Part shown: in pieces, positions 1 to 44,866 of the stretch
Layout of the letters: every line of letters starts with the position of its first letter
Numbering within the stretch: position 1 is the first letter of the stretch
IMG/VR virus record: IMGVR_UViG_2579778842_000011
Location: 1-44,866 of that record
DNA length: 44,866 nucleotides
DNA from: a virus
Lineage: Duplodnaviria; Heunggongvirae; Uroviricota; Caudoviricetes
Reading direction: 5' to 3' (one strand)
Notes under the pieces: generated by a model
The model's database searches: none
What the model was told of the DNA's origin: nothing
What the model saw: the letters and a program-made list of their open reading frames with translations, nothing else
Made by a program: the position numbers and the translations under genes

Positions 1-672
1 ACGGTCCGGGATGATGCCGGCAGCCTGGGCGGATACCTGAATCTGACACACACGTCCTCCGGCCTGTGGGCTGACATTGTGGCACAGGGAACCCGCCACA
101 GCATGAAAGCGTCATCGGACAATAACGACTTCCGCGCCCGGGGCTGGGGCTGGCTGGGCTCACTGGAAACCGGTCTGCCCTTCAGTATCACTGACAACCT
201 GATGCTGGAGCCACAACTGCAGTACACCTGGCAGGGGCTCTCCCTGGATGACGGCCAGGATAACGCCGGTTATGTGAAGTTCGGGCATGGCAGTACACAA
301 CATGTGCGTGCCGGCTTCCGTCTGGGCAGCCACAACGATATGACCTTTGGCAAAGGCACCTCATCCCGTGACACTCTGCGCGACAGTACAAAACACGGTG
401 TGAGTGAACTGCCTGTGAACTGGTGGGTACAGCCTTCTGTTATCCGCACCTTCAGCTCCCGGGGAGACTTGAGCATGGGGACAGCCGCCGCCGGCAGTAA
501 CATGACGTTCTCACCGTCCCGGAATGGCACGTCACTGGACCTGCAGGCCGGACTGGAAGCCCGTGTCCGGGAAAATATCACCCTGGGCGTTCAGGCCGGT
601 TATGCCCACAGCGTCAGCGGCAGCAGCGCTGAAGGTTATAACGGTCAGGCCACGCTGAATGTGACTTTCTGA
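1..672 (+). CDS. flu: Autotransporter adhesin (antigen 43-like), C-terminal beta-barrel translocator domain; 5' end lies outside the window
   Basis: Frame is open from base 1 into the 79..672 track ORF; ends ...[12 protein letters not shown] with terminal aromatic residue typical of autotransporter beta-domains; followed by a hairpin terminator. Confidence 0.7.
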
Positions 673-693
673 TAATCAGGTCACACCCCTTCA

Positions 694-722
694 GGCCCCG
701 GTCATCATGACCGGGGCCTTTT
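694..722 (+). terminator. Rho-independent terminator after the autotransporter gene
   Basis: GGCCCCGG..CCGGGGCC inverted repeat followed by TTTT. Confidence 0.6.
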
Positions 723-742
723 ACTTACAGGGAGCAACAGAT

Positions 743-976
743 ATGCCGGGTTGTACATCACGTTTATTGCCCGAAGGCCCTTTCTCACGCAACCAGGCTC
801 TTGCCGTCACAACGGCTTACCTTAATGTGCTTATTGAAGATGACCAGGGAACGCATTTCCGGCTGGTGATCCGCAACGCTGAAGGCCAGTTGCGCTGGCG
901 GTGCTGGAATTTTGAACCTGATGCCGGAAAACAGCTAAATCCGTATCTCGCCAGTGAGGGAATTCTCAGGCAATAA
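743..976 (+). CDS. DUF905-like small protein (YkfF-like) of CP4-type islands
   Basis: Internal ATG at 743 preceded by GGAG at 8 nt; motif [17 protein letters not shown]...HFRLV...WNFEPDAG resembles recalled YkfF family. Confidence 0.55.
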
Positions 977-999
977 ACGTCATTCACTTGATCCATCAG

Positions 1000-1030
1000 G
1001 CCGCGTCTTCTCCGGAAGACGCGGCTTTTT
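1000..1030 (+). terminator. Rho-independent terminator
   Basis: GCCGCGTCTTC-TCCG-GAAGACGCGGC stem-loop followed by TTTTT. Confidence 0.7.
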
Positions 1031-1066
1031 CATTTATACCGCTTAATCATTCATAAGGAGCCAATT

Positions 1067-1885
1067 ATGCGATTAGCCAGCCGTTTTGGTTATGTAAATC
1101 AGATCCGCCGGGAGCGCCCGCTGACACGCGAAGAACTGATGTACCACGTCCCGAGTATTTTTGCGGAAGACCGGCACACCTCCCGCAGTGAACGGTATGC
1201 GTACATTCCCACCATCACCGTCCTGGAAAATCTGCAGCGGGAAGGCTTTCAGCCGTTCTTCGCCTGCCAGACCCGTGTGCGCGACCAGAGCCGCCGGGAA
1301 TATACCAAACATATGCTGCGTCTGCGACGGGCCGGACAGATAACCGGTCAGCATGTGCCTGAAATTATTCTGCTCAACTCCCATGACGGTTCATCCAGCT
1401 ACCAGATGTTACCCGGATATTTTCGTGCCATCTGCACCAATGGCCTGGTCTGCGGTCAGTCGCTGGGAGAAGTCCGGGTGCCACACCGGGGAAACGTGGT
1501 GGACAGTGTGATTGAAGGTGCTTACGAGGTGGTGGGGGTTTTTGACCGGATTGAAGAAAAGCGTGACGCCATGCAGTCGCTGGTCCTGCCGCCACCGTCA
1601 CGCCAGGCGCTGGCACAGGCGGCACTGACTTACCGTTATGGTGACGAACATCAGCCCGTCACCACCGCCGACATTCTGACGCCACGACGCCGGGAGGATT
1701 ACGGTAAGGACCTGTGGAGTGCTTATCAGACCATCCAGGAGAATATGCTGAAAGGCGGGATTTCCGGTCGCAGTGCCAGAGGAAAACGTATCCATACCCG
1801 TGCCATTCACAGCATCGACACGGACATTAAGCTCAATCGCGCATTGTGGGTGATGGCAGAAACACTGCTGAAGAGTATGCGCTGA
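1067..1885 (+). CDS. DUF932-like protein (YfjQ-like) of CP4-type islands
   Basis: 272 aa ORF with AAGGAG RBS; N-terminus MRLASRFGYVNQIRRERPLTREEL matches recalled YfjQ-like family. Confidence 0.55.
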   Translation: MRLASRFGYVNQIRRERPLTREELMYHVPSIFAEDRHTSRSERYAYIPTITVLENLQREGFQPFFACQTRVRDQSRREYTKHMLRLRRAGQITGQHVPEIILLNSHDGSSSYQMLPGYFRAICTNGLVCGQSLGEVRVPHRGNVVDSVIEGAYEVVGVFDRIEEKRDAMQSLVLPPPSRQALAQAALTYRYGDEHQPVTTADILTPRRREDYGKDLWSAYQTIQENMLKGGISGRSARGKRIHTRAIHSIDTDIKLNRALWVMAETLLKSMR

Positions 1886-1975
1886 TGCCTTTTCCCTGAA
1901 AGCGCAGTTCTGACTCATGTCCGTCCCTGCCCCGCGACTTCTTCCATTCATTTACTTTTTATAAGGAATAATCTC

Positions 1976-2461
1976 ATGACAACCGTTTTGCATAATTCCA
2001 CCACACCTTCTGTTTCCGTAACCGCTGTATCAGAGAATAACCCGCCTCAACTGGTTGCCACCCTCGTCCCTGATGAACAGCGCATCAGCTTCTGGCCGCA
2101 GCATTTTGGCCTCATTCCACAGTGGGTGACCCTGGAGCCCCGTGTCTTCGGCTGGATGGATCGTCTGTGCGAAGACTACTGCGGTGGTATCTGGAATCTG
2201 TACACCCTGAACAACGGCGGGGCATTTATGGCACCCGAACCGGATGACGATGATGACGAAACATGGGTACTGTTCAGTACCATGAACGGTAACCGCGCTG
2301 AAATGAGCCCGGAAGCCGCCGGCATTGCTGCCTGTCTGATGACGTACAGCCATCATGCCTGTCGTACGGAGTGTTATGCCATGACGGTCCATTATTACCG
2401 GCTGCGGGATTACGCCCTGCAGCATCCGGAATGCAACGCCATTATGCGCATCATTGACTGA
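1976..2461 (+). CDS. Antirestriction protein (ArdB/KlcA family, YfjX/YafX-like)
   Basis: 161 aa; acidic DDDDDE stretch and conserved C-terminal half typical of CP4-island antirestriction proteins; AAGGA RBS. Confidence 0.7.
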   Translation: MTTVLHNSTTPSVSVTAVSENNPPQLVATLVPDEQRISFWPQHFGLIPQWVTLEPRVFGWMDRLCEDYCGGIWNLYTLNNGGAFMAPEPDDDDDETWVLFSTMNGNRAEMSPEAAGIAACLMTYSHHACRTECYAMTVHYYRLRDYALQHPECNAIMRIID

Positions 2462-2475
2462 AAGGGGCCGGAACA

Positions 2476-2952
2476 ATGCAACAGCTTTCCTTTCTGCCCG
2501 GAGAGATGACGCCCGGCGAGCGCAGCCTCATTCAGCGGGCCCTGAAAACCCTGGACCGCCATCTTCATGAACCCGGCGTGGCCTTCACCTCCACGCATGC
2601 GGCACGGGAGTGGCTGATTCTGAACATGGCGGGACTGGAGCGGGAAGAGTTCCGGGTGCTGTATCTGAACAACCAGAATCAGCTGATTGCCGGTGAAACC
2701 CTCTTCACCGGCACCATCAACCGCACGGAAGTCCATCCCCGGGAAGTGATTAAACGTGCCCTGTACCACAATGCCGCCGCCGTGATACTGGCACACAACC
2801 ACCCGTCCGGTGAAGTCACACCCAGCAAGGCAGACCGCCTTATCACGGAACGTCTGGTACAGGCACTGGGCCTGGTGGATATCCGGGTGCCGGACCATCT
2901 GATAGTCGGTGGCAGCCAGGTTTTCTCCTTTGCGGAACACGGCCTGCTTTAA
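2476..2952 (+). CDS. RadC-like JAB/MPN domain protein (YeeS/YfjY/YkfG-like)
   Basis: 158 aa; JAMM-type motif HNHPSG...S..D present. Confidence 0.85.
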   Translation: MQQLSFLPGEMTPGERSLIQRALKTLDRHLHEPGVAFTSTHAAREWLILNMAGLEREEFRVLYLNNQNQLIAGETLFTGTINRTEVHPREVIKRALYHNAAAVILAHNHPSGEVTPSKADRLITERLVQALGLVDIRVPDHLIVGGSQVFSFAEHGLL

Positions 2953-3020
2953 CCCGTCACCGTCACAACCACATCACACCTGTTTTCACTTTTATCTTCT
3001 GTCTTCAGAGGTATCCCATT

Positions 3021-3242
3021 ATGAAAATCATCACCCGTGGTGAAGCCATGCGTATTCACCAACAGCATCCTGCATCCCGTCTTTTTCCGTTCTGTACCGG
3101 CAAATACCGCTGGCACGGCAGCACTGAAACGTATACCGGTCGTGAAGTGCAGGATATTCCCGGTGTGCTGGCCGTGTTTGCTGAACGCCGTAAGGACAGT
3201 TTTGGCCCGTATGTCCGGCTGATGAGCGTCACTCTGAACTGA
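3021..3242 (+). CDS. DUF987 protein (YeeT-like)
   Basis: 73 aa; near-identical by eye to recalled YeeT (MKIITRGEAMRIHQQHP...YVRLMSVTLN). Confidence 0.8.
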   Translation: MKIITRGEAMRIHQQHPASRLFPFCTGKYRWHGSTETYTGREVQDIPGVLAVFAERRKDSFGPYVRLMSVTLN

Positions 3243-3260
3243 GTCAGTAAGGGCATTCTG

Positions 3261-3905
3261 ATGAGCAGAATTATCACCACCACCGTGTATACACTGCATG
3301 AGCTATCCTCCACCGCACAGGAAAAAGCCCGCGACTGGTACCGTCAGCATCATGCTGACAGCAACTGGTATGAAAACGTGTATGAAGACTTCAGGGAGGT
3401 CTGTGGCATTTTCGGAATTGACCTCCGCCAGCGCGTTTTCCGGCTCAGCAACGGCAGGTTTATGGAAGAGCCGTGCATCTGGTTCAGCGGATTCTGCGGC
3501 CAGGGAGACGGAGCCTGTTTTGAAGGACGCTGGCACTGGCAGCCAGCGGCACCCCGGAAAATCAGGGAATATGCCCCGCAGAACCGTGAGCTTCATCGTA
3601 TCTCGGATGCCCTGCAGGTGGTGCAGAAACGTAACTTCTGGCAACTGCAGACTGAAATCCACCACCGGGGACGCGACTGCCATCCGTACAGCATGGATAT
3701 CACGGTTACCCGGAACAGTCCGACTGGTCAGGCTATGACAACCGATGCGGAAGCCGCAGTCAGCGAAGCCCTGCGCGACCTGGCCTTCTGGTTGTACCGT
3801 CAACTGGAAAACGAGTACGACTGGCTGACCTCAGACGCCGCTGTGGATGAGGCCCTTCTCATCAACGAATACACCTTCACCGAAGCCGGTCTGCGCGCCG
3901 GCTGA
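3261..3905 (+). CDS. Hypothetical protein (island accessory gene)
   Basis: 214 aa ORF in same orientation between DUF987 and the antitoxin; no recognisable motif. Confidence 0.4.
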   Translation: MSRIITTTVYTLHELSSTAQEKARDWYRQHHADSNWYENVYEDFREVCGIFGIDLRQRVFRLSNGRFMEEPCIWFSGFCGQGDGACFEGRWHWQPAAPRKIREYAPQNRELHRISDALQVVQKRNFWQLQTEIHHRGRDCHPYSMDITVTRNSPTGQAMTTDAEAAVSEALRDLAFWLYRQLENEYDWLTSDAAVDEALLINEYTFTEAGLRAG

Positions 3906-3954
3906 CTCGTCATCGTTAAACTATCATTCACCGATTTTCTGTAAGGATTTTATC

Positions 3955-4323
3955 GTGTCAGACTCACTCCATGAAACAAATTATCCCGACGATAACAACG
4001 ACCGCCCCTGGTGGGGGCTACCCTGCACCGTGACGCCCTGTTTTGGGGCACGTCTGGTGCAGGAGGGTAACCGGTTGCATTACCTTGCCGACCGTGCCGG
4101 TATCAGAGGCCGGTTCAGCGACGCGGATGCGTACCACCTGGACCAGGCCCTTCCGCTGCTGATGAAACAACTGGAGCTCATGCTCACCAGCGGTGAACTG
4201 AATCCCCGCCATCAGCATACCGTCACGCTGTATGCCAGAGGGCTGACCTGCAAAGCCGATACCCTCAGCAGTTGTGGTTACGTTTATCTGGCTGTTTATC
4301 CGACGCCCAAAATGAAAAATTAA
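3955..4323 (+). CDS. Type IV antitoxin, CbeA/YeeU/YfjZ/YafW family
   Basis: GTG start at 3955 after AAGGA; ...DRPWWGLPCTVTPCFGARLVQEGNRLHYLADRAGI...VYLAVYPTP matches recalled YeeU; immediately upstream of the toxin gene. Confidence 0.85.
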   Translation: MSDSLHETNYPDDNNDRPWWGLPCTVTPCFGARLVQEGNRLHYLADRAGIRGRFSDADAYHLDQALPLLMKQLELMLTSGELNPRHQHTVTLYARGLTCKADTLSSCGYVYLAVYPTPKMKN

Positions 4324-4411
4324 CTCTCCAGAATAGCCTTCTGCTACGGCCTGGTGTTTTCACCACGCCACTTTCCCATTTTTATATCTGCATATCAGGA
4401 AAATCTTCAGT

Positions 4412-4789
4412 ATGAAAACATTACCTGTATTACCCGGGCAGGCGGCCAGTTCTCGCCCGTCTCCTGTTGAAATCTGGCAGATACTGCTGTCCCGACTGCT
4501 GGACCAGCACTACGGCCTCACACTGAATGACACACCGTTTGCCGATGAACGTGTGATTGAGCAGCATATTGAAGCTGGCATTTCACTGTGTGATGCGGTG
4601 AACTTTCTCGTGGAAAAATACGCACTGGTGCGTACCGACCAGCCGGGATTCAGCGCCTGTACCCACTCTCAGTTAATAAACAGCATCGATATCCTCCGGG
4701 CCCGCCGGGCGACAGGCCTGATGACCCGCGACAATTACAGAACGGTAAATAACATTACCTTGGGTAAACATCCGGGGGCGAAACAATGA
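4412..4789 (+). CDS. Type IV toxin, CbtA/YeeV/YkfI/YpjF family (cytoskeleton-targeting)
   Basis: 125 aa; MKTLPVLPGQAASSRPSPVEIWQILLSRLLDQHYGLTLNDTPF... essentially as recalled for YeeV. Confidence 0.85.
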   Translation: MKTLPVLPGQAASSRPSPVEIWQILLSRLLDQHYGLTLNDTPFADERVIEQHIEAGISLCDAVNFLVEKYALVRTDQPGFSACTHSQLINSIDILRARRATGLMTRDNYRTVNNITLGKHPGAKQ

Positions 4790-5274
4790 AACTGGCCCTG
4801 ACGCTGGAAGCCGACAGCATTAACGTGCAGGCACTGAACATGGGGCGAATTGTCGCTGACGTCGATGGTGTTAATCTCACTGAACTGATTAACAAGGTCG
4901 CTGAAAACGGTTATTCACTCCGCGTGGTGGAGGAATCCGACCAACAGTCAACCTGCACACTACCACCGTTTGCAACCCTTGCCGGCATACGCTGCAGTAC
5001 CGCACATATCACGGAAAAGGATAACGCCTGGCTGTACTCGCTGTCACACCAGACCAGTGACTTCGGTGAATCAGAATGGATTCATTTCACAGGTAGCGGA
5101 TATCTGTTACGTACCGATGCGTGGTCATATCCGGTTCTGCGGCTCAAGCGCCTGGGGCTGTCAAAAACGTTCCGTCGTCTGGTTGTCACACTCATCCAAC
5201 GTTATGGCGTCAGTCTCATTCATCTGGATGCCAGCGCTGAATGTCTGCCGGACCTGCCCACTTTCGACTGGTAA
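4786..5274 (+). CDS. YeeW-like protein
   Basis: 162 aa ORF whose ATGA start overlaps the toxin stop, as in yeeV-yeeW arrangements. Confidence 0.55.
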   Translation: MKLALTLEADSINVQALNMGRIVADVDGVNLTELINKVAENGYSLRVVEESDQQSTCTLPPFATLAGIRCSTAHITEKDNAWLYSLSHQTSDFGESEWIHFTGSGYLLRTDAWSYPVLRLKRLGLSKTFRRLVVTLIQRYGVSLIHLDASAECLPDLPTFDW

Positions 5275-5285
5275 CCAGGAACAAC

Positions 5286-5483
5286 ATGAAATCATTAACC
5301 ACGGAAACCGCACTGGATATTCTGATTGCGTGGCTACAGGACAATATCGACTGCGAATCGGGAATTATCTTTGACAACGATGAGGATAAAACGGATTCGG
5401 CAGCACTGCTGCCCTGCATTGAACAGGCCAGGGAGGATATCCGTACCCTGCGCCAGTTGCAGTTTCTGCAACAGAACCAGTGA
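5286..5483 (+). CDS. Small hypothetical protein (DUF957-like?)
   Basis: ATG at 5286 preceded by CAGGA; 65 aa; position after yeeW-like gene. Confidence 0.4.
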   Translation: MKSLTTETALDILIAWLQDNIDCESGIIFDNDEDKTDSAALLPCIEQAREDIRTLRQLQFLQQNQ

Positions 5484-5567
5484 GTCTTACTCACCAGACT
5501 TCATTCCACTGACGCCAGCCTGAACAGGGCTGGCGTTTTCATTTATCTGCAAAAAGGAATATCGATT

Positions 5568-6410
5568 ATGTCTGATATCACAGCCTCCCGTCCGGAAGTG
5601 GTCAACGGGCATACGGACGTTATCTGCTCAACCAGTATCCGCCACATTCTGACTGTACGAAAGAGTACGCTGCTGCAAATCGACACACTTATCCGGCAAC
5701 TGGCTGAAATCTCAGCAATGACAGAAAGTATTGGCGGTAAAACCGCACTGGACTGGGCGATGAAACAGGATTTTCGCTGTGGCTGCTGGCTGATGGAAAA
5801 ACCGGAAGCAGCAATGAAAGCCATCACCCGCAATCTCGATCGAGAAATCTGGCGTGACCTGATGCAACGTTCCGGGATGCTGTCATTAATGGATGCGCAG
5901 GCCCGTGATACATGGTACCGGTCACTGGAGTACGATAATTTTCCGGAAATCAGCGAAGCGAACATCCTGAGCACATTTGAACAACTGCACCAGAATAAGG
6001 ATGAGGTGTTTGAGCGAGGGGTGATCAACGTCTTCAGAGGGTTGAGCTGGAATTACAAAACCAACTCCCCCTGTAAATTTGGTAATAAAATTATCGTCAA
6101 CAATCTGGTGAGATGGGACCGGTGGGGATTTCATCTGAACAGCGGGCAACAGGCAGATCGACTTGCCGACCTGGAAAGAATGCTGCACCTGTTCAGCGGC
6201 AAACCAATCCCCGACAACCGGGGAAACATCACCCTTCGTCTGGATGATCACATTCAGTCTGTTCAGGGTAAAGAGAGCTATGAAGATGAGATGTTCAGCA
6301 TCAGATACTTTAAGAAGGGCTCCGCACACATCACGTTCAGGAAACCAGAACTGGTTGACAGACTGAATGATATTATCGCAAAACACTATCCTGACATGCT
6401 GGCAGTATAG
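5568..6410 (+). CDS. Hypothetical protein, last gene of the island before serX
   Basis: 280 aa ORF with AAGGA RBS; no recognisable catalytic motif. Confidence 0.45.
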   Translation: MSDITASRPEVVNGHTDVICSTSIRHILTVRKSTLLQIDTLIRQLAEISAMTESIGGKTALDWAMKQDFRCGCWLMEKPEAAMKAITRNLDREIWRDLMQRSGMLSLMDAQARDTWYRSLEYDNFPEISEANILSTFEQLHQNKDEVFERGVINVFRGLSWNYKTNSPCKFGNKIIVNNLVRWDRWGFHLNSGQQADRLADLERMLHLFSGKPIPDNRGNITLRLDDHIQSVQGKESYEDEMFSIRYFKKGSAHITFRKPELVDRLNDIIAKHYPDMLAV

Positions 6411-6518
6411 CTTTGCCAGTATGCTCAAAGATCGGAAATTGTCCGATAAGATATGATCGCGGGGCATATAAACCGGTTTCAGATGGCATACCCGATGGCA
6501 TACTGTCCGGAAGGATAA

Positions 6519-6554
6519 ATAAAAAAGCGCATGTTAAACAATAACATGCGCTTA
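6519..6554 (-). terminator. Rho-independent terminator downstream of tRNA-Ser
   Basis: On minus strand AAGCGCATGTT..AACATGCGCTT hairpin followed by TTTTTT. Confidence 0.7.
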
Positions 6555-6559
6555 TAATC

Positions 6560-6647
6560 TGGCGGTGAGGGGGGGATTCGAACCCCCGATACGTTGCCGT
6601 ATACACACTTTCCAGGCGTGCTCCTTCAGCCACTCGGACACCTCACC
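6560..6647 (-). tRNA. serX: tRNA-Ser (anticodon GGA)
   Basis: Reverse complement reads GGTGAGGTGTCCGAGTGG...CCTGGAAAG...GGTTCGAATCCCCCCCTCACCGCCA: 88 nt, long variable arm, GGA anticodon loop, CCA end; adjacent to ghrA as at the serX locus. Confidence 0.9.
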
Positions 6648-6841
6648 AAATTGTCGTTCCTGTCTTGCTGGAACGGGCGCTAATTTAGGGAAATCATGAC
6701 CTGAGGTCAACAAACTTTTTTAAAAAATCGCGCGTTTATTCAAACTTCAATCAATATGCAGTTTTAATAAGCGAAATCTGCTTTTTTTGCCACCGACCAC
6801 GGATTTGTTATGCTGGTGGCTTTTGTAGATCATAACGATAA

Positions 6842-7819
<978 letters not shown>

Positions 7820-7858
7820 TAAAGCATCAGGATTCCTGCTATCCTTGGCGGGAATTGA

Positions 7859-8299
<441 letters not shown>

Positions 8300-8350
8300 C
8301 TAAAATTTTTATTCATCGAATCGTTTGATTGATTAGTGAGCGGTTGAACG

Positions 8351-8405
8351 AAAAAAGATGAAAAAACTTCGAAAAAATTTCAAAAAAGACTTGACAAAAT
8401 CAAAA
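8351..8405. repeat. Phased A-tract array (predicted intrinsically bent DNA)
   Basis: A6 tracts at 8351, 8361, 8372, 8382 plus A4 tracts at 8395 and 8402, i.e. about 10-11 bp periodicity. Confidence 0.6.
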
Positions 8406-8642
8406 GGTACTGTTCCACGGGTGAAATAAAGGGAGTTTTCGGCACCCCGGTTTTTGATGTGCGTGTGAGATTTCAAAACAGGTGCAGTGCAGCCCACCAG
8501 CGCGGTCGCTACGCGACTATTAACACCCGCTAATCCCTTTCCCCGCCTCGATCTTTCCCTTCGTTATAAAGCGTTTTAGGCGCTCTCCTGAATGCGCAGA
8601 TCAGATAAATAATTTTACGCAAATTTAATGGAGGATAACCGG

Positions 8643-9197
8643 ATGAAAGAAGAATTAACCCTTACAGAAATTTCCCGCTTATACGGCTATACAATTAACG
8701 CCGCTAAGAAATGGCAAGAACGAGGAATGCCATTTAACACCAATACCCGCCGCGTACCAGCCAAAGAGGGGACCGAGTGGGTATTAAAAAATATCATCAA
8801 CCCGCTTAAAGAAACTACTGTCAAAGAACAAATCGACGTAGAAAAATTACGCCGTGAGAGAGCATTAGCGGATGCAGCCGAACGAGAGAACCAGGAAGCA
8901 ATGAATCTCCTGATTCCCGTCGGTTATGTAGAACAGCAACTAGCGGAATATTGCGGGAAAGTGAAGCAGACTATTTTGCAGATCGCCACAATCGACGCTT
9001 TAGAAATTCTCGAATCTGCCACTGACCAGAAAACATTAAAGAATAAGCTAAGGGAGATTATCGAGCGTCGTTTAAATGAAGTAGGGGACTTGTTCGAAAA
9101 TGCAGATTTGGGAGAAGACGAGGAAGAAGAATTACCATTAATGGATGAACCGGAAGAACAAGAACCAGAAGAAGACGATGAATTTGATGTGTCTTAA
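8643..9197 (+). CDS. Nu1-like winged-helix DNA-binding protein (terminase small subunit or recombination directionality factor candidate)
   Basis: ATG 8643 with GGAGG RBS; LTLTEISRLYGYTINAAKKWQERGMPF and EKLRRERALADAA resemble recalled lambda Nu1 N-terminus; acidic C-terminal tail. Confidence 0.45.
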   Translation: MKEELTLTEISRLYGYTINAAKKWQERGMPFNTNTRRVPAKEGTEWVLKNIINPLKETTVKEQIDVEKLRRERALADAAERENQEAMNLLIPVGYVEQQLAEYCGKVKQTILQIATIDALEILESATDQKTLKNKLREIIERRLNEVGDLFENADLGEDEEEELPLMDEPEEQEPEEDDEFDVS

Positions 9198-9203
9198 AAC
9201 GCG

Positions 9204-9220
9204 TTATAAATAATAGTGAG
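9204..9220 (+). promoter_or_regulatory. Recurrent 17-mer TTATAAATAATAGTGAG (copy 1), putative promoter -10/operator element
   Basis: Same motif recurs at 11159-11175 (minus), 12437-12453 and as a variant at 41018-41036, each 35-90 nt upstream of a gene start. Confidence 0.4.
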
Positions 9221-9246
9221 AAAGATGTTGAACGGGTCAACGTCTA

Positions 9247-9275
9247 CGGGGGAGAACATCCCCCGCTTAACTTTT
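9247..9275 (+). terminator. Hairpin, possible weak terminator/attenuator
   Basis: CGGGGGA-GAACA-TCCCCCG stem-loop followed by CTTAACTTTT. Confidence 0.3.
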
Positions 9276-9291
9276 AAGAGGATATAAAACT

Positions 9292-9576
9292 ATGGCTACT
9301 TTTATTACCTATGCTGTCACCATTACTATTCTGGCTGCTATCTCTGCTTATAAACTCGGAACCGAACCGAAAGAACGAGGCGAATTATTCTTAGGTGCGT
9401 TTGTTGCATTTGCTAGCCTTGCGTTAATTGTCGAAGGAATTTCTTATATTGTTGGCCTAGTTAGTATGACACTTTTTAACTTCCATCCAACTATTGCTAT
9501 GCATTTGATGCTGACCGTACTTTGGGTATATTGCTTAATCGAATTTTTAACGTTTGTTTTCAAACAGACTAAATAA
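9292..9576 (+). CDS. Small membrane protein (three predicted hydrophobic helices)
   Basis: 94 aa; AGAGGA RBS 9 nt upstream; three hydrophobic segments. Confidence 0.5.
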   Translation: MATFITYAVTITILAAISAYKLGTEPKERGELFLGAFVAFASLALIVEGISYIVGLVSMTLFNFHPTIAMHLMLTVLWVYCLIEFLTFVFKQTK

Positions 9577-9840
9577 TATTGTAATCTGCCTTTTCTCCTT
9601 ATGTGGTTTTAACAGGGAGCTTTCGAAAGAGAGTTCCCGATTAAAAGCCATAAAACACATTCAGTACAGTGTTTTCATAGTCAGTGATCTATACAACATA
9701 AAAACATAACAAGTATAGATTGAGTATTAATCCTCCCGCCTCGAAAGGGGCGGTTATTTTTCTGGCTTTACTGGATAATGTAGCATTATGTTCATTATAA
9801 ATCCTCATCTTTGTTGTGCAAACCTAACCTAAACTTACTA

Positions 9841-9865
9841 GGGACTCTTCGGAGTCCCTTTTTTT
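9841..9865. terminator. Bidirectional rho-independent terminator between convergent transcription units
   Basis: GGGACTC-TTCG-GAGTCCC followed by T7 on plus strand; overlaps the stop codon of the minus-strand 313 aa gene. Confidence 0.7.
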
Positions 9866-10805
9866 ATTGGCAGTAAGAAAAGTTAGTACCGTACATTTCA
9901 TCATGAAGCATTGCAGCATTGCGTTTCTGTTCTTCTTCCTCATCTTCTACATCACTAGAAAAATGAGATTTGCCCTTAAAAGAACGAAGTAATTGCAGTG
10001 CAGCCATCGGATCACGCATCACATCGATTTTCACTTCTACTTCATCATTTGCGGCCTCATCAGCCGCGTTTTCAACTACTGCCACCGGAGCAACTTCTTT
10101 AGCTTTCAGTTCTTCAATCTCAGCTTTCTGTGCTTCGATGATCTGGTCTTTTTCTTTCAGTGCAGCTTTCAGTTCTGCGATCTGTGCTTCCAGTGCAGCA
10201 AAGCGATCTTCAACAACCGGAGAAACAGCATTCACCTGTGCTTCCAGTTCCAGAAATGCTTCGCAAGATTCAATACGTTCTTTCTCTTCACCTTCATAAG
10301 CAACCAGTTCTACAACTTCTTTTTCGGTAGCGTGGCTGTTAAAGAATACAGCAAAGTAAGGATTGCCGGATTTAGTGAAGTTCAGTTTAGCTTTTCCGGT
10401 AACTTCTTTACGACGACCAAAGGTGATCTGGCAATCAGCGGTATCCTGAAAATCCATGTTAGGAGCGGAAACGATAGCAGTATCACCAGCAATAACCAGG
10501 TGGAACAGTTCAGAAGAGTTCTTAACGGTAAAGGTAACGATGTGGTCTACTGCAACGTCTTTAGCAGGTTTAACGCGGTCGATTGCTTTACGAATGCCGT
10601 TAGGCAGTTTACCGTCAACACCAAAGCCAGCCGCGATCAGTGCTTCACGATGTGCTTTAAAGCCAGCGAAAGCGGATTTCTGCTGCGCAAAGGAAACATG
10701 AGCAACAACTTTCGGCTGAATCTTCTTGTTTGCTTCGGTGCCAAATTTGATAACTGCTTTAGCGTTGGTTACTTCGTTAGTGAAAAAGTTAGCGGAAAAT
10801 AACAT
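9864..10805 (-). CDS. Hypothetical protein with central coiled coil and acidic C-terminal tail
   Basis: 313 aa; strong AGGAG RBS; heptad-like EAQIAELKAALKEKDQIIEAQKAEIEELKAK segment; C-terminal DVEDEEEEQ. Confidence 0.5.
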   Translation of the reverse strand: MLFSANFFTNEVTNAKAVIKFGTEANKKIQPKVVAHVSFAQQKSAFAGFKAHREALIAAGFGVDGKLPNGIRKAIDRVKPAKDVAVDHIVTFTVKNSSELFHLVIAGDTAIVSAPNMDFQDTADCQITFGRRKEVTGKAKLNFTKSGNPYFAVFFNSHATEKEVVELVAYEGEEKERIESCEAFLELEAQVNAVSPVVEDRFAALEAQIAELKAALKEKDQIIEAQKAEIEELKAKEVAPVAVVENAADEAANDEVEVKIDVMRDPMAALQLLRSFKGKSHFSSDVEDEEEEQKRNAAMLHDEMYGTNFSYCQ

Positions 10806-10854
10806 ATAAATACTCCTGAATACTCTGTGTTAGTTTTAATGTTTCATATCAAAA

Positions 10855-10890
10855 GCCTCCTTGCGCCAACAGGGAGGCTTTTTTATTTTT
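10855..10890. terminator. Hairpin terminator between the two minus-strand genes
   Basis: GCCTCCTTG..CAGGGAGGC stem followed by TTTTTTATTTTT on plus strand, A-run on the other side. Confidence 0.5.
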
Positions 10891-10922
10891 AAAGCCATCA
10901 TATAATTCTCAGTGAAAGGTTA

Positions 10923-11105
10923 TTACCAGACCTCGGCGGTAATCTTTACTTTAATGTCATACTTCTTTAAGAGTTTGTGAAAGGTTGATTGATCAATACC
11001 TTCACCTTTAAACCATTCACCCATCACTACATCAGGTGTCAGTTCAAAATAACGCTTTGCCATTTCTAAAACGATTTCACGAGTGAACTTAACAGGTCGT
11101 GCCAT
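10923..11105 (-). CDS. Small DNA-binding protein with resolvase/Hin-type HTH-like motif
   Basis: 60 aa; AGGAGG RBS; RPVKFTRE...GIDQSTFHKLLKKYDIK pattern; paralogous to 14641..14865. Confidence 0.45.
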   Translation of the reverse strand: MARPVKFTREIVLEMAKRYFELTPDVVMGEWFKGEGIDQSTFHKLLKKYDIKVKITAEVW

Positions 11106-11158
11106 CTTGAATCCTCCTAAATCTGGATTAATGATTTCTTAAAAAAGAGCGTCAACCG

Positions 11159-11175
11159 CTCACTATTATTTATAT
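11159..11175 (-). promoter_or_regulatory. Recurrent 17-mer (copy 2, ATATAAATAATAGTGAG on minus strand) upstream of the 60-aa gene
   Basis: Followed by AGTGAGCGGTTGACG, which also occurs at 8335-8350 near the prophage junction. Confidence 0.4.
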
Positions 11176-11622
11176 GGGGATTGTATTTTATTTTTCAACC
11201 CCTCACATTTATCTCTTATATATGTATTTATAACAGAGATATGTTAAAATGTTATTCAGATGTTATCAGACGTGTTAAATGTGTTAAACCGCAGCACGAA
11301 TTGCTAAAGCGGAGAGCACGAATTAACCAAATTGATGTATATTCAATCAATTTAGAAAAAGGCATAGCACTTTTTGCTAAAGCGGTGAGCATTAATTGAG
11401 CTATGAATTGTAAAGATTTGTTACAAGATTTTCTCTCAGATCCAAATCTTCACAAACATATAACAATTTAACAGAAGGATAACAAATGAAAGGAAATCGG
11501 TAAATTTTCACTTTCAATACAAATATTATACCACATTTTTCTCGAATTGTCAATTATAGCACCGATCCTACACAGTGTCAACAAAGGATTTTCAAACCTA
11601 CACTAGCCCTACACTATGAAAA

Positions 11623-11808
11623 TTGCCCCTGAATTTTTGCCCCTGAACCAAAATCCCCTAGATTCCACATCCAATTTTTGCCCCTGAAACCCACTATTTT
11701 TGCCCCTGAAATTCTGGGAAACAGTGATTTTGCCCCTCATTTTTGCCCCTGAAATGCCAATAATTGCCCCTGAAAATCTAATTTTTGCCCCTGAAATTTG
11801 CCCCTGAA
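11623..11808 (+). repeat. Iteron-like array: 9 direct copies of TTGCCCCTGAA (8 exact, 1 variant)
   Basis: Copies at 11623, 11637, 11678, 11700, 11730 (variant TTGCCCCTCAT), 11743, 11764, 11785, 11798; all same orientation, irregular 13-41 bp spacing, within a 1.4 kb region lacking ORFs of 60 aa or more. Confidence 0.75.
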
Positions 11809-12436
11809 AAGGATTTGTGAGAAAAACTCTTTATAAAACATTAACTTAGTGAGTGGCAAAACGGGGAATCGGGCGTGCATAGATATTATATAACACATTC
11901 GCTACGCTCATGTGTAAAACCAAAAACAACAAATAACCAAAAAGATATTAGGAGGGCGTAGCCCGACTGCGCGAAGCGCTAACCAATTACTTCTAGTAAC
12001 ACTAATTTAAACTAGATGATACTAGATGGTCTTAGAAGGAATTAACTAGTTTGCTCGCTCGCTTCGCTCACTCTCAAACGTCTGCGACGCCACTGCGTGG
12101 CATCGAGAATCACTTCTGAAAGGATTTTCTTGAAAGGGATTTTAAACTAGTTACTAACTGATTCTAGAAAGATAGTAATAATCACTTTGAAGATAATAGT
12201 AGTTAACTGGTTACTAGATGATTCTAGATCACTTTAATGATCATGAAAGGTATTGGTATCCCTTCGGGATTGCAACCTTCGGTTGCTAAATTGCTTCCTG
12301 ATTATAATTTCTCCAAAAGAAAGATTCTTATATTCTAAAGATACTTCTTCGTTTTGATGATGATTTAATCAAAATCTATGAAGGAGGCGAAGCCGACTGA
12401 ATACCAATTCCTTTCAAATTAGACAAAAATTTCTCG

Positions 12437-12453
12437 TTATAAATAATAGTGAA
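12437..12453 (+). promoter_or_regulatory. Recurrent 17-mer (copy 3, TTATAAATAATAGTGAA) about 35 nt upstream of gene 12489
   Basis: Sequence identity to copies 1 and 2. Confidence 0.4.
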
Positions 12454-12488
12454 CTTACTTTGATTCACTTTTTTAGAGGATTTCCACT

Positions 12489-12941
12489 ATGATCAATACT
12501 AAAACTCCTTTCATTCTTCTGGGTCTGAACCATGATGATAATCTGGCTATGATGCATGTTTTCGCTAATCGTGGTTATAACATCATTCGTCATTCCGAAG
12601 ACTCCAATTTCTCAACTGCTTTCTATGCTCTTAAACGTAATGGTCGCCCTACGGTGATCGTAGACTGCTTTACTGATGAAGGTCGTGAACAATACAACAA
12701 CATTCCGGCAATTATTGTTCGTGATGACCTGCCGTTTGATGTTCGTGAATATGACGTTGATTTAGGCTCTTACTATGGGATCGCCGATCTTGACCAGATT
12801 ATGGCTGATTATGGTAAACAACCCGCTCAGGAAGCCCCAGAACGAGATGAACAAGACGAAGATGACGACGACTACACACCAATCTGTTTCTCTTCTCACG
12901 GTGGCTTCTACGGTTACGATGAAGGCTTAGATATGCTGTAA
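12489..12941 (+). CDS. Hypothetical acidic early protein
   Basis: 150 aa; AGAGGA RBS; C-terminal ERDEQDEDDDDY acidic run. Confidence 0.5.
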   Translation: MINTKTPFILLGLNHDDNLAMMHVFANRGYNIIRHSEDSNFSTAFYALKRNGRPTVIVDCFTDEGREQYNNIPAIIVRDDLPFDVREYDVDLGSYYGIADLDQIMADYGKQPAQEAPERDEQDEDDDDYTPICFSSHGGFYGYDEGLDML

Positions 12942-12963
12942 TTTAGGTCAACCCTTTGGCGTC

Positions 12964-13005
12964 TTGTCAAGGGGTATTGACAAAAATTTCTGACTTTTTT
13001 ATGAT
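12964..13005 (+). promoter_or_regulatory. Candidate sigma70 promoter with overlapping inverted repeat (operator-like)
   Basis: TTGACA 12977-12982, 17 bp spacer, TATGAT 13000-13005; inverted repeat TTGTCAA(12964)/TTGACAA(12977) overlaps the -35. Confidence 0.45.
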
Positions 13006-13061
13006 TATCTCACTTGACAATTTTGAACCTATTTGACCTAGATTTGTAAAGAGGATGTAAC

Positions 13062-13394
13062 ATGAAAGAATTTACCATCACTAAATCCCTGTATGACTGG
13101 ACTGTTAAAATCTCCGGCAAAACCGTTTCTGTAACCCCTAGCCATGTAGAAAATGATTGGGGCGTATCCCGTGAAACTATCTCCCGTAGTATGCATGTTC
13201 CGTTTGATCTGATGTCCTTAACTGGTATTCATGCAATGCTGGAAGTTCGCGAACAATTCGAAGCTGGTAATCACAATGCGACTCCAGTTAGCAATCACCT
13301 TCTTACTAATGAAGAACGTGAAATCATCGAAAACTGGCGTTATGAATATGCGATTCCTTATTATGAAGAAGACCAAGTAGAAATCGATTGGTAA
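13062..13394 (+). CDS. Hypothetical protein
   Basis: 110 aa; AGAGGA RBS. Confidence 0.5.
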   Translation: MKEFTITKSLYDWTVKISGKTVSVTPSHVENDWGVSRETISRSMHVPFDLMSLTGIHAMLEVREQFEAGNHNATPVSNHLLTNEEREIIENWRYEYAIPYYEEDQVEIDW

Positions 13395-13493
13395 TAAATT
13401 TCTATCATAAATAAAAATGTTCCGCGCGCCGTTGGCGTGTGGACAGTTAAAAACAGGAGGATCATCACTAAACCGTTTAAGGGGAATTTAATT

Positions 13494-14324
13494 ATGAATA
13501 CTGTTACTGCTATGAATACTGCTAAAACTGCTTCCGTGTCTCTGGTTGTTGATAACACCAAACCGCTGACCATGTCTTCCCGTCAGATCGCTGAATTTAC
13601 CGGAAAAGAACACCACAAAGTTAAAGTTGATATAACTAAGATGTTGAATGCTCTAGGTTATGAAGATCACGCGAAGTTTCGCGTCATCTATTTTGACCAA
13701 TACGGACGCGAACAAAACGAATATCAACTAGACGAAGAAATGACTCTGACTCTTGTCACTGGTTACGATGTTAAGCGTCGAATGGTTGTTATTCAGGAAT
13801 GGAAACGACTGAAAGAAGAAAATGAAAAACTGCGTTCTCAGCAAGTCAACCCATACGCAAACATGACTAAGCTCGATTGGATTCGTGAGGCAATGGAATT
13901 GGAAGCCGCAAACGAACAACTGATTCAAGAAAAGAAACAACTGGTTGAATTGCATGTTCGTAAAGCTATCGACACACACAGTCTTAGCCGCTTATTAGGC
14001 GAAAAACGAGGCTCTACGAAGGTACAAATTATTCTGAAAGGTTTATGTGCTGCTGGTGTTCTTGAGCGTCGTCTGGATGCTTCTGGTAAGCCTAAAGGCT
14101 ATGATCTGCTTCCTCCTGGCTATATGTTCGCTCGTATGTCGGCACACGGTCAGATCGAGTTCACTGCTGATGCTATCCCGCATCTCGTAAAACTCGGATT
14201 GCTCGAAGAAGAAAAGGCCGCAACTTTGAAATTGCCACAGCCGAATAACTCACGAGCAATCGTCAATAATACTGCTTTGCTGATTCGTCAGAATGCTGGA
14301 TCACTGGAACACTTCGGACTGTGA
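13494..14324 (+). CDS. Rha-family phage regulatory protein / antirepressor-like
   Basis: ATG 13494 after AAGGGG; N-terminal LTMSSRQIAEFTGKEHHKVKVDITKML resembles the Phage_pRha domain; the track start at 13437 is a GTG without RBS. Confidence 0.55.
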   Translation: MNTVTAMNTAKTASVSLVVDNTKPLTMSSRQIAEFTGKEHHKVKVDITKMLNALGYEDHAKFRVIYFDQYGREQNEYQLDEEMTLTLVTGYDVKRRMVVIQEWKRLKEENEKLRSQQVNPYANMTKLDWIREAMELEAANEQLIQEKKQLVELHVRKAIDTHSLSRLLGEKRGSTKVQIILKGLCAAGVLERRLDASGKPKGYDLLPPGYMFARMSAHGQIEFTADAIPHLVKLGLLEEEKAATLKLPQPNNSRAIVNNTALLIRQNAGSLEHFGL

Positions 14325-14332
14325 TAATTTTT

Positions 14333-14356
14333 GCCCCTGAATTTCAGGGGCTTTTT
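14333..14356 (+). terminator. Rho-independent terminator built from the iteron motif
   Basis: GCCCCTGAA-T-TTCAGGGGC perfect inverted repeat followed by TTTTT. Confidence 0.75.
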
Positions 14357-14395
14357 GTATCTGGAGTTTTTCGCCGAAAACCTGCAATACAGAAT

Positions 14396-14598
14396 TTCGA
14401 AAGAATCAATAGGTTAGAGATGAGCGCAGTTTTGCGCCGATTGATTCAAGTTTGAATTTCTCGAAAGAATCAACCACTTAGATAGATACGCTGAACTTTA
14501 AGCACATCCCCTCAGTTTTGAGGGCATCTATAGATCAGTCCAAATCTCTGGACTCATCGGAAGAATCAATGACTTATAGATGAGCGCAGTTTTGCGCG
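14396..14598. repeat. Three dispersed copies of an approximately 40-bp unit with embedded small hairpins
   Basis: Units start 14396, 14459, 14556 (TCGAAAGAATCAA...TTAGAGATGAGCGCAGTTTTGCGC); hairpins GCGCA-GTTTT-GCGC, CCCTCA-GTTT-TGAGGG, AGTCCA..TGGACT, ATTCAA-GT-TTGAAT. Confidence 0.6.
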
Positions 14599-14603
14599 GA
14601 TAT

Positions 14604-14633
14604 AAAAAAAAGGCCAACCCCGAAGGATTGGCC
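14604..14633 (-). terminator. Rho-independent terminator for the minus-strand operon ending at 14641
   Basis: On minus strand GGCCAATCC-TTCG-GGGTTGGCC followed by T8. Confidence 0.75.
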
Positions 14634-14640
14634 TAGAGAA

Positions 14641-14865
14641 TCAAATTCCTGTTGCTTCTACCATTTCACCGTCAACCTGAACAAAGAATTTCAAATCAAC
14701 TTTATGGAGTGATTTGTAGAATTGAGCGATTGAAATACCGTGTTCACTCAATACTTGCTCTTTTTCGGCTTTACCTTTCGGTGCTTGATAGTACGCTTTT
14801 ACAATCGCTGCCAGTTGTTCACGATCAAAACGGCAAGGACGACCGCGAGTAGCTTTAGTAGTCAT
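14641..14865 (-). CDS. Small DNA-binding protein, paralog of 10923..11105
   Basis: Second ATG (14865) has GGAG at good spacing; TRGRPCRFDREQLAAIVKAYYQ and GISIAQFYKSLHKVDLK align with the 60-aa protein. Confidence 0.45.
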   Translation of the reverse strand: MTTKATRGRPCRFDREQLAAIVKAYYQAPKGKAEKEQVLSEHGISIAQFYKSLHKVDLKFFVQVDGEMVEATGI

Positions 14866-14899
14866 AGTCATTTCTCCAAATTAAAGTGAATGTTCACCT

Positions 14900-15502
14900 T
14901 TATTTAGAGGACTTACATTTTATCGGAAAAAGTTCTCCATCGTCAACCGACATAAAGAACTCTGCCTTAATCCCGTACTTCTTCAACCGTGAATAGTATG
15001 TACCCCGACTTATATCAACCTTGCGAAGCACTTCAAAGAACCCTTTAGGATCGTTGTAATAGTGGCTATAACGCACGTTAGCGAGTTCAACGAATAGTTC
15101 CCTTGTATCACCATAGCCTTTCTTGAAAGCCTCGTTACGATAGCGTGTAATTGCGTGATTCAATCTCTTCTGTTTCAACACTTCCCTGATCGGTGTCCAC
15201 TGCAACCGATAGATCGGACCGTCATCAATGCGATAATAACGCTTGATATCAAAATCAAACCAATCTCGGACTCTCCGAAACTCTGTATGTGATGTTCTAT
15301 GCTTCTTAAAGAAGTTGTGAACGTCTGTATAACCATTATCGCGGTAAAACTCTATTAAAATCTCTTTCGCTTCCTCACGACTAAAGCCAGATGTAGTGTA
15401 GTCGGTTTTTAAATGCTTATGCTTAACTGGCAAACGATATTCATGATCGGTACAAGACAAGGCTAATTCTAATTCATCTCTTTGTTGCTGATTAATTAGC
15501 AT
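14900..15502 (-). CDS. Hypothetical protein with C-terminal HTH-like motif shared with the two small paralogs
   Basis: 200 aa; AAAGGGGG RBS; C-terminal DISRGTYYSRLKKYGIK. Confidence 0.45.
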   Translation of the reverse strand: MLINQQQRDELELALSCTDHEYRLPVKHKHLKTDYTTSGFSREEAKEILIEFYRDNGYTDVHNFFKKHRTSHTEFRRVRDWFDFDIKRYYRIDDGPIYRLQWTPIREVLKQKRLNHAITRYRNEAFKKGYGDTRELFVELANVRYSHYYNDPKGFFEVLRKVDISRGTYYSRLKKYGIKAEFFMSVDDGELFPIKCKSSK

Positions 15503-15587
15503 ACAACCCCCTTTAATTAATACCCGTATTTATCAAAATATCAACAATTTAATAAATACCTTCATATTTCGTAATGAGGGTAATTAC

Positions 15588-17492
15588 ATGAAACTGATTT
15601 CAAATAAGGCCAAATTAAAAAAGATTCTCAGAAATATCTCTGCTGCAATTCGCCCACCTAAAGCCATGAAGCCTAGCGAATGGGTAGAGGCTAATGTAGT
15701 TGCAACCGATGGTGTTAAAGCCGGATCGCTAATTAAATTGCATCCCTTCCAACGTGGAATGATGGACGCGATCACCGAAGACCGTAGAAAAATTGTGTTT
15801 AAATGTTCGGCACAGTTGGGTAAGACCATGATTCTTAACGGAATTATCTTCCATCGGATCGCGAGTAACCCTACTAATATTGGGGTCTTGCAAAGTAACG
15901 TTAGGGAACTAAATTCTTGGATCGCTGGTAAGGTGAAGCCAGTATTAGAGGCAACGCCAGAATTAAAAGCGATGATCACCGACAAATCAGACCGTAATGC
16001 TGTTAACAACTCATCGATTATTCAGCTTCGTAATGGATCATTCATGTATTTCATGTCGCTGAACAGTCCATCACACTTGCGCGGTAAGACACTCCCTTTG
16101 ATTATTCTTGATGAAGTTGATGCGGCTGATGAATCAGACGAAGGGAACCCGATCCAGCTAGCGGAACAACGCGCAACCACTTTCGGGGAAGATGCAAGGA
16201 TCGTAATTGCTTCCACTCCAACCGCTCGTGATGGGGCGATTAACCAACAATGGGAACTCTCGGATAAGAGAAAATATCATGTCGTTTGCCAGCATTGCGG
16301 ACACAAGCACGTAATGGAATGGAGTAACGTACATTTCGATTGGCATACGATTAACGGTAAATCATTACCCAACCCAGATACAGCCGTTTACCGTTGCCCT
16401 GAATGTGAAACCGATTGGACCGAAGGGGATCGCCTCCGTGCTGTTGCTCAGGGAGAATGGGTCGCCACCGAACCAAATGCGGAAGTAATCGGTTTTCATG
16501 CTAACCGCCTTATGTCTCCGTTTAGTTCTATCCGTGCGTGTGTGGTGGACTTTGCTGATAGCTACGCGAATATGTCCCTGGCAACGTTCTACAATACAGT
16601 CCTCGGTGAAACCTTCGATGATCTTAACGAAGATCGCACAGCCGACGAACTGGAAACGCTGAAAACTGATATTAGCCTAGACAATATTCCTGATGATGTA
16701 CTGGCTCTGGTAGGTGGAGTTGACCAGCAAAAAGACCGTCTGGAATCTACCTTGCTGGGTATTTCTCGTAAAGGGCTATGCGTAGTTGATCACCGATCAT
16801 TCTATGATGTGAACTGCGAACGCCACGAATCACCAGCATATAACCAGCTTTACAACTTCCTGAAAGCTAAATTCTATACCCGATCCGGTGAACGAATCCC
16901 GATGTTATCTGCTTTCGTGGACTCATCGAACGGACGAGCTACAAACGTGATCTATCGATTCTGTAGTCGGTGGCAAAATCTAACCGCCATTAAAGGCGCA
17001 AGCAATGTTGATGCACCAATCCTTCCGGTAAAAGACACAAGAACGGGTGGTTTTACCCTTAAAATTCTGGGCGTAAACAACCTTAAAACGATGATCCGTG
17101 AAATGATTAACCGGAACTTGAGAGATGGCGATCCTCACACTGTCTTCCAGATTGGTGACGTTCCTGATGACTATTGCGAGCAATTGCTTTCTGAACAGTT
17201 GAAACGGCAGGGTAATACCACACGTTGGGTAAAAGTTGGACAAACACGAAACGAAGCGTTGGACTGCCTGGCTTATTCCTATGCTGCTTCTCGTCATGTA
17301 CTCAATAAAATGTCATGGGAAAAACTCGAAGCCATCAAAGATAGTTTGAACCGTGAACCAGAAGAATCCGTAGAAGCTCCTAAATCGCAATCTAACGAGC
17401 AAATCGAAGAAACTAAGCCAATCACACGACCACAACGTAAAAACATCGCCAGACGCCCAAATAGAGGCCGTAGCTGGGTAACATCGTTCTAA
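15588..17492 (+). CDS. Terminase large subunit (lambda GpA family)
   Basis: 634 aa; Walker-type segments; C-terminal WVKVGQTRNEALDCLAYSYAA resembles recalled lambda gpA RNEALDCFVYALAA. Confidence 0.85.
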   Translation: MKLISNKAKLKKILRNISAAIRPPKAMKPSEWVEANVVATDGVKAGSLIKLHPFQRGMMDAITEDRRKIVFKCSAQLGKTMILNGIIFHRIASNPTNIGVLQSNVRELNSWIAGKVKPVLEATPELKAMITDKSDRNAVNNSSIIQLRNGSFMYFMSLNSPSHLRGKTLPLIILDEVDAADESDEGNPIQLAEQRATTFGEDARIVIASTPTARDGAINQQWELSDKRKYHVVCQHCGHKHVMEWSNVHFDWHTINGKSLPNPDTAVYRCPECETDWTEGDRLRAVAQGEWVATEPNAEVIGFHANRLMSPFSSIRACVVDFADSYANMSLATFYNTVLGETFDDLNEDRTADELETLKTDISLDNIPDDVLALVGGVDQQKDRLESTLLGISRKGLCVVDHRSFYDVNCERHESPAYNQLYNFLKAKFYTRSGERIPMLSAFVDSSNGRATNVIYRFCSRWQNLTAIKGASNVDAPILPVKDTRTGGFTLKILGVNNLKTMIREMINRNLRDGDPHTVFQIGDVPDDYCEQLLSEQLKRQGNTTRWVKVGQTRNEALDCLAYSYAASRHVLNKMSWEKLEAIKDSLNREPEESVEAPKSQSNEQIEETKPITRPQRKNIARRPNRGRSWVTSF

Positions 17493-17564
17493 TAACTCGC
17501 CGTCCTTCGGGGCGGCTTACTCCTAAATATTGTTAATCCAATAACAATTAAATAAGGGGTAATT

Positions 17565-18059
17565 ATGAGTTTAGAACTAATTCCCTTAGTAATTCGTAAA
17601 GGCGAAAAAATCACGCTGGCGAATGAAGAGGGTGTAACAATTCAGGTAGGAAATAGTAAAGGTATCATCTATCAGGTTGATGATACTCCGGCTAATCACG
17701 AGATTAAAACCTTAGATTTTTCCGAAGGTAAATATACCATCGTAACAACTTTGGAAGATGAACTGGTATCAATGCAGGAATTAACTGTTTTGCCAGTATT
17801 CGCCAAAATCTCCAAAAAAGAATATCTGCGGGAAACTATCGCCTTAATCGAGCAAGTTATTTTCGCCCGTTTATCTGGGGACGAAGCCGCATTATCTGCA
17901 ATGACCGTGAAAGGGAATACTTTCGCCTATGAGTCATTGGGTGTTCTCCAGCAATTGAAGACTGATTATGAACGTCAGTTATCTAAATTAATTCAAGCCG
18001 AACGACGTAAACAGGGAATTAGCCCGATTAAAAATATTAAAGTACGTCTTACGCGATAA
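17565..18059 (+). CDS. Hypothetical head-assembly protein between terminase and portal (gpW-position analog)
   Basis: 164 aa; AAGGGGTAA RBS; positional inference only. Confidence 0.35.
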   Translation: MSLELIPLVIRKGEKITLANEEGVTIQVGNSKGIIYQVDDTPANHEIKTLDFSEGKYTIVTTLEDELVSMQELTVLPVFAKISKKEYLRETIALIEQVIFARLSGDEAALSAMTVKGNTFAYESLGVLQQLKTDYERQLSKLIQAERRKQGISPIKNIKVRLTR

Positions 18060-18069
18060 GGGGTAAATC

Positions 18070-19581
18070 ATGTTTAATCTTTTTCGACGCAAAAAGGCGG
18101 TAGAAACTCCAGTTAAAACTAATCACCGCCAGCAACAACCAAAAATTTTCATCGACAAATCTATAGAAAAATACCAGAGATCTTTGGCGACTCGTAGTTT
18201 AGGTCTGGTGGGTGATCGTATTGATGGATCACTTCAACAAGACACCATTACAGGAACCTTCAATAAGGCTCTCAAATCGAACGGTAAGCGCCTTTATGAT
18301 CAGGGTCGTACTCTGGCCTTAAACACTTCCGTAGGCAGTCGCTACACGCAATACATAACCGATATGGTGGTAGCTACTGGCCTAGATCCGAAGCCGTCAG
18401 TTGTTAAATCAAACGGCAAACTTGATAGCGCACTGAATAAGCAGATCGAGAATGCTTTCTGGAAGTGGGCGCAGAATGCTAAACGCTTCTCTCGTAACGG
18501 TCGTTTTAACTTCCGTGAACTGCTGGTGATGGCTGAACGTGAACGCGTTATGGGTGGTGAGTGCTTCATAGTTTTAACCAAAGAAAACAATGAGTTAAAT
18601 GTTTCTATCCTGTCTGCTGATAAGTGCGACTGGTCGCTAAACCGTGAAGTAAGCAAAGACCGTGCGATATATCAAGGTGTGGAGTATGACGTAGAGACGA
18701 TGAAGCCCGTAGCATACTGGTTTCGTAAAATCAACCTACTGACTCAGACCTACACTGGTGATAACTATCGCGTAGATGCATCGCAAGTATGCCATTATTA
18801 TCAACCACTTACAGCCGAATCCCTGCGTGGTGTGACTGACTTCCTGCCAGTGATTAAGGATATCGCACATCAAGACGCATTCCGCGAAACTGCGATCGTC
18901 CAGAAACGTATTGCAGCTAGCTCGATGGGCTTTATCGAACGTCCGAAAGATTCTGGTGACGATTTTGATACTGGTGAAGAGGATGAACAATATCAAGCGC
19001 CGGAAGTAGTACAGGATTTTGCACCAGGTACTATTCAGGAATTACCGGAAGGGGCAACGATCAAGAGCATCCAGGCGACGCAAAGCGGTGATGACTTTAA
19101 CAGCTTCAATGATGCGATGTTTACTAGCGTATCAATGGGTTTAGGCGTGTTTAAACAGGGCTTAACGGGAGATTGTTCACAGATCAACTACTCAGCCGCA
19201 CGTTTTGGTGAACTACTTCAACGTAACCGCGTTAAAGCACTTCAAAACAAATTAATTGAAACAGTGGTATTGCCAATTTTCGAAGCGTATCTACGCCATT
19301 ATTCCGCGCGTGGTATTGTTCCGATTCGTATTACTGCAATTCCACATATTATCGATAATACAACTATTATTCGTCCGCGTTTCGAGTCTGTCGATGTTAT
19401 TAAAGACGTAAACGCTGATATTGCTTTAATTGATAAAGGACTTAAATCACGTACTGCCGTTATTCTTGAACGTGGTGATGATCCTGAAAAAGTATTCTCA
19501 GAGATTCAAGCCGAAAAGAGCGCACTAAATATTATCGTTAATGGCGAGGGTGAAGAAAAAAATTCCCCAGCCGATCCCTAA
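18070..19581 (+). CDS. Portal protein (lambda gpB-like)
   Basis: 503 aa; position after terminase; VFKQGLTGDCSQINYSAARF region resembles recalled lambda B. Confidence 0.8.
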   Translation: MFNLFRRKKAVETPVKTNHRQQQPKIFIDKSIEKYQRSLATRSLGLVGDRIDGSLQQDTITGTFNKALKSNGKRLYDQGRTLALNTSVGSRYTQYITDMVVATGLDPKPSVVKSNGKLDSALNKQIENAFWKWAQNAKRFSRNGRFNFRELLVMAERERVMGGECFIVLTKENNELNVSILSADKCDWSLNREVSKDRAIYQGVEYDVETMKPVAYWFRKINLLTQTYTGDNYRVDASQVCHYYQPLTAESLRGVTDFLPVIKDIAHQDAFRETAIVQKRIAASSMGFIERPKDSGDDFDTGEEDEQYQAPEVVQDFAPGTIQELPEGATIKSIQATQSGDDFNSFNDAMFTSVSMGLGVFKQGLTGDCSQINYSAARFGELLQRNRVKALQNKLIETVVLPIFEAYLRHYSARGIVPIRITAIPHIIDNTTIIRPRFESVDVIKDVNADIALIDKGLKSRTAVILERGDDPEKVFSEIQAEKSALNIIVNGEGEEKNSPADP

Positions 19582-19626
19582 TAACCAACGGGGGCGCAAT
19601 GCCCCCAATTAATTAAAGGTGATTAA

Positions 19627-21630
19627 ATGCTTAAATTTCGCCGCGATCTTAACGGTTACGGTGGAGTTATTAACGAAGGGCATAACGATCAATACGAATT
19701 TGAAATTGCTTTCTCAAGTACACAGCCTTATCAGCGCCAATTTTGGGATGAGCAAAATCAAGAAATGGTGGTATTAGATGAAATTCTGGTACATACACCG
19801 GAAGCGGTTGATCTGTCTCGTCTGAATAATAACGCTCCGTTGCTGTTCAATCATAATTTCGATAATCATATTGGTGTCGTTTGTAACGCTCGAATCGATG
19901 CGGATAACGTAGGTCGTGCTCTGGTTAAATTCTCTAAGCATGGCACTTTGGCTAATGATATTCGCAATAAAGTCATTGAAGGTACGATGGAAAAAATATC
20001 GGTCGGCTATGACATTAAAGAGTATCACATCGACTACGCTAAATCGCAACTCATTGTTTCTAAATGGATTCCGCACGAAATTTCGTGGGTCACGGTCCCG
20101 GCGGACGATTCGGTCGGTTTAAATCGCTCTCTAAATACTATCACAGTTAATTTGGGGGCTAAACGCGATATGACTAAAGAACAAATCGAAGAAATCAAAG
20201 AAGAACAAGAATCCGCTCAGGTTGAAGAAACTCCGGTAGAAGAAAATAAAGAACCGGAAGTTGAAGAAACTCAAGAGCGCCAAGTTGAAGAGAATAAAGA
20301 AGATGAAAATCTCGAAGACGGAAAAGACGCTAAACATCCTGAAAGTGTTGATGATGATAGTTCAACTGTTCGGGAAGAAGAAGAAGTAAAAGAAGAACGT
20401 GAAGCCGCTCCGGTTGAAGAAGAAAAAATCGAAGAAGTGGCTGAACGTTCCGAAGAAGACGAATTAGAAATTCGCGAAATTGCACGCGAACTAAATATTG
20501 ATGACTCTGAATTAGCACGCGCATTGGCAATTAAAGACATGACGCCGGAAGCATTCCGCACTAAGGCGCTAAATAACATTACCAATGTTCAACGTAATAA
20601 CGAACAAATTAAGGACTCTAAAATGGAAAAAACTTTCGATCTTAATAACGTAATCCGCTCCCTGGTAGATGGCGACGTGCTCGGCGCTAACGAAGCTGAA
20701 TATTCCGCAATGGCTGCTACTGCAACTATGCAGCGTGGTCGTGCTGCTCGCGGTGGCTCTGTATTCGTTCCGGCTGCTGCTATGCGTGCTGCTTCTGCTG
20801 GTAACACCAAAGCCGACCTGACCGCTATCACTGACGAAAAACTGATGACTGAATCCTACATCGAAATGCTGATGCCGGAATCTGTTCTGGGTCGTCTGGG
20901 TGTGACTGTTTACAGTGGCTTGAACTCCCCGACCGCTATTCCAAAAATGACTAAATCCAGCGTTGACGCTTTCGGCTTCGTTGATGAAAACGGTGCTGCA
21001 CCGGAAAGCAAAGCTGAATTTGCGAACGTGAAACTGTCTCCTAAGACGTTTGCTGGTGGGAACCCGATCAGCAGAGCGAGCCTAAAAACCGTACCCGGCA
21101 TCGCTTCCCTGATCACTGATCACATTAACAAAGCTGTTCGCATCAAACTGGAACAACTGATTCTGTCTGATAAAGCTAACGACCGTGGTCCGGCTGGTCT
21201 GGTTAAGCAACTGGTAGACGCTAACCGCGTTACCAAGAAAGCTGCTTTCTCTTACAAAGACTTCCTGAAAGAAATTGCAGCACTGACCGACGCTGGCGTT
21301 CCTGCTCAGGCGATCAAGTTTGCGATGAGCGGTGCAACTGCTGCTGAACTGGAATCTACCCTGAAAGATAACGGCGTTTCCGGTTATATCATCGAAAACG
21401 GCAAACTGGCTGGTTACGAAGTAGTTACTTCTGGCGTTATTCCGGCAGACCACATCGTTCTGGGTGACTTCTCCGGTATTACCATCGGTGAGTGGGGCGG
21501 TCTGGAACTGGATATGGATCTAACTACATACCGTGACCGTGGTGCGGTAGTGCCTCGTATCTTTGTAGATTTGGACTACGTTGTAGCACAGCCGGAAGCT
21601 CTGAAAGTTCTGAAAATTGGCGAAGAGTGA
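19627..21630 (+). CDS. Prohead protease - acidic linker/scaffold - major capsid protein fusion (HK97-like)
   Basis: 667 aa; N-terminal ~170 aa with prohead-protease-like motifs (LLFNHNFDNHIGVV, ISWVTVPADDS); E/K-rich linker; C-terminal ~330 aa capsid-like; ends at UGA 21628-21630. Confidence 0.7.
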   Translation: MLKFRRDLNGYGGVINEGHNDQYEFEIAFSSTQPYQRQFWDEQNQEMVVLDEILVHTPEAVDLSRLNNNAPLLFNHNFDNHIGVVCNARIDADNVGRALVKFSKHGTLANDIRNKVIEGTMEKISVGYDIKEYHIDYAKSQLIVSKWIPHEISWVTVPADDSVGLNRSLNTITVNLGAKRDMTKEQIEEIKEEQESAQVEETPVEENKEPEVEETQERQVEENKEDENLEDGKDAKHPESVDDDSSTVREEEEVKEEREAAPVEEEKIEEVAERSEEDELEIREIARELNIDDSELARALAIKDMTPEAFRTKALNNITNVQRNNEQIKDSKMEKTFDLNNVIRSLVDGDVLGANEAEYSAMAATATMQRGRAARGGSVFVPAAAMRAASAGNTKADLTAITDEKLMTESYIEMLMPESVLGRLGVTVYSGLNSPTAIPKMTKSSVDAFGFVDENGAAPESKAEFANVKLSPKTFAGGNPISRASLKTVPGIASLITDHINKAVRIKLEQLILSDKANDRGPAGLVKQLVDANRVTKKAAFSYKDFLKEIAALTDAGVPAQAIKFAMSGATAAELESTLKDNGVSGYIIENGKLAGYEVVTSGVIPADHIVLGDFSGITIGEWGGLELDMDLTTYRDRGAVVPRIFVDLDYVVAQPEALKVLKIGEE

Positions 21631-21717
21631 AATAACGAAGAATTGCCGGAAGAAATTCCGGTAGTTACGGCGAAAGCCACAGCTAAAAAGGTGGGACGTC
21701 CACCGAAAGCAAAATAA
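21631..21717 (+). other. In-frame 28-codon extension downstream of the capsid UGA stop (putative readthrough product)
   Basis: NNEELPEEIPVVTAKATAKKVGRPPKAK then TAA; shares NEELP and VVTAKATAK with the extension after the major tail gene. Confidence 0.45.
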
Positions 21718-21723
21718 TAATTA

Positions 21724-21749
21724 GCCCTGCCTAACGGTGGGGCTTTTTT
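21724..21749 (+). terminator. Rho-independent terminator after the capsid gene
   Basis: GCCCTGCC-TAAC-GGTGGGGC (two G-U pairs) followed by TTTTTT. Confidence 0.7.
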
Positions 21750-21780
21750 GTATGTAAATACTCCATAAAGGGGGGTAACT

Positions 21781-22071
21781 ATGTTCAAATTATCAGAATC
21801 ACAATTATCAAGAATGTTTAAAAGTGCTCCTGTATTTTCGGTGGAAGGTGGTAAATCAATTCGTGCTTATCATGAAATTACTACTACCGACGAACAAGGG
21901 GTAATGACAGAGACAGAATTTTTATTTTGTCGTGAGGGAGACTTAAAGCAGGGTGATATTGTCATTGTAGAAAATCAGCGTTTCAAAGTTCAATACGTTA
22001 AGCGCAATGGTGACAATACAACTGATTGCTTTATCACTCTGGCAGGGGGTACACATGCTCGCTACCGTTAA
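21781..22071 (+). CDS. Putative head completion / head-tail adaptor protein
   Basis: 96 aa; AAGGGGGG RBS; position after capsid gene. Confidence 0.4.
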   Translation: MFKLSESQLSRMFKSAPVFSVEGGKSIRAYHEITTTDEQGVMTETEFLFCREGDLKQGDIVIVENQRFKVQYVKRNGDNTTDCFITLAGGTHARYR

Positions 22072-22477
22072 TAACATGCCGAGACTGAAAATCAAACGCG
22101 CCTTGCAAGATATTATCGAACAAGATTTAGGTCTGGCTTTAAACGTAGAACAAACTCAGCAAGGCTTTAGTGATGATGTGGTTTGTTGGATCACCGGAAT
22201 GAATGAGACTTACACTAGGGTCCGTGGTGGTAATGCAATGCAAGCTGAATGCGTTATCGAAATGCAATTATATTCTCAGATTCATGAAACCAAAATTCAT
22301 GAGGGTATTTGCCAGATAATCCAGATTCAGCCGGATAACCCACGTTTTAAAGATTTGGGCTTCTCTATTTCAGATATCACTCCAGTAGCTTCTAATACCG
22401 ATTATGACGATGATTCTAGTGATGGGGGTATCGTTGGGACACTTAGCCTTAAATTTTCTTATCTAGCGCGTTTTTAA
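22055..22477 (+). CDS. Putative head-tail joining protein
   Basis: ORF 22007..22477; ATG 22055 has GGGGG 5 nt upstream; overlaps end of previous gene; start uncertain (alternative 22076). Confidence 0.35.
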   Translation: MLATVNNMPRLKIKRALQDIIEQDLGLALNVEQTQQGFSDDVVCWITGMNETYTRVRGGNAMQAECVIEMQLYSQIHETKIHEGICQIIQIQPDNPRFKDLGFSISDITPVASNTDYDDDSSDGGIVGTLSLKFSYLARF

Positions 22478-22486
22478 GGGGTAATA

Positions 22487-23320
22487 ATGAATATTACACA
22501 AGATAACTTAGATATTTTCACTGGATCACATGTTGAAGTGTCGATCTCTAACCAGATAGACAATCAGGTCGACTTTTTCGATCCTAGCTTTAGTTCTATG
22601 GAGAACATCGCAGCATTCCCTACGCTAACCGAATCCACAGAGATAGAAACTCTGGAAGAGTACGATCAGGACGCTACGGGGAAACTTGCTGGTTATCGTA
22701 GACTGGAACCGACAACACTCACATTAAACCGTGTTCTTGACGATGAACATCAAGCAATGTTGATGAAAGCGGTAGAGGATAAAACACCTTTACGCTTCCG
22801 TATGTTCTATGTTGTGAACTCTGGCTATAGTGCTGCTAACACAGGGTACTTTTGTATATTCGATGCTTACGTCACATCACATAAAACCCGTGGTAGTGAT
22901 AACAAAGCTGTAACACTGGAATTTAAACTTGAACCAGATGGCGGGATTTTGGCAAGGGGTATTGCTACCGAAGGTAAGATCTTACGTCAGGGTGATTTTG
23001 GTATTGGTGCTGGTGTACATCCATTTACAGGGGGTATAGACGACACAGCATTAGCCGGAAACCGTTTCGTAACTTACAAGGGAACTGCTAGCGGCAATCC
23101 ATATTCAACCGACACAGCATTAATTCACCTTCAAGCTAATGAGCATGGCGCATGGCAATTAACCTGTAATACTTCTGGCGCACCGCGTTTACGTGTCCGA
23201 AATATTCAGGAAAACGGTCGTTCTGAATGGATCAAGGTATATTCCACCAATGAGAAACCGACACCTAGCGAAATTGGCGCAGTGGCTAAGACTGACCGGA
23301 TCGATTTCGGCGAATACTAA
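22487..23320 (+). CDS. Putative neck/tail-associated protein with fiber-like C-terminal motif
   Basis: 277 aa; C-terminal NEKPTPSEIGAVAKTD resembles DKPTPGEIGAYTKAE in the downstream fiber. Confidence 0.4.
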   Translation: MNITQDNLDIFTGSHVEVSISNQIDNQVDFFDPSFSSMENIAAFPTLTESTEIETLEEYDQDATGKLAGYRRLEPTTLTLNRVLDDEHQAMLMKAVEDKTPLRFRMFYVVNSGYSAANTGYFCIFDAYVTSHKTRGSDNKAVTLEFKLEPDGGILARGIATEGKILRQGDFGIGAGVHPFTGGIDDTALAGNRFVTYKGTASGNPYSTDTALIHLQANEHGAWQLTCNTSGAPRLRVRNIQENGRSEWIKVYSTNEKPTPSEIGAVAKTDRIDFGEY

Positions 23321-23399
23321 GGATTCTCCTACCTAAATAAAACATGAACGTTGGGAGGTTAACGCCTCCCTTATTCCTGTTTTATAGTGAGGTGATTCG

Positions 23400-26300
23400 A
23401 TGCAGTCGATCCAATTTAAACGCACACAAACGGCTGGTAAAAAACCAACGCCGGAACAATTATCACAGGGTGAAATCGCCTTACAACTGGCGGACCATGT
23501 GATTTACACCAAAGATAAAAATAATAACGTAGTCCAAATTAGTGTTTCTCCAGAAAAACACGCTGAACTGAATACGAAAGTAGACACCAACAAGGTCAAT
23601 ACAGATAAAGTCATTTCAGCAAATAAAACCGAAGCCGCTAATAATCTGGCTAGTGCTAAAGCTGAACTTAATCAGACTATCACTTCTACCCGTGATGCTC
23701 TCAATGCTTCAATCACTGCTGGCGACACCGCAGCCAACAAACGAATTGATGCTTTGACTACCACAGTAGGTAACAATAAAACCGAAGCGGCTAACGCTCT
23801 GGCGGCTGCTAAGACTGAACTGAATCAGACTATTACTTCAACCCGCGATACTATCAACGCAACAATTAACAAGAACAAGACAGATATTAATGCACGAGTT
23901 GATCAGACTAATACCAACGTTACTAACTTAACGAATAATATCGCAGCAAATAAATCAGCAATAGAAAAGACGGTAGCGGATAATAAGAAAGATGCGGACA
24001 CGAAGATCACCAATCTTACTAGTACGGTCTCTGCGAATAAGACATCCATTGAAAGAACTGTTGCAAATAACAAGGCCAGTGCCGATGCCGCAATTGCCGC
24101 AGCTAATCAGCGAATTGATTCTATTGAAGGTAGTGCCGATGCTGCTTACATCAAGAAGAATACCAACACTTACCATCACGGCTATCTGTTAACCAAAACA
24201 GCTAACTATTTGGAAGACCAGACAGCGAGAGATCTTAACTACTTTGGTGCTTTCCGTACCAATGGTCAAGATGGACTCATGGATCTAACTCTTAACGTTC
24301 CTCACTCTGCCGGCAAAGCGCACGGTCGCGGATTTACTTTCCGTTATGCGTCTGGTGGATCTCGTGTTGAAACCTATGGTTTTGATAGAGAAGGACAGAA
24401 GAACTTTAGCTATAAGATGTATCACGAAGGTGATAAGCCGACTCCTGGCGAAATCGGTGCATACACTAAAGCAGAAGTTGACAAGATGTTTGTTAAAAAC
24501 GTCACTATGTCTGTTCCTAATTCTAGCGAAAACGTATCTGCATATTTCAAATTGGCAACCGCAACAATTCCACAAAACGGGCGTAGTGTGTTTTTCCGTA
24601 TTCATGGTGGTAATGGTTACAACGTTACGGCATATGACCAAGTTGATGTAGTAGAAATTCTTCTCCGTAGTGGTAACGATAGACCTAAAGGACTTAACGT
24701 AGTTGCATATCGTCGAAATACCGTCAAAGATTTTGATGTATTTGCCGTCAATACATCCGGTGATAACTATGACATTTATGTGAAATATCAGCGTTACACT
24801 GATAACGTTATTGTTGAATTTGGTAAAAGTGTTTATGTTAATCTGACTGTTCACGATACACCGGAAGCCACGTTAATTAAACCTTCTGTTGGTGTTATTG
24901 ATGGGCGCATCATTACTCTATTCAATACAGAAAACAAACGAGGTGTGTTGAGTTTTGACGATAACCCACAAAATAGTTATGATATTGTTCACTTGAGTAA
25001 TGATAGGGGTACTGGACGAAAATATATTCGTAAATTCCGTAGCAACTATAACGAAATGATCTGGCATGAGACGGTTCAAGGTTCTACTTATCGACTCGCC
25101 ACGGGTAGTACAGATGCCCAGGAGATTCTATCCGTTGAATCTAGTAGCTCTATTGCTGGGACTCATAAAGGTAATATTCTTTCTGGTCGAATGATGTTGG
25201 GTGGCGGTAGTAATGTTATTACCTTGCGGCGTCCTGCTGGTCAATCCAACCATATTACGTTTCAAGATAATCGGACTGGATCTATTACCCGTCAAGGGTG
25301 GATCGGTTATGGTAATGCTGATACTAACGTTTTTGAATGGTATAGTGATGTAGGTGGCAGTTCTATTCGTCACCACATCGACGGACAGATCGAACTTGCA
25401 ACCGGTAACACAAAACGCGTTTATACTAACGCTCAATTCATCTCAATGAATAGCGACGCCTACCGTATGCTCTATGGTAATTATGGTGCATTCTGGCGTA
25501 ATGACGGCGTTAAAGTTTATCTTCTTTCTACTGCCGAAAATGATAAATTGGGCGGATGGAATACTTATCGTCCATTCATTTATGATTTAACTTCCGGCAA
25601 CGTTCAATTAGGCGGTGATGGTAACGAAGATGCATTAACGTTAGAACGTGCTTCTCGTGCCGCTCGCTTTAGTAATGACGTTTACATTAAGAAAGGGCAT
25701 TTGACTTTCGACGCTGGGCGATTAAATTCCCGCGATTATTTCCGGTTTAACCATTGGGGTGATAGCAATAACGGTCGCGATAACATCCTACAGATTGAAG
25801 ACAGTCAGGGCGCACATTTTATCACTGAACGTGCTATGGGTACTGGTAACATAACAACACGTTTTAGAGGCTTTGTACGTGTAGAATCTGGTGAAATTGC
25901 ATTTGATGCTAACCGTGGTTCTTCTTCGCAATTTAGTCTCCATACATGGGGTAACGAGCAACGCAAACAGGTTTTTGAATGTAAGGATGCTACAAGTTAT
26001 CACTGGTATACTGAACGTACTCAGGGTGGCACTGGACCTATTCTGTTCTCTATGGCGGGTAGTCTAAACGTTGCTAGCAATATCACAACAACTGGTGCTG
26101 ATATTACGTTTAAACGCGCTGGCAATAAGCACATCTGGTTTAGAGATCCAAACGGTTTAGAGTTGGGCTTGATGTATTGCGATGACGCTGGTGTTATTCG
26201 CTTCCGTGGTGAGAAACAAACCGAAGTCTGGAAATTCGGCGGTAAGATGATTCACCTTGAAACGGGCACTGTATCCGGTGGCGGTAATGGTCTTATTCGT

Positions 26301-26918
26301 GGTAGCGTTGCTGGTGGTAGTTGGGCTAGCTGGCGTGATCGTGCTTCTGGTATTCAGGTCGACTGTCAACAATCAACCGATTCCGCTCATAACGTATGGA
26401 AAGCAACCCATCAAGGTAAATATCATATCGCAGCAATGGGTGTACATGTTCCTAGCGGTACTATCGGTAATGCTATGGTTCAACTTCATGTTCATGATAC
26501 CAACTTTATCTTTAACGCTGCTGGTGATTTTACCGCAGGTCGTAACGGTAGCTTTAACGATGTTTACATTCGCTCTGACTCTCGTCTGAAAATTAACAAG
26601 GAAGAATTACAGGACGGTGCATTAGAGAAAGTAAACTCCTTGAAAGTCTACACCTACGATAAAGTTAAATCTCTTTCTGATGACACGGTAATTAAACGCG
26701 AAGTCGGTATTATTGCTCAGGATCTGGAAGAAGTATTGCCGGAAGCAGTAGGTATTCAATCCACCGAAGATCCAGAAAATCCAGAAGCAATTAAGACGAT
26801 TTCTAACTCCGCTGTTAATGCCTTGATTATTAAAGCTATTCAGGAAATGGACGCCAAATATAAAGCCCAGATCGAAGCATTACAGAAAGAAATTGCCGAA
26901 CTCAAAGCAACTAAATAA
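23400..26918 (+). CDS. Tail fiber protein with C-terminal intramolecular chaperone (peptidase S74-like) domain
   Basis: 1172 aa; repetitive N-terminal Ala/Asn/Thr-rich segment; C-terminal SDSRLKINKEELQDGALEKVNSLKVYTYDK...coiled coil typical of self-cleaving fiber chaperone domains. Confidence 0.75.
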   Translation: MQSIQFKRTQTAGKKPTPEQLSQGEIALQLADHVIYTKDKNNNVVQISVSPEKHAELNTKVDTNKVNTDKVISANKTEAANNLASAKAELNQTITSTRDALNASITAGDTAANKRIDALTTTVGNNKTEAANALAAAKTELNQTITSTRDTINATINKNKTDINARVDQTNTNVTNLTNNIAANKSAIEKTVADNKKDADTKITNLTSTVSANKTSIERTVANNKASADAAIAAANQRIDSIEGSADAAYIKKNTNTYHHGYLLTKTANYLEDQTARDLNYFGAFRTNGQDGLMDLTLNVPHSAGKAHGRGFTFRYASGGSRVETYGFDREGQKNFSYKMYHEGDKPTPGEIGAYTKAEVDKMFVKNVTMSVPNSSENVSAYFKLATATIPQNGRSVFFRIHGGNGYNVTAYDQVDVVEILLRSGNDRPKGLNVVAYRRNTVKDFDVFAVNTSGDNYDIYVKYQRYTDNVIVEFGKSVYVNLTVHDTPEATLIKPSVGVIDGRIITLFNTENKRGVLSFDDNPQNSYDIVHLSNDRGTGRKYIRKFRSNYNEMIWHETVQGSTYRLATGSTDAQEILSVESSSSIAGTHKGNILSGRMMLGGGSNVITLRRPAGQSNHITFQDNRTGSITRQGWIGYGNADTNVFEWYSDVGGSSIRHHIDGQIELATGNTKRVYTNAQFISMNSDAYRMLYGNYGAFWRNDGVKVYLLSTAENDKLGGWNTYRPFIYDLTSGNVQLGGDGNEDALTLERASRAARFSNDVYIKKGHLTFDAGRLNSRDYFRFNHWGDSNNGRDNILQIEDSQGAHFITERAMGTGNITTRFRGFVRVESGEIAFDANRGSSSQFSLHTWGNEQRKQVFECKDATSYHWYTERTQGGTGPILFSMAGSLNVASNITTTGADITFKRAGNKHIWFRDPNGLELGLMYCDDAGVIRFRGEKQTEVWKFGGKMIHLETGTVSGGGNGLIRGSVAGGSWASWRDRASGIQVDCQQSTDSAHNVWKATHQGKYHIAAMGVHVPSGTIGNAMVQLHVHDTNFIFNAAGDFTAGRNGSFNDVYIRSDSRLKINKEELQDGALEKVNSLKVYTYDKVKSLSDDTVIKREVGIIAQDLEEVLPEAVGIQSTEDPENPEAIKTISNSAVNALIIKAIQEMDAKYKAQIEALQKEIAELKATK

Positions 26919-26973
26919 TAAAAGTCGGGGGACTAGTTCCCCCGTAATAACAATTTAATTAAGGGGTAATTCT

Positions 26974-27450
26974 ATGTCTCAGCAATTTAAAGATATTTTT
27001 ACTGGTGGTCTGGTAAGTCTGTTCTATCACGCCGATACCACTAACACCGCTCTCAACCATGAGGGCTATGAAGAAATTAAAGAGTGCGCCGGATTCCCGG
27101 AAACTGGTATCGAACGCGGTACTGTAGAAGTTAAATCCTTCTCTTCTCAGTATAACCGTAAACTGGTAGGGAAGCTGAACGTTCCTGATCTGACTCTGAC
27201 CGTTAACTACATCCCAGGCGATGCGGTACATGAAAAACTGATCAAAGCTGCCGAAGATGGTACTCGAATCCAGATTAAAGTAGAGTATTACGTATCAGCG
27301 GATAAGCAGACTGGTATTCGCACCGCTTTCAACGGCTTCATTTCTAAAGTTGCTATGAACGGTGGCGATGAAGAAGTGGTAACTAAAGAGTTTACCTTTG
27401 CAGTGGACGGCAAACCGCTGAAACAGGAAATCTTCAATACTGCCGGATGA
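26974..27450 (+). CDS. Major tail (tube) protein
   Basis: 158 aa; AAGGGGTAA RBS; position before chaperone pair and tape measure; strong terminator after it; ends at UGA 27448-27450. Confidence 0.55.
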   Translation: MSQQFKDIFTGGLVSLFYHADTTNTALNHEGYEEIKECAGFPETGIERGTVEVKSFSSQYNRKLVGKLNVPDLTLTVNYIPGDAVHEKLIKAAEDGTRIQIKVEYYVSADKQTGIRTAFNGFISKVAMNGGDEEVVTKEFTFAVDGKPLKQEIFNTAG

Positions 27451-27576
27451 ACTAACGAAGAACTTCCTTTAATAGAACCGGAACCACAGCCGGAACATGA
27501 AGCGGTGGTGATTCCAGAATTAGAGGTTGTTACGGCGAAAGCCACAGCTAAACGAAGCCGCAAGGCTAAAGATTAA
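27451..27576 (+). other. In-frame 41-codon extension downstream of the major tail UGA stop (putative readthrough product)
   Basis: TNEELPLIEPEPQPEHEAVVIPELEVVTAKATAKRSRKAKD then TAA; 24-nt block GTTACGGCGAAAGCCACAGCTAAA identical to that after the capsid gene. Confidence 0.45.
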
Positions 27577-27582
27577 TTATAA

Positions 27583-27608
27583 GCCCTGCCTTAATGGTGG
27601 GGCTTTTT
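27583..27608 (+). terminator. Rho-independent terminator after the major tail gene
   Basis: GCCCTGCC-TTAAT-GGTGGGGC followed by TTTTT; same stem sequence as the terminator at 21724. Confidence 0.7.
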
Positions 27609-38093: not shown

Positions 38094-38441
38094 ATGGCTA
38101 AAAATATTTTCACTGAATTTCCTACTTATCCGGTCGATCAGCTTTCCGGTATTTTTATTAATGGCATTAGCCCAGAATCAATGACTTATGATTTTGCGGC
38201 GAAGAGAGTTAAACATAAACAATATAAAGAATGTATCCGCGATCATGAAAAAGGGACCGTGTTTTGTGTCGCTACATTGGCTAAACGTCCTAAATATCGT
38301 TTTCGTGTAGGACAAGAAGTTGATGTGGTTAATCCTTATAGCTTTAACTGTCTGGGCGATGCACGCGCGGTGTGTGTAGGCACTGCTCCTTATTATATCA
38401 AGGGTATGCGCTTTATTGGTTATATCTTCGAAATGATCTAA
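38094..38441 (+). CDS. Hypothetical protein
   Basis: 115 aa ORF in the operon preceding the endolysin. Confidence 0.45.
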   Translation: MAKNIFTEFPTYPVDQLSGIFINGISPESMTYDFAAKRVKHKQYKECIRDHEKGTVFCVATLAKRPKYRFRVGQEVDVVNPYSFNCLGDARAVCVGTAPYYIKGMRFIGYIFEMI

Positions 38442-38450
38442 GGGGGTAAT

Positions 38451-38804
38451 ATGTTAAGCAAACATTTTTCTCGCAAGGAATTTAAATGTAAATGCGGAAA
38501 ATGTGATTATGATACAATCGACGCTGAATTACTGGTAATTCTTGAGGATGTACGAGAGCACTTCGGGAAACCAGTAATTATTAACAGTGGGAACCGTTGC
38601 CCGACTCATAACAAGAATGTAGGCGGTGCAACCAACAGCTATCACGTTCGAGGCCGTGCTGCTGACATTGTGATCAAGGGTGTCTCCCCTGATATTGTCC
38701 ATGCTTATCTTGATGGGAAATATCCTACTCAATACGGCTTAGGCAAATATAAAACCTTTACGCATATCGATTCCAGATCGAAAAAATCACGATGGAATGG
38801 ATAA
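38451..38804 (+). CDS. Endolysin, peptidase M15 family (zinc peptidoglycan peptidase)
   Basis: 117 aa; NSYHVRGRAADI and FTHID motifs (His/Asp zinc ligands). Confidence 0.75.
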   Translation: MLSKHFSRKEFKCKCGKCDYDTIDAELLVILEDVREHFGKPVIINSGNRCPTHNKNVGGATNSYHVRGRAADIVIKGVSPDIVHAYLDGKYPTQYGLGKYKTFTHIDSRSKKSRWNG

Positions 38805-38810
38805 AATTAA

Positions 38811-38835
38811 AGCGCCTCTAGTGGGCGCTTTTTTG
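38811..38835. terminator. Bidirectional rho-independent terminator between endolysin and the helicase gene
   Basis: AGCGCC..GGCGCT hairpin followed by TTTTTT on plus strand and T-rich run on minus. Confidence 0.7.
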
Positions 38836-40326
38836 TTATATAGCAATGGTTTTAGTTGCATAGCTGAACTTGTCGGTTAGATAATAGCGGATTCTCTCAA
38901 GTGCATGTTTTACCGCATAATTTTTATGCTTGACTTTTCCGTTACGACCGAATATACACAGATGATCTATAAGATCCCAGACCGTTGCAATATCCTTAGA
39001 ACCATGTTTACGCAATGCACGACCGATACTCTGACGAACGATAGTTGATTCCTTCACTGGATGACCGAAAATAACATGGTGCAAATTCTTAATTGAAACA
39101 CCAGTAGAGAACACACCATAGGATGCAACACAAATGATCCCTGTTTCCCCTTCCGCTAATTTCTTAAATTCATCACGTTCTTCTGTCTTAACTCCACCGT
39201 CAATATAATAAACCTTGTCGTGTACCTTCTGTAACGCATCATACATAAGTTTTCCGTGCTTAGTATTGCGGAACATCAGGAATACGTTTTCGCCCTTCTT
39301 AGCGAGTTTTAGCGCCAAATTACAAGCAAACTTATTTCGTCGTGGGTTAGACGTAATATACTTGATCTCTTCCGCATATTCCCGCCCCTTAACCGCGCTA
39401 CATTCCTCATCGGTATAACGAAGGAAAAGGCAGTTAATTTTCAGTTTTGTCACTTGACCTTCTTCCATCAGGCGGTCAATACTCACGATCTTAGAAATAT
39501 CACCGAAAAGCCCGACGTACTGCATTAAATGGCACTTTGATTCTTTCGGGGAACCAGTCATACCGATTTTGAACTGGCAATGATTCATTCCGTTAATGAT
39601 ATTGGTAATATTTTTGGCACTAGCCTTATGTGATTCATCAACTATCAACATTCCATATTGTTTGAACCATTCAGGAGGCATCTTGCAAGCTGATTGCCAG
39701 GTACTAACCGTGATTAACCTGTCTCCCGGATGTTTCCCGCTACCACTCATCATTGTATGAATTGCTTCATAAGGGAATAGCCTATAATCGACAAAATCAT
39801 CCCTCATTTGAACCACCAGCGATGTAGTAGGGACAATGATTAGAACTTTTCCGGTGTAGTTCTCTAAGTACCAACGAGACAGCATACAAGCAATCAATGA
39901 CTTACCCGCACTGGTAGGAAGAACCAGCATTCTACGGCGATTATGAATACCCTGAAAGACTGCCTCCCTTTGATACCAGTAAGGATTGATTTTATTGGAA
40001 CCGGAATACACTTCTAGGGAATCAATCCATTCATTAATCGCGTCTTTGGTTACATCTTCCTTCTCAAGCAATCTGGGGTCAATCCAGACTGAATAGCCCA
40101 TATTTTTAACGAAGACACCCAACGTTTTTAATAGTCCAATTGGTAGGGTGTTTTCATGCGTAAACAGTCTTATTCGTCCATCCCAGCCAGAATACTTGTA
40201 ACGGGGGCTAAACCTAGCCCCTTCAACCTCAAACGAGAAATAATCTCTTAATTCCATTCCGATAGAAGGAGAGCAATCAACCTTAACGAAACTGTAATCT
40301 TGAAAATGAATTTTAATATCTTGCAT
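38836..40326 (-). CDS. SF2 DExH helicase, T4 UvsW-like
   Basis: ATG at 40326 overlapping upstream stop (TAATG); N-terminus MQDIKIHFQDYSFVKVDC and whole length resemble recalled T4 UvsW; motifs LPTSAGKSL, DESH, QSIGRALRKHG. Confidence 0.8.
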   Translation of the reverse strand: MQDIKIHFQDYSFVKVDCSPSIGMELRDYFSFEVEGARFSPRYKYSGWDGRIRLFTHENTLPIGLLKTLGVFVKNMGYSVWIDPRLLEKEDVTKDAINEWIDSLEVYSGSNKINPYWYQREAVFQGIHNRRRMLVLPTSAGKSLIACMLSRWYLENYTGKVLIIVPTTSLVVQMRDDFVDYRLFPYEAIHTMMSGSGKHPGDRLITVSTWQSACKMPPEWFKQYGMLIVDESHKASAKNITNIINGMNHCQFKIGMTGSPKESKCHLMQYVGLFGDISKIVSIDRLMEEGQVTKLKINCLFLRYTDEECSAVKGREYAEEIKYITSNPRRNKFACNLALKLAKKGENVFLMFRNTKHGKLMYDALQKVHDKVYYIDGGVKTEERDEFKKLAEGETGIICVASYGVFSTGVSIKNLHHVIFGHPVKESTIVRQSIGRALRKHGSKDIATVWDLIDHLCIFGRNGKVKHKNYAVKHALERIRYYLTDKFSYATKTIAI

Positions 40327-40895
40327 TAGTTCCACTCCACACTTGCAATATTCTTTATATTGTTTAGTGATTTATTGCAGTAGTGGAATGTTTCAGTTTT
40401 GCCGTATTCAATCCCGCCTATACCCACATCCAGTAATCTCTTTATTGCTCTTTCAGTGGCTAAAGCATGTTTCATTGATGGCATTTCACCAGCAAAGACA
40501 ATATCAAAGTTATGACCGGGATTGCGTACACCCAGATTAATGCGTCGCTTGATGATTGACTTTGTTACACCAAATTTACCAATATCCCCTGATTTCATTA
40601 CATAGAGATAAGGCACACCCGCTTTATATTGAAAGTAATCACTTTTGAGACATGCACAGCGTTTACCTTCATTAAGCAGGTTGGTAGCTGATTTGTCGGC
40701 TCTATTGCCGCATCGGGTACATGTAAGAGCAATTCTTGAATGAAGCCCTTTAAACTCACCCAGAAAGCCATGAAAGACTAATGGTAAGTCCTTATCTTTG
40801 ATGTGAGTCAGAATGCGTTGTTCTAATGCCGATGGAGTTACAGCACGGGAGGATTTAGGAGTAAAAACAATATCTTTAGCCATTACTGGAATCAT
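40326..40895 (-). CDS. Zinc-ribbon + T5orf172/GIY-YIG-like domain protein
   Basis: 189 aa; GAGG RBS; CTRCGN...CAC Cys cluster; YLYVMKSGDIGKFGVTK...R...E pattern. Confidence 0.5.
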   Translation of the reverse strand: MIPVMAKDIVFTPKSSRAVTPSALEQRILTHIKDKDLPLVFHGFLGEFKGLHSRIALTCTRCGNRADKSATNLLNEGKRCACLKSDYFQYKAGVPYLYVMKSGDIGKFGVTKSIIKRRINLGVRNPGHNFDIVFAGEMPSMKHALATERAIKRLLDVGIGGIEYGKTETFHYCNKSLNNIKNIASVEWN

Positions 40896-41017
40896 ATAGA
40901 CCTCACTTTTTTAACTTATAGGCATAACCTCAATATGGTTGGTTTGGGATTTAGGGTCGCGTATTATACACATTCAGATAGAGAATGCAATAGTAAGACA
41001 ATTTTCTCTAATAAATA

Positions 41018-41036
41018 GTAGTGAGCTTATTATTTT
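41018..41036 (+). promoter_or_regulatory. Variant copy of the recurrent 17-mer (TAATAAATAGTAGTGAGC) upstream of gene 41050
   Basis: Similarity to the copies at 9204, 11159 and 12437. Confidence 0.3.
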
Positions 41037-41049
41037 AGAGGAAACTACT

Positions 41050-42225
41050 ATGAAACTTGCTTACGCTGCCGAAATTCCTTTTGTTAAGAAAACTCGCGGT
41101 TTATCACCGGAAGAGTACCAACAACGAATCATCGCTAAACTGGAACCTGCTTTCGTATTTGGTGGATTTATCCTACCGTGGAAGGGTAATCACACTTACT
41201 TTCGAATCTACAATTTAGACACACAAGAATATAAGGACTACAAATTACGCAAACTGGAAGATACTAACGGGGGTGAGTTATTCCAGACTGAAAAGGCTGT
41301 ATGGTTGAAAATGGAATCTCGTTGTAATGAGAAGGGAAAGAAATTCCTCGGATGGCAAGGAGAATGGAAAGGGCGAAATAGAACGAAAGCCCGTGTTTTG
41401 TGCCCTGAACACAATCAAATCATGACGCCATCTCTATTACATGCTCTCAAAGATGATTTCGATTTTGATTGCAAAATCTGTATGGCTGAAAAATCCCAAC
41501 GGGTAAGAAGTGGCAAGACTTTTGATGAAGTTATTAAGGACAAAGAGACAATCATCAATGCACGTTGCGAGAGTACGCCTTACACCTTCAAAGGATTCAT
41601 CATAAACACCCCACACCTAAAGGATGTTAAATTTAAAACCTATTGCAAGACACATAACCACGAATGGGAATCTCATTTAAGATGTGCTGATTCTTTCACT
41701 TGTCCGCTTTGCATTAAAGACCAACTGGTGCAACTGTCTAACCGGACTTATCAGGGTAAGGCTAGTTTCTACATTCAATTATTAGATGACAAATTTATTA
41801 AATTTGGAATCACTACCCGGAAACCAGAAGAACGAATGAGAGAGCAAACCAGAAAGAGCAACTTCACTCACCGCTTAATCTTTACTCATGAGTTTGAGGA
41901 TGGTTGGAAAGCCGTTGATTTAGAGCATGAAGTAAAACAACGCTTCAAGACTCATGCAGCACCCTACAAAGATTTCAAGGATGGATGGTCGGAAACTCTG
42001 ACTATTGATGAGTTACCACACTTACAGCAACTGGTTTATGACTACCTAACCAATCAACCGGACGAGGCTAATATGTGGGTATCCCCGAAAGATGTATTTG
42101 ATGACGATACATTCAAGCTACATACTCACTTCTACGGCATCAATAAACCGGAATTTTTCTGTATTGATGACGACAGTCCTGATTTAATGGATGAATACTT
42201 TAATACGCTCTTAGACGCTGCCTAA
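41050..42225 (+). CDS. Paralogous protein with two Cys/His zinc-ribbon modules and C-terminal T5orf172/GIY-YIG-like domain
   Basis: ATG 41050 after AGAGGA (track ORF begins upstream without RBS); CPEHN...CKIC and CKTHNHEW...CPLC; FYIQLLDDKFIKFGITTRK. Confidence 0.45.
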   Translation: MKLAYAAEIPFVKKTRGLSPEEYQQRIIAKLEPAFVFGGFILPWKGNHTYFRIYNLDTQEYKDYKLRKLEDTNGGELFQTEKAVWLKMESRCNEKGKKFLGWQGEWKGRNRTKARVLCPEHNQIMTPSLLHALKDDFDFDCKICMAEKSQRVRSGKTFDEVIKDKETIINARCESTPYTFKGFIINTPHLKDVKFKTYCKTHNHEWESHLRCADSFTCPLCIKDQLVQLSNRTYQGKASFYIQLLDDKFIKFGITTRKPEERMREQTRKSNFTHRLIFTHEFEDGWKAVDLEHEVKQRFKTHAAPYKDFKDGWSETLTIDELPHLQQLVYDYLTNQPDEANMWVSPKDVFDDDTFKLHTHFYGINKPEFFCIDDDSPDLMDEYFNTLLDAA

Positions 42226-42242
42226 CGCAATTAAATTAAAAA

Positions 42243-42271
42243 GGGGTACATCTGTACCCCTTAACTGTTTT
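42243..42271. terminator. Hairpin terminator between convergent genes
   Basis: GGGGTACA-TC-TGTACCCC inverted repeat flanked by A-run and T-rich tail. Confidence 0.5.
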
Positions 42272-42298
42272 AGCTCGTTATACGTCGATTTAGGCCGC

Positions 42299-43978
42299 TT
42301 AAATTCCAAATTCCTGTAATGGACCTGGTATTTCCTCTTCTGGTTTCCAGTTCTTATCTGTCAGCATGTCTAAACATGGATGCAGAACAAGCCCGTTACT
42401 CTCCAGAATCTGCCTATCATTGATAGTTTTCAAATCGACAAAGATTTGTCCTTTCCTCGTTCCTCTTGAATTTTCTATTACAACTCTCTGGGTCTTTCCA
42501 TCGATGTATTCCAGTACAAACAAGTTTTTGTTTCTGTCAATCCTGCTACACCCGATCCGCTTTAGAGCTTGCTTAATCTTAAACCGGACCTTTAGTCGTT
42601 CCTCGTTGTAAACATCTTCTAAATCAAATTCTGCGAGCTTCTCCCAGCCTTGAGAGTCAACAGAATACATTTCCTCTTCTGCCATCTTGATCTGATTGTA
42701 GAGTGTTTCACGCTCGCTATTGAGGGTAGTAATCTGATCGGCTAGCTCCTTCGTTGCTCCTGTCATAGCAGAAAGGGCAATCAGGTTATCAATCTTGCGT
42801 GATATCTCATCAACCTGTACTTTTAAAGCCGGAACCGGATTAGCCTTGTCCTCAGCAATCCAGATTTTATCAGCCAGCAATTGCAATACAGCTTTCTCTA
42901 ATTGATCACCTCGAAAACTCCAGTTTGGATGCTCGCAATCAAGTCTACGTGAACGGGTCGCATCACATGTATAACGATACTGGTCAGAACGTTTGTTCGT
43001 TCCCTTCACTTTAACCATAGCGCAACCGCAATGATCACATTTCAATAGGCCAATACCACTAAGCAGGGGGATCGGTTTAACTTCTTCCTTGTCTCCAAAG
43101 TTCCATGCTCTAGCACCAATATTTTTCTTAAGGTGATAGAACGTAGGGTCATCAATAACACGAGGGTAATAATCCTTTAACTCATAGTTAACGCCATCTA
43201 CAGAGACCTCCTTGATACCAATCAAAGCGCGGGTATGAAACAACCTTTCAACCATTGCCCGTGACCATTTTGAATGCTTCTTGTTGCTAACCGCTGGTGG
43301 CGGTGTATAAGTCTCGTTAAGGTGATCCAGTATCTCGGCGGTTGAACGTCCATTCTTCCGTAATTCCACAATCTCCTGAACAACAGGGAAGTACACCGGA
43401 TGAGGCAGCACATAACCGGAAGTGGTATCAGTCCACCACATATTCTTTCCAACTTCCTCGATTGCCACTGCCGGATTCTGGGGATTTTCTTGATGCGACT
43501 TAATCTTAATCAGTGCGCTTGAGTTAGTACGATTGCGCTTAGTCTGACTTTCCTCATTACCACGGATGAATAGAAGGATGGAGAACATCAGGTCCATCGG
43601 ATTAGCGGTAACAGTATCCAGCGAGTAGATCTTGTTATCCATGCCAGTAACAATGGTTATTCCCCTACGGATGATTGAAAGGAATAACTCCTGCGCACTG
43701 ACAATATCGGCACGGGATAAGCGGTCCAAGTTTTCAATGAATAGCCAGCTACCAACAGGAACGGATCTACCAATTGCATCAAGGAAACGAGATAGCGCCC
43801 CTGTTTTAGAGTTAGCACCTTTAAACGCAGATACACCCAGATCCTGATAATCATTTACCAGTTCAAGGTCATACTTTGCCGCAATCTCTCTCGCCATCCT
43901 GATTTGTCGTTCATAACTCGAACCATCACTCTGACGCATAGACGAGAAGCGAATATACGAATACAGTTTAGTTTTCAT
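42299..43978 (-). CDS. Large serine recombinase (phage integrase of the serine family)
   Basis: ATG at 43978 (track start 43993 is TTG); N-terminal YSYIRFSSMRQSDGSSYERQ resolvase catalytic motif, ENLDRLSR, Cys-rich zinc ribbon CDHCGC...CDATRSRRLDCEH, coiled coil. Confidence 0.85.
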   Translation of the reverse strand: MKTKLYSYIRFSSMRQSDGSSYERQIRMAREIAAKYDLELVNDYQDLGVSAFKGANSKTGALSRFLDAIGRSVPVGSWLFIENLDRLSRADIVSAQELFLSIIRRGITIVTGMDNKIYSLDTVTANPMDLMFSILLFIRGNEESQTKRNRTNSSALIKIKSHQENPQNPAVAIEEVGKNMWWTDTTSGYVLPHPVYFPVVQEIVELRKNGRSTAEILDHLNETYTPPPAVSNKKHSKWSRAMVERLFHTRALIGIKEVSVDGVNYELKDYYPRVIDDPTFYHLKKNIGARAWNFGDKEEVKPIPLLSGIGLLKCDHCGCAMVKVKGTNKRSDQYRYTCDATRSRRLDCEHPNWSFRGDQLEKAVLQLLADKIWIAEDKANPVPALKVQVDEISRKIDNLIALSAMTGATKELADQITTLNSERETLYNQIKMAEEEMYSVDSQGWEKLAEFDLEDVYNEERLKVRFKIKQALKRIGCSRIDRNKNLFVLEYIDGKTQRVVIENSRGTRKGQIFVDLKTINDRQILESNGLVLHPCLDMLTDKNWKPEEEIPGPLQEFGI

Positions 43979-44043
43979 ACCATTTCCAAACAAAAACGCC
44001 CCTACCGTGTATTATAACGATAGGGGCATTGGTTAGTAAGTCA

Positions 44044-44289
44044 TTAATATTTCTTTCCAGTTAGTTTTGCATCACGTTTATTAATATCCTCGATATGACT
44101 CCATACACACGCAGTAATAAAGTCGTCATCGTCACCAACTCCGGCAACCTGTGCTAATTCAGTACACAGTTGATTTAAAGAAGGTGCAACGGCAGCACGT
44201 TTGACACTATCACCCTGTACATATTGTTCGGCATTTGCAGCACCAACCAAACCCAGAGCAAGAACAACACCAGCGATAATCTTTTTCAT
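44044..44289 (-). CDS. Small secreted protein (moron candidate)
   Basis: 81 aa; AGAGGA RBS; signal-peptide-like MKKIIAGVVLALGLVGAANA followed by A-E; two Cys. Confidence 0.5.
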   Translation of the reverse strand: MKKIIAGVVLALGLVGAANAEQYVQGDSVKRAAVAPSLNQLCTELAQVAGVGDDDDFITACVWSHIEDINKRDAKLTGKKY

Positions 44290-44334
44290 AGTAGAATTTC
44301 CTCTTGTTATTTGAATTACGATATATTTATATCA

Positions 44335-44460
44335 TTAAAAATTGATGCTAATTACCAGACCAAACACAACCGCACCAATCAAATCAATCCAGTTAATACA
44401 CAATCCGCTATATTCTTTCTTGAATGTCTTAGATGAAATGCCATCATGAAATTGTTTCAT
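44335..44460 (-). CDS. Small hydrophobic peptide (41 aa), absent from the ORF track
   Basis: MKQFHDGISSKTFKKEYSGLCINWIDLIGAVVFGLVISINF; GGGGTGAG 5 nt upstream of ATG; C-terminal hydrophobic helix. Confidence 0.3.
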   Translation of the reverse strand: MKQFHDGISSKTFKKEYSGLCINWIDLIGAVVFGLVISINF

Positions 44461-44596
44461 TGCTCACCCCATACTAACGACAATATAAGAAAGACTAATC
44501 ATGGTTGTGAGACTACCTCCCACGAATGAGATAAAAGCTAACATGTTTGATTCTCCATTTAAAAAGCGGTGGGAATTGCACCCACCAAATTAGAAA

Positions 44597-44866
44597 TTAC
44601 TTCTTGCTAATAAACTCTTTGTAGATAAAATCTAAGACTTCCTTTAACTTCTTATCGGTGCCAATCATCGCCGGAAGTTCTTCTTTAATATCGCGAGGAA
44701 GATACACATTACCTTTCCAGAACAAGCAACCACATTGAGCAATCGAATAGCTGAACATCCATTCACAATCTTGTTCTATCTCCCAGAATCTAACCTGCTC
44801 ATCTTCGAGTTGAAGTTCGATTCCACGGCGGCGAGCATAGTTATGGATTGCTTTGGTAATGTTCAT
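44597..44866 (-). CDS. Hypothetical protein; start coincides with the window edge, so may be 5' truncated
   Basis: 89 aa ORF, AT-rich phage-like composition. Confidence 0.4.
   Translation of the reverse strand: MNITKAIHNYARRRGIELQLEDEQVRFWEIEQDCEWMFSYSIAQCGCLFWKGNVYLPRDIKEELPAMIGTDKKLKEVLDFIYKEFISKK

What the first reader, a model, noticed from the sequence alone, without database searches (positions are those of the whole stretch)
21628..21749. Major capsid gene ends in UGA and continues in frame into a conserved peptide also found after the major tail gene
The protease-capsid fusion ORF stops at UGA (21628-21630, followed by A). The next 28 codons stay in the same frame (NNEELPEEIPVVTAKATAKKVGRPPKAK, TAA at 21715) and run straight into a hairpin terminator. 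The same module follows the major tail gene at 27448-27576: UGA then 41 in-frame codons ending with the same VVTAKATAK plus basic tail. Between the two copies NEELP is encoded as GAA GAA TTG CCG here and GAA GAA CTT CCT there, so the differences are synonymous, which points to selection on the peptide rather than on the DNA. This looks like programmed UGA readthrough adding a common basic C-terminal tag to a fraction of both capsid and tail tube subunits. Stop-codon readthrough producing structural-protein variants is classical for RNA phage Qbeta, and frameshift extensions of capsid/tail proteins are known in tailed phages, but a shared readthrough tag on both head and tail proteins is not something I recognise.
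Basis: seen in the sequence. Interest (0 to 1): 0.85.

Follow-up and report, generated by a model that had tools for sequence, protein, structure and literature searches.

The report
Leaky-stop tag on phage head and tail
In a family of E. coli prophages the major capsid gene, and in some members the tail tube gene, ends in the leakiest bacterial stop signal (UGA-A) and continues in frame into a short acidic-then-basic peptide. This looks like programmed stop-codon readthrough, which is not described for tailed phages in the literature I could search, but no protein evidence exists yet.

Summary
Both genes end in TGA-A. Open in-frame extensions of 28 and 41 codons follow, each ending 5 nt before near-identical intrinsic terminators.

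Evidence for translation:
- Every family capsid gene sampled by homology keeps TGA-A plus an open extension (36/36 viral contigs; 18/19 E. coli genomes). None of 32 outgroup capsid genes does.
- Extension length varies only in whole codons.
- Only the frame continuous with the upstream gene is always open.
- Codon usage is coding-like in that frame alone.
- 21 of 24 late genes in the window end in TAA. Only these two end in TGA-A.
- All extensions pair an acidic, proline-rich linker with a Lys/Arg-rich tail.

Caveats:
Substitutions are almost flat across codon positions, and the DNA is more conserved than the flanking genes.
- The tail tag occurs only where a gp38-like adhesin gene follows (6/6 against 0/12).
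- A predicted stem-loop starts 10 nt after the UGA. It may stimulate readthrough or be part of a structured 3' end.

Verdict: probable programmed UGA readthrough, a new variant of recoding-made capsid and tail extensions. The tag's function is unknown and no protein has been shown.

The parts
19627..21630 (+). Fused prohead protease / major capsid gene (667 aa) ending in TGA-A (stop at 21628-21630).
   Evidence: Pfam Peptidase_S78 plus Phage_capsid, and PHROG 617 major head protein. TGA-A is conserved in 36/36 family members and in 0/32 outgroups.
21631..21640 (+). 10-nt spacer after the UGA (AATAACGAAG), semi-conserved in both copies (A[AC]T AAC/TTC/CCT G[AT]A G).
21641..21666 (+). Predicted 11-bp stem with a GAAA loop (AATTGCCGGAA-GAAA-TTCCGGTAGTT). 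It encodes the acidic linker ELPEEIPVV.
   Evidence: z = -4.4 for the whole extension. A helix is predicted at the same position, 10 nt after the UGA, in most but not all variant classes.
21631..21717 (+). Capsid readthrough extension of 28 codons plus TAA. Layout: acidic linker, core VTAKATAK (21664-21687), basic tail KVGRPPKAK.
   Evidence: Open in frame in all variants. Codon-usage log-odds +0.39 in frame 0 against -0.95 and -0.79 in the other frames.
21723..21750 (+). Intrinsic terminator (AGCCCTGCC-TAAC-GGTGGGGCT plus a T run). Its stem starts 5 nt after the extension's stop codon.
26974..27450 (+). Tail tube gene (158 aa) ending in TGA-A (stop at 27448-27450).
   Evidence: PHROG 158 major tail protein, and Pfam Phage_TTP_11/12 just above and just below their cut-offs. 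It sits directly upstream of the tail chaperone and tape-measure genes.
27451..27576 (+). Tail readthrough extension of 41 codons plus TAA. Layout: spacer 27451-27460, predicted stem-loop domain 27461-27531, core VTAKATAK 27529-27552, basic tail RSRKAKD.
   Evidence: Codon-usage log-odds +0.27 in frame 0 against -1.17 and -1.05.
27581..27610 (+). Intrinsic terminator, near-identical to the capsid one.
27594..28130 (+). gp38-like tail fibre adhesin gene. Its presence goes with the tail tag across the family. The ORF as listed would start inside the terminator; the ATG with a Shine-Dalgarno sequence lies at about 27625.
   Evidence: Pfam Gp38_N and PHROG 1121. Association 6/6 against 0/12.

Best explanation
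**Proposed mechanism.** This is programmed, low-level readthrough of a UGA stop codon.
- Most ribosomes terminate at UGA-A and make the normal capsid or tail tube subunit.
- A minority insert an amino acid, most likely Trp from host tRNA-Trp competing with RF2. They then translate 27-45 further codons and stop a few bases before an intrinsic terminator.
- The product is a minor subunit with a flexible acidic, proline-rich linker (net charge -3 to -9) ending in V[T/K]AKATAK plus a Lys/Arg-rich tail (+4 to +7).
- In HK97-fold capsid proteins and lambda-like tube proteins, C-terminal additions are displayed outside the virion. By that analogy a few polycationic tips would decorate the head and, in gp38-type phages, the tail.

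**Shown:**
- the conserved leaky stop;
- the conserved open frame;
- whole-codon indels only;
- coding-like codon usage in that frame;
- the conserved charge pattern;
- no relative found with the tag fused by a sense codon.

**Inferred:**
- that readthrough actually happens, and at what rate;
- which amino acid is inserted;
- that the tag is on the surface;
- that the predicted stem-loop 10 nt downstream stimulates readthrough;
- the tag's function. My guess is weak adhesion to anionic surface polymers, or docking of fibres or a partner protein.
For: **Stop codon**
- TGA-A occurs in 36/36 family capsid genes, including four with a capsid allele only 37% identical. It occurs in 0/32 outgroup capsid genes, which have 28 TAA, 1 TAG and 3 TGA-G/T (naive Fisher p = 4e-20; lineages are not independent).
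- In 19 E. coli loci, 18 capsid genes keep TGA-A plus the open extension.
- In the window, 21 of 24 late genes end in TAA. Only the capsid and tail tube genes end in TGA-A.
- UGA followed by A is the context most prone to misreading by tRNA-Trp in E. coli (PMC5289835, citing Engelberg-Kulka 1981). Trp-tRNA-Trp competes with RF2 at UGA (PMC10570021).

**Reading frame**
- Among 33 unique extension DNAs there are no stops in the in-frame reading. Each of the other five frames has 11-120 stops.
- Linker lengths are 11, 18 and 27 codons (capsid) and 21, 24 and 26 codons (tail), and the core carries a 1-codon deletion in one locus. All are multiples of three.
- Codon-usage log-odds are +0.39 and +0.27 in frame 0, against a CDS mean of +0.36. 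The other frames score -0.8 to -1.2.

**Peptide pattern**
- Forty distinct peptides all have an acidic linker and a basic tail, although the tail cassettes differ in sequence: KVGRPPKAK, KQRKTKE, KERKTKAK, RGRKPKE, RSRKAKD, RGRKAKN.

**No fused relatives**
- No protein among 5.8 billion carries the tag fused.
- The 120 best capsid homologues are all 665-669 aa.

**Position of the final stop**
- The extension's stop sits 5 nt before the terminator stem. That matches the 3-7 nt gap for the ordinary stop of untagged tail tube alleles.
Against: - No proteomic, ribosome-profiling or reporter data exist.
- Substitutions in the extension show little third-position bias, and the DNA is more conserved than the flanking genes. 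Selection on the exact amino-acid sequence therefore looks weak; an RNA- or DNA-level constraint, or recombinational homogenisation, is acting too.
- The extension RNA is predicted to be unusually structured (z = -2.1 to -4.4), which a non-coding 3' element would also show.
- In one genome (L020) a 1-nt deletion puts the extension out of frame.
- The core tolerates non-synonymous changes: VMAKAPAK, VTEKSTAK, VTAKATVK.
- Readthrough of UGA-A in wild E. coli may be only around a percent.
Confidence: 0.62

Rival explanations
1. Readthrough is real, but the peptide is incidental. What matters is the ribosome's journey. A ribosome that passes the UGA melts the structured 3' region and stops 5 nt before the terminator stem, where it would occlude the stem. 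Translation would thereby modulate transcription termination or mRNA 3'-end stability, and so the ratio of capsid or tube expression to downstream genes.
For: - The extension stop lies a constant 5 nt (8 nt in one variant) before the terminator stem.
- The flat codon-position profile fits a constraint of 'must stay open' rather than 'must keep this sequence'.
- The RNA between the UGA and the terminator is strongly structured.
Against: - The acidic-linker, basic-tail pattern is kept across unrelated cassettes.
- Codon usage is typical of coding sequence.
- A percent-level readthrough would change terminator efficiency very little.
- Untagged tail tube alleles also stop right before their terminator, so that spacing is simply ordinary gene packing.
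Confidence: 0.15
2. The extension is an untranslated, structured 3' UTR plus terminator cassette. It could be an mRNA stabiliser, a 3'-end-derived small RNA or a recombination linker. It was duplicated from the capsid gene's 3' end to the tail gene's 3' end, and the open frame is a by-product.
For: - The DNA is more conserved than the flanking genes, and the 24-nt core is nearly invariant even at synonymous sites.
- Three successive predicted hairpins, including GNRA-type loops, lie in the extension.
- Mosaic breakpoints fall at the start of the module.
- The terminators are near-identical.
Against: This does not explain several observations:
- every one of at least 7 length changes is a multiple of three (naive chance about 5e-4);
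- only the in-frame sense reading is open in all 33 variants;
- the stop is always TGA-A in a phage that otherwise uses TAA;
- frame 0 alone has coding-like codon usage.
There is also no Rfam match.
Confidence: 0.13
3. The UGA is decoded as selenocysteine, directed by the downstream hairpin acting as a bacterial SECIS.
For: A stem-loop begins about 10 nt after the UGA. From general knowledge, this is close to the roughly 11-nt spacing of the minimal E. coli SECIS.
Against: - The hairpin's sequence, size and apical loop differ completely between variant classes: a GAAA tetraloop in one, a branched 60-70-nt domain in others. No common SelB-binding loop is therefore present.
- There is no Rfam hit.
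- A redox-active residue in a disordered structural linker has no rationale.
Confidence: 0.02
4. This is a recent nonsense mutation or a decaying gene end: formerly longer genes were truncated by chance.
For: One genome (L020) does show decay, a frameshift just upstream of the UGA.
Against: - TGA-A is present in every lineage sampled, across capsid alleles 37-100% identical and next to seven different preceding codons.
- No relative has a sense codon at that position.
Confidence: 0.02

Closest known systems
Coliphage Qbeta minor coat protein A1 (readthrough of the coat cistron's UGA, about 5%; PMC7026636)
   Same: - Same host species and the same stop codon.
- A major capsid subunit receives a C-terminal extension in a small fraction of copies.
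- Decoding is most likely by host tRNA-Trp.
   Different: - Qbeta is an ssRNA levivirus; this is a tailed dsDNA prophage.
- The Qbeta extension is a folded domain of roughly 200 aa, required for infectivity. Here it is a 27-45 aa tail that looks disordered.
- Here a second structural gene (tail tube) carries the same module.
- Each module ends at an intrinsic terminator.
Frameshift-derived long forms of major capsid and major tail proteins in Listeria phages PSA, A118 and A500 and Lactobacillus phage A2; also T3/T7 10B and SPP1 gp17.1* (PMC5009743; SPP1 from memory)
   Same: - Recoding at the 3' end of the major capsid and major tail genes of one siphovirus yields minor C-terminally extended virion subunits.
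- The extensions are displayed on the virion surface.
   Different: - Those phages use +1 or -1 frameshifting into another frame. Here the extension is in the zero frame behind a stop codon.
- Most of those extensions are Ig-like or FN3-like folded domains, and head and tail differ. Here head and tail share a short low-complexity tag.
3' RNA structures that stimulate stop-codon readthrough in eukaryotic viruses (MuLV pseudoknot, alphavirus and coltivirus extended stem-loops; reviewed in PMC13517186)
   Same: A leaky stop is followed, after a spacer of about 8-10 nt, by a stable RNA structure.
   Different: - No such stimulator is established for near-cognate readthrough on bacterial ribosomes.
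- Here the structure is only predicted, and covariation support is modest.
Stop-codon reassignment in phages (TGA to Trp or TAG to Gln in late genes, using phage suppressor tRNAs)
   Same: A stop codon in late structural genes is read as sense.
   Different: - Here TGA is not scattered inside genes.
- ORFs are intact under the standard code.
- No suppressor tRNA is present.

Membership tests
Programmed stop-codon readthrough (Qbeta A1 type) | The stop codon and its 3' neighbour form a leaky context that is conserved among relatives. | tested here: met
   TGA-A in 36/36 family capsid genes and in all tagged tail genes; 0/32 in outgroups. 21/24 late genes in the window use TAA. UGA followed by A is leaky in E. 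coli (PMC5289835).
Programmed stop-codon readthrough (Qbeta A1 type) | The downstream ORF stays in frame and open among relatives despite sequence and length change. | tested here: met
   No stops in frame 0 in 33 unique variants, against 11-120 stops in each other frame. All indels are whole codons. One exception is L020.
Programmed stop-codon readthrough (Qbeta A1 type) | The extension evolves like protein-coding sequence, with third-position bias and purifying selection on amino acids. | tested here: inconclusive
   Codon usage is coding-like in frame 0 only and the charge pattern is conserved. However, the codon-position substitution profile is nearly flat, and the DNA is more conserved than the flanks.
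Programmed stop-codon readthrough (Qbeta A1 type) | The extended protein is made and is present in virions. | not testable with these tools
   Needs mass spectrometry, western blot or a reporter. No paper was found.
Programmed stop-codon readthrough (Qbeta A1 type) | A cis-acting 3' stimulatory element is present. | tested here: inconclusive
   A stem-loop is predicted 10 nt after the UGA in most variant classes (z = -2.1 to -4.4). Only 2 of 6 closing pairs show compensatory change. The cross-class control is weak because the arms are pyrimidine-rich and purine-rich respectively.
Frameshift-extended capsid/tail proteins (PSA, A118, A2, T7 10B) | The extension is encoded in the +1 or -1 frame and reached at a slippery site. 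| tested here: not met
   The extension is in the zero frame directly behind the stop. The +1 and +2 frames carry 71 and 120 stops over the variants.
Frameshift-extended capsid/tail proteins (PSA, A118, A2, T7 10B) | The extension is a folded Ig-like or FN3-like domain. | tested here: not met
   The extension is 27-45 aa, Glu/Pro-rich then Lys/Arg-rich. This is too short and too low in complexity for a domain of about 80-100 aa.
Stop-codon reassignment (TGA read as sense genome-wide) | In-frame TGA inside many genes, and a suppressor tRNA. | tested here: not met
   Long intact ORFs under table 11. Only 3 of 24 late genes even end in TGA. ARAGORN finds no UCA-anticodon tRNA.
Bacterial selenocysteine insertion (SECIS) | A conserved SelB-binding apical stem-loop at a fixed distance after the UGA. 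| tested here: not met
   A helix lies at a fixed distance, but the apical structures are unrelated between classes. No Rfam match at E <= 1.
Non-coding repeated 3' UTR / terminator cassette | There is no reading-frame constraint on the element. | tested here: not met
   A frame constraint is evident, so the element is not purely non-coding. The terminator part is genuine.

The most novel reading that the evidence does not exclude
This E. coli prophage family carries a dedicated bacterial readthrough signal, made of UGA-A, a 10-nt spacer and a stem-loop. It would be the first 3'-structure-stimulated near-cognate readthrough element on bacterial ribosomes. The signal sets the dose of a shared polycationic surface tag on head and tail. 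The tail copy is inherited together with the gp38-type long fibre module because the tag docks or regulates those fibres, or mediates first contact with anionic cell-surface polymers.
Probability: 0.2. Interest if true: 0.85.

Novelty: new variant of a known kind. Interest (0 to 1): 0.68.

Why it matters
- **A gap in known recoding.** Programmed readthrough is textbook for RNA phages and eukaryotic viruses. In the literature I could search it is essentially undescribed for tailed dsDNA phages, where C-terminal variants of capsid and tail proteins are known to arise by frameshifting.
- **A tractable test system.** A conserved natural UGA-A readthrough site in E. coli, possibly with a downstream RNA stimulator, would allow direct tests of how bacterial ribosomes are persuaded to pass a stop codon.
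- **Annotation.** Genome annotation of such prophages would be missing minor virion protein species.
- **Phage engineering.** The shared tag would show how a phage displays a few copies of a peptide on both head and tail without a separate decoration gene. That is relevant to phage display and phage engineering.

Tried and rejected
- **Close phage relatives.** Megablast of the capsid region against deposited phages found nothing. The best protein match is 45% identical (Escherichia phage DCP80), whose capsid gene ends in TAA-A with no such extension.
- **Genome-contig scans.** The scan with the capsid protein found nothing. Both scans are spent, so spread beyond Escherichia was not mapped. Source names on the capsid hits list E. 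albertii, Salmonella and a doubtful Veillonella MAG.
- **Tag fused to a larger protein.** A profile of 12 tag peptides against 5.8 billion proteins found only a 33-aa ORF-calling artefact.
- **Rfam.** Nothing in 19000-29000 at E <= 1.
- **Antisense genes.** ORFs 21576-21788(-) and 27288-27563(-) overlap the modules. They are rejected because antisense frames are open in only 20-24 of 33 variants.
It was run and does not support peptide-level purifying selection.
- **Covariation of the closing helix.** A cross-class control shows that much of the pairing is compositional. I therefore do not claim a proven structure.
- **'The capsid tag needs the tail tag'.** Rejected: 11 of the 12 genomes without the tail tag keep an intact capsid tag; the twelfth is L020.
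- **Literature.** Searches for the peptide and for readthrough in tailed-phage structural genes found no prior description.
Full report
**1. What is in the window**

The window is an E. coli chromosome segment. Bases 1-6500 are 95% identical to an E. coli island carrying Ag43 and DUF4942-family genes. A tRNA-Ser gene lies at 6560-6647. A prophage of about 42% G+C follows.

The late region encodes these proteins, in order:
- lambda-type large terminase, 15588-17492;
- lambda-type portal, 18070-19581;
- fused prohead protease / HK97-fold capsid protein, 19627-21630;
- head-tail connector genes;
- a 277-aa protein whose N-terminal 160 residues are a 27%-identical paralogue of the tail tube protein, 22487-23320;
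- a T4-like long tail fibre, 23400-26918;
- a 158-aa lambda-like tail tube protein, 26974-27450;
- a gp38-like adhesin, 27594-28130;
- tail chaperones, tape measure and distal tail genes.

**2.

- The capsid gene ends GAG TGA A. It continues in frame for 28 codons (NNEELPEEIPVVTAKATAKKVGRPPKAK) to TAA at 21715.
- The tail tube gene ends GGA TGA A. It continues for 41 codons (TNEELPLIEPEPQPEHEAVVIPELEVVTAKATAKRSRKAKD) to TAA at 27574.
- A 24-nt core is identical in both copies and absent elsewhere in the window.
- Each extension stops 5 nt before one of two near-identical hairpin-plus-T-run terminators. These are the two best + strand terminators in 15000-34000.

**3. Who else has it**

- No deposited phage is close.
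- The prophage family is present in 55 of 5426 complete E. coli genomes and in many IMG/VR contigs.
- I used two samples that do not depend on the tag sequence.
  - Sample (a): 18 E. coli genome loci fetched by capsid-region similarity, plus the window.
  - Sample (b): 68 IMG/VR loci fetched by capsid protein homology and analysed.
- In sample (b), all 36 family members end the capsid gene in TGA-A, followed by an open extension of 28-45 codons and the terminator. Four of them carry a capsid allele only 37% identical to the window's.
- None of the 32 more distant capsid genes (42% identity or less) has TGA-A or such an extension. Those have 28 TAA, 1 TAG and 3 TGA-G/T. The naive Fisher p is 4e-20, though lineages are not independent.
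- In sample (a), 18 of 19 capsid genes show the feature.
- The exception is ETEC1703 (L020). A 1-nt deletion in CAGAAAAAA(G)TTGAC just upstream shifts the UGA and extension out of frame. This is either decay or an assembly error.

**4. Evidence that the extension is read in frame**

- *Stop usage.* 21 of 24 late genes in the window end in TAA, many in TAA-T or double stops. Only the capsid and tail tube genes, the two structural proteins needed in the most copies, end in TGA-A. UAA, and UAA-U in particular, is the preferred strong stop of highly expressed bacterial genes. UGA followed by A is the context most prone to misreading by tRNA-Trp in E. coli (PMC5289835). Readthrough level is set by competition between Trp-tRNA-Trp and RF2 (PMC10570021).
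- *Frame.* Among 33 unique extension DNAs the in-frame sense reading has no stops. The other five frames have 11-120 stops in total and are open in at most 24 of 33 variants.
- *Indels.* The linker is 11, 18 or 27 codons after the capsid gene and 21, 24 or 26 codons after the tail gene. The basic tails are 7-10 codons. One locus has a 1-codon deletion inside the core (VTEKSTKK). Every length change is a multiple of three. The naive chance for seven such events is about 5e-4.
- *Codon usage.* The log-odds per codon is +0.39 (capsid) and +0.27 (tail) in frame 0. Genuine coding windows of this phage average +0.36 (sd 0.19). Frames 1 and 2 of the extensions score -0.8 to -1.2.
- *Peptide pattern.* Forty distinct peptides all have a Glu/Asp- and Pro-rich linker (net charge -3 to -9, 15-28% Pro). 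This is followed by V[T/K]AKATAK or a near variant, then a Lys/Arg-rich tail, giving +4 to +7 for core plus tail. The pattern holds although linkers and tails come as several dissimilar cassettes.
- *No fused relatives.* A profile of the tag found no protein among 5.8 billion that carries it fused to anything. The 120 closest capsid homologues are all 665-669 aa. The stop was never found replaced by a sense codon, as expected if only a minority of subunits may carry the tag.

**5. What does not fit a simple 'selected peptide'**

- Mean pairwise differences per site at codon positions 1/2/3 are as follows:
  - capsid extension 0.042/0.042/0.064, against 0.056/0.047/0.175 upstream and 0.067/0.037/0.115 downstream;
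  - tail extension 0.030/0.029/0.052, against 0.145/0.136/0.261 upstream and 0.080/0.063/0.201 downstream.
- The extension is therefore less diverged than both flanks and shows only a weak third-position excess. The comparison used same-length pairs only, which biases it towards similar cassettes.
- Mosaic breakpoints fall exactly at the module. Capsid alleles 37% identical share an almost identical extension. Recombinational homogenisation explains part of this conservation.
- The core is not invariant in the unbiased samples. VMAKAPAK, VTEKSTAK, VTAKATVK, VTVKATAK and VITAKATAK all occur.

**6. An RNA structure is co-located**

- Each extension RNA is predicted to fold better than dinucleotide shuffles, with z = -4.4, -2.1, -3.0 and -3.5.
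- In most variant classes (all capsid variants but one, and about nine of the fifteen tail variants) a helix starts exactly 10 nt after the UGA. It closes at the GUU codon that opens the core, so the whole variable linker forms one stem-loop domain. The closing helices are:
  - AAUUGCCGGAA/UUCCGGUAGUU;
  - AACC.UCUG/CAGA.GGUU;
  - AACUUC/GAAGUU;
  - AACAACC/GGUUGUU.
- Small hairpins follow in the core (GGC-GAAA-GCC) and in most basic tails.
- RNAalifold on 14 tail variants keeps the closing helix. Two of its six pairs changed on both sides.
- Swapping arms between classes pairs almost as well, because the 5' arm is pyrimidine-rich (Leu and Pro codons) and the 3' arm is purine-rich (Glu codons).
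- I therefore treat the structure as plausible but unproven.
- Its position recalls the 3' stimulators of readthrough in eukaryotic viruses (PMC13517186). It is equally compatible with a structured 3' end.

**7. The tail tag is lineage-specific**

- In the E. coli sample the tail tube gene ends in TGA-A plus extension only where a gp38-like gene follows (6/6).
- Where there is no gp38 gene, a different tail tube allele ends in TAA-T. Its own terminator follows 3-7 nt downstream and there is no extension (12/12; p = 5e-5).
- The capsid tag is kept in both groups (apart from L020), so it does not depend on the tail tag.

**8. Mechanism proposed**

- Most ribosomes terminate at UGA-A.
- A minority insert Trp (inferred) and add the tag.
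- By analogy with T7 10B, P22 coat C-terminal fusions and the lambda gpV C-terminal domain (general knowledge, not tested here), both C-termini should face outward. A few flexible polycationic tips would then decorate the particle.
- The function is unknown. My guess is weak binding to anionic surface polymers or nucleic acid, or docking of fibres or a partner protein.

The rivals, with my estimates:
- readthrough matters only because it brings the ribosome to the terminator (0.15);
- an untranslated structured cassette (0.13);
- selenocysteine insertion (0.02);
- a chance nonsense mutation (0.02).

**9. Comparison with known systems**

- It works like Qbeta A1, where UGA readthrough of a coat gene in E. 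coli runs at about 5% (PMC7026636).
- It serves the same architectural purpose as the frameshift-derived long forms of capsid and tail proteins in Listeria phages PSA, A118 and A500 and Lactobacillus phage A2 (PMC5009743).
- It is not a member of the frameshift group, because there is no frame change and no folded domain.
- It is not stop-codon reassignment, because there are no internal TGAs and no suppressor tRNA.
- I found no description of readthrough-made capsid or tail variants in tailed phages.

**10. Verdict**

This is a real, conserved feature. It is most likely programmed UGA readthrough and a new variant of a known strategy. It still needs protein-level proof.

Noticed in passing
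window 22487-23320 and 26974-27450: There are two tail-tube paralogues, 27% identical over 158 aa. The first carries an extra C-terminal domain of about 120 aa with no Pfam hit. It sits directly before the long tail fibre gene, so it may be a fibre-bearing ring rather than the tube itself.
   Followed up: partly
window 23400-28130: A T4-like fibre module is split by the tail tube gene: gp34/gp37-like fibre with an S74 chaperone domain, then the tail tube gene, then the gp38-like adhesin. Across E. coli genomes this block alternates with other fibre modules (head-spike or pyocin-knob types, or three small ORFs), and the tail tube allele is swapped along with it.
   Followed up: partly
window 11622-11809 and 14327-14349: At least seven copies of ATTTTTGCCCCTGAAA at spacings of about 21 nt, plus one more just before the late region. 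This looks like an iteron or regulator-binding array.
   Followed up: no
window 14397-14601: Three repeats of about 22 nt (TCGAAAGAATCAAT...), the outer two extending to 45 nt (87% identical) with ...GAGCGCAGTTTTGCGC. They lie in the non-coding stretch upstream of the terminase gene and may be packaging or regulatory sites.
   Followed up: no
window 22242-22332 (-): ARAGORN calls a 91-nt tRNA-Gln (anticodon UUG) inside a connector-gene ORF on the opposite strand. It is probably a false positive and is not a UGA suppressor.
   Followed up: no
L020 (NZ_CP122923, ETEC1703) about 6900-6930: A 1-nt deletion after an A6 run puts the capsid UGA and tag out of frame, so the capsid ORF ends at a TAG inside the spacer. 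This is either real decay or a homopolymer assembly error.
   Followed up: partly
L019 3838-5066; L229 9775-11019; L228 4852-5874; L223 12408-13636: Insertions occur in family members: IS2 at the start of the capsid gene, a GIY-YIG nuclease gene before the fibre gene, an extra ORF between the portal and capsid genes, and an IS3-family element in the fibre gene. Several copies are probably defective.
   Followed up: no
L224 (Escherichia phage DCP80) about 7810-7880: After its TAA-terminated capsid gene (45% identical) there is a separate 21-codon ORF, MSLGAEALDAAPVKKSKSASG, followed by a terminator. It has a faintly similar acidic-then-basic layout but its own start codon. The record is labelled as a 141-kb Straboviridae genome yet begins with this lambda-like head module.
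   Followed up: no
window 20199-20425: Glu-rich direct repeats (AGAAGAAC...GTTGAAGAAAC) lie in the linker between the protease and capsid domains. This is the scaffold-like acidic region of the fusion protein.
   Followed up: no
IMG/VR and E. coli loci: The terminator motif AGCCCTGCC also follows ordinary TAA-terminated 132-aa and 180-aa ORFs in some related loci. The terminator type is therefore reused beyond the two tagged genes.
   Followed up: no

What the first reader, a model, noticed from the sequence alone, without database searches (positions are those of the whole stretch)
19627..21630. Prohead protease, scaffold-like acidic linker and major capsid protein fused in one 667-aa ORF
Most lambda/HK97-like phages encode protease and capsid protein separately. 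Here one ORF contains a protease-like N-terminal domain, a ~170-residue Glu/Lys-rich linker that may act as a delta/scaffolding domain, and the capsid domain. Together with the readthrough extension this makes the capsid gene product unusually multi-functional.
Basis: partly seen in the sequence, partly recalled or inferred. Interest (0 to 1): 0.35.

Follow-up and report, generated by a model that had tools for sequence, protein, structure and literature searches.

The report
Fused phage protease–scaffold–capsid gene
One 667-codon gene of an E. coli prophage really does encode the head-maturation protease, a scaffold-like middle part and the major capsid protein as one chain. This layout is already known and widespread in phages, but the sequence also suggests extra start sites and a leaky stop codon that would give several protein versions.

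Summary
Window 19627-21630 (+) is one intact 667-aa ORF. It has an S78 (HK97 gp4-type) prohead protease domain (aa ~21-168; His76, Ser125 and Glu151 invariant in 151/151 relatives). Next come a disordered acidic linker (169-271), a confidently predicted helical module (272-393) and an HK97-fold capsid domain (~398-667).

The architecture is not new. PHROG 617 matches end to end, NCBIfam has a model named for this fusion, 149 of the 150 best 50%-identity cluster representatives are 560-893 aa (fused size), and Nocturne116 ORF18 has been shown structurally to be the same tripartite precursor. The element is an E. coli prophage next to tRNA-Ser, present in about 1% of complete E. coli genomes.

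Two features look less ordinary; both are inferred from sequence only:
- **Internal starts.** The family carries a conserved Shine-Dalgarno+ATG just after the protease domain (44/63 ORFs against 7 expected). This lineage has a second one at Met333, conserved in 33/33 loci, exactly where E. coli codon adaptation jumps from 0.28 to 0.66. The bulk capsid protein is therefore probably made from internal starts, and the protease fusion is a minor isoform.
- **Leaky stop.** An invariant TGA-A stop is followed by an in-frame open 28-45-codon extension ending in TAATAA.

Verdict: a member of a known kind; modest interest.

The parts
19615..19623 (+). Shine-Dalgarno-like AAAGGTGAT in front of the ATG of the full-length ORF
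   Evidence: Read directly from the sequence. Local folding of the initiation region is weak (-5.8 kcal/mol, 83rd percentile of the ORF).
19627..21630 (+). 667-aa ORF (73.5 kDa, pI 4.7): prohead protease, acidic linker, helical scaffold-like module and major capsid protein. Stop codon is TGA.
   Evidence: PHROG 617 matches aa 23-663 against profile positions 26-622 of 626, E 7e-91.
19687..20130 (+). S78 (HK97 gp4-type) prohead serine protease domain, aa ~21-168
   Evidence: Pfam PF04586, E 1.2e-9, above the gathering score. AF2 pLDDT is 90-98 over aa 21-165. It aligns with HK97 gp4.
19852..19854 (+). Codon of His76, aligned with catalytic His65 of HK97 gp4
   Evidence: Alignment; invariant in 151/151 sequences. 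The identity of gp4 His65/Ser114 as catalytic residues is from my own knowledge of the HK97 literature.
19999..20001 (+). Codon of Ser125, aligned with the catalytic nucleophile Ser114 of HK97 gp4
   Evidence: 151/151.
20077..20079 (+). Codon of Glu151 (EIS motif), invariant; possibly the third catalytic residue
   Evidence: 151/151. The catalytic role is inferred.
20131..20439 (+). Disordered, strongly acidic linker, aa 169-271 (40 D+E and 13 K+R in 103 residues; pI 4.1)
   Evidence: AF2 pLDDT <50 over most of the stretch, with one short helix at 184-198. Composition. Poorly conserved and gap-rich in the family alignment.
20154..20172 (+). Family-typical internal start candidate: GGGGG (GGAGG in 27 of 32 close relatives), an 11-nt spacer, then ATG of Met182, 15 codons after the end of the protease domain. 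The product would be 486 aa, 52.9 kDa.
   Evidence: It is weak in this window: the motif is degenerate, the spacer is long, and there is no rise in codon adaptation after it.
20440..20805 (+). Helical module, aa 272-393 (helices 276-288, 293-301, 307-335, 339-348, 354-369 and 383-391): the likely delta- or scaffold-like assembly domain
   Evidence: AF2 pLDDT 80-95. Contains conserved family positions E273, R274, I282, F310, E356, E358, G371, G376, P382 and R387.
20611..20625 (+). Internal translation start candidate: AAGGA, a 7-nt spacer, then ATG of Met333. The product would be 335 aa, 35.3 kDa.
   Evidence: It is the only SD-preceded in-frame start codon inside the ORF. It is conserved in 33/33 intact loci across five different upstream peptide variants. 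It has the least structured initiation region of the in-frame ATGs (-3.7 kcal/mol, 93rd percentile). Codon adaptation steps up here.
20785..20817 (+). Predicted maturation-cleavage region, aa 387-397 (AAAMR|AASAGNTK|ADL). Best guesses are after the invariant Arg387 or after Lys395.
   Evidence: The deposited R4C capsid protein chain 8gta_A equals residues 362-629 of its 629-aa fused precursor and aligns from window aa ~398. Arg387 is invariant in alignment A2. The AF2 model is disordered at 394-407. Nocturne116 appears to be cut after Arg242 (PMC13595954). The exact site is inferred.
20818..21627 (+). HK97-fold major capsid domain, aa ~398-667 (mature protein about 29-30 kDa)
   Evidence: Pfam PF05065, E 1e-26. 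PDB 8gta_A by sequence, E 5e-24. Foldseek: 8gta_A 1.6e-18, HK97 1ohg 1.5e-10. AF2 pLDDT about 90-97.
21628..21631 (+). TGA stop followed by A, invariant in 33/33 related loci although the two preceding codons vary (7 versions)
   Evidence: Across the wider family 50 of 65 ORFs end in TAA.
21631..21720 (+). In-frame open extension of 28 codons (NNEELPEEIPVVTAKATAKKVGRPPKAK) closed by tandem TAA TAA; candidate readthrough tail
   Evidence: Frame 0 is open in 33/33 loci with five length variants (28, 42, 43, 44 and 45 codons). The other two frames always contain stops, and TAATAA is invariant. It is absent from the 45%-identical DCP80 homologue.
21723..21750 (+). Intrinsic terminator-like hairpin plus T-run that closes the capsid transcription unit
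   Evidence: 9-bp stem, 6 G-C pairs, followed by TTTTTT; conserved in all related loci.

Best explanation
**Shown by sequence and profile evidence.** The ORF encodes a self-processing capsid precursor of a temperate E. coli siphophage-like prophage. It consists of an N-terminal HK97 gp4-type (S78) serine protease, a flexible acidic tether, a helical delta/scaffold-like module and a C-terminal HK97-fold major capsid domain.

**Inferred from the family's biology.** The capsid domains co-assemble on the lambda-type portal into a procapsid, with the N-terminal parts pointing inwards. The enclosed protease (His76/Ser125, probably with Glu151) then cuts at the scaffold/capsid junction, around Arg387-Lys395, and degrades itself and the scaffold. 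This leaves a capsid protein of about 29-30 kDa that can expand on DNA packaging.

**Inferred from comparative sequence signals.** The gene is probably a nested, 3'-co-terminal set of in-frame cistrons rather than a one-product gene. The family keeps an SD+ATG just after the protease domain. This lineage has a stronger one at Met333, so most capsid subunits would be made without the protease and the 667-aa fusion would be a minor isoform that delivers a limited dose of protease. The logic would be that of lambda C/Nu3 and herpesvirus UL26/UL26.5.

**Least certain.** A leaky TGA-A may add a 28-residue acidic-then-basic tail to a few percent of subunits.

My confidences: architecture and self-processing about 0.9; internal initiation about 0.6; readthrough about 0.45.
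For: **Architecture**
- Pfam, PHROG and NCBIfam hits.
- Catalytic His and Ser aligned with HK97 gp4 His65/Ser114 and invariant in 151/151 sequences.
- AF2 model with confident protease, helical and HK97-fold parts.
- Foldseek hits to R4C and HK97 capsid proteins.
- Among the neighbouring ORFs scanned, none between portal and adaptors matches a protease or scaffold family.
- 149/150 best cluster representatives are 560-893 aa, the fused size.
- Published precedent for the same tripartite precursor and its junction cleavage (PMC13595954).
- R4C's deposited capsid chain equals residues 362-629 of its fused ORF.

**Internal initiation, family-wide**
- 44/63 diverse fused ORFs (30/43 non-redundant) have an SD+ATG 5-60 codons after the protease domain, against 7.3 +/- 2.4 expected from random codons of the same zone.
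- ATGs in that zone are SD-preceded 45-52% of the time, against 8-9% for other codons there and 5-6% for ATGs elsewhere; p 1e-16 to 1e-25.
- Split relatives have the protease stop overlapping exactly such an SD+ATG of a delta+capsid gene.
- In the enterobacterial phages the best change-point of E. coli codon adaptation lies 1-16 codons from that ATG: DCP80 180 vs 181, ECO1230-10 216 vs 218, Bas97 217 vs 218, Arya 215 vs 224, PT1 217 vs 233.

**Internal initiation, this lineage**
- Met333 is the only SD-preceded internal start.
- AAGGA-N7-ATG is kept in 33/33 loci across five different upstream peptides.
- Its initiation region is the least structured of the in-frame ATGs.
- CAI without Glu/Lys codons is 0.26 (aa 1-181), 0.31 (182-332), 0.66 (333-397) and 0.63 (398-667) in the window. 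The same step occurs in all 32 alleles scored (0.24-0.32 against 0.56-0.76), despite nucleotide diversity of 0.1-0.18 in the capsid part.
- No promoter-like site lies inside the ORF.

**Readthrough**
-, as listed under parts.
Against: - No protein-level data exist for this prophage. Every step after 'the ORF encodes these domains' is inference.
- Met333 lies at the end of a predicted long helix (307-335), inside the helical module rather than at a clean domain border. A 335-aa product would carry only half of that module.
- The SD+ATG signals could be relics of an ancestral two-gene state, and the codon-usage step could reflect mosaic ancestry. The capsid part is much more diverse than the protease part among alleles.
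- The full-length start has an SD of similar quality, so relative amounts cannot be deduced.
- CAI weights were typed in from memory (Sharp and Li 1987).
- For readthrough: variable sites in the extension are not concentrated at third codon positions (7/17/20), so there is little sign of amino-acid constraint. The extension has no family match and is missing from the nearest phage isolate.
Confidence: 0.8

Rival explanations
1. Single-product polyprotein. Only the 667-aa chain is made, so every capsid subunit brings its own protease and scaffold, which are all removed by autoproteolysis. On this view the internal SD+ATG motifs and the codon-usage step are evolutionary leftovers or a by-product of mosaic recombination, and the sequence after TGA is just a 3' untranslated region.
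For: - This is the reading given in the literature on such fusions that I read (PMC13595954; PAJU2 via PMC8306868).
- The full-length start has a good SD.
- Split relatives show that the SD+ATG could be inherited from a two-gene ancestor.
- The capsid half has a different diversity level from the protease half, which suggests a separate history.
- Met333 falls inside a predicted helix.
- The extension shows no clear amino-acid constraint.
Against: - A relic would decay, yet the SD+ATG is kept in 70% of very divergent family members (about 25-45% identity) and is about 5-fold enriched over the local background.
- In this lineage AAGGA-N7-ATG survives five different rewrites of the flanking codons.
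- With a single start, ribosome flux is equal along the ORF. Selection for E. coli-optimal codons should then not switch on within a few codons of the internal ATG in three separate lineages, nor be maintained in all 32 diverse alleles.
Confidence: 0.3
2. Assembly or sequencing artefact. Two or three separate genes (protease, scaffold, capsid) only appear fused because a stop codon or frameshift was lost in this assembly.
For: Separate protease and delta+capsid genes do exist in some relatives. In genomes where IS1 has split the gene, PGAP annotates a separate 'HK97 family phage prohead protease' (H44).
Against: The same uninterrupted ORF is found in an identical database protein, in about 230 near-identical variants listed by two protein searches, in 48 complete E. 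coli genomes that hold most of the query stretch, and in 32 independent IMG/VR contigs. The same layout is seen in 149/150 distant cluster representatives.
Confidence: 0.01
3. Dead protease. The N-terminal domain has lost activity and serves only as an internal scaffold or spacer, and maturation is done by a host protease or one encoded elsewhere, or does not happen.
For: Activity was not tested. The TIGR01543 equivalog score is below its cutoff (33 against 59 bits).
Against: His76, Ser125 and Glu151 are invariant in 151/151 sequences, and the protease part is the best conserved segment of the whole protein. Pfam S78 is above its gathering score. The neighbouring ORFs that were scanned carry no other protease family.
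Confidence: 0.03

Closest known systems
Lactococcus phage Nocturne116 ORF18 (and Pseudomonas phage PAJU2 'capsid polyprotein', UniProt P85500)
   Same: One ORF with an N-terminal prohead protease, a central putative scaffolding domain and a C-terminal HK97-fold capsid protein. The mature capsid protein starts at the scaffold/capsid junction, after Arg242 in Nocturne116 (PMC13595954; PMC8306868).
   Different: Much shorter middle part: the Nocturne116 capsid domain starts at residue 243, against about 388-398 here. Those papers describe no internal start sites and no readthrough tail. Sequence similarity to the window protein was not measured.
Dinoroseobacter phage vB_DshS-R4C gp006 (PDB 8gta) and the PHROG 617 family (phiHAP-1, Jilinvirus ECO1230-10/ep3/Arya, Rhodobacter RcCronus, Xanthomonas FoX phages)
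   Same: Homologous over the full length (about 27-30% identity by tblastn, covering both ends of the query). Same domain order, and the same gene position after a portal gene in the loci I inspected. R4C's deposited capsid chain is only the last 268 of 629 residues. These relatives also carry one SD+ATG just after the protease domain.
   Different: In these relatives the only strong internal SD+ATG is at the protease/linker border (Met152-Met217). The window lineage has a weak one there and a strong extra one at Met333. The two relatives inspected in the immediate group (L001 ETEC1738, 33 loci) share the TGA-plus-extension; DCP80, at 45% identity, ends in TAA with no extension.
HK97 gp4 (protease) plus gp5 (delta domain + capsid protein)
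   Same: Same protease family with the same catalytic His/Ser, same capsid fold, and an N-terminal helical assembly domain removed at a basic residue (gp5 Lys103/Ser104, from my own knowledge). Same gene order, with a hairpin before and a terminator after the pair.
   Different: HK97 has two separate genes, and the protease is targeted to the shell by its C-terminal tail rather than by covalent linkage. Whether the capsid protein here forms the HK97 Lys-Asn cross-link was not tested.
Nested in-frame protease/scaffold genes: lambda C/Nu3, Mu I/Z, herpesvirus UL26/UL26.5 (from my own knowledge)
   Same: A long form carrying the protease and a more abundant, 3'-co-terminal short form made from an internal in-frame start, which sets a low protease-to-shell ratio. 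This is the logic proposed here.
   Different: In those systems the nested product is the scaffold alone and the capsid protein is a separate gene. Here the nested product would be the capsid protein itself, with part of the scaffold. Lambda's protease is a different family (S49-like). Here the nesting is inferred, not demonstrated.
Capsid-gene recoding that gives a minor C-terminally extended coat protein: Q-beta A1 (UGA readthrough), T7 gene 10A/10B (-1 frameshift), Listeria phages A118/PSA (+1 frameshift) (from my own knowledge)
   Same: A minor fraction of coat subunits gets a C-terminal extension through a programmed decoding event at the end of the coat gene. In Q-beta the signal is a leaky UGA followed by A.
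   Different: I know of no tailed phage that does this by stop-codon readthrough, and my one literature search found none. Here it is only a conserved open frame behind an invariant TGA-A.

Membership tests
Peptidase S78 / HK97 gp4-type prohead protease (Pfam PF04586) | Profile match above the curated threshold | tested here: met
   39.0 bits against a gathering score of 21, aa 40-162. The stricter TIGR01543 equivalog is below its cutoff (32.9 against 59).
Peptidase S78 / HK97 gp4-type prohead protease (Pfam PF04586) | Catalytic His and Ser at the positions of gp4 His65 and Ser114 | tested here: met
   His76 and Ser125 align with them and are invariant in 151/151 sequences.
Peptidase S78 / HK97 gp4-type prohead protease (Pfam PF04586) | Proteolytic activity on the capsid precursor inside the prohead | not testable with these tools
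   Needs mass spectrometry or N-terminal sequencing and a Ser125Ala mutant.
HK97-fold major capsid protein (Pfam PF05065 Phage_capsid) | Profile match above the curated threshold | tested here: met
   94.4 bits against 24.2, aa 409-664.
HK97-fold major capsid protein (Pfam PF05065 Phage_capsid) | HK97 fold | tested here: met
   AF2 model pLDDT about 90-97 over 408-667. Foldseek: 8gta_A E 1.6e-18 (TM target 0.71), HK97 1ohg_A 1.5e-10.
HK97-fold major capsid protein (Pfam PF05065 Phage_capsid) | Lys-Asn isopeptide cross-linking of subunits (HK97 subtype only) | not tested
   Equivalents of the cross-link residues were not examined.
Prohead protease / scaffold / major capsid fusion proteins (PHROG 617; NCBIfam NF045541 'scaf_prot_MCP2') | Full-length match to a profile built from fused proteins | tested here: met
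   PHROG 617: aa 23-663 against profile positions 26-622 of 626, E 7e-91. PHROG 4523 'major head and protease protein': E 6e-38.
Prohead protease / scaffold / major capsid fusion proteins (PHROG 617; NCBIfam NF045541 'scaf_prot_MCP2') | Score above the NF045541 curated cutoff | tested here: not met
   123 bits against a cutoff of 525, and only aa 22-343 match. Same architecture, but not a member of that narrow NCBIfam family.
Prohead protease / scaffold / major capsid fusion proteins (PHROG 617; NCBIfam NF045541 'scaf_prot_MCP2') | Mature capsid protein is only the C-terminal part of the ORF | not testable with these tools
   Supported indirectly: the deposited chain 8gta_A equals residues 362-629 of the homologous R4C ORF, and Nocturne116 appears to be cut at Arg242/Ser243.
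HK97 gp5-type delta (scaffolding) domain | Helical N-terminal module directly preceding the mature capsid protein, separated from it by a flexible, cleavable segment | tested here: met
   Helices between 276 and 391 (pLDDT 80-95), then a disordered 394-407. This is a prediction only; a role in assembly is not testable here.
Nested in-frame protease/scaffold cistrons (lambda C/Nu3, herpes UL26/UL26.5 type) | Functional internal in-frame initiation site giving a 3'-co-terminal, more abundant product | tested here: inconclusive
   The in-silico signals are strong: SD+ATG conservation, a codon-adaptation step and an open initiation region. There is no protein or ribosome-profiling evidence.
Programmed stop-codon readthrough (Q-beta A1 type) | Leaky stop in a conserved context, followed by a conserved in-frame ORF | tested here: inconclusive
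   TGA-A is invariant and frame 0 is open in 33/33 loci, with five length variants all differing by multiples of 3 and a tandem TAATAA at the end. However, the substitution pattern is not third-position biased, and the feature is confined to this lineage.
Programmed stop-codon readthrough (Q-beta A1 type) | Extended protein detected | not testable with these tools
   Needs virion proteomics.

The most novel reading that the evidence does not exclude
The 'fusion gene' is really a translational device with up to four outputs, and this may be a general, so far undescribed rule for the whole protease-capsid fusion family. In-frame internal initiation after the protease domain (here mainly at Met333) would make the bulk capsid protein. 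The full-length chain would be a minor isoform that doses and tethers the protease inside the shell, as in herpesvirus UL26/UL26.5. In this E. coli lineage a leaky TGA-A would in addition decorate a few subunits per capsid with an acidic-then-basic 28-45-residue tail, which would be the first stop-codon readthrough in a tailed-phage capsid gene.
Probability: 0.4. Interest if true: 0.6.

Novelty: new member of a known kind. Interest (0 to 1): 0.33.

Why it matters
The fusion itself changes nothing: it is a known way of packing head-assembly functions into one gene.

The value lies in what follows from it. If every capsid subunit carried its own protease, a T=7 shell would hold about 415 proteases, far more than HK97-type heads use. 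The conserved internal start signals suggest how these phages avoid that. They would also explain why annotators see 'one gene' where there may be two or three products.

This matters for annotation, because capsid proteins of this family are listed at 600-700 aa although the mature protein is about 270-280 aa. It matters for interpreting virion proteomics and for the evolution of protease/scaffold/capsid modules. It is also relevant to engineering, since a natural C-terminal readthrough tail on an E. coli phage capsid would be a ready-made low-copy display site.

The prophage occurs in about 1% of complete E. coli genomes, so it can be studied in a standard host.

Tried and rejected
1. **Stx2 phage Sp5 lead.** A paper hit (PMC5155283) suggested this late region, but its capsid protein is P22/N4-like and it has no protease. 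Not related.
2. **Megablast against phage genomes.** Window 15000-24000 gave no match, so no sequenced isolate is close. The nearest, DCP80, is 45% identical at protein level.
3. **R4C structure paper.** PMC10276861 does not mention the protease part or any cleavage. Only the length of the deposited chain is informative.
4. **The search for related loci with the full-length diverse alignment.** It failed because no stretch was conserved enough. Restricting the alignment to the protease domain worked.
5. **Second profile search of the 5.8-billion-protein set.** It returned only near-identical E. coli proteins and added no diversity.
6. **CAI with all codons.** This put the window's change-point at codon 178, because the linker is full of GAA and AAA, which count as optimal. 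Without Glu/Lys codons the step is at 341 and the linker is as poorly adapted as the protease. I therefore dropped the idea that Met182 is the main start in this window.
7. **Conserved Met at the capsid N-terminus across the family.** Met positions scatter (46/150 near position 322, 53/150 near 383). Protein alignment alone does not show a second internal start outside this lineage.
8. **Composition artefact for the SD-ATG enrichment.** I tested whether Glu-rich linkers create it; the in-zone control rejects this.
9. **Family match for the extension.** The extension peptides have no PHROG match, and TGA plus extension is not a family-wide feature.
10. **Foldseek of the whole model.** The 50 matches shown were all capsid or encapsulin shell proteins, so the protease fold was not checked structurally.
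11. **Literature searches.** Searches for internal initiation in such fusions and for readthrough in tailed-phage capsid genes found nothing. The library lacks most subscription journals, so absence is weak evidence.
Full report
**1. Observation**

Window 19627-21630 (+) is a single ORF of 667 codons with an ATG start and a TGA stop.

It is not an assembly artefact:
- A 100% identical 667-aa protein from E. coli is in the databases, and about 230 variants listed by two protein searches (88-100% identical) are 654-670 aa long.
- Fifty-five of 5426 complete E. coli genomes match the stretch, 48 of them over at least 80% of it.
- Of 32 IMG/VR contigs, 31 keep the ORF intact, as does one RefSeq locus; one contig is frameshifted.

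The ORF sits in a classical head module. In order: gpA-type large terminase (15588-17492), a 164-aa ORF with a head-tail-joining PHROG match, a lambda-family portal (18070-19581), this ORF, an intrinsic terminator (21723-21750), then an FII-like adaptor. None of the neighbouring ORFs that I scanned matches a separate protease or scaffold family.

The element is a prophage. Window 1-8384 is E. coli chromosome (ghrA, ycdX, tRNA-Ser) and the phage DNA starts at about 8385. In strain ETEC1738 the same phage sits in hicB.

**2. What the protein is**

- **End domains.** Pfam finds Peptidase_S78 at aa 40-162 and Phage_capsid at aa 409-664, both above their gathering scores.
- **Catalytic residues.** Aligned with HK97 gp4, His76 and Ser125 fall on gp4 His65 and Ser114. 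That these are the catalytic residues is my own knowledge of the HK97 literature. His76, Ser125 and Glu151 are invariant in the window protein plus 150 cluster representatives.
- **Predicted structure.** An AlphaFold2 model built on 79 diverse homologues has mean pLDDT 81. It shows four parts:
  - a confident protease domain (21-165);
  - a stretch at 169-271 that is mostly disordered (one short helix at 184-198) and strongly acidic (40 D+E in 103 residues);
  - a confident helical module (helices between 276 and 391);
  - a short disordered hinge (394-407) followed by a confident HK97 fold (408-667).
- **Fold search.** Foldseek's best hits are the capsid proteins of roseophage R4C (8gta_A, E 1.6e-18) and many HK97-type capsids including HK97 itself.

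One is a flexible acidic tether. The other is a conserved helical module, which is the better candidate for a delta- or scaffold-like domain.

**3. How common the fusion is**

- PHROG 617 ('major head protein', profile length 626) matches from aa 23 to 663. PHROG 4523 is named 'major head and protease protein'.
- NCBIfam has NF045541, 'prohead protease/major capsid protein fusion protein'. The window protein scores below its narrow cutoff.
- An exhaustive HMMER search of 1.84 billion cluster representatives gives 6230 hits. Of the best 150, 149 are 560-893 aa long, which is the fused size.
- tblastn finds the same layout in 80 phage records, including phiHAP-1, R4C, RcCronus, Jilinvirus and Xanthomonas FoX phages. 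Some of these are annotated 'major capsid protein and protease'.
[quoted passage not shown] The mature N-terminus there is at residue 243 (PMC13595954).
- PAJU2's 'capsid polyprotein' is an older example (PMC8306868).
- Rhodobacter RcC phages and many actinophages are annotated the same way.

The architecture is known.

**4. Maturation site**

The PDB chain of the R4C capsid protein has 268 residues and corresponds exactly to residues 362-629 of R4C's 629-aa fused ORF. By alignment this is window residue ~398.

Just upstream lies an Arg (Arg387) that is invariant in the 37-sequence alignment. The AF2 hinge is at 394-407.

HK97 cuts after Lys103 (my own knowledge) and Nocturne116 appears to be cut after Arg242. 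I therefore predict cleavage after Arg387 or Lys395. That would give a mature protein of 29.6 or 28.9 kDa. This is inference.

**5. Signals for internal translation starts**

*This ORF and its close relatives*
- Only one in-frame ATG/GTG/TTG inside the ORF is preceded by a Shine-Dalgarno motif at a proper distance. It is Met333 (ATG at 20623; AAGGA at 20611-20615; 7-nt spacer).
- E. coli codon adaptation changes abruptly there. I used Sharp-Li weights entered from memory. CAI is 0.36 for aa 1-332, similar to the neighbouring genes (0.28-0.35), and 0.66 for aa 333-667.
- Because the linker is rich in GAA and AAA, I repeated the calculation without Glu and Lys codons. The values are 0.26 (aa 1-181), 0.31 (182-332), 0.66 (333-397) and 0.63 (398-667), and the best change-point is codon 341.
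- The same step is present in all 32 related alleles scored (0.24-0.32 before, 0.56-0.76 after). This holds even though the capsid part is the most diverse part of the gene, with nucleotide diversity 0.1-0.18.
- AAGGA-N7-ATG is kept in 33/33 intact loci. The codons around it occur in five versions: IKDSK, INKEQI, INKEKN, INKESI and IKESK.
- The region around Met333 is the least structured of all the in-frame ATGs (-3.7 kcal/mol against an ORF mean of -10.8).
- No promoter-like site lies inside the ORF.

*More distant relatives*
- In these the single strong internal SD+ATG lies right after the protease domain: DCP80 Met180, ECO1230-10 Met216, Bas97 and PT1 Met217, Arya Met215, phiHAP-1 Met152 and R4C Met189.
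- In the enterobacterial phages the codon-adaptation change-point falls 1-16 codons from that ATG.
- I tested this on 77 diverse IMG/VR loci found through the protease domain. Of 63 complete fused ORFs, 44 (30 of 43 non-redundant) have an SD+ATG 5-60 codons after the protease domain. Random codons of the same zone would give 7.3 +/- 2.4.
- ATGs in that zone are SD-preceded in 45-52% of cases. The figure is 8-9% for other codons of the zone and 5-6% for ATGs elsewhere.
- Five relatives have the split form: a 209-247-aa protease gene whose stop overlaps an AGGAGG-ATG of a 492-525-aa delta+capsid gene.
- The window lineage also has the family-typical site at Met182 (GGAGG in 27 of 32 relatives, GGGGG here, 11-nt spacer). 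It shows no codon-adaptation rise after it.

*Reading*
The simplest interpretation is that these 'fusions' are nested 3'-co-terminal cistrons. A minor long form would carry the protease. Abundant shorter forms would provide the shell: scaffold plus capsid protein in most lineages, and mainly a 35.3-kDa Met333 product here.

*Caveats*
- No protein evidence exists.
- Met333 lies within a predicted helix.
- The signals could be inherited from a two-gene ancestor.
- The two halves of the gene have different diversity, which is compatible with mosaic history.

**6. The stop codon and the extension**

- In all 33 loci the ORF ends in TGA followed by A, although the two preceding codons occur in seven versions.
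- Frame 0 stays open for 28, 42, 43, 44 or 45 codons, so all length differences are multiples of three.
- The open frame then ends in an invariant TAATAA just before the terminator. The other two frames always contain stops.
- In the wider family TAA is the usual stop (50 of 65). TAA is also what is expected for a gene with such codon adaptation.

Against a functional extension:
- Variable sites are not concentrated at third positions (7/17/20).
- The peptides match no family.
- The 45%-identical DCP80 gene ends in TAA with another stop two codons later.

I rate programmed readthrough at about 0.45. I found no report of stop-codon readthrough in a capsid gene of a tailed phage, but the library searched is incomplete.

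**7. Verdict**

- The arrangement is a known, widespread kind, and this exact protein is already in the databases as 'phage major capsid protein'. The finding as stated deserves a low to moderate score.
- The by-products are more interesting than the fusion: family-wide internal start signals, a lineage-specific start at Met333 with a sharp codon-usage step, and a conserved TGA-A plus open extension. They are easily testable in E. coli, but they rest on sequence statistics only.

Noticed in passing
window 21628-21720: An invariant TGA-A stop is followed by an in-frame open tail of 28 codons here and 42-45 codons in other alleles. The tail is acidic and Pro-rich, then Lys-rich (..KKVGRPPKAK), and is closed by tandem TAATAA just before the terminator. 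It is a candidate for programmed readthrough of the capsid gene.
   Followed up: yes
window 19589-19607: A G+C-rich hairpin (GGGGGC-GCAAT-GCCCCC) lies in the 45-nt gap between the portal gene and the capsid ORF. It has no T-run on the + strand. HK97 has a putative terminator at the same position between portal and protease (L003 3309-3335). It could attenuate transcription or stabilise the capsid mRNA.
   Followed up: no
window 1-8384 versus 8385 onwards: G+C drops from 0.50-0.57 to about 0.37-0.47. The left part is E. coli ghrA, ycdX and tRNA-Ser, so this copy of the prophage sits next to tRNA-Ser. The 93-97% identical phage in ETEC1738 (L001) is inserted in hicB and ends in a recombinase-family gene. 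These are two different integration sites for one phage type.
   Followed up: partly
L002 (Escherichia phage DCP80, PQ671644.1) 1-13765: This record is classified as a 141-kb T-even-like Straboviridae phage. Its left end nevertheless carries a head module in the same order as the window (large terminase, a 161-aa ORF, a third ORF in the portal position, then the fused protease-capsid gene), with most of these genes annotated 'hypothetical'. It looks like a chimeric or mis-joined assembly.
   Followed up: no
L093, L108, L111, L115, L120 (about 2030-2800 in each): These are split versions of the family. A 209-247-aa protease gene has its stop overlapping (ATGA or GTGATG), or lying a few bases before, an AGGAGG-ATG of a 492-525-aa delta+capsid gene. 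They are useful for reconstructing how fusion and fission happened.
   Followed up: partly
L080, L090, L058, L060, L091 (just downstream of the capsid ORF): Several distant relatives encode a 55-64-aa protein directly after the capsid gene (PHROG 2616/5463, function unknown; the L091 match is marginal). It has an acidic stretch and a Lys-rich C-terminal tail (..EDKPRKKGRSKKDE, ..EPKQPKKK). The tail resembles the end of the window's post-TGA extension in composition.
   Followed up: partly
hits H44 and H55 (E. coli FXCREC043, UTME-12): In some genomes an IS1 element is inserted in this stretch. In FXCREC043 (H44) PGAP then annotates a separate 'HK97 family phage prohead protease' alongside a 'phage major capsid protein'. 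This is a natural disruption and an annotation pitfall.
   Followed up: no
window 19627-21630, compared with L001 and L010-L040: Nucleotide diversity among E. coli alleles is 0.02-0.05 in the protease part and 0.1-0.18 in the capsid part. Protein identity stays at 89-97%, and codon adaptation stays high in every allele scored. The capsid half seems to recombine or evolve separately from the protease half.
   Followed up: partly
window 21781-22477: The 96-aa FII-like ORF (21781-22071) overlaps the longest reading of the next ORF (22007-22477) by 65 nt. RefSeq annotation of the homologous locus starts the second gene later, leaving a 17-nt overlap (L001 23058). The mechanical ORF start at 22007 is therefore probably not the real one.
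   Followed up: no

What the first reader, a model, noticed from the sequence alone, without database searches (positions are those of the whole stretch)
22487..26918. Second fiber with self-cleaving chaperone domain, sharing a KPTPxEIGA motif with the upstream 277-aa protein
The 1172-aa fiber ends in a peptidase S74-like intramolecular chaperone domain (SDSRLKINKEEL...), and its N-terminal third contains tandemly duplicated Ala/Asn/Thr-rich segments visible at the DNA level (about 23620-23880). The preceding 277-aa gene ends with NEKPTPSEIGAVAKTD, closely matching DKPTPGEIGAYTKAE inside the fiber, suggesting a shared attachment or recombination module. Both genes sit between the head-completion genes and the major tail gene, an unusual position that hints at a neck/collar fiber.
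Basis: partly seen in the sequence, partly recalled or inferred. Interest (0 to 1): 0.45.

Follow-up and report, generated by a model that had tools for sequence, protein, structure and literature searches.

The report
T4-type fibre on lambda-like tail
An E. coli prophage with a lambda-like tail carries a long fibre taken almost whole from T4-like phages, and seems to anchor it with an extra tail-tube protein copy that ends in the same 'plug' T4-like phages use to join fibre segments.

Summary
ORFs 22487-23320 (277 aa) and 23400-26918 (1172 aa) exist. The fibre ends in a Peptidase_S74 chaperone domain, a 92-nt segment is duplicated 153 nt apart, and both proteins carry KPTPxEIGA.

The interpretation needs revising. 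Fibre residues 262-1169 are 79% identical to gp37, the distal long-tail-fibre subunit of RB49/Phi1-type T4-like phages. Residues 1-51 match the gp37 N-terminus, which binds gp36. Residues 52-261 are an inserted Ala/Thr/Asn-rich stretch.

The 277-aa protein is a paralog of the real tail tube gene (26974-27450), with a lambda gpV-like fold. It carries a fibre knob that ends, residue for residue, like gp36 (…IDFGEY*). Relatives fuse this tube domain to 340-1209 aa of fibre.

A gp38-type adhesin gene (27624-28130) lies after the tube gene and is found with gp37-type fibres.

KPTPxEIGA is a generic fibre module-boundary motif. The likely joint is adaptor C-terminus to fibre N-terminus.

The tail terminator is a separate gene (22055-22477), so a neck position is unproven. 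I rate it a new variant of a known kind, of moderate interest.

The parts
22055..22477 (+). Tail terminator (lambda gpU-like), 140 aa. This is context: it shows that the 277-aa protein is not the terminator.
   Evidence: AF2 model from 9 sequences, mean pLDDT 76.9. Foldseek PDB hits are tail terminators: lambda gpU 3fzb/8iyd, NF5 neck, T5 p142, the T1 terminator and the monocin cap, with E from 3e-6 to 1e-3.
22487..22963 (+). Adaptor protein, residues 1-159: a tail-tube-fold domain, paralogous to the tube gene 26974-27450.
   Evidence: BLASTP against the 158-aa tube protein gives 27% identity over 158 residues, E 4e-12. It matches phrog_158 'major tail protein' at E 1.3e-8. In the AF2 model pLDDT is 70-95 over most of residues 10-160, with dips at 53-69 and 113-115. 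The top Foldseek hits are lambda gpV (7t4f, 8iyk; E 8e-8) and other tail tubes.
22964..23317 (+). Adaptor protein, residues 160-277: a fibre knob domain that ends in KPTPSEIGA (23255-23281) and the gp36-type C-terminal plug RIDFGEY (23297-23317).
   Evidence: It aligns end to end with the C-terminus of Phi1 gp36: BLASTP 32% identity, E 2e-5; hhalign probability 95.8%, E 8e-9, aligned to the last residue of both. A profile search recovers a Phi1-type gp36 (P0224) at E 4.4e-5 in a library of 1.8 billion proteins. All 35 viral-contig relatives end in [IV]DFG[EYK][YF]*. AF2 confidence for this domain is low as a monomer.
23400..23552 (+). Fibre residues 1-51: the gp37-type N-terminal joint domain (IQFKRT…GEIALQLADHVIYTKD), proposed to dock on the adaptor's C-terminus.
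   Evidence: 39% identical to Phi1 gp37 residues 4-54. The same domain starts T2 gp37 and every fibre that follows an adaptor in L002-L004, L006, L007 and DCP80. It is the only conserved part of the fibre among E. coli relatives; conservation stops at about nt 23593.
23553..24182 (+). Fibre residues 52-261: an Ala/Thr/Asn-rich insertion, probably helical, absent from phage gp37. It contains the 92-nt duplication (23622-23713 and 23775-23866).
   Evidence: Direct repeat with 80% identity and 153-nt spacing. Composition. There is a weak Apolipoprotein (amphipathic helix) match at residues 69-217. In a Proteus relative the equivalent segment is a separate 198-aa protein that ends in MDFGTF*. The helical or coiled-coil nature is inferred and was not tested.
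24183..26573 (+). Fibre residues 262-1058: the gp37 (T-even distal long-tail-fibre) shaft and tip. It includes KPTPGEIGA (24435-24461) and a Gp34_trimer-type domain (25377-25583), and ends in DVYIR, the predicted gp38 docking surface.
   Evidence: About 81% nucleotide identity to gp37 of Phi1, ECD7, RB49 and JSE over window 24183-26867. 79% amino-acid identity over 917 aligned positions with Phi1 gp37 residues 71-978. Pfam Gp34_trimer at E 2.7e-23. DVYIR|SD matches the cleavage and docking motif described for S16- and fPS-type gp37 (PMC7917993).
26574..26918 (+). Fibre residues 1059-1172: the S74 intramolecular chaperone domain. Cleavage is predicted between R1058 and S1059; SDSRLK supplies Ser1059 and Lys1064.
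   Evidence: Pfam PF13884 at E 5.2e-14. Motif position. The cleavage-site analogy comes from PMC7917993. Cleavage itself was not tested.
26974..27450 (+). Tail tube protein (158 aa), taken to be the major one. It lies inside the variable fibre cassette.
   Evidence: Pfam Phage_TTP_11 at 29.0 bits (cut-off 28.4), and phrog_158 at E 3.8e-21. It sits directly upstream of the chaperone genes G/T and the tape measure gene. It is only 57% identical in amino acids (66% in nucleotides) to the tube gene of relatives that lack gp38, while the flanks are 87% and 97% identical in nucleotides.
27624..28130 (+). gp38-type tail fibre adhesin (168 aa from the ATG at 27624). It has the N-terminal gp37-attachment domain with both conserved Trp residues, and a C-terminal domain that is not polyglycine-rich.
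   Evidence: Pfam Gp38_N at E 4e-15 and phrog_1121 'tail fiber adhesin' at E 1.9e-33. 48% identical to T2 gp38 over residues 4-55, including the GW and RW positions. The best full-length matches are in Stx phage 75/02, annotated 'tail fiber adhesine' (44%), and in CMS-2020a, an unannotated record (42%). It is present in 19 of 5426 E. coli genomes. All 18 genomes with a gp37-type distal fibre have it, and relatives with other fibres lack it.

Best explanation
The locus encodes a side fibre for a lambda-like siphovirus prophage of E. coli, built from T-even long-tail-fibre parts and mounted on a tail tube paralog.

(1) The 277-aa protein is an adaptor. Its N-terminal domain has the tail tube fold and presumably takes a place in, or on, the tube as a ring. 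Its C-terminal 118 residues form a fibre knob that ends in the same C-terminal plug as gp36 (…KPTPxEIGAV…IDFGEY*).

(2) The 1172-aa fibre is a gp37. Its N-terminal 51-residue joint domain docks onto the trimerised gp36-like end of the adaptor, as gp37 docks on gp36 in T-even phages. A 210-residue Ala/Thr/Asn-rich spacer lengthens it. The remaining ~800 residues are a Krischvirus-type gp37 shaft and tip.

(3) The C-terminal S74 chaperone domain folds the trimer and cuts itself off after DVYIR (R1058|S1059).

(4) The gp38-type adhesin encoded two genes downstream then caps the exposed tip and binds the receptor.

Shown here: the homologies, the folds, the conserved gene order, the end-to-end gp36 match, and the co-occurrence of gp38 with gp37-type fibres. 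Inferred: the physical docking, the cleavage, the number of fibres (two trimers per hexameric ring would fit), and the position of the adaptor ring along the tail, which stays open.
For: The fibre is a gp37. It shows 81% nucleotide and 79% amino-acid identity to Phi1 gp37 from residue 262 on, and 39% identity over the N-terminal joint domain. S74 domain.

The adaptor has a tube fold. It is a paralog of the 158-aa tube protein, and Foldseek matches it to lambda gpV and other tail tubes.

The adaptor's C-terminus resembles that of gp36: BLASTP E 2e-5, hhalign probability 95.8% aligned to the last residue, and a profile hit to a Phi1-type gp36 in the whole library.

The chain rule holds at seven junctions in six kinds of locus. 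A protein ending in xD[FL]Gx[FYE]* is followed by one starting with the IQFKR…GE[IL]A domain. These are T2 and Phi1 gp36→gp37, the window, L007, DCP80, and Proteus L006, where the chain is adaptor → 198-aa connector (ends MDFGTF*) → 675-aa gp37-like protein. It also holds in 35 of 35 close viral-contig relatives.

Family members fuse the same tube-like domain to 340-1209 aa of fibre. P0094 contains a Pfam Phage_T4_gp36 domain above the cut-off. P0126 is a complete fibre with no separate fibre gene. Gene order is conserved in E. coli, Proteus and other genomes.

gp38: the Gp38_N domain, both Trp residues, and the DVYIR|SD docking motif. It occurs in 18 of 18 genomes with a gp37-type distal fibre and is absent from relatives with pyocin-knob fibres.

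The literature states that the C-terminal end of gp36 binds the N-terminal end of gp37, with stoichiometry 3:3 (PMC9603124).
Against: No physical evidence exists; no isolated phage with this architecture has been characterised. In 50,697 phage records the only hit is DCP80.

The AF2 model of the adaptor's C-domain has low confidence (pLDDT below 50 for residues 162-233). No multimer prediction was possible, so docking is inferred from homology and gene adjacency only.

Adjacent genes are linked, so the pairing of adaptor-tail alleles with fibre N-terminus alleles is no proof of co-evolution.

Pfam finds neither a tube domain nor a gp36 domain in the 277-aa protein itself.

The gp38 gene is separated from the fibre gene by the tube gene, and its C-terminal domain is unlike the characterised T2/S16 adhesins.

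A hexameric tube ring must be reconciled with trimeric fibres. Which of the two tube-fold proteins is the major one is inferred, not shown.
Confidence: 0.7

Rival explanations
1. It is a neck or collar fibre. The adaptor ring would be the head-proximal ring of the tube, just under the terminator, and the fibres would hang from the neck like whiskers.
For: The gene order places the adaptor directly after the terminator gene and before the tube gene, and this order is conserved across genera. A weak, non-significant sequence resemblance links the knob domain to the chain labelled 'collar spike protein' in PDB entry 7kjk (E 0.55).
Against: The terminator is a separate protein. The adaptor is a duplicate of the tube gene, which by itself explains the position. 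A rough length estimate (inference) gives about 80-90 nm for the mature fibre and about 120-130 nm for a tail measured by an 809-aa tape measure. A neck-anchored fibre would then not reach the plane of the tail tip. Known receptor-binding side fibres of siphoviruses (T5, lambda) sit at the distal end (background knowledge). Nothing here measures the position.
Confidence: 0.25
2. The 277-aa protein is the major tail tube protein, with a C-terminal decoration domain like the Ig domain of lambda gpV. The 158-aa protein would be a minor tube paralog, and the fibre would attach somewhere else.
For: The top Foldseek hits are full-length lambda gpV, which is also a tube domain plus a C-terminal domain. 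Both proteins match phrog_158.
Against: The 158-aa protein scores better against tube families (Pfam above the cut-off; phrog_158 at 3.8e-21 against 1.3e-8) and holds the canonical place just before the chaperone and tape-measure genes. Homologs of the 277-aa protein carry up to 1050 further residues of fibre, which is implausible on every tube subunit. Its C-terminus matches the gp36 end that binds gp37. In the window and in L002, the 158-aa gene shares with the capsid gene a TGA, in-frame extension and terminator module, a parallel with the major capsid gene.
Confidence: 0.07
3. The shared KPTPxEIGA motif is mainly a recombination hot-spot: DNA microhomology used to shuffle fibre modules, with no structural role in joining these two proteins.
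For: The motif sits exactly where homology between the 277-aa protein and its longer relatives ends. It recurs at domain ends in gp36, gp37 and many other fibres. The last 25 residues of the adaptor are mosaic among E. coli alleles.
Against: Neither exchange boundary detected in this window lies at the motif. Relatives diverge at about nt 23593, which is fibre codon 65, and gp37 homology starts at nt 24183; the motifs are at 23255 and 24435. The motif is conserved at the protein level across very divergent DNA, which points to a structural role at the ends of knob domains. This rival is compatible with the best explanation and does not replace it.
Confidence: 0.3
4. The module is a decaying remnant in a defective prophage, and no fibre is assembled.
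For: Only prophage copies are known. One relative has its fibre gene interrupted by IS2 (H178).
Against: The reading frames are intact and the lengths conserved (275-281 aa) in E. coli, Salmonella, Shigella, Providencia, Edwardsiella and Proteus. The full structural gene set is present and syntenic. The pattern of conserved joints with variable distal fibre cassettes is typical of host-range selection.
Confidence: 0.05

Closest known systems
T2/S16-type distal long tail fibre of T-even phages (gp36-gp37-gp38), in particular gp37 of Krischvirus (RB49, Phi1, JSE, ECD7)
   Same: The gp37 shaft and tip are 79% identical in amino acids. The gp37 N-terminal joint domain is present. So are the S74 chaperone domain with the DVYIR|SD cleavage and docking motif, a gp38 adhesin with the N-terminal attachment domain and both Trp residues, and a gp36-type C-terminal plug on the upstream partner.
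   Different: There are no gp34, gp35 or full gp36 genes and no myovirus baseplate. The gp36 function is reduced to one knob plus the plug, fused to a tail tube domain. A 210-residue spacer is inserted after the joint domain. The gp38 C-terminal domain lacks the polyglycine-rich fold and resembles the adhesin annotated in Stx phage 75/02.
Phage T5 / DT57C L-shaped (lateral) tail fibres (pb1; LtfA/LtfB)
   Same: These are siphovirus side fibres with a C-terminal S74 intramolecular chaperone. In DT57C they are chains of fibre proteins joined head to tail (PMC4728585 abstract). Both phages add a side fibre to a central tip receptor-binding protein.
   Different: T5 fibres attach to a collar protein (p132) around the tube-tip junction (background knowledge), not to a tube paralog. 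There is no gp36/gp37 joint and no gp38-type adhesin. No sequence relationship was detected apart from the S74 domain.
Lambda side tail fibres Stf/Tfa
   Same: A lambdoid siphovirus with a J-type central fibre plus side fibres that share sequence with T-even gp37/gp38. This exchange is a long-known case of horizontal transfer (background knowledge).
   Different: In lambda the stf and tfa genes lie downstream of J (background knowledge). Here the fibre lies between two tube-fold genes upstream of the tape measure gene. Here the anchor is encoded as a tube-domain fusion, and the tip uses an S74 domain plus a gp38 adhesin where lambda uses a Tfa-type chaperone.
Tail tube proteins with C-terminal decoration domains (lambda gpV with its Ig-like domain)
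   Same: A tube fold followed by an extra C-terminal domain in one polypeptide. Full-length gpV is the best structural match.
   Different: Here the extra domain is a fibre knob with a gp36-type end, extended to more than 1000 residues in relatives. A second, plain tube gene is also present, so this protein is probably a minor, specialised ring.

Membership tests
Peptidase S74 / intramolecular chaperone tail fibres | Pfam PF13884 domain at the C-terminus, above the curated cut-off | tested here: met
   E 5.2e-14, 52.7 bits against a cut-off of 22, residues 1059-1117.
Peptidase S74 / intramolecular chaperone tail fibres | Ser-Lys catalytic pair in an S-D-x-R-L-K context at the start of the domain | tested here: met
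   SDSRLK at residues 1059-1064. It aligns with the S16 and fPS cleavage sites DLNVS^SDRRIKK and DVYIR^SDGRLKI (PMC7917993).
Peptidase S74 / intramolecular chaperone tail fibres | Autoproteolytic release of the domain after trimer folding | not testable with these tools
   This needs protein expression or virion mass spectrometry.
T-even gp37 (distal long tail fibre subunit) | Homology along the gp37 shaft and tip | tested here: met
   79% identity over 917 aligned positions with Phi1 gp37 residues 71-978. phrog_1699 'long tail fiber protein distal subunit' at E 3.7e-150.
T-even gp37 (distal long tail fibre subunit) | N-terminal domain that joins gp36 | tested here: met
   Residues 1-51 are 39% identical to Phi1 gp37 residues 4-54 and align with T2 gp37.
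T-even gp37 (distal long tail fibre subunit) | Part of a gp34-gp35-gp36-gp37 fibre on a myovirus baseplate | tested here: not met
   The window has no gp34 or gp35 genes. The tail genes are those of a siphovirus: tube, G/T chaperones, tape measure, distal tail protein and J.
gp38 adhesin (T2/S16 type) | Gp38_N attachment domain with conserved Trp residues | tested here: met
   Pfam PF21721 at E 4e-15, 56 bits against a cut-off of 25. 48% identity to T2 gp38 over residues 4-55, including PGW and RW.
gp38 adhesin (T2/S16 type) | Polyglycine-rich receptor-binding C-terminal domain | tested here: not met
   No similarity to T2 gp38 beyond residue 55. The full-length matches are to phrog_1121, Stx phage 75/02 and CMS-2020a.
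gp38 adhesin (T2/S16 type) | Functional pairing with a gp37 that exposes a docking tip after cleavage | tested here: inconclusive
   The DVYIR tip motif is present, and gp38 occurs in 18 of 18 genomes with a gp37-type distal fibre. Binding was not tested, and the tube gene lies between the two genes.
Siphovirus tail tube protein (lambda gpV-like), for the 277-aa protein | Tail tube fold | tested here: met
   Foldseek matches lambda gpV at E 8e-8, plus the 80alpha, monocin and SPP1 tubes. The N-domain pLDDT is 70-95 over most of residues 10-160.
Siphovirus tail tube protein (lambda gpV-like), for the 277-aa protein | Match to curated tube sequence families | tested here: not met
   No Pfam or NCBIfam hit. 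Only phrog_158 at E 1.3e-8 and a paralog match to the 158-aa tube protein.
Siphovirus tail tube protein (lambda gpV-like), for the 277-aa protein | Being the bulk subunit, encoded directly before the tail assembly chaperone genes | tested here: not met
   That position is held by the 158-aa gene 26974-27450. Copy number in virions cannot be tested here.
T4 gp36 (Pfam PF03903), for the 277-aa protein | Pfam Phage_T4_gp36 domain | tested here: not met
   No hit at E up to 1 in the 277-aa protein. It is met in the 1209-aa family member P0094 (28.8 bits against a cut-off of 26).
T4 gp36 (Pfam PF03903), for the 277-aa protein | C-terminal end that joins gp37 | tested here: met
   The evidence is sequence only. 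There is an end-to-end alignment with Krischvirus gp36, and T2 gp36 ends in DFGYY*. The binding itself was not tested.
Neck/collar fibres (whiskers) | Attachment at the head-tail junction | not testable with these tools
   Only gene order bears on this. The terminator is a separate gene.

The most novel reading that the evidence does not exclude
A specialised ring made of a tail tube paralog acts as a general socket for fibres on non-contractile tails. Because it ends in the gp36-type plug, any protein that starts with the gp37-type joint domain can be chained onto it, including whole distal half-fibres from virulent T4-like myoviruses with their gp38 adhesins. This would be a previously undescribed way of anchoring side fibres on a siphovirus. 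It would also be a direct route for host-range modules to pass between temperate siphoviruses and lytic myoviruses.
Probability: 0.55. Interest if true: 0.65.

Novelty: new variant of a known kind. Interest (0 to 1): 0.55.

Why it matters
The fibre parts are all known kinds: gp37, the S74 chaperone and the gp38 adhesin. Exchange of fibre genes between lambdoid and T-even phages has long been recognised. What appears undescribed is the anchor. It is a duplicated tail tube protein fused to the gp36-type end, found in about 1% of complete E. coli genomes and in Salmonella, Shigella, Proteus, Providencia and Edwardsiella, and annotated everywhere as hypothetical or as a generic phage tail protein.

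If the model holds, it explains why a fibre gene sits between two tube genes. It also gives a simple sequence rule for predicting which fibre proteins chain together: a C-terminal xDFGx[FY] end followed by an N-terminal IQFKR…GE[IL]A domain. And it offers a compact, portable handle for engineering T4-type receptor-binding fibres onto siphovirus tails or tailocins.

Tried and rejected
- Tandem Repeats Finder found no array at 23620-23880. The duplication showed up only with the pairwise repeat tool.
- Pfam and NCBIfam gave nothing for the 277-aa protein, even at E up to 1.
- A profile search of PDB sequences gave only a non-significant hit to a collar spike protein (E 0.55).
- AF2 on the monomer did not resolve the adaptor's C-domain.
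- I tested whether the 277-aa protein could be the missing tail terminator. I rejected this because the 140-aa neighbour has the gpU fold.
The single-sequence scan returned only close relatives. The chain rule was therefore not surveyed across distant phages.
- Association between adaptor-tail alleles and fibre N-terminus alleles was seen but set aside as evidence, since the two lie about 80 nt apart.
- Literature searches for tube-fused fibre anchors, for gp38 in siphoviruses and for capsid stop-codon readthrough found no description of this arrangement. The library is incomplete, so absence is weak evidence.
- KPTPxEIGA as a recombination point for this window was checked against the observed breakpoints and did not fit.

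Full report
**Setting.** The window holds a prophage of about 36 kb with a lambda-like order of structural genes. These are: large terminase (15588-17492); a small gene in the position of lambda W; portal; a fused protease-capsid gene (19627-21630); two head-tail genes; the two genes of the finding; a tail tube gene (26974-27450); the tail chaperones G/T; the tape measure gene (28864-31293); a distal tail protein; hub proteins; and a J-type central fibre with the lambda J receptor-binding domain (33023-36799). The closest sequences are E. coli chromosomes, for example strain MEI003 at 93.6% identity over 7.2 kb. The module occurs in 54-55 of 5426 complete E. coli genomes.

**Checking the observation.** Every descriptive statement holds. 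The ORF coordinates and lengths are right. Pfam Peptidase_S74 matches fibre residues 1059-1117 (E 5.2e-14), starting at SDSRLK. Two 92-nt copies at 23622-23713 and 23775-23866 are 80% identical and 153 nt apart. Tandem Repeats Finder did not report them, so this is an old two-copy duplication inside a 210-residue segment rich in Ala, Thr and Asn. The motifs NEKPTPSEIGA and DKPTPGEIGA are at nt 23255 and 24435, and the surrounding 42 residues align at 36% identity.

**What the fibre is.** From nt 24183 to 26867 the fibre gene is about 81% identical in DNA to gene 37 of the RB49/Phi1/JSE/ECD7 group of T4-like myoviruses (Krischvirus). Gene 37 encodes the distal long-tail-fibre subunit. At the protein level, residues 262-1169 are 79% identical to Phi1 gp37 residues 71-978. 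The first 51 residues are 39% identical to the Phi1 gp37 N-terminus. The protein is therefore a gp37 into which about 210 residues have been inserted just after the N-terminal domain.

A Proteus relative shows how this could have arisen. There the adaptor is followed by a 198-aa protein with the same N-terminal domain, an Ala/Thr/Asn-rich body and the C-terminal end MDFGTF*. That protein is followed in turn by a 675-aa gp37-like protein with its own N-terminal domain. The window's fibre looks like those two proteins fused, with the internal joint lost.

**The tip.** The fibre ends in …NDVYIR|SDSRLKI…. A paper on T4-like Yersinia phages describes the same arrangement. In S16 the last 113 residues, the intramolecular chaperone, are cleaved off at DLNVS^SDRRIKK. 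That site aligns with DVYIR^SDGRLKI in other gp37 proteins, and the exposed DVYIR surface takes the Trp 'prongs' of the gp38 adhesin (PMC7917993).

The window encodes such an adhesin at 27624-28130. It has the Pfam Gp38_N domain (E 4e-15) and matches phrog_1121 'tail fiber adhesin' (E 1.9e-33). It is 48% identical to T2 gp38 over residues 4-55, including both Trp residues. Its C-terminal part is not the polyglycine-rich domain of T2/S16. The best full-length matches are to Stx phage 75/02, where the gene is annotated 'tail fiber adhesine', and to the unannotated record CMS-2020a.

Among complete E. coli genomes, 19 have this gene. All 18 genomes whose fibre has the gp37-type distal part have it. 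The 19th has a partly related fibre. Relatives with other fibres, annotated as pyocin-knob S74 proteins, have no gene between the tube and chaperone genes. In Krischvirus phages gp38 is also unlinked from gene 37, so the separation seen here has a precedent.

**What the 277-aa protein is.** Residues 1-159 are a paralog of the 158-aa tube protein (27% identity, E 4e-12). Both match phrog_158 'major tail protein'. An AF2 model from 30 homologs is confident for this domain, and its best structural matches are lambda gpV and other tail tubes (E 8e-8 to 1e-4).

Residues 160-277 are a fibre knob. The key result is that they align to the very last residue with the C-terminus of Phi1 gp36: …VYSTNEKPTPSEIGAVAKTDRIDFGEY* against …LYHEGNKPTPADVGAVPLNAVIDFGTF*. 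BLASTP gives E 2e-5. A profile-profile comparison gives 95.8% probability. A profile of the domain retrieves a Phi1-type gp36 from 1.8 billion representatives at E 4.4e-5, again matched to the end. T2 gp36 ends in DFGYY*.

In T-even fibres the C-terminal end of gp36 binds the N-terminal end of gp37, trimer on trimer (PMC9603124). The window therefore places a gp36-type end directly upstream of a gp37-type start.

**The family.** The 277-aa form is conserved at 275-281 residues in E. coli, Shigella, Salmonella, Providencia, Edwardsiella and Proteus. It is nearly always annotated as hypothetical, with a few records calling it 'phage tail protein'. The profile search shows about 18 further representative clusters in which the same tube-like domain plus knob is the N-terminus of proteins of 342-1209 residues.

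P0094 (1209 aa) aligns with the window protein over residues 1-273 at 40% identity. It contains a Pfam Phage_T4_gp36 domain above the cut-off and ends in …FDEGTF*. It is followed by a 490-aa S74 fibre and then a tube gene. P0126 (971 aa) is a complete fibre fused to the tube-like domain, followed directly by the tube gene. The form in phage record DCP80 has 698 residues.

In all of these the gene order is terminator-like gene, tube-domain fibre anchor, optional further fibre genes, tube gene, chaperones. Among E. coli relatives only the first 65 or so codons of the fibre are conserved. The rest is exchanged.

**Mechanism proposed.** The adaptor sits in or on the tail as a ring through its tube domain. 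Its C-terminal knobs trimerise and present the gp36-type plug; this step is inferred, and two trimers per hexamer would fit. The fibre docks through its N-terminal joint domain. The S74 domain folds the trimer and cuts itself off. gp38 then caps the tip and binds the receptor, complementing the J-type central fibre.

The steps resting on tool results are the homologies, the folds, the synteny, the end-to-end match and the gp38 co-occurrence. Docking, cleavage, stoichiometry and position are inferences.

**Where on the tail.** I tested whether the 277-aa protein could be the terminator, since only two small genes lie between the capsid gene and it. The 140-aa gene 22055-22477 folds as a tail terminator (lambda gpU, T5 p142, T1 and others), so the adaptor is an additional tube-like component.

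Gene order would suit a ring next to the terminator. A rough estimate of lengths gives about 80-90 nm for the fibre against about 120-130 nm for the tail, and together with analogy to T5 and lambda side fibres this would suit the distal end. Neither argument is decisive, and I leave the position open.

**The KPTPxEIGA motif.** It is real, but it is a general end-of-knob motif of fibre proteins. There are four copies in Phi1 gp36 and one in Phi1 gp37, and several matched stretches in most of the 205 clusters found. It marks where the adaptor module ends relative to longer homologs. It is not where this window's exchanges took place. The specific pairing that the comparative data support is plug to joint domain, not motif to motif.

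**Novelty and limits.** Four literature searches found no description of a tube-fused fibre anchor or of this prophage group. The phage genome collection holds only one related record. The parts are known kinds, so I rate this a new variant of a known kind, of moderate interest. The main weakness is that nothing physical has been measured and no multimer model could be made.

Noticed in passing
window 21628-21744 and 27448-27605: The capsid gene and the 158-aa tube gene both end in TGA and are followed in frame by homologous short open extensions. After the capsid gene: NNEELPEEIPVVTAKATAKKVGRPPKAK. After the tube gene: TNEELPLIEPEPQPEHEAVVIPELEVVTAKATAKRSRKAKD. Each extension is followed by TAA and a nearly identical terminator hairpin (21723-21744; 27581-27605). 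In 28 of 28 viral-contig relatives where the capsid end could be located, the stop is TGA and a 28-45-codon extension stays in frame despite many sequence variants. It is acidic and Pro-rich at first and has a basic tail. This suggests programmed UGA readthrough that makes C-terminally extended capsid and tube proteins. One literature search found no description.
   Followed up: partly
window ~23594-28130: Compared with relatives that lack gp38 (L003, L004), the exchanged cassette includes the distal fibre, gp38 and also the tube gene. The tube gene is only 66% identical in nucleotides and 57% in amino acids, while the flanks are 87% (left) and 97% (right, starting exactly at 28130) identical. 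Why the tube allele travels with the fibre is unexplained.
   Followed up: partly
window 27594-27623: The longest ORF for the gp38-like gene starts at 27594, inside the terminator hairpin that follows the tube gene. The ATG at 27624 has a GGAG upstream and matches the RefSeq start in strain MEI003, so it is probably the real start.
   Followed up: yes
L001 (PQ671644.1, Escherichia phage DCP80, 1-18560): This 141-kb record is classified as a T4-like Gaprivervirus, yet it begins with a lambda-like structural module of this prophage family: terminase, portal, protease-capsid fusion, a 698-aa tube-domain fibre anchor, a 745-aa fibre, and the tube and tape-measure genes. That looks like a chimeric assembly or a remarkable hybrid.
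   Followed up: no
window 19627-21630: The prohead protease (Peptidase_S78, residues 40-162) and the major capsid protein (Phage_capsid, residues 409-664) are fused in one 667-aa ORF with an acidic linker. The fusion is conserved in the relatives.
   Followed up: no
window 38836-43993: The right end of the element carries several genes unusual for a lambda-like prophage: a UvsW-type helicase on the minus strand (Pfam UvsW_N, E 2e-34), two proteins with CapR-homology domains, and a large serine recombinase (42299-43993, minus strand). GC content falls from 0.56 to about 0.40 at roughly 6-8 kb, which probably marks the left prophage boundary.
   Followed up: no
NZ_CP035865.1 (E. coli E275 a), hit H178: In this relative the fibre gene region carries an IS2 insertion and the gp38 gene is absent. 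It is a natural knock-out that could serve as a fibreless comparison.
   Followed up: no
adaptor residues ~253-277 (window 23243-23317) across E. coli alleles: The last 25 residues of the adaptor are mosaic among otherwise similar alleles (…KPTPSEIGAVAKTDRIDFGEY, …RPTAQDVGAVSITARVDFGEY, …KPTAAELEVVSIHDRIDFGYY). They mostly pair with particular fibre N-terminus alleles. Linkage alone could explain this.
   Followed up: partly

What the first reader, a model, noticed from the sequence alone, without database searches (positions are those of the whole stretch)
27448..27608. Major tail gene ends in UGA followed by the same in-frame extension module and the same terminator hairpin
Second instance of the pattern at 21628: UGA at 27448-27450 followed by A, then 41 open in-frame codons (TNEELPLIEPEPQPEHEAVVIPELEVVTAKATAKRSRKAKD), then GCCCTGCC..GGTGGGGC plus a T-run. 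The 24-nt block GTTACGGCGAAAGCCACAGCTAAA is identical in both copies, while the region between NEELP and VVTAKATAK has been expanded here with a Pro/Glu-rich insert. Two independent genes both being in frame with a related peptide is unlikely by chance. A related question is whether the shared 3' module is also a recombination or RNA-stability cassette marking the two most highly expressed late genes.
Basis: seen in the sequence. Interest (0 to 1): 0.8.

Follow-up and report, generated by a model that had tools for sequence, protein, structure and literature searches.

The report
Leaky stop extends tail and capsid proteins
In a family of E. coli prophages the tail-tube gene and the capsid gene each end in the leaky stop signal UGA-A, followed by a conserved in-frame coding stretch, so a small share of both proteins probably carries the same flexible tail, a recoding trick I found no report of for tailed phages.

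Summary
The tail tube gene (26974-27450) ends in TGA followed by A. Then come 41 open in-frame codons, TAA, and a strong intrinsic terminator. The protease-capsid gene (19627-21630) has the same layout with 28 codons, and the two copies share an identical 24-nt block.

Across about 115 related loci I found 42 distinct tail-tube gene ends and 44 distinct capsid gene ends that carry the extension.
- All 86 have TGA followed by AAT or ACT.
- All 40 distinct extension alleles are open in frame 0 and closed in frames +1 and +2.
- All seven length changes are multiples of three, while the non-coding DNA just downstream shows 1-2 nt indels.
- The 30 distinct related gene ends without the extension stop at TAA (29) or TGA-T (1).
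- UGA-ACU is also the leaky coat stop in the Qbeta RefSeq record.

The extension has an acidic, Pro/Glu-rich, predicted-disordered spacer and a conserved basic tip (VTAKATAK[KR]..K). It begins where lambda gpV's external Ig-like domain begins.

Best reading: tRNA-Trp readthrough of UGA gives minor extended tail-tube and capsid subunits that display a shared surface whisker. No peptide evidence exists and the function is inferred. I rate it a new variant of a known kind.

The parts
26974..27450 (+). Major tail tube protein gene (158 aa), lambda gpV-like tube domain, ending in TGA at 27448-27450
   Evidence: It matches Pfam PF16460 and PF16461. The AF2 model's best PDB matches are lambda gpV tube-domain chains 8k36_A and 7t2e_A. 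RefSeq annotates it as 'phage tail tube protein' in 20 E. coli genomes.
27448..27453 (+). Proposed leaky stop signal UGA-ACU (stop codon plus the following codon)
   Evidence: TGA + ACT is invariant in 42 distinct tail-tube gene ends, although the preceding codon varies (GGA, GGT, GCT, TCT). The same hexamer ends the coat gene in the Qbeta RefSeq record, which is annotated as a leaky stop. UGA with +4 A is reported as especially prone to misreading by tRNA-Trp in E. coli (PMC5289835).
27451..27576 (+). In-frame readthrough extension: 41 codons plus TAA. Acidic Pro/Glu-rich spacer TNEELPLIEPEPQPEHEAVVIPELEV (net charge -8), then basic tip VTAKATAKRSRKAKD (net charge +5)
   Evidence: Frame 0 is open in all 17 distinct TTP alleles, and frames +1 and +2 are closed in all 17. 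Allele lengths are 108, 117, 120 and 123 nt. pN/pS is 0.41. AF2 predicts it disordered, with pLDDT below 50 for nearly all of residues 159-198 and no secondary structure.
27529..27552 (+). 24-nt core block GTTACGGCGAAAGCCACAGCTAAA (encodes VTAKATAK), identical to 21664-21687
   Evidence: It occurs exactly twice in the window, with no match in any of 100 shuffles. It is nearly invariant across alleles, including third codon positions.
27581..27610 (+). Intrinsic terminator: 10-bp stem (two of them G-U pairs, so specific to the + strand), 5-nt loop, then a T run
   Evidence: It is the top-ranked terminator-like site in 19000-32000.
19627..21630 (+). Prohead protease-scaffold-major capsid fusion gene (667 aa), ending in TGA at 21628-21630 followed by AAT
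   Evidence: It matches Pfam PF04586 and PF05065. TGA followed by AAT or ACT is found in all 44 distinct capsid gene ends that carry the extension.
21631..21720 (+). Sister in-frame extension on the capsid gene: 28 codons NNEELPEEIPVVTAKATAKKVGRPPKAK plus TAA TAA
   Evidence: Sequence. All 23 distinct nucleotide alleles (lengths 84, 99, 126, 129, 132 and 135 nt) are open in frame 0 only. The module is present in 54 of 5426 complete E. coli genomes.
21723..21749 (+). Sister intrinsic terminator: AGCCCTGCC-TAAC-GGTGGGGCT plus a T run
   Evidence: It is the second-ranked terminator-like site in 19000-32000.

Best explanation
Most ribosomes terminate at the UGA that ends the tail tube gene, and likewise at the UGA that ends the capsid gene. 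A small fraction decode UGA-A with host Trp-tRNA(Trp) in competition with RF2. I assume a few percent by analogy with Qbeta; this was not measured. Those ribosomes continue in frame for 41 codons (28 at the capsid gene) to a strong TAA just upstream of the terminator.

The result would be a minor, C-terminally extended form of each protein that co-assembles with the major form. The extension is an intrinsically disordered, acidic, Pro/Glu-rich spacer ending in a conserved basic tip (V[TK]AKATAK[KR]..[RK]K.K). It leaves the tail tube subunit at the point where lambda gpV continues into its external Ig-like domain. Virions would therefore carry a few identical flexible 'whiskers' on both tail and head.

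The most likely role is weak electrostatic contact with a polyanionic surface (LPS, capsule, mucus, DNA) or docking of a common partner protein.

Shown by comparative sequence data: the coding constraint on the extension, the strict link with UGA-A, and the independence from the terminator. Inferred: the readthrough itself, its level, incorporation into virions, surface exposure on the capsid, and the function.
For: 1. Invariant stop signal. All 86 distinct gene ends that carry the module (42 TTP, 44 MCP) have TGA followed by AAT or ACT, although the codon before the stop varies. TGA to TAA is a single transition, yet it is never seen.
2. Relatives without the module. All 30 distinct related gene ends that lack it stop at TAA (29) or TGA-T (1). 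These include prophages whose capsid gene has TGA-A plus the extension while their tail tube gene ends TAA TAA directly at a terminator. In the window's structural module every other gene listed ends in TAA; only these two end in TGA-A.
3. Coding signature. Frame 0 is open in 40 of 40 distinct alleles, and frames +1 and +2 are closed in 40 of 40. All seven length changes are multiples of 3 (P about 5e-4). The non-coding stretch just downstream shows 1- and 2-nt indels. pN/pS is 0.41 (TTP) and 0.69 (MCP). Several differences between the two paralogous copies are synonymous: TTG/CTT Leu, CCG/CCT Pro, GTA/GTT Val.
4. Composition is kept where sequence is not. The alleles NNEELPEEIP, TPVEPSEPSPDLGEENLIPEPEEESQ and TNEELPLIEPEPQPEHEAVVIPELE are all acidic and Pro-rich, and all end in the same basic motif.
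5. Independence from the terminator. L019 keeps the whole ORF but has a different terminator and a different downstream gene.
6. Precedent for the signal. The coat gene in the Qbeta RefSeq record ends UAC UGA ACU and is annotated as a leaky stop with about 5% readthrough. Its extension also opens with a Pro-rich linker. UGA with +4 A is reported as the context most misread by tRNA-Trp in E. coli, and UAA-U as the strongest stop (PMC5289835). UGA readthrough is a competition between Trp-tRNA(Trp) and RF2 (PMC10570021).
7. Topology. The extension is predicted disordered. The core's best structural matches are the 154-156-residue lambda gpV tube domain; the full-length gpV chain continues into a C-terminal domain.
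8. No alternative route to translation. There is no conserved in-frame start codon or Shine-Dalgarno sequence. The ATG and GTG that overlap the stops each open a 2-codon frame (and direct reading). The window encodes no suppressor tRNA.
Against: - There is no direct evidence of translation: no peptide, ribosome-profiling or western data, and no cultured phage of this lineage in the phage collection.
- Purifying selection on the extension is only moderate (pN/pS 0.4-0.7).
- The 24-nt core is conserved at third codon positions too. That could reflect a nucleotide-level function or recent exchange between copies rather than protein constraint.
- The sequences are phylogenetically related and mosaic, so counts of 'distinct' alleles overstate independence.
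- No natural variant with a sense codon in place of UGA was found. The one 198-aa 'fusion' in the database is a gene-caller artefact that reads TGA as W.
- The proposed function is speculative. The AT-hook similarity is below threshold and confined to one allele.
Confidence: 0.75

Rival explanations
1. The conserved stretch is not translated. It is an RNA or DNA element tied to the terminator (a 3' stability, processing or recombination cassette duplicated behind the two most expressed late genes), and the open frame is incidental.
For: - The 24-nt core and the terminator hairpin are almost identical at the nucleotide level in both copies and across alleles, including third codon positions.
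- Allele combinations point to exchange between the two copies.
- The core contains a small GGC-GAAA-GCC hairpin, and the capsid short allele holds a stable 11-bp hairpin with z = -4.7.
Against: - It does not explain why all seven length changes keep the frame, while 1-2-nt indels occur immediately downstream.
- It does not explain why frame 0 alone is open in 40 of 40 alleles.
- It does not explain why very different spacer sequences keep the same acidic, Pro-rich composition.
- It does not explain why the upstream stop is always UGA-A with the module and UAA without it.
- L019 separates the ORF from the terminator.
- The TTP site has no significant RNA structure near the stop.
Confidence: 0.08
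2. The extension is an evolutionary remnant. An ancestral constitutive C-terminal tail was cut off by a nonsense mutation, and the dead 3' piece has spread by recombination without yet decaying.
For: - Salmonella and Hafnia relatives have short constitutive basic ends on the capsid protein (...EASKAK*, ...AEAKSKD*).
- One Hafnia-type locus (L028) has TAA where its relatives (L029, L113) have a sense codon, followed by in-frame AKSKD*.
- Selection on the extension is only moderate.
Against: - The same 'accident' would have had to happen in two genes and then be kept as TGA-A in 86 distinct sequences. Those sequences span capsid C-terminal domains that differ substantially.
- Synonymous divergence inside the extension is about 0.17-0.20, with seven indels, yet there is not one frameshift or stop.
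- Decay would also be expected to turn TGA into TAA or TAG at times. It never does.
Confidence: 0.07
3. The peptide is made as a separate small protein, by internal initiation or by termination-reinitiation, not as a fusion.
For: - ATG (GG-ATG-A) and GTG (GA-GTG-A) overlap the two stop codons.
- Some alleles contain in-frame GTG or TTG codons.
Against: - The overlapping ATG and GTG are in another frame and stop after 2 codons (ATG AAC TAA; GTG AAA TAA), as read directly.
- No in-frame start is conserved between alleles or preceded by a Shine-Dalgarno sequence.
- The frame is kept open from the first codon after UGA, which a separate ORF would not require.
Confidence: 0.03
4. UGA is decoded by a dedicated system: selenocysteine insertion through a SECIS hairpin, a phage suppressor tRNA, or a reassigned genetic code.
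For: - The short capsid allele has a stable hairpin starting 10 nt after UGA. From memory, not checked with a tool here, this spacing resembles that of bacterial SECIS elements.
- A metagenome gene caller translated the TGA as W.
Against: - The sequence after UGA differs completely between alleles, and the TTP site has no significant structure (z = -1.5).
- The hairpin loop is GAAA with no bulge.
- The window encodes only tRNA-Ser(GGA) and a doubtful tRNA-Gln call.
- TGA ends other ORFs in the window, and the genes read normally under code 11.
Confidence: 0.02
5. The main purpose is regulatory rather than structural. Ribosomes that read through travel to the TAA 5-8 nt before the terminator stem and mask its 5' arm. 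This would couple a small fraction of transcriptional readthrough into the downstream genes to translational readthrough.
For: - The extension ORFs end 4 nt (27576 to 27581) and 2-5 nt (21717/21720 to 21723) before the terminator stems.
- Both sites sit at boundaries where expression should drop: capsid to head completion genes, and tail tube to gp38-like and chaperone genes.
Against: - Relatives without the extension place the main TAA just as close to a terminator, so the geometry is not special to readthrough.
- A purely regulatory spacer would not need a conserved peptide motif, a conserved composition, or a disordered-linker design.
- This is compatible with the structural explanation and could be a side effect of it.
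Confidence: 0.05

Closest known systems
Qbeta (Qubevirus) A1 / minor coat protein made by readthrough of the coat UGA
   Same: Same host species and same stop type. The stop hexamer UGA-ACU is identical in the RefSeq record examined. The extension lies in the zero frame and opens with a Pro-rich flexible linker, and the product is a minor virion subunit.
   Different: Qbeta is an ssRNA levivirus, and its extension is long, running about 196 codons beyond the coat stop by the record's coordinates. Here the phage is a dsDNA tailed prophage. The extension is only 28-45 residues and predicted disordered, and the same module sits on two different genes.
Frameshift-derived long forms of the capsid and tail proteins: T7 10A/10B, T3, Lactobacillus A2, and Listeria A118, A500 and PSA (cps and tsh)
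   Same: Recoding at the 3' end of the major capsid gene and, in the Listeria phages, also of the major tail gene. It gives a fixed minority of C-terminally extended subunits in the virion (Atkins et al. 2016, PMC5009743). That the same holds for the A2 tail gene is from memory.
   Different: Those cases use -1 or +1 frameshifting at slippery sites, and many add Ig-like domains. Here no frame change is needed, the signal is a leaky UGA, the extension is a short disordered acidic-basic peptide, and both genes carry the same peptide.
Lambda gpV C-terminal Ig-like domain (and Ig-like decorations of tail and capsid proteins in general)
   Same: The position is the same. The extension starts where the gpV tube domain ends and its external domain begins. 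The likely role is an accessory surface-contact function.
   Different: The gpV domain is a folded domain present on every subunit without recoding. This extension is unfolded and would be present on only a fraction of subunits.
TonB-type Pro-rich spacer ((Glu-Pro)n followed by (Lys-Pro)n)
   Same: An acidic Glu/Pro run is followed by a basic run, suggesting an extended spacer. This resemblance is from memory only and was not tested.
   Different: There is no homology evidence, the stretch is much shorter, and the context is different.

Membership tests
Programmed stop-codon readthrough (Qbeta A1 type) | Leaky stop codon in a readthrough-prone context | tested here: met
   UGA followed by A[AC]U is found in 86 of 86 distinct module-bearing gene ends. 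The hexamer is identical to the coat stop in the Qbeta RefSeq record. Literature on the +4 A context: PMC5289835.
Programmed stop-codon readthrough (Qbeta A1 type) | Downstream zero-frame ORF under coding constraint | tested here: met
   Frame 0 is open in 40 of 40 alleles and the other two frames are closed in all. Every length change is a multiple of 3. pN/pS is below 1.
Programmed stop-codon readthrough (Qbeta A1 type) | Extended protein is actually produced and present in virions | not testable with these tools
   This needs mass spectrometry, western blots or ribosome profiling of induced lysogens. No cultured relative exists in the phage collection.
Frameshift-derived long forms of capsid and tail proteins (T7 10B, A2, Listeria phages) | Extension lies in the -1 or +1 frame and is reached at a slippery site | tested here: not met
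   The extension is in the zero frame directly after the stop. Frames +1 and +2 are closed in all alleles.
Frameshift-derived long forms of capsid and tail proteins (T7 10B, A2, Listeria phages) | Extension is a folded Ig-like or FN3 domain | tested here: not met
   The extension has no Pfam domain match; the only hit is a sub-threshold AT_hook motif in one allele. AF2 gives pLDDT below 50 for nearly all of residues 159-198 and no secondary structure.
Rho-independent terminator | G+C-rich hairpin followed by a U run on the coding strand | tested here: met
   Sites 27581-27605 and 21723-21744 are the two top-ranked hits in 13 kb.
Selenocysteine recoding (bacterial SECIS) | Conserved hairpin at a fixed distance 3' of UGA | tested here: not met
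   The sequence after UGA differs between alleles. The TTP site has no significant structure (z = -1.5). Only the short capsid allele has a hairpin.
Reassigned code or phage-encoded opal suppressor | Suppressor tRNA gene, or in-frame TGA inside genes | tested here: not met
   ARAGORN finds only tRNA-Ser(GGA) and a doubtful tRNA-Gln. TGA closes other ORFs in the window.
AT-hook DNA-binding motif | GRP core flanked by basic residues, matching PF02178 at its threshold | tested here: inconclusive
   The KKVGRPPKAK allele scores E = 0.078 and 13.3 bits against a cut-off of 17.4. The TTP alleles (RSRKAKD, RGRKAKN) have no GRP core.

The most novel reading that the evidence does not exclude
This would be the first natural case of programmed stop-codon readthrough in the virion genes of a tailed dsDNA phage. 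One portable 'UGA-A + disordered spacer + basic tip + terminator' module is attached to both the capsid gene and the tail tube gene and exchanged between them. It would give sub-stoichiometric display of a single peptide over the whole virion. Because UGA readthrough depends on host tRNA-Trp and RF2 balance, cAMP, temperature and cell-to-cell noise, the dose would be set by host physiology. Virions from different cells would then differ in surface properties.
Probability: 0.5. Interest if true: 0.8.

Novelty: new variant of a known kind. Interest (0 to 1): 0.7.

Why it matters
Known minor long forms of capsid and tail proteins in tailed phages come from frameshifting. Readthrough in coliphages is a textbook feature of the RNA phage Qbeta only.

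A conserved readthrough module on both major virion proteins would add a recoding mechanism to tailed-phage biology. It would also expose a class of coding sequence that annotation pipelines miss: RefSeq annotates nothing in these stretches in the 20 E. coli genome regions examined.

It offers a natural low-copy display site on head and tail for phage engineering. It raises the testable idea that virion surface composition is tuned by the host's translational fidelity state.

It also suggests a simple genome-wide screen: look for a UGA-A stop plus a conserved zero-frame ORF behind structural genes.

Tried and rejected
- DNA searches of the phage collection with the TTP region, both megablast and blastn, found nothing. 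Protein searches found only distant relatives, the best being DCP80 at 43-45% identity, which lacks the module.
- Both genome-contig scans came back empty. The first used the nucleotide core pattern and the second a TTP alignment. I therefore have no information on spread to other species' reference genomes.
- I looked for natural sense-codon fusions. The only full-length hit, P0001 (198 aa), is the same TGA translated as W by a metagenome gene caller. The capsid query returned only 4 partial proteins.
- A separate small gene was considered and rejected. There is no conserved start codon or Shine-Dalgarno sequence, and the ATG and GTG overlapping the stops open 2-codon frames.
- A suppressor tRNA, selenocysteine insertion or a reassigned code was considered and rejected.
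- A shared readthrough-stimulating RNA structure was looked for. Only the short capsid allele has a hairpin placed 10 nt after UGA. The TTP site has none, so it is not a common feature.
- Reverse-strand ORFs over the extensions (27288-27563 and 21576-21788, minus strand) are open in only some alleles and were rejected.
- Literature searches for readthrough in tailed-phage capsid or tail genes found no report. The library is incomplete, so this is not proof of absence.

Full report
**What is there**

The window carries a siphovirus-type E. coli prophage. The relevant genes are:
- lambda-family portal, 18070-19581;
- a 667-aa prohead protease-scaffold-major capsid fusion (MCP), 19627-21630;
- a 1172-aa long tail fibre, 23400-26918;
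- a 158-aa lambda-like tail tube protein (TTP), 26974-27450;
- a gp38-like adhesin, 27624-28130;
- G/T-type tail chaperones and a tape measure.

The TTP gene ends in TGA (27448-27450) followed by A. Then come 41 sense codons in the same frame (TNEELPLIEPEPQPEHEAVVIPELEVVTAKATAKRSRKAKD), then TAA at 27574-27576, and then a hairpin plus T run at 27581-27610. The MCP gene has the same layout: TGA-A at 21628-21631, 28 codons (NNEELPEEIPVVTAKATAKKVGRPPKAK), TAA TAA, and a hairpin at 21723-21744. A 24-nt block is identical in the two copies and occurs nowhere else in the window. These two hairpins are the two best terminator-like sites in 13 kb.

**Is it more than chance?**

Within the window alone the open frames are only mildly unlikely, with P about 0.10 and 0.20. 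One local detail is telling: every other structural-module gene listed ends in TAA, and only the MCP and TTP end in TGA-A.

The decisive evidence is comparative. I collected about 115 related loci:
- megablast found the TTP region in 20 of 5426 complete E. coli genomes at 87-98% identity, and the MCP module in 54;
- IMG/VR pattern and protein scans added more;
- encoding contigs of more distant TTP homologues came from E. coli, Salmonella and Hafniaceae.

After removing duplicates there are 42 distinct TTP gene ends and 44 distinct MCP gene ends with the extension. All have TGA followed by AAT or ACT, while the codon before the stop varies (GAA, GAG, GAC; GGA, GGT, GCT, TCT). There are 17 distinct TTP extension alleles (108, 117, 120, 123 nt) and 23 distinct MCP alleles (84, 99, 126, 129, 132, 135 nt). 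Frame 0 is open in all 40, and frames +1 and +2 are closed in all 40. I count seven length-changing events, all multiples of three (P about 5e-4). The non-coding terminator loop, T run and spacer just downstream show 1- and 2-nt indels. pN/pS is 0.41 (TTP) and 0.69 (MCP), against 0.21 and 0.49 in the last 30 codons of the genes themselves. Several differences between the two copies in the window are synonymous: TTG/CTT, CCG/CCT, GTA/GTT, AAA GCA AAA / AAG GCT AAA.

**Link between stop codon and extension**

The 30 distinct related gene ends that lack the module stop at TAA (29) or TGA-T (1). Some prophages have an MCP with TGA-A plus the extension but a TTP (57-72% identical) that ends TAA TAA directly at a terminator (L022-L025, L099-L110). 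The pattern therefore belongs to the gene end and is not a genome-wide stop-codon preference.

L019 keeps the whole TTP extension but has a different terminator and lacks the gp38-like gene. That separates the reading frame from the terminator.

**Mechanism**

The extension is in the zero frame, so plain readthrough is the simplest route. The evidence for that route:
- No in-frame start or Shine-Dalgarno sequence is conserved. The ATG and GTG that overlap the stops open 2-codon frames (and direct reading).
- No suppressor tRNA is encoded.
- TGA closes other ORFs in the window.
- The sequence after UGA differs between alleles, so there is no SECIS-like conserved hairpin.
- UGA followed by A is reported as the context most misread by tRNA-Trp in E. 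coli, and UAA-U as the strongest stop (PMC5289835).
- UGA readthrough reflects competition between Trp-tRNA(Trp) and RF2, and varies with cAMP, temperature and from cell to cell (PMC10570021).
- The Qbeta RefSeq record, whose coat stop is annotated as leaky (about 5%), has UAC UGA ACU. This is the same hexamer as the TTP and the long MCP alleles here, and its extension also opens with a Pro-rich linker.

If the efficiency is similar, a virion would carry on the order of ten extended subunits on the head and a similar number on the tail. That estimate is an inference.

**What the extension is**

Every allele has two parts:
- an acidic spacer rich in Pro and Glu (net charge -4 to -8, 44-55% Pro + Glu), whose sequence varies widely;
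- a conserved basic tip V[TK]AKATAK[KR]..[RK]K.K (net charge +5 or +6).

Neither allele matches a Pfam family at threshold. The TTP allele has no hit at all, and the KKVGRPPKAK allele gives a sub-threshold AT-hook match (E = 0.078). AF2 models the TTP core with confidence. It leaves nearly all of residues 159-198 below pLDDT 50 with no secondary structure. The core's best structural matches are lambda gpV tube domains (8k36_A, 7t2e_A). The full gpV chain (7t4f_A, 245 residues) continues into a C-terminal domain. From established knowledge, that domain is Ig-like and external. The extension would therefore emerge on the outside of the tail tube.

For the capsid, an external location is inferred by analogy with the frameshift extensions of T7 and T3 (PMC5009743).

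I therefore read the module as a flexible surface whisker with a cationic tip. It would be used for weak contact with polyanionic surfaces or for docking a common partner. This functional step is the least supported part of the argument.

**Evolution of the module**

The 24-nt core is almost invariant even at third codon positions. The MCP tail allele RGRKPKE always occurs with the nearly identical TTP allele RGRKAKN, while other allele pairs assort freely. This fits exchange between the two copies and mosaic recombination among prophages.

Salmonella and Hafnia relatives have short constitutive basic ends on the MCP (...EASKAK*...AEAKSKD*). An unrelated capsid-like protein on an IMG/VR contig ends constitutively in ...AEVTAKATAKK* before a terminator. 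A basic A/K/T-rich C-terminal tip on capsid proteins may therefore be more general. The E. coli lineage may simply have put it on a spacer behind a leaky stop.

**Comparison with what is known**

It works like Qbeta A1: UGA readthrough producing a minor virion subunit. It serves the same apparent purpose as the frameshift-derived long forms of capsid and tail proteins in T7, T3, A2 and the Listeria phages A118, A500 and PSA (PMC5009743). It is not a member of the frameshift group, because there is no frame change and no folded Ig-like domain. It also differs from Qbeta in virus type, in extension length and nature, and in sitting on two genes.

Five literature searches found no report of readthrough in tailed-phage MCP or TTP genes. 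The library is incomplete. RefSeq annotates nothing in these stretches.

**Verdict**

- The readthrough interpretation is strongly supported by comparative sequence evidence but has no experimental support.
- The function is open.
- I classify it as a new variant of a known kind.
- Confidence in readthrough-derived extended subunits is about 0.75. Interest is 0.7.

Noticed in passing
window 21641-21666: A stable 11-bp hairpin with a GAAA loop (AAUUGCCGGAA-GAAA-UUCCGGUAGUU) starts 10 nt after the capsid UGA, with dG -19.8 kcal/mol and z = -4.7. The one variant seen (TTG to TTA) turns a G-U pair into an A-U pair. The spacing suits a recoding stimulator, but the tail-tube site has no counterpart.
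   Followed up: partly
L003, L006, L008, L016 and others, about 26 nt after the capsid TGA (long extension alleles): The long capsid alleles contain TTCCCCC-GATTT-GGGGGAA. The 7-bp stem is kept while the loop varies (GATTT, GATTC, AAATC). This was read from the alignment only and was not folded.
   Followed up: no
window 27624-28130 and 23400-26918: A T4 gp38-like adhesin gene (PF21721) sits right behind the tail-tube terminator. A 1172-aa fibre with Gp34_trimer and S74 chaperone domains lies between the head and tail genes of a lambda-like siphovirus module. Relatives whose TTP lacks the extension also lack the gp38-like gene.
   Followed up: partly
window 19627-21630: Prohead protease (S78), a very acidic scaffold-like linker (EEQESAQVEETPVEENKEPEVEE...) and an HK97-family capsid domain are fused in a single 667-aa ORF.
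   Followed up: no
L077 (Escherichia phage DCP80, PQ671644.1), locus 3790-3960: After the capsid TAA there is a hairpin, then a small ORF MSLGAEALDAAPVKKSKSASG* (acidic then basic), then the terminator. This may be a differently expressed analogue of the tail. The record is filed under Straboviridae but carries this siphovirus-like module.
   Followed up: no
L072 (IMGVR_UViG_2630968595_000002), plus-strand 1789-2631: An unrelated 280-aa capsid-like protein (weak PF13252 match) ends constitutively in ...AKAEVTAKATAKK*, directly before a terminator. This is the same peptide tip without recoding.
   Followed up: partly
L028 versus L029 and L113 (Hafniaceae-type prophages), capsid gene end: L028 has TAA where L029 and L113 have a sense codon (...QPAGV TAA AKSKD* versus ...QPAGAEAKSKD*). 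A basic tail is left in frame behind a stop. This is either a nonsense mutation or another stop-plus-tail arrangement.
   Followed up: no
L021 / P0001 (ENA ERZ27280761): A metagenome gene caller translated the tail-tube TGA as W and deposited the 198-aa 'readthrough' protein. It is an annotation artefact that happens to match the proposed product.
   Followed up: yes
window 6560-6647 (-) and 22242-22332 (-): tRNA-Ser(GGA) lies near the left part of the window and may be the integration site. A 91-nt 'tRNA-Gln' call lies inside a head gene on the opposite strand and is probably a false positive.
   Followed up: no
window 28173-28481 and 28511-28852: The tail chaperone pair: the second ORF (Phage_tail_T) is in the -1 frame relative to the first, as expected for the conserved G/GT frameshift. 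RefSeq annotates the two as separate hypothetical proteins. I did not identify the slippery site.
   Followed up: no

What the first reader, a model, noticed from the sequence alone, without database searches (positions are those of the whole stretch)
38836..42225. T4 UvsW-like helicase in an operon with one zinc-ribbon/T5orf172 protein and facing a divergent paralog
The 496-aa helicase resembles T4 UvsW along its full length, including the N-terminal DNA-binding domain, yet sits in a temperate lambda-like prophage. It is translationally coupled (TAATG) to an upstream 189-aa protein combining a Cys cluster with a GIY-YIG-superfamily T5orf172-like domain. A larger paralog with two Cys/His modules and the same C-terminal domain is encoded divergently and carries the recurrent 17-mer in its promoter. 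A helicase plus nuclease-like partners between the lysis genes and the integrase could be a recombination/replication-restart module acquired from T-even-like phages, a mobile homing-endonuclease-like cassette, or a prophage-encoded defence or anti-defence module.
Basis: partly seen in the sequence, partly recalled or inferred. Interest (0 to 1): 0.65.

Follow-up and report, generated by a model that had tools for sequence, protein, structure and literature searches.

The report
Captured T-even uvsW among prophage nuclease genes
A temperate E. coli prophage carries a working copy of the uvsW recombination helicase gene taken from virulent RB49-like (T4-related) phages, set between two homing-endonuclease-like nuclease genes, and it still swaps near-identical DNA patches with those phages.

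Summary
Window 38836-42225 holds a full-length UvsW helicase (496 aa). It is translationally coupled (TAATG) to a 189-aa CapR-zinc-finger/T5orf172 protein and faces a divergent 391-aa relative. The block lies between the endolysin and a large serine integrase of an E. coli prophage inserted next to ycdY.

It is an optional cassette. Of 58 complete E. coli genomes with this prophage end, 17 carry uvsW; the others carry different T5orf172 genes in the same terminator-bounded slot.

The helicase comes from Krischvirus (RB49-like) phages. Relatives keep uvsY and gp51/gp27 fragments in T-even gene order. The window's gene is a chimera with a 552-bp patch 98.4% identical to RB49 uvsW. In Krischviruses, uvsW is itself flanked by homing endonuclease genes, and its divergence piles up next to them.

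UvsW and the small nuclease gene are under purifying selection (omega about 0.1). The nuclease genes match the T5orf172/CapR putative homing endonucleases of ICP1, T5-like and Krischvirus phages, with a GIY-YIG fold and conserved Arg/Glu.

Best reading: a captured T-even recombination helicase embedded in a nest of selfish or domesticated site-specific nucleases. No known defence family matches, but an anti-Krischvirus role is not excluded. This is a new variant of a known kind, of moderate interest.

The parts
38809..38831 (.). Bidirectional terminator hairpin. Left border of the variable cassette slot (homology between prophage variants ends at 38838).
   Evidence: Terminator scan. Variant alignments stop at 38838.
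38836..40326 (-). uvsW: 496-aa SF2 helicase, a full-length orthologue of T4/RB49 UvsW.
   Evidence: Pfam UvsW_N + ResIII + Helicase_C. T4 UvsW 2OCA E 3e-184. 81% aa identity to RB49 UvsW. omega 0.03-0.12.
38959..39510 (-). Krischvirus-derived conversion patch inside uvsW (gene nt 817-1368).
   Evidence: 9 mismatches in 552 nt to RB49 against 172 to prophage-type L005. Informative sites are 159 RB49-like and 3 L005-like here, against 37 and 214 upstream; Fisher p 4e-73. All 9 differences are synonymous.
40326..40895 (-). Small CapR zinc-finger + T5orf172 (GIY-YIG fold) protein, 189 aa, translationally coupled to uvsW (TAATG).
40963..40990 (-). Candidate sigma-70 promoter TTGCAT-16 nt-TATAAT for the small-gene/uvsW operon.
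   Evidence: Read by eye from the sequence. Below the threshold of the consensus scan. Lies in the intergenic stretch conserved in all variants. Unverified.
41011..41024 (+). Copy (13/14) of the phage motif ATAAATAATAGTGA, 25 nt upstream of the large gene's ATG.
   Evidence: 4 hits in the window against 0.01 expected. Conserved before the large T5orf172 gene in all E. coli variants and in Salmonella L009/L010.
41050..42225 (+). Large T5orf172/MUG113 protein, 391 aa. It has an N-terminal AxxIxF motif, repeated CapR-type C/H modules and an acidic C-terminal tail.
   Evidence: Pfam CapR E 5e-10, MUG113 27.3 bits (cut-off 22.3). PHROG 681 E 9e-44. The closest phage homologue (29% aa) is the ORF inserted between uvsW and uvsW.1 in Krischviruses Whisky and JK32.
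42241..42262 (.). Bidirectional terminator. Right border of the slot (homology between variants resumes at 42211).
42299..43993 (-). Large serine recombinase (prophage integrase). Context only, not part of the cassette.
   Evidence: Pfam Recombinase + Zn_ribbon_recom. PHROG 95 integrase E 2e-63.

Best explanation
The block is an optional cassette in the variable slot between the lysis genes and the serine integrase of a temperate siphovirus-type prophage family of E. coli and Salmonella, inserted next to ycdY.

Origin: its core is a genuine T-even uvsW gene captured from Krischvirus (RB49-like) phages. It was originally captured together with uvsY and a piece of the baseplate-hub region. In the window's lineage those have decayed away, while uvsW has stayed intact.

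Nuclease genes: uvsW sits among two free-standing nuclease genes of the T5orf172/CapR type, which are regarded as homing endonucleases in ICP1, T5-like and Krischvirus phages. By inference, their zinc-finger modules read a specific DNA site and their GIY-YIG-type domain cuts it. Their coding bodies turn over rapidly between fixed, conserved flanks, and they can be lost by microhomology deletion.

Expression and function: the small nuclease gene and uvsW form one translationally coupled operon, probably read from a sigma-70-type promoter. The large gene has a phage-specific promoter motif shared with early genes. UvsW most likely gives the phage extra branch-migration, fork-regression and R-loop-removal capacity during lytic growth (inferred from T4 UvsW).

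Ongoing exchange: because the prophage copy remains homologous to uvsW of infecting Krischviruses, the two genomes keep exchanging patches by homologous recombination.

Shown here: homology, capture, mosaicism, polymorphism and purifying selection. Inferred: nuclease activity and targets, the benefit of UvsW, and any causal role of the nucleases in the exchange.
For: - Identity of the helicase.
- Krischvirus origin and recent exchange: 80-85% nt identity to 56 Krischvirus records. 552-bp patch at 98.4%.
- T-even gene order in relatives: L005 has a uvsY fragment 100% aa identical to RB49. Full-length UvsY occurs in L009/L010 and L014-16. gp51/gp27 fragments are 96-98% identical to RB49 and Whisky.
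- Optional cassette with sharp, terminator-bounded borders: 17 of 58 genomes have uvsW.
- Selection: omega 0.03-0.12 for uvsW and 0.11-0.22 for the small gene. uvsW stays intact in variant B after both nuclease genes were deleted at 8-9-bp microhomologies.
- Nuclease family: CapR and T5orf172/MUG113, PHROG 681, GIY-YIG fold, invariant Cys4, Arg and Glu. CapR Cys residues are required for DNA binding (PMC8096241). The T5orf172 protein Odn cuts DNA in vitro (PMC8263062). T5orf172/CapR genes sit at boundaries of exchange (PMC10448857).
- Allele turnover between conserved flanks.
- In Krischviruses: HEGs flank uvsW, and divergence from RB49 piles up on the HEG side.
- T4 UvsW functions: PMC3016281.
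Against: - No nuclease activity, target site or homing event is shown for these proteins.
- The prophage's T5orf172 genes have no close (more than 30% aa) counterparts in sequenced Krischviruses or in IMG/VR virulent contigs. No recent HEG traffic between the two phage types is visible.
- A comparable near-identical Krischvirus patch exists in the tail-fibre gene, where no HEG is nearby. Ordinary homologous recombination is therefore enough to explain the uvsW patch.
- The small gene is conserved next to uvsW in every helicase-bearing lineage sampled (six), under purifying selection. This is more than a purely selfish element would predict.
- The benefit of UvsW is unknown, and about 70% of related prophages do without it.
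Confidence: 0.55

Rival explanations
1. Anti-Krischvirus weapon (defence or inter-phage competition). The lysogen expresses site-specific T5orf172 nucleases that cut incoming Krischvirus DNA at or near shared loci. It may also express a UvsW that is present too early in a T-even infection and unwinds origin R-loops or D-loops. In some relatives, UvsY and truncated gp27 would act as dominant-negative decoys.
For: - The location is a typical accessory/moron slot next to the integrase, with rapid allele turnover of the DNA-binding nucleases. Such turnover is expected in an arms race.
- All foreign material in the slot comes from one virulent genus that infects the same host.
- Variant F carries two tandem gp27 N-terminal ORFs, each matching a different Krischvirus allele at 96-98%.
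- In T4, UvsW is a late protein whose appearance shuts off origin R-loops (PMC3016281).
- T5orf172 nucleases have been weaponised before, as with Odn.
Against: - No PADLOC model matches the nucleases, and the helicase gives only generic SF2 hits.
- Nothing shows expression in the lysogen.
- The helicase is an ordinary orthologue under ordinary purifying selection. uvsY and the gp27 pieces decay in most lineages, as passengers would.
- The tail-fibre patch shows that exchange happens without any defence logic.
Confidence: 0.2
2. Dedicated two-component nuclease-helicase machine for the prophage's own DNA metabolism. The small T5orf172 protein is a domesticated partner of UvsW, for example a structure- or site-specific nuclease that creates or resolves the branched substrates UvsW migrates. 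It would work in replication restart, recombination-dependent replication or clean-up before packaging.
For: - Adjacency and translational coupling or near-coupling are conserved in all six helicase-bearing lineages sampled, from E. coli to Salmonella, with helicase identity down to 67%.
- omega is 0.11-0.22.
- The best structural matches are SLX1 structure-specific nucleases.
- No other recognisable replication gene was found in the prophage early region.
Against: - Each gene occurs without the other. Variant B has uvsW alone in 4 complete genomes. Variant C has a small-protein homologue alone.
- Small-gene alleles are only 40-50% identical where the helicases are 67-84% identical. They are replaced between conserved flanks, like cassettes.
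- In Krischviruses, UvsW works with no such partner.
- Most related prophages lack the pair.
Confidence: 0.15
3. Functionless hitch-hiker: a decaying remnant of an accidental recombination with a T-even phage.
For: uvsY and the gp27/gp51 pieces are clearly decaying. The cassette is dispensable in most relatives.
Against: uvsW is intact in all 17 complete-genome carriers and in Salmonella relatives, with omega 0.03-0.12 and all helicase motifs present. It is retained when its neighbours are deleted.
Confidence: 0.05

Closest known systems
UvsW of T4 (PDB 2OCA/1RIF) and of Krischvirus RB49
   Same: Same domain order (UvsW_N, two RecA-like SF2 domains) and the same motifs, aligned end to end. 81% aa identity to RB49 UvsW, including a stretch of about 185 identical residues. 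uvsY lies convergently downstream in relatives, as in T-even genomes.
   Different: It is encoded in a temperate prophage that lacks UvsX, gp32 and the rest of the T-even replisome. It has a prophage-type N-terminal half and C-terminal tail, with a 4-residue deletion before the last helix. It is preceded by a coupled nuclease gene rather than a T-even late promoter context.
T5orf172/CapR putative homing endonucleases of ICP1, T5-like and Krischvirus phages (Barth, Dunham & Seed 2023; Netter et al. 2021)
   Same: Same architecture: N-terminal repeated CapR-type zinc modules plus a C-terminal T5orf172 (GIY-YIG superfamily) domain with conserved Arg and Glu. They are free-standing genes next to an important DNA-metabolism gene and sit at boundaries of sequence exchange. 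The nearest phage relative lies directly beside uvsW in Whisky and JK32.
   Different: They are located in a temperate prophage's accessory slot. The small-protein family is confined to this prophage group (17 clusters). The small one is operonic and translationally coupled with the helicase. At most 30% aa identity to any phage-borne member. No activity data exist.
'HEG islands' (Barth et al. 2023)
   Same: A conserved gene, bracketed by HEG-type genes, shows much higher nucleotide identity between otherwise unrelated genomes than its surroundings do.
   Different: Much smaller: a 1.4-kb gene with a 0.55-kb near-identical patch, against more than 10 kb. It spans a virulent and a temperate phage. 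The bracketing HEGs themselves are not shared.
Odn (ICP1 Gp88) and PLE CapR: weaponised or domesticated relatives
   Same: The same nuclease and zinc-finger domains, used in conflicts between mobile elements.
   Different: [quoted passage not shown] No target or conflict is demonstrated here.
Free-standing seg/mob endonucleases of T4 and marker exclusion (own knowledge, not tested here)
   Same: Free-standing GIY-YIG-type genes between conserved genes, with divergence or co-conversion tracts that abut the endonuclease gene. This pattern is seen here in Krischvirus uvsW.
   Different: A different GIY-YIG subfamily with different DNA-binding modules.

Membership tests
UvsW helicase family | N-terminal UvsW_N DNA-binding domain | tested here: met
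   PF21241 E 2e-34, 118 bits against cut-off 25.3, profile positions 1-81 of 81.
UvsW helicase family | Full-length collinear similarity to T4 UvsW with SF2 motifs I, II, III and VI | tested here: met
   phmmer against 2OCA E 3e-184, residues 3-494 against 2-500. PTSAGKS, DESH, TGS and QSIGRALRK are present.
UvsW helicase family | T-even gene neighbourhood (uvsY convergent downstream) | tested here: not met
   Absent from the window: 31 nt separate the uvsW stop from the endolysin stop. It is present in relatives: L009/L010 and L014-16 have full UvsY, and L005 has a 55-aa fragment.
UvsW helicase family | ATP-dependent branch migration and R-loop unwinding | not testable with these tools
   Biochemistry is required.
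T5orf172/CapR homing-endonuclease family | CapR-type zinc-finger module (paired Cys/His) | tested here: met
   PF21817 is above cut-off in both proteins: 25.1 and 39.8 bits against 24.2. Four invariant Cys in the small-protein family.
T5orf172/CapR homing-endonuclease family | T5orf172 / GIY-YIG-superfamily nuclease domain with catalytic Arg and Glu | tested here: met
T5orf172/CapR homing-endonuclease family | Presence/absence or allele polymorphism at a fixed site among close relatives | tested here: met
   Variants A-F differ in which alleles they carry. Both genes are deleted in variant B. Gene bodies are replaced between conserved flanks.
T5orf172/CapR homing-endonuclease family | Site-specific cleavage of a HEG-less allele and copying of the gene into it (homing) | not testable with these tools
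   No empty target site could be identified. Variant B arose by deletion, not as a naive site.
HEG island (Barth et al. 2023) | Region of more than 10 kb with high nucleotide identity between diverged phages, flanked by HEGs | tested here: not met
   Only uvsW is shared: 1.37 kb at about 80%, including 552 bp at 98.4%. The concept is the same, but the scale is far smaller.
Known anti-phage defence systems (PADLOC-DB 2.0) | Match of the component proteins to a defence-system model | tested here: not met
   The nucleases and the integrase have no hit. The helicase gives only partial SF2-domain hits (PbeA, type IV REase, HamB; at most 44 bits).

The most novel reading that the evidence does not exclude
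The slot is a Krischvirus-directed arsenal built from the enemy's own parts. The prophage would keep copies or fragments of Krischvirus genes. UvsW would be present at time zero and collapse origin R-loops or D-loops. In relatives, UvsY and allele-matched truncated gp27 would act as dominant-negative poisons. Fast-evolving zinc-finger nucleases would cut the invading genome. The shared homology would then let the prophage both damage and recombine with the invader.
Probability: 0.15. Interest if true: 0.8.

Novelty: new variant of a known kind. Interest (0 to 1): 0.5.

Why it matters
Gene flow between strictly virulent T-even-type phages and temperate phages is thought to be rare and is best documented for tail fibres. 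Here a core T-even recombination gene (with remnants of uvsY and gp27 in relatives) sits in a prophage. It carries a patch only 9 synonymous changes away from RB49, so exchange is current.

The locus lies in a nest of T5orf172/CapR nuclease genes. The same gene is flanked by homing endonuclease genes in the virulent phages, with divergence tracts that abut them. This makes the 'nucleases mark boundaries of exchange' idea testable in E. coli, a tractable system. Natural variants are already available: block present, nucleases deleted, helicase absent.

It also matters for phage therapy. Krischviruses, which transduce and do not modify their DNA, can exchange genes with resident prophages.

Tried and rejected
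- PADLOC and NCBIfam scans of the nucleases gave nothing.
- Recent HEG traffic was looked for and not found. Megablast of the block against phages hits only uvsW. tblastn of both nucleases gives at most 30% identity. The IMG/VR scan with the small-protein profile returned only prophage-type contigs.
- The gp27-fragment variant was searched in complete E. coli genomes, with no match.
- The early region 8000-14200 has no match in the phage collection, and almost no PHROG/Pfam hits. The phage's own replication system could therefore not be defined.
- The large T5orf172 protein as the integrase's directionality factor was rejected. The integrases are 99% identical where these proteins are 27% identical.
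- Direction prophage to Krischvirus for the 552-bp patch was rejected. The patch sequence is contiguous and common to Krischviruses, and foreign to all other prophage lineages.
Full report
**1. What is there**

The region holds three real genes between two bidirectional terminators, at 38809-38831 and 42241-42262.

- The minus-strand ORF 38836-40335 starts at the ATG at 40326 and encodes 496 aa. It carries UvsW_N (E 2e-34), ResIII and Helicase_C. It aligns end to end with T4 UvsW (2OCA, E 3e-184) with all SF2 motifs intact.
- Directly upstream, overlapping it by one base (…AAC TAA TG…, with GGAG 9 nt before the ATG), is a 189-aa gene at 40326-40895.
- The divergent gene is listed by the ORF finder as 428 aa. 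It almost certainly starts at ATG 41050 behind GAGGAA, giving 391 aa.
- Both of these proteins carry the Pfam CapR homology domain above its cut-off and match PHROG 681 'endonuclease' (E 1e-18 and 9e-44). The large one also passes MUG113 and nearly passes T5orf172.
- The two are only distant paralogues of each other.
- The flanks are an M15 endolysin (38451-38804) and a large serine recombinase (42299-43993).

**2. Host and element**

The left 8 kb of the window is E. coli chromosome (ghrA and a CP4-type island). The element is a prophage of about 36.5 kb lying between ghrA and ycdY, interrupting a phosphatase gene. The 8-kb right end of the prophage is found in 58 of 5426 complete E. coli genomes, always chromosomal. 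Related prophages sit at the same place in Salmonella enterica.

**3. The block is an optional cassette in a sharply bounded slot**

Homology between prophage variants stops at 38838, the helicase stop codon just past the endolysin terminator. It resumes at 42211, 14 nt before the large gene's stop. In complete E. coli genomes, 12 carry the full block, 4 carry the helicase only, 1 carries a diverged version, and the rest lack the helicase.

| Variant | Example locus | Content of the slot |
|---|---|---|
| A | the window | uvsW + 189-aa gene + 391-aa gene |
| B | L006 | uvsW only |
| C | L007 | a 193-aa homologue of the small protein (42% identity), an acidic ORF and a different 332-aa T5orf172 protein; no helicase |
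| D | L008 | acidic ORF + 332-aa T5orf172 protein |
| E | L005 | uvsY fragment + uvsW (84% aa) + small gene (93.5%) + a 337-aa T5orf172 protein |
| F | L014-16, L023 | small gene (44%) + uvsW + full uvsY + two gp27 fragments |

Variant B is variant A minus both nuclease genes. They were removed by two deletions at 8-9-bp microhomologies (CACATyCAG and ACGCTGCC), which left uvsW untouched. So a T5orf172 gene is the constant occupant of the slot, and uvsW is the variable one.

**4. The helicase comes from Krischvirus phages, and exchange is still going on**

Megablast of the region against 50,697 phage records hits only uvsW, in 56 records. All the listed hits are Krischvirus (RB49-like) phages of E. 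coli or Shigella, at 80-85% identity.

The gene is a chimera:

- Gene nt 1-816 are 'prophage type': 90-97% identical to variant E and 54-82% to RB49.
- Gene nt 817-1368 (window 39510-38959) differ from RB49 at 9 of 552 positions, all synonymous, but from variant E at 172 positions.
- The last 130 nt are again prophage type, with a 4-codon deletion.

 Informative sites split 37 RB49-like to 214 L005-like upstream, against 159 to 3 in the patch (Fisher p 4e-73). The patch sequence is the common Krischvirus one and is foreign to every other prophage lineage, so the direction was Krischvirus to prophage.

Other lineages carry their own imports:

- The 55-aa UvsY remnant of variant E is 100% identical in protein to RB49 UvsY.
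- Salmonella L009 and E. coli L014 have full-length UvsY lying convergent to uvsW, as in T-even genomes.
- L014 carries two tandem copies of 'end of gp51 + first 88 codons of gp27'. One is 96-97% identical to RB49/G5211 and the other 98% identical to Whisky.

The simplest history is capture of a contiguous T-even segment (uvsW…uvsY…gp51/27). Everything except uvsW then decayed, and repeated gene conversion from infecting Krischviruses was overlaid on that. Krischviruses lack the hydroxymethyl-cytosine and endonuclease IV genes and are generalised transducers (PMC12115623). This gives a plausible route for recombinant host DNA to survive.

**5. uvsW is a homing-endonuclease battleground in the virulent phages too**

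- RB49 has no endonuclease gene beside uvsW.
- G5211 has a GIY-YIG 'group I intron endonuclease' gene 4 nt upstream of uvsW.
- Whisky and JK32 have a 361-aa ORF between uvsW and uvsW.1. It is the closest phage-borne relative (29% aa, E 1e-34) of the window's 391-aa protein.

Divergence from RB49 piles up on the endonuclease side. In Whisky and JK32 there are 20-23 differences in the last 100 nt, against 11 or fewer per 100 nt elsewhere. In G5211 there are 20-44 differences per 100 nt over the first 1 kb, and at most 5 per 100 nt over the last 500 nt. This is the pattern Barth, Dunham and Seed describe for T5orf172 and other HEGs at 'boundaries of genetic exchange' (PMC10448857).

**6. The two nuclease-like proteins**

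The small-protein family is narrow: 17 clusters, all from E. coli or Salmonella. IMG/VR returns only prophage-type contigs. Its alignment has invariant C55, C58, C76 and C78 (a CxxC…CxC zinc finger), plus Y94, K103, G105, R113, E144 and a TETF motif.

From the literature:

- The CapR cysteines are required for DNA binding (PMC8096241).
- The T5orf172 protein Odn cuts DNA in vitro and is killed by a Glu-to-Ala change (PMC8263062).

Activity of the present proteins is therefore plausible but inferred.

Across variants, two stretches are conserved. One is the divergent promoter region with the first codons of both genes (41052-40856). The other is the last 70 nt of the small gene together with uvsW (40397-38866). 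The gene bodies between these stretches are replaced by alleles only 27-50% identical.

The large gene is always preceded by the motif ATAAATAATAGTGA, which also precedes three early-region genes (4 hits against 0.01 expected). It is therefore wired into the phage's own regulation.

**7. Selection**

| Comparison | omega |
|---|---|
| uvsW, window vs variant E, codons 1-270 | 0.12 |
| uvsW, window vs variant B | 0.03 |
| Small gene, window vs variant E | 0.11 |
| Small gene, comparisons involving Salmonella alleles (L009-L011, window-L009) | about 0.2 |

 Both genes are maintained as coding genes. The small gene accompanies uvsW in all six helicase-bearing lineages sampled, with overlapping or nearly abutting stop and start codons. 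Even so, each gene also occurs without the other (variants B and C).

**8. Interpretation**

I consider the block a captured T-even recombination helicase living in a nest of T5orf172/CapR nucleases. Those nucleases are either selfish homing-type genes or partly domesticated (confidence 0.55). UvsW probably adds branch migration, fork regression and R-loop removal to the phage's lytic DNA metabolism, as in T4 (PMC3016281). The prophage has no other recognisable replication or recombination gene. However, most relatives lack uvsW, so it is an accessory.

One caveat concerns causality. The tail-fibre gene (23400-26918) also carries a roughly 750-nt stretch 97-100% identical to Krischvirus ECD7 gp37, inside an 81% match, and no endonuclease gene is nearby. 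Plain homologous recombination with infecting Krischviruses is therefore enough to explain the uvsW patch. The nucleases may mark rather than make the boundaries.

Rivals:

- An anti-Krischvirus weapon (0.2): no known defence model matches, but the arms-race-like turnover and the allele-matched gp27 fragments are suggestive.
- A dedicated nuclease-helicase pair (0.15).
- Junk (0.05): contradicted by the selection data.

**9. Novelty**

UvsW, T5orf172/CapR endonucleases and HEG-bounded exchange are all known. I found no description of three things:

- a T-even uvsW (with uvsY and gp27 remnants) in a temperate prophage;
- its operonic coupling to a T5orf172 gene;
- demonstrably current patch exchange between a virulent genus and a prophage at a non-structural gene.

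Literature searches for UvsW with prophage, and for Krischvirus with prophage or homing endonuclease, turned up nothing on this. The Barth et al. paper does not mention helicases, prophages or temperate phages. I rate it a new variant of a known kind, with interest 0.5.

Noticed in passing
window 23400-26918 (match 24183-26849; near-identical stretch roughly 24930-25680): The 1172-aa tail-fibre ORF (Gp34_trimer and Peptidase_S74 domains) is 81-84% nt identical to the Krischvirus long-tail-fibre distal subunit gp37. It contains a patch of about 750 nt that is 97-100% identical to phage ECD7. This is a second locus of recent exchange with the same virulent genus, and no endonuclease gene is nearby.
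   Followed up: partly
L014 8574-9124 (also L015, L016, L023); not in the window: Some E. coli relatives carry, between uvsY and the endolysin, two tandem ORFs that each consist of the end of gp51 plus the first 88 codons of baseplate hub gp27. One is 96-97% identical to RB49/G5211 and the other 98% identical to Whisky, although those two phage alleles are only about 77% identical to each other. They could be decay products or allele-matched dominant-negative fragments. They are absent from complete E. coli genomes.
   Followed up: partly
window 9206-9219(+), 11160-11173(-), 12439-12452(+), 41011-41024(+): The phage-specific motif ATAAATAATAGTGA has 3 exact copies and one 13/14 copy, against 0.01 expected. 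Each lies 25-70 nt upstream of a start codon. The three exact copies are preceded by T, so they contain TATAAATA, which matches the T4 late-promoter consensus as I recall it (not checked here). This may be coincidence. Function is unknown.
   Followed up: partly
window 11622-11809 (plus a single copy at 14327-14349): An array of about seven direct repeats, ATTTTTGCCCCTGAAA, at spacings of 21-43 nt in a largely non-coding stretch of the early region. It looks like iterons or operators. The early region (8.6-14.3 kb) has almost no recognisable genes and no match in the phage collection.
   Followed up: no
window 14397-14601: Three copies of TCGAAAGAATCAAT…, two of them extended to 45 nt with GAGCGCAGTTTTGCGC, about 1 kb upstream of the large terminase gene. 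It may be a packaging or regulatory site.
   Followed up: no
L005 7949-8995; L005_337, L007_332 and L011_331 C-termini: Variant E has a third T5orf172 gene (348 aa, three CapR modules) on the far side of the integrase. Several large T5orf172 proteins that are only about 30% identical overall end in the same acidic tail, (E)LDL(S/E)PLE(A/D)L. This suggests a shared protein-interaction tip. The window's protein ends differently, in …DEYFNTLLDAA.
   Followed up: no
window 8628-9197: A small-terminase-like gene (PHROG 57, E 2e-15) lies at the left end of the prophage, 6.4 kb away from the large terminase gene at 15588-17492.
   Followed up: no
window 1-8300: The host flank is an E. coli CP4-type island (Ag43, DUF4942, DUF932, antitoxin) followed by ghrA. 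GC drops from about 55% to about 42% on entering the prophage.
   Followed up: no

What the first reader, a model, noticed from the sequence alone, without database searches (positions are those of the whole stretch)
42299..43978. Prophage uses a large serine recombinase rather than a tyrosine integrase
The only recombinase in the prophage portion of the window has the resolvase-type catalytic N-terminus, recombinase domain, zinc ribbon and coiled coil of large serine integrases. Such integrases are well established in actinophages and Firmicutes phages but uncommon among enterobacterial lambda-like prophages. It lies about 35 kb from the left junction, so either attR is just beyond the window or the gene is not adjacent to attP. 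It is followed by small moron-like genes.
Basis: partly seen in the sequence, partly recalled or inferred. Interest (0 to 1): 0.6.

Follow-up and report, generated by a model that had tools for sequence, protein, structure and literature searches.

The report
Serine integrase of an E. coli prophage
The gene is a genuine large serine integrase that most likely inserted this 36.6-kb E. coli prophage into the ycdX gene; it is an uncharacterised member of a well-known enzyme family, so it is solid but ordinary.

Summary
Confirmed. Window 42299-43978 (minus strand) encodes an intact 559-aa large serine recombinase (LSR). It has a Resolvase catalytic domain, a Recombinase domain, a four-cysteine zinc ribbon with an inserted coiled coil, and a C-terminal beta-rich extension. 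Sequence profile and predicted fold both match the solved LSRs SprA, PhiC31 Int and A118/LI Int.

The window is E. coli. The prophage splits ycdX. attL lies at 8273-8277. In near-identical prophages attR lies about 43 nt beyond the window end, about 0.93 kb from the int start. No tyrosine integrase is annotated in the prophage or beyond the right junction.

Sister prophages carry same-size LSRs but sit in hicB (92% identical) or codB (75%). Substitutions concentrate in the two DNA-binding domains. The three 5-bp att cores (AATCC, GGCAA, GGTAA) share only AA. The reconstructed attP is dyad-symmetric about that AA.

The prophage is not demonstrably lambda-like and has no close cultured relative. 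Related LSRs occur in about 1% of complete E. coli genomes and in Salmonella at the same ycdX position. E. coli LSRs have already been catalogued and tested by others. Activity, the excision factor and the excised form remain unobserved.

Verdict: new member of a known kind, modest interest.

The parts
42299..43978 (-). Large serine recombinase (integrase) gene, 559 aa
   Evidence: ORF. Pfam Resolvase, Recombinase and Zn_ribbon_recom. PHROG 95 integrase at 6.5e-63. Profile and fold matches to SprA, PhiC31 Int and A118/LI Int.
43520..43963 (-). Catalytic resolvase-type domain (aa 6-153). Predicted nucleophile S12, with R10, D85, R86 and R89.
   Evidence: PF00239 at E 2.6e-15 on aa 1-170. Conserved residues. 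Alignment to 3guv.
43118..43387 (-). Recombinase domain (RD, aa 198-287), the first DNA-binding domain
   Evidence: PF07508 at 1e-8. Region aa 166-300 is 86% identical to the hicB-targeting sister enzyme, against 98% in the N-terminal domain.
42875..43051 (-). Zinc-ribbon domain (aa 310-368) with C314, C317, C338 and C348
   Evidence: PF13408 at 1e-10. The four cysteines are invariant. Region aa 301-375 is 83% identical to the hicB-targeting sister enzyme.
42671..42835 (-). Coiled-coil motif inserted in the zinc-ribbon domain (aa 382-436)
   Evidence: AlphaFold2 helices 382-406 and 410-436. Profile hits to coiled-coil chains over roughly aa 360-480. Region aa 376-455 is 96-100% conserved between the ycdX and hicB lineages.
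42302..42601 (-). C-terminal beta-rich extension (aa 460-559), role unknown
   Evidence: AlphaFold2 secondary structure. No family match.
8243..8300 (+). attL. The B arm is ycdX sequence, the 5-bp core AATCC is at 8273-8277, the predicted crossover AA is at 8273-8274, and the P' arm ends in ACCCCCAATAAC at 8289-8300.
   Evidence: Comparison of the window with the empty K-12 ycdX site and with attR of L001.
7874..8277 (+). 5' fragment of host gene ycdX, cut by the insertion. The fused ORF ends at 8299 and encodes 141 aa, against 245 aa for the intact protein (738-nt CDS).
   Evidence: PGAP marks the same fragment as a pseudogene in relatives.
44044..44289 (-). 81-aa ORF with a signal-peptide-like N-terminus, in the variable cargo region between int and attR
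   Evidence: ORF. No Pfam or PHROG match. Replaced by 137-139-aa ORFs in some sister prophages.
44597..44866 (-). 89-aa ORF of unknown function (PHROG 6147), the last gene before attR. Its start codon is the last triplet of the window.
   Evidence: A 128-aa ORF takes its place in other sister prophages.
43995..44030 (-). Terminator-like hairpin (14-bp stem plus T-tail) ending 17 nt upstream of the int ATG
   Evidence: Function inferred only.
42241..42262 (.). Bidirectional terminator-like hairpin between the int stop and the convergent GIY-YIG nuclease gene

Best explanation
The gene encodes the prophage's integrase, a large serine recombinase (LSR).

Inferred mechanism, from the established LSR model. 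Dimers bind a phage site attP of about 54-60 bp and a shorter site attB inside the host gene ycdX. The two synapse through the coiled coils. Ser12 makes 2-bp staggered double-strand cuts at the central AA dinucleotide. Subunit rotation and religation then produce attL and attR. The insertion splits ycdX.

Excision would need a phage-encoded recombination directionality factor. That factor has not been identified.

Target choice resides in the Recombinase and zinc-ribbon domains.

What is shown: domain architecture, conserved catalytic residues, the exact junction sequences, proximity of int to attP, and co-variation of the DNA-binding domains with the integration site.

What is inferred: catalytic activity, the cleavage position, directionality, and the current inducibility of the prophage.
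For: 1. Family membership. Three Pfam domains are present. A profile of 28 homologues hits SprA/YokA at 6.5e-20, A118/LI Int at 9e-12, PhiC31 Int at 2e-10, and the TP901-1 N-terminal domain. The 16 best Foldseek matches of the AlphaFold2 model are all LSR structures, followed by catalytic domains of smaller serine recombinases; every match at E<=0.001 is a serine recombinase.

2. Only recombinase. PGAP annotation of prophages 98-99% identical in DNA lists no other integrase, only IS transposases. The ORFs of the early region scanned here have no integrase match.

3. Position. The int start lies about 0.93 kb from the attR core and faces it.

4. Junctions. attB, attL and attR share only AATCC, and the joins are precise. 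The reconstructed attP has arms GTTATTGTGGGT and ACCCCCAATAAC placed exactly symmetrically about AA. It shows 17 of 30 symmetric positions, P=0.003 against shuffles. The hicB-lineage attP shows 19 of 30, P=0.0002.

5. Natural retargeting. The hicB-inserting sister LSR is 92% identical overall: N-terminal domain 98%, coiled coil 96-100%, Recombinase domain 85-86%, zinc ribbon 83%. The codB-inserting LSR is about 75% identical. The cores GGCAA and GGTAA overlap AATCC only at AA. On the left side all six att sites read GGN before the AA. On the right side five of six read NCC after it.

6. Site specificity. Ten of ten independent assemblies carrying the same small-terminase allele have it next to ghrA-ycdX'. 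Twenty-five complete genomes carry the int-ycdX' junction. A Salmonella relative with a 71% identical LSR is inserted at the homologous ycdX position, with the same AGGG-AA-TCC junction.
Against: No recombination assay exists. No intact attP, which would mark the excised form, was found in IMG/VR or JGI metagenomes, nor in the contigs inspected. No directionality factor was identified. Some sister copies are truncated or carry IS insertions, so parts of the lineage are decaying. A terminator-like hairpin directly upstream of int leaves its expression unexplained. The codB-lineage attP is not significantly symmetric in the AA register (13 of 30, P=0.13).
Confidence: 0.86

Rival explanations
1. 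The LSR is an accessory recombinase, like the YbcK-type LSR genes carried mid-genome by lambdoid phages. Its role would be inversion, resolution or some other function. Integration would be done by another, unrecognised enzyme among the many hypothetical proteins.
For: The closest matches in deposited phage genomes include YbcK-like proteins of lambdoid phages, about 31% identical. Perceval, one of these phages, has its own xis gene (primer table). About half of the prophage ORFs have no annotation.
Against: No other recombinase family is detected. The gene lies 0.93 kb from attP, not mid-genome. The att sites have LSR-type anatomy. The LSR's DNA-binding domains change exactly when the integration site changes, while the catalytic domain and coiled coil stay 96-100% identical.
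Confidence: 0.04
2. The gene is an intact-looking relic in a grounded, no longer inducible prophage. It once served as the integrase but is no longer expressed or no longer able to excise the element.
For: No attP-bearing contig was found in viral or metagenome collections. There is no cultured close relative; the best large-terminase identity is 43%. IS elements or truncated recombinases occur in several sister copies. No recognisable repressor, replication module or excision factor was found. A terminator-like hairpin abuts the int start.
Against: The ORF is full length with every conserved catalytic and zinc-binding residue. It is 99% identical to the representative of a cluster of 975 database sequences. 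A complete structural and lysis gene set is present. The same site is occupied in diverse strain backgrounds and in Salmonella, and there are three target sites within one lineage. These point to repeated recent integrations.
Confidence: 0.1

Closest known systems
SPbeta SprA (YokA) large serine integrase of Bacillus subtilis (PDB 9dxd, 9dxf, 9dxh)
   Same: Best sequence-profile hit (6.5e-20, aa 86-474) and best fold hit (1e-17). It has the same domain order. It is known to integrate within a host gene (spsM) and to need a small directionality factor (SprB); this is from my own knowledge.
   Different: Only 13-14% identical in the structural alignment. The host phylum and att sequences differ. 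The 100-aa C-terminal extension here has no assigned counterpart. No directionality factor has been identified here.
Listeria A118 / LI integrase (PDB 4kis)
   Same: The Recombinase, zinc-ribbon and coiled-coil region matches at 9e-12 by profile and 4e-10 by fold. It inserts inside a gene (comK; own knowledge). Its attP has arms placed symmetrically around a central dinucleotide (own knowledge).
   Different: About 15% identity. Different targets. The enzyme here is proteobacterial.
PhiC31 and Bxb1 integrases
   Same: Same family (PhiC31 2e-10 by profile and 4e-16 by fold; a 500-aa integrase, 9iu2, at 1e-5). The same mechanism is expected: a 2-bp central dinucleotide and unidirectional recombination.
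   Different: They are actinophage enzymes with about 15% identity. The central dinucleotide differs. Both are experimentally characterised, and this enzyme is not.
YbcK-type LSRs of E. coli lambdoid phages and prophages (phages 4A7, Perceval, D2)
   Same: Among the closest phage-record matches: 31% identity over 81% of the length. Also enterobacterial.
   Different: In those genomes the gene lies mid-genome, at 39-41 kb of 49 kb. Perceval has its own xis gene. Here the LSR is at the prophage end next to attP and is the sole recombinase.
Serine recombinases of Burkholderia phages JC1, Bcep22 and Bcep176
   Same: 28-30% identity over 85-94% of the length. In JC1 and Bcep22 the gene is at the end of the deposited genome and is annotated as serine recombinase or integrase.
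   Different: Different host genus, phage type and target.
E. coli LSRs Ec03 and Ec04 in the Durrant et al. 2022 catalogue (PMC10083194)
   Same: They are LSRs from E. coli mobile elements with computationally predicted att sites. Ec03 was used in human cells. This shows that the kind is already known in E. coli.
   Different: Different sequences: Ec03 starts MRSVITYLRYSS and Ec04 starts MKLLVTYIRWST. Neither this protein's N-terminus nor its attP was found in the supplementary text held, which may be incomplete.

Membership tests
Large serine recombinase / serine integrase | N-terminal resolvase-type catalytic domain with a nucleophilic serine and conserved Arg and Asp residues | tested here: met
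   PF00239 at E 2.6e-15 on aa 1-170. R10, S12, D85, R86 and R89 are conserved. S12 aligns to the RVST serine of 3guv.
Large serine recombinase / serine integrase | Recombinase domain (RD) following the long alpha-E helix | tested here: met
   PF07508 at 1e-8 over aa 198-287. Helix 127-164 in the model.
Large serine recombinase / serine integrase | Zinc-ribbon domain with four cysteines and an inserted coiled coil | tested here: met
   PF13408 at 1e-10. C314, C317, C338 and C348 are invariant. Helices 382-406 and 410-436. Full-length fold matches to SprA and PhiC31 Int.
Large serine recombinase / serine integrase | Short, dissimilar attP and attB sites that share only a few bp around a non-palindromic central dinucleotide, with a dyad-symmetric attP | tested here: met
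   5-bp shared core AATCC. The cores of three lineages intersect at AA. attP symmetry is 17 of 30, P=0.003. The exact cleavage position is inferred, not measured.
Large serine recombinase / serine integrase | Gene located next to attP at one end of the integrated element | tested here: met
   The int start is about 0.93 kb from the attR core in prophages 98-99% identical in DNA. attR itself lies about 43 nt outside the window.
Large serine recombinase / serine integrase | Catalyses attP x attB recombination without host factors; excision requires a directionality factor | not testable with these tools
No directionality-factor candidate was validated. No excised attP form was found.
Lambda-like (lambdoid) prophage | Sequence relatedness to lambdoid phages, with a CI/Cro-type immunity region and an O/P-type replication module | tested here: not met
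   For the 38000-44866 query, nucleotide matches to deposited phages cover only uvsW, and those are T4-like phages. The large terminase is at most 43% identical to any phage record. No repressor or replication family was recognised. The gpA-type large terminase, Nu1-like small terminase and J-like tail tip show only distant resemblance in the structural module.
Small serine recombinases (resolvases / invertases such as Pin, Hin, Tn3) | About 180-200 aa, with the catalytic domain followed directly by a C-terminal helix-turn-helix domain | tested here: not met
   The protein is 559 aa and has Recombinase and zinc-ribbon domains. PHROG 125 (invertase) scores only 4.9e-11, against 6.5e-63 for the integrase PHROG.

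The most novel reading that the evidence does not exclude
One prophage lineage of E. coli and Salmonella carries a set of closely related natural LSRs that have been retargeted to three different intragenic sites: ycdX, hicB and codB. The ycdX and hicB pair differ by only 43 of 559 residues. Thirty-two of these fall in the Recombinase and zinc-ribbon regions, and there are matching changes in the inner and right-hand part of attP. If both enzymes are active and mutually orthogonal, they form a compact natural map of LSR specificity determinants. Reversible insertion into the hicB antitoxin gene or into ycdX could also act as a host regulatory switch.
Probability: 0.5. Interest if true: 0.45.

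Novelty: new member of a known kind. Interest (0 to 1): 0.3.

Why it matters
It adds a concrete, testable enterobacterial serine integrase. The attB is defined inside ycdX, and the attP is reconstructed as TCGTGTTATTGTGGGTACATGATATTAGGG-AA-TCCAAGATTAGTAAACCCCCAATAACTAAA. Two natural specificity variants (hicB and codB) are available for comparison.

Such enzymes are useful as orthogonal integration tools. The ycdX and hicB pair narrows the candidate specificity residues.

For genome annotation, it shows that this widespread 'recombinase family protein' marks the end of a prophage type with no cultured relative, and that this prophage inactivates ycdX.

It does not change what is known about how serine integrases work.

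Tried and rejected
1. Full-length Pfam scan. It gave no Resolvase hit even at E<=10. I first read this as a divergent catalytic domain. I rejected that after aa 1-170 alone scored 2.6e-15.

2. The 189-aa ORF next to attL (8628-9197) as an Xis-like directionality factor. It matches the small-terminase family PHROG 57 at 2e-15, so the idea is dropped as unsupported.

3. Searches for an intact attP, which would mark the excised phage. Exact-pattern scans of IMG/VR for the ycdX-type and hicB-type attP found nothing. A degenerate pattern in JGI metagenomes found one hit, which proved to be an attR variant in ycdX. Phage-sized contigs carrying close homologues proved to be integrated in hicB, or next to ydcR, the gene that follows hicB. 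Ten places carrying the same small-terminase allele were all attL at ycdX.

With the single protein it returned only a 512-bp contaminant contig.

5. Literature. No paper in the library combines ycdX, integration site and prophage. No paper describing prophage insertion at ycdX, hicB or codB turned up. The LF82 paper mentions hicB only as a phage-plasmid toxin-antitoxin gene.

6. The codB-lineage attP in the AA register is not significantly symmetric. I did not pursue alternative registers.

Full report
**Observation**

The finding's coordinates correspond to a minus-strand ORF, 42299..43978, of 559 aa starting at an ATG.
- An upstream in-frame TTG at 43993 lies inside the T-tail of a hairpin.
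- PGAP uses the ATG in relatives 98-99% identical in DNA.

Pfam on the full-length protein finds two domains:

| Domain | Residues | E-value |
|---|---|---|
| Recombinase PF07508 | 198-287 | 1e-8 |
| Zn_ribbon_recom PF13408 | 310-368 | 1e-10 |

The Resolvase model did not appear even at E<=10 on the full-length protein.
- Residues 1-170 alone score PF00239 at 2.6e-15, 57 bits against a cut-off of 23.3, covering aa 6-153.
- The miss therefore looks like a search artefact, not divergence.

PHROG 95 ('integrase') covers aa 2-484 at 6.5e-63. The invertase PHROG scores only 4.9e-11.

**Family evidence**

A search of the large protein collection returned 763 homologues at E<=1e-5. An alignment of 28 of them, at 29-89% identity, has these conserved columns:
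- Invariant: Y8, R10, Q16, R24, Q25, G48, S50, E82, D85, R86, R89, E143, S144, K147, R150.
- Invariant cysteines: C314, C317, C338, C348.
- Conserved in at least 90%: S12.
- S12 aligns with the serine of the RVST motif of a solved resolvase-family domain, PDB 3guv.

The alignment profile hits solved LSRs:

| Target | E-value |
|---|---|
| SPbeta SprA/YokA | 6.5e-20 |
| A118/LI integrase | 9e-12 |
| PhiC31 integrase | 2e-10 |
| TP901-1 N-terminal domain | 8e-6 |
| a 500-aa integrase (9iu2) | 1e-5 |

An AlphaFold2 model has mean pLDDT 80. It shows the alpha/beta catalytic domain, a long helix at 127-164, the Recombinase domain, a zinc ribbon, an antiparallel helix pair at 382-436, and a beta-rich C-terminal extension at 460-559.

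Its best Foldseek matches in the PDB are, in order, SprA, PhiC31 integrase and the LI integrase-DNA complex, followed by catalytic domains of smaller serine recombinases. All 24 matches at E<=0.001 are serine recombinases. Membership of the large serine recombinase (LSR) family is therefore met on every sequence and fold criterion.

**Genomic context**

The window is Escherichia coli.

| Window coordinates | Content |
|---|---|
| 1 to about 6700 | End of an island with an Ag43-type autotransporter beta-domain, DUF932 and DUF4942 genes |
| 6842-7819 | ghrA |
| 7874-8277 | First 404 nt of ycdX |
| 8278 to the window end | About 42% G+C prophage |

Comparison with the empty K-12 site gives the junctions:
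- attB: ...CATCCCGGAAATCCCAAATATG...
- attL: ...CATCCCGGAAATCCAAGATTAG...
- attR, in prophages 98-99% identical in DNA: ...GATATTAGGGAATCCCAAATATG...

Other points about the junctions and their surroundings:
- The three sites share only AATCC, which lies at window 8273-8277 in attL.
- The attR core lies about 43 nt beyond the window end, about 931 bp from the int start codon. The prophage is therefore about 36.6 kb.
- Beyond attR come ycdX', ycdY, ycdZ and csgG. There is no integrase there.
- PGAP annotations of three complete relatives list no other recombinase in the prophage apart from IS transposases.
- The ORFs of the early region scanned here show no integrase family.

**Comparative evidence that this enzyme sets the integration site**

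Fifty-eight of 5426 complete E. coli genomes carry the region.

| Integration site | Complete genomes |
|---|---|
| int-ycdX' junction | 25 |
| one hicB junction type | 22; further hicB-type junctions carry a different adjacent gene |
| codB | 2 |

All three sites are intragenic.

Identity of the sister LSRs to the window protein, by region:

| Region | hicB-type | codB-type |
|---|---|---|
| Whole protein | 92% (516/559) | about 75% |
| N-terminal domain and alpha-E helix | 98% (81% in strain L3Cip3) | 79% |
| Recombinase region (aa 166-300) | 85-86% | 60-61% |
| Zinc ribbon (aa 301-375) | 83% | 68% |
| Coiled coil (aa 376-455) | 96-100% | 80-85% |

The att cores are AATCC for ycdX, GGCAA for hicB and GGTAA for codB.
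- When the attP sequences of the ycdX and hicB lineages are aligned, the two cores overlap only at AA.
- The two attPs are identical for 27 nt of the left arm. They differ at the position just left of the AA, in the inner half of the right arm and at two positions of its outer motif.

The reconstructed attP sites are dyad-symmetric about that AA:
- ycdX attP: arms GTTATTGTGGGT and ACCCCCAATAAC lie exactly symmetric about it, with 17 of 30 symmetric positions, P=0.003 against shuffles.
- hicB attP: 19 of 30, P=0.0002.
- On the left side, all six att sites read GGN before the AA. On the right side, five of six read NCC after it.

These features fit the LSR paradigm. They make a 2-bp crossover at a non-palindromic AA the most likely cleavage position. 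That position is inferred, not measured.

**Site specificity across backgrounds**

- Ten of ten independent assemblies that encode the same small-terminase allele have it next to ghrA-ycdX', with different genes to the left of ghrA.
- A Salmonella relative has a 71% identical LSR whose cluster holds 437 database sequences. The prophage there is of the same type, with UvsW, UvsY and an M15 endolysin. It is inserted next to ycdY-ycdZ-csgG at the homologous ycdX position, with the junction AGGG-AA-TCC.
- More distant relatives (38% identical) in Enterobacter and Citrobacter lie next to non-phage cargo: an AAA-type ATPase and a UvrD-type helicase.

**What is not shown**

- No recombination assay exists for this protein.
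- I found no intact attP in IMG/VR or JGI metagenomes, nor in the contigs inspected.
- No recombination directionality factor was identified. The ORF next to attL that I suspected is a small terminase.
- Some sister copies are truncated or carry IS insertions.
- A 14-bp-stem terminator-like hairpin ends 17 nt before the int ATG, so how int is expressed is open.

**Comparison with what is known**

The enzyme works like SprA, A118/LI Int, PhiC31 Int and Bxb1 Int, and it meets the family's defining sequence and site features. Identity to the solved LSRs is only about 13-15% in the structural alignments.

The best matches in deposited phage genomes are:
- YbcK-type LSRs of lambdoid phages, 31% identical. 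They lie mid-genome, and Perceval, one of these phages, has its own xis gene.
- Serine recombinases of Burkholderia phages JC1, Bcep22 and Bcep176, 28-30% identical.

E. coli LSRs such as Ec03 and Ec04 were already catalogued with predicted att sites, and Ec03 was used in human cells (PMC10083194). They are different sequences. This protein's N-terminus and attP were not found in the supplementary text held.

I found no paper in the searchable library that describes prophage insertion at ycdX, hicB or codB.

The 'lambda-like' label is not supported:
- For the 38000-44866 query, only the uvsW part matches any deposited phage at the nucleotide level, at 80-85% identity to RB49-like T4-type phages.
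- The large terminase is at best 43% identical to any deposited phage.

**Verdict**

- This is a new, uncharacterised member of a known kind, not a new kind.
- The most useful by-product is the natural ycdX/hicB/codB specificity series.
- Interest is 0.3.

Noticed in passing
window 38836-42225: A UvsW-type helicase gene (minus strand) sits with two CapR/GIY-YIG nuclease genes (40326-40895 minus, 41047-42225 plus). Together they form an accessory block between the endolysin gene and int. The block is absent from sister prophages in DEC5A, ETEC4085 and PRO_A. It is present in L3Cip3 and, together with UvsY, in a Salmonella relative. The uvsW part is 80-85% identical in nucleotides to RB49-like T4-type lytic phages. 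This suggests homing-endonuclease-associated gene flow between lytic and temperate phages.
   Followed up: partly
window 11622-11809, within the ORF-poor AT-rich stretch 11106-12488: Seven copies of ATTTTTGCCCCTGAAA, with start-to-start spacings of 41, 22, 43, 21, 21 and 13 bp. They look like iterons or an operator array, possibly the replication origin or immunity region of a prophage that has no recognisable replication or repressor genes.
   Followed up: no
window 8628-9197 and 15588-17492: A Nu1-like small terminase gene (PHROG 57, 2e-15) sits about 350 bp from attL. In the circular genome it would lie directly next to attP. It is separated by 6.4 kb of early-region genes from the gpA-type large terminase, which is an unusual split of the packaging genes.
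   Followed up: no
window 43995-44030 (minus strand) and 42241-42262: A strong terminator-like hairpin (14-bp stem plus T-run) ends 17 nt upstream of the int start codon, leaving no room for a promoter in between. A bidirectional hairpin follows the int stop codon. Expression of int may depend on read-through or antitermination.
   Followed up: no
window 10923-11105 (-), 14641-14871 (-), 14900-15502 (-, C-terminal 55 aa): Three ORFs share a paralogous domain of about 50 aa, 33-43% identical, with no Pfam or PHROG family. They are possibly small DNA-binding regulators and are among the untested candidates for an excision factor or repressor.
   Followed up: partly
window 42299-43978 (protein-level search behaviour): hmmscan of the full-length protein, and of a 99% identical homologue, does not report Pfam Resolvase even at E<=10. 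The isolated N-terminal 170 aa score 2.6e-15, and a 71% identical homologue scores 1e-15 at full length. The full-length miss is therefore a false negative of the search.
   Followed up: yes
L004/L007 (E. coli O55:H7 DEC5A), L005, L008, L010: Sister prophages insert inside hicB, the antitoxin gene of the hicAB toxin-antitoxin pair. They leave the first 309 nt of the 417-nt gene, with hicA intact upstream. The consequences for toxin control were not examined.
   Followed up: no
L015 (JANCAF010000145.1, assembly labelled Actinacidiphila cocklensis): A 512-bp contig in an actinomycete genome assembly is 99% identical to aa 168-337 of this E. coli recombinase. It is almost certainly contaminating E. 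coli DNA.
   Followed up: no
window 1-6700: An island ending in an Ag43-type autotransporter C-terminus, DUF932 and DUF4942 genes. Annotated relatives list a toxin-antitoxin antitoxin gene there too. It lies upstream of ghrA, where K-12 has only the serX tRNA gene and intergenic DNA. It is unrelated to the prophage, and its own integrase would lie outside the window.
   Followed up: no
L017/L018 (Enterobacter assemblies): A 638-aa LSR, 38% identical to this one and very common in Enterobacter and Citrobacter, lies beside an AAA-ATPase plus UvrD-helicase pair, an LprI-family gene and a second resolvase. This looks like a defence-type island rather than a phage.
   Followed up: no
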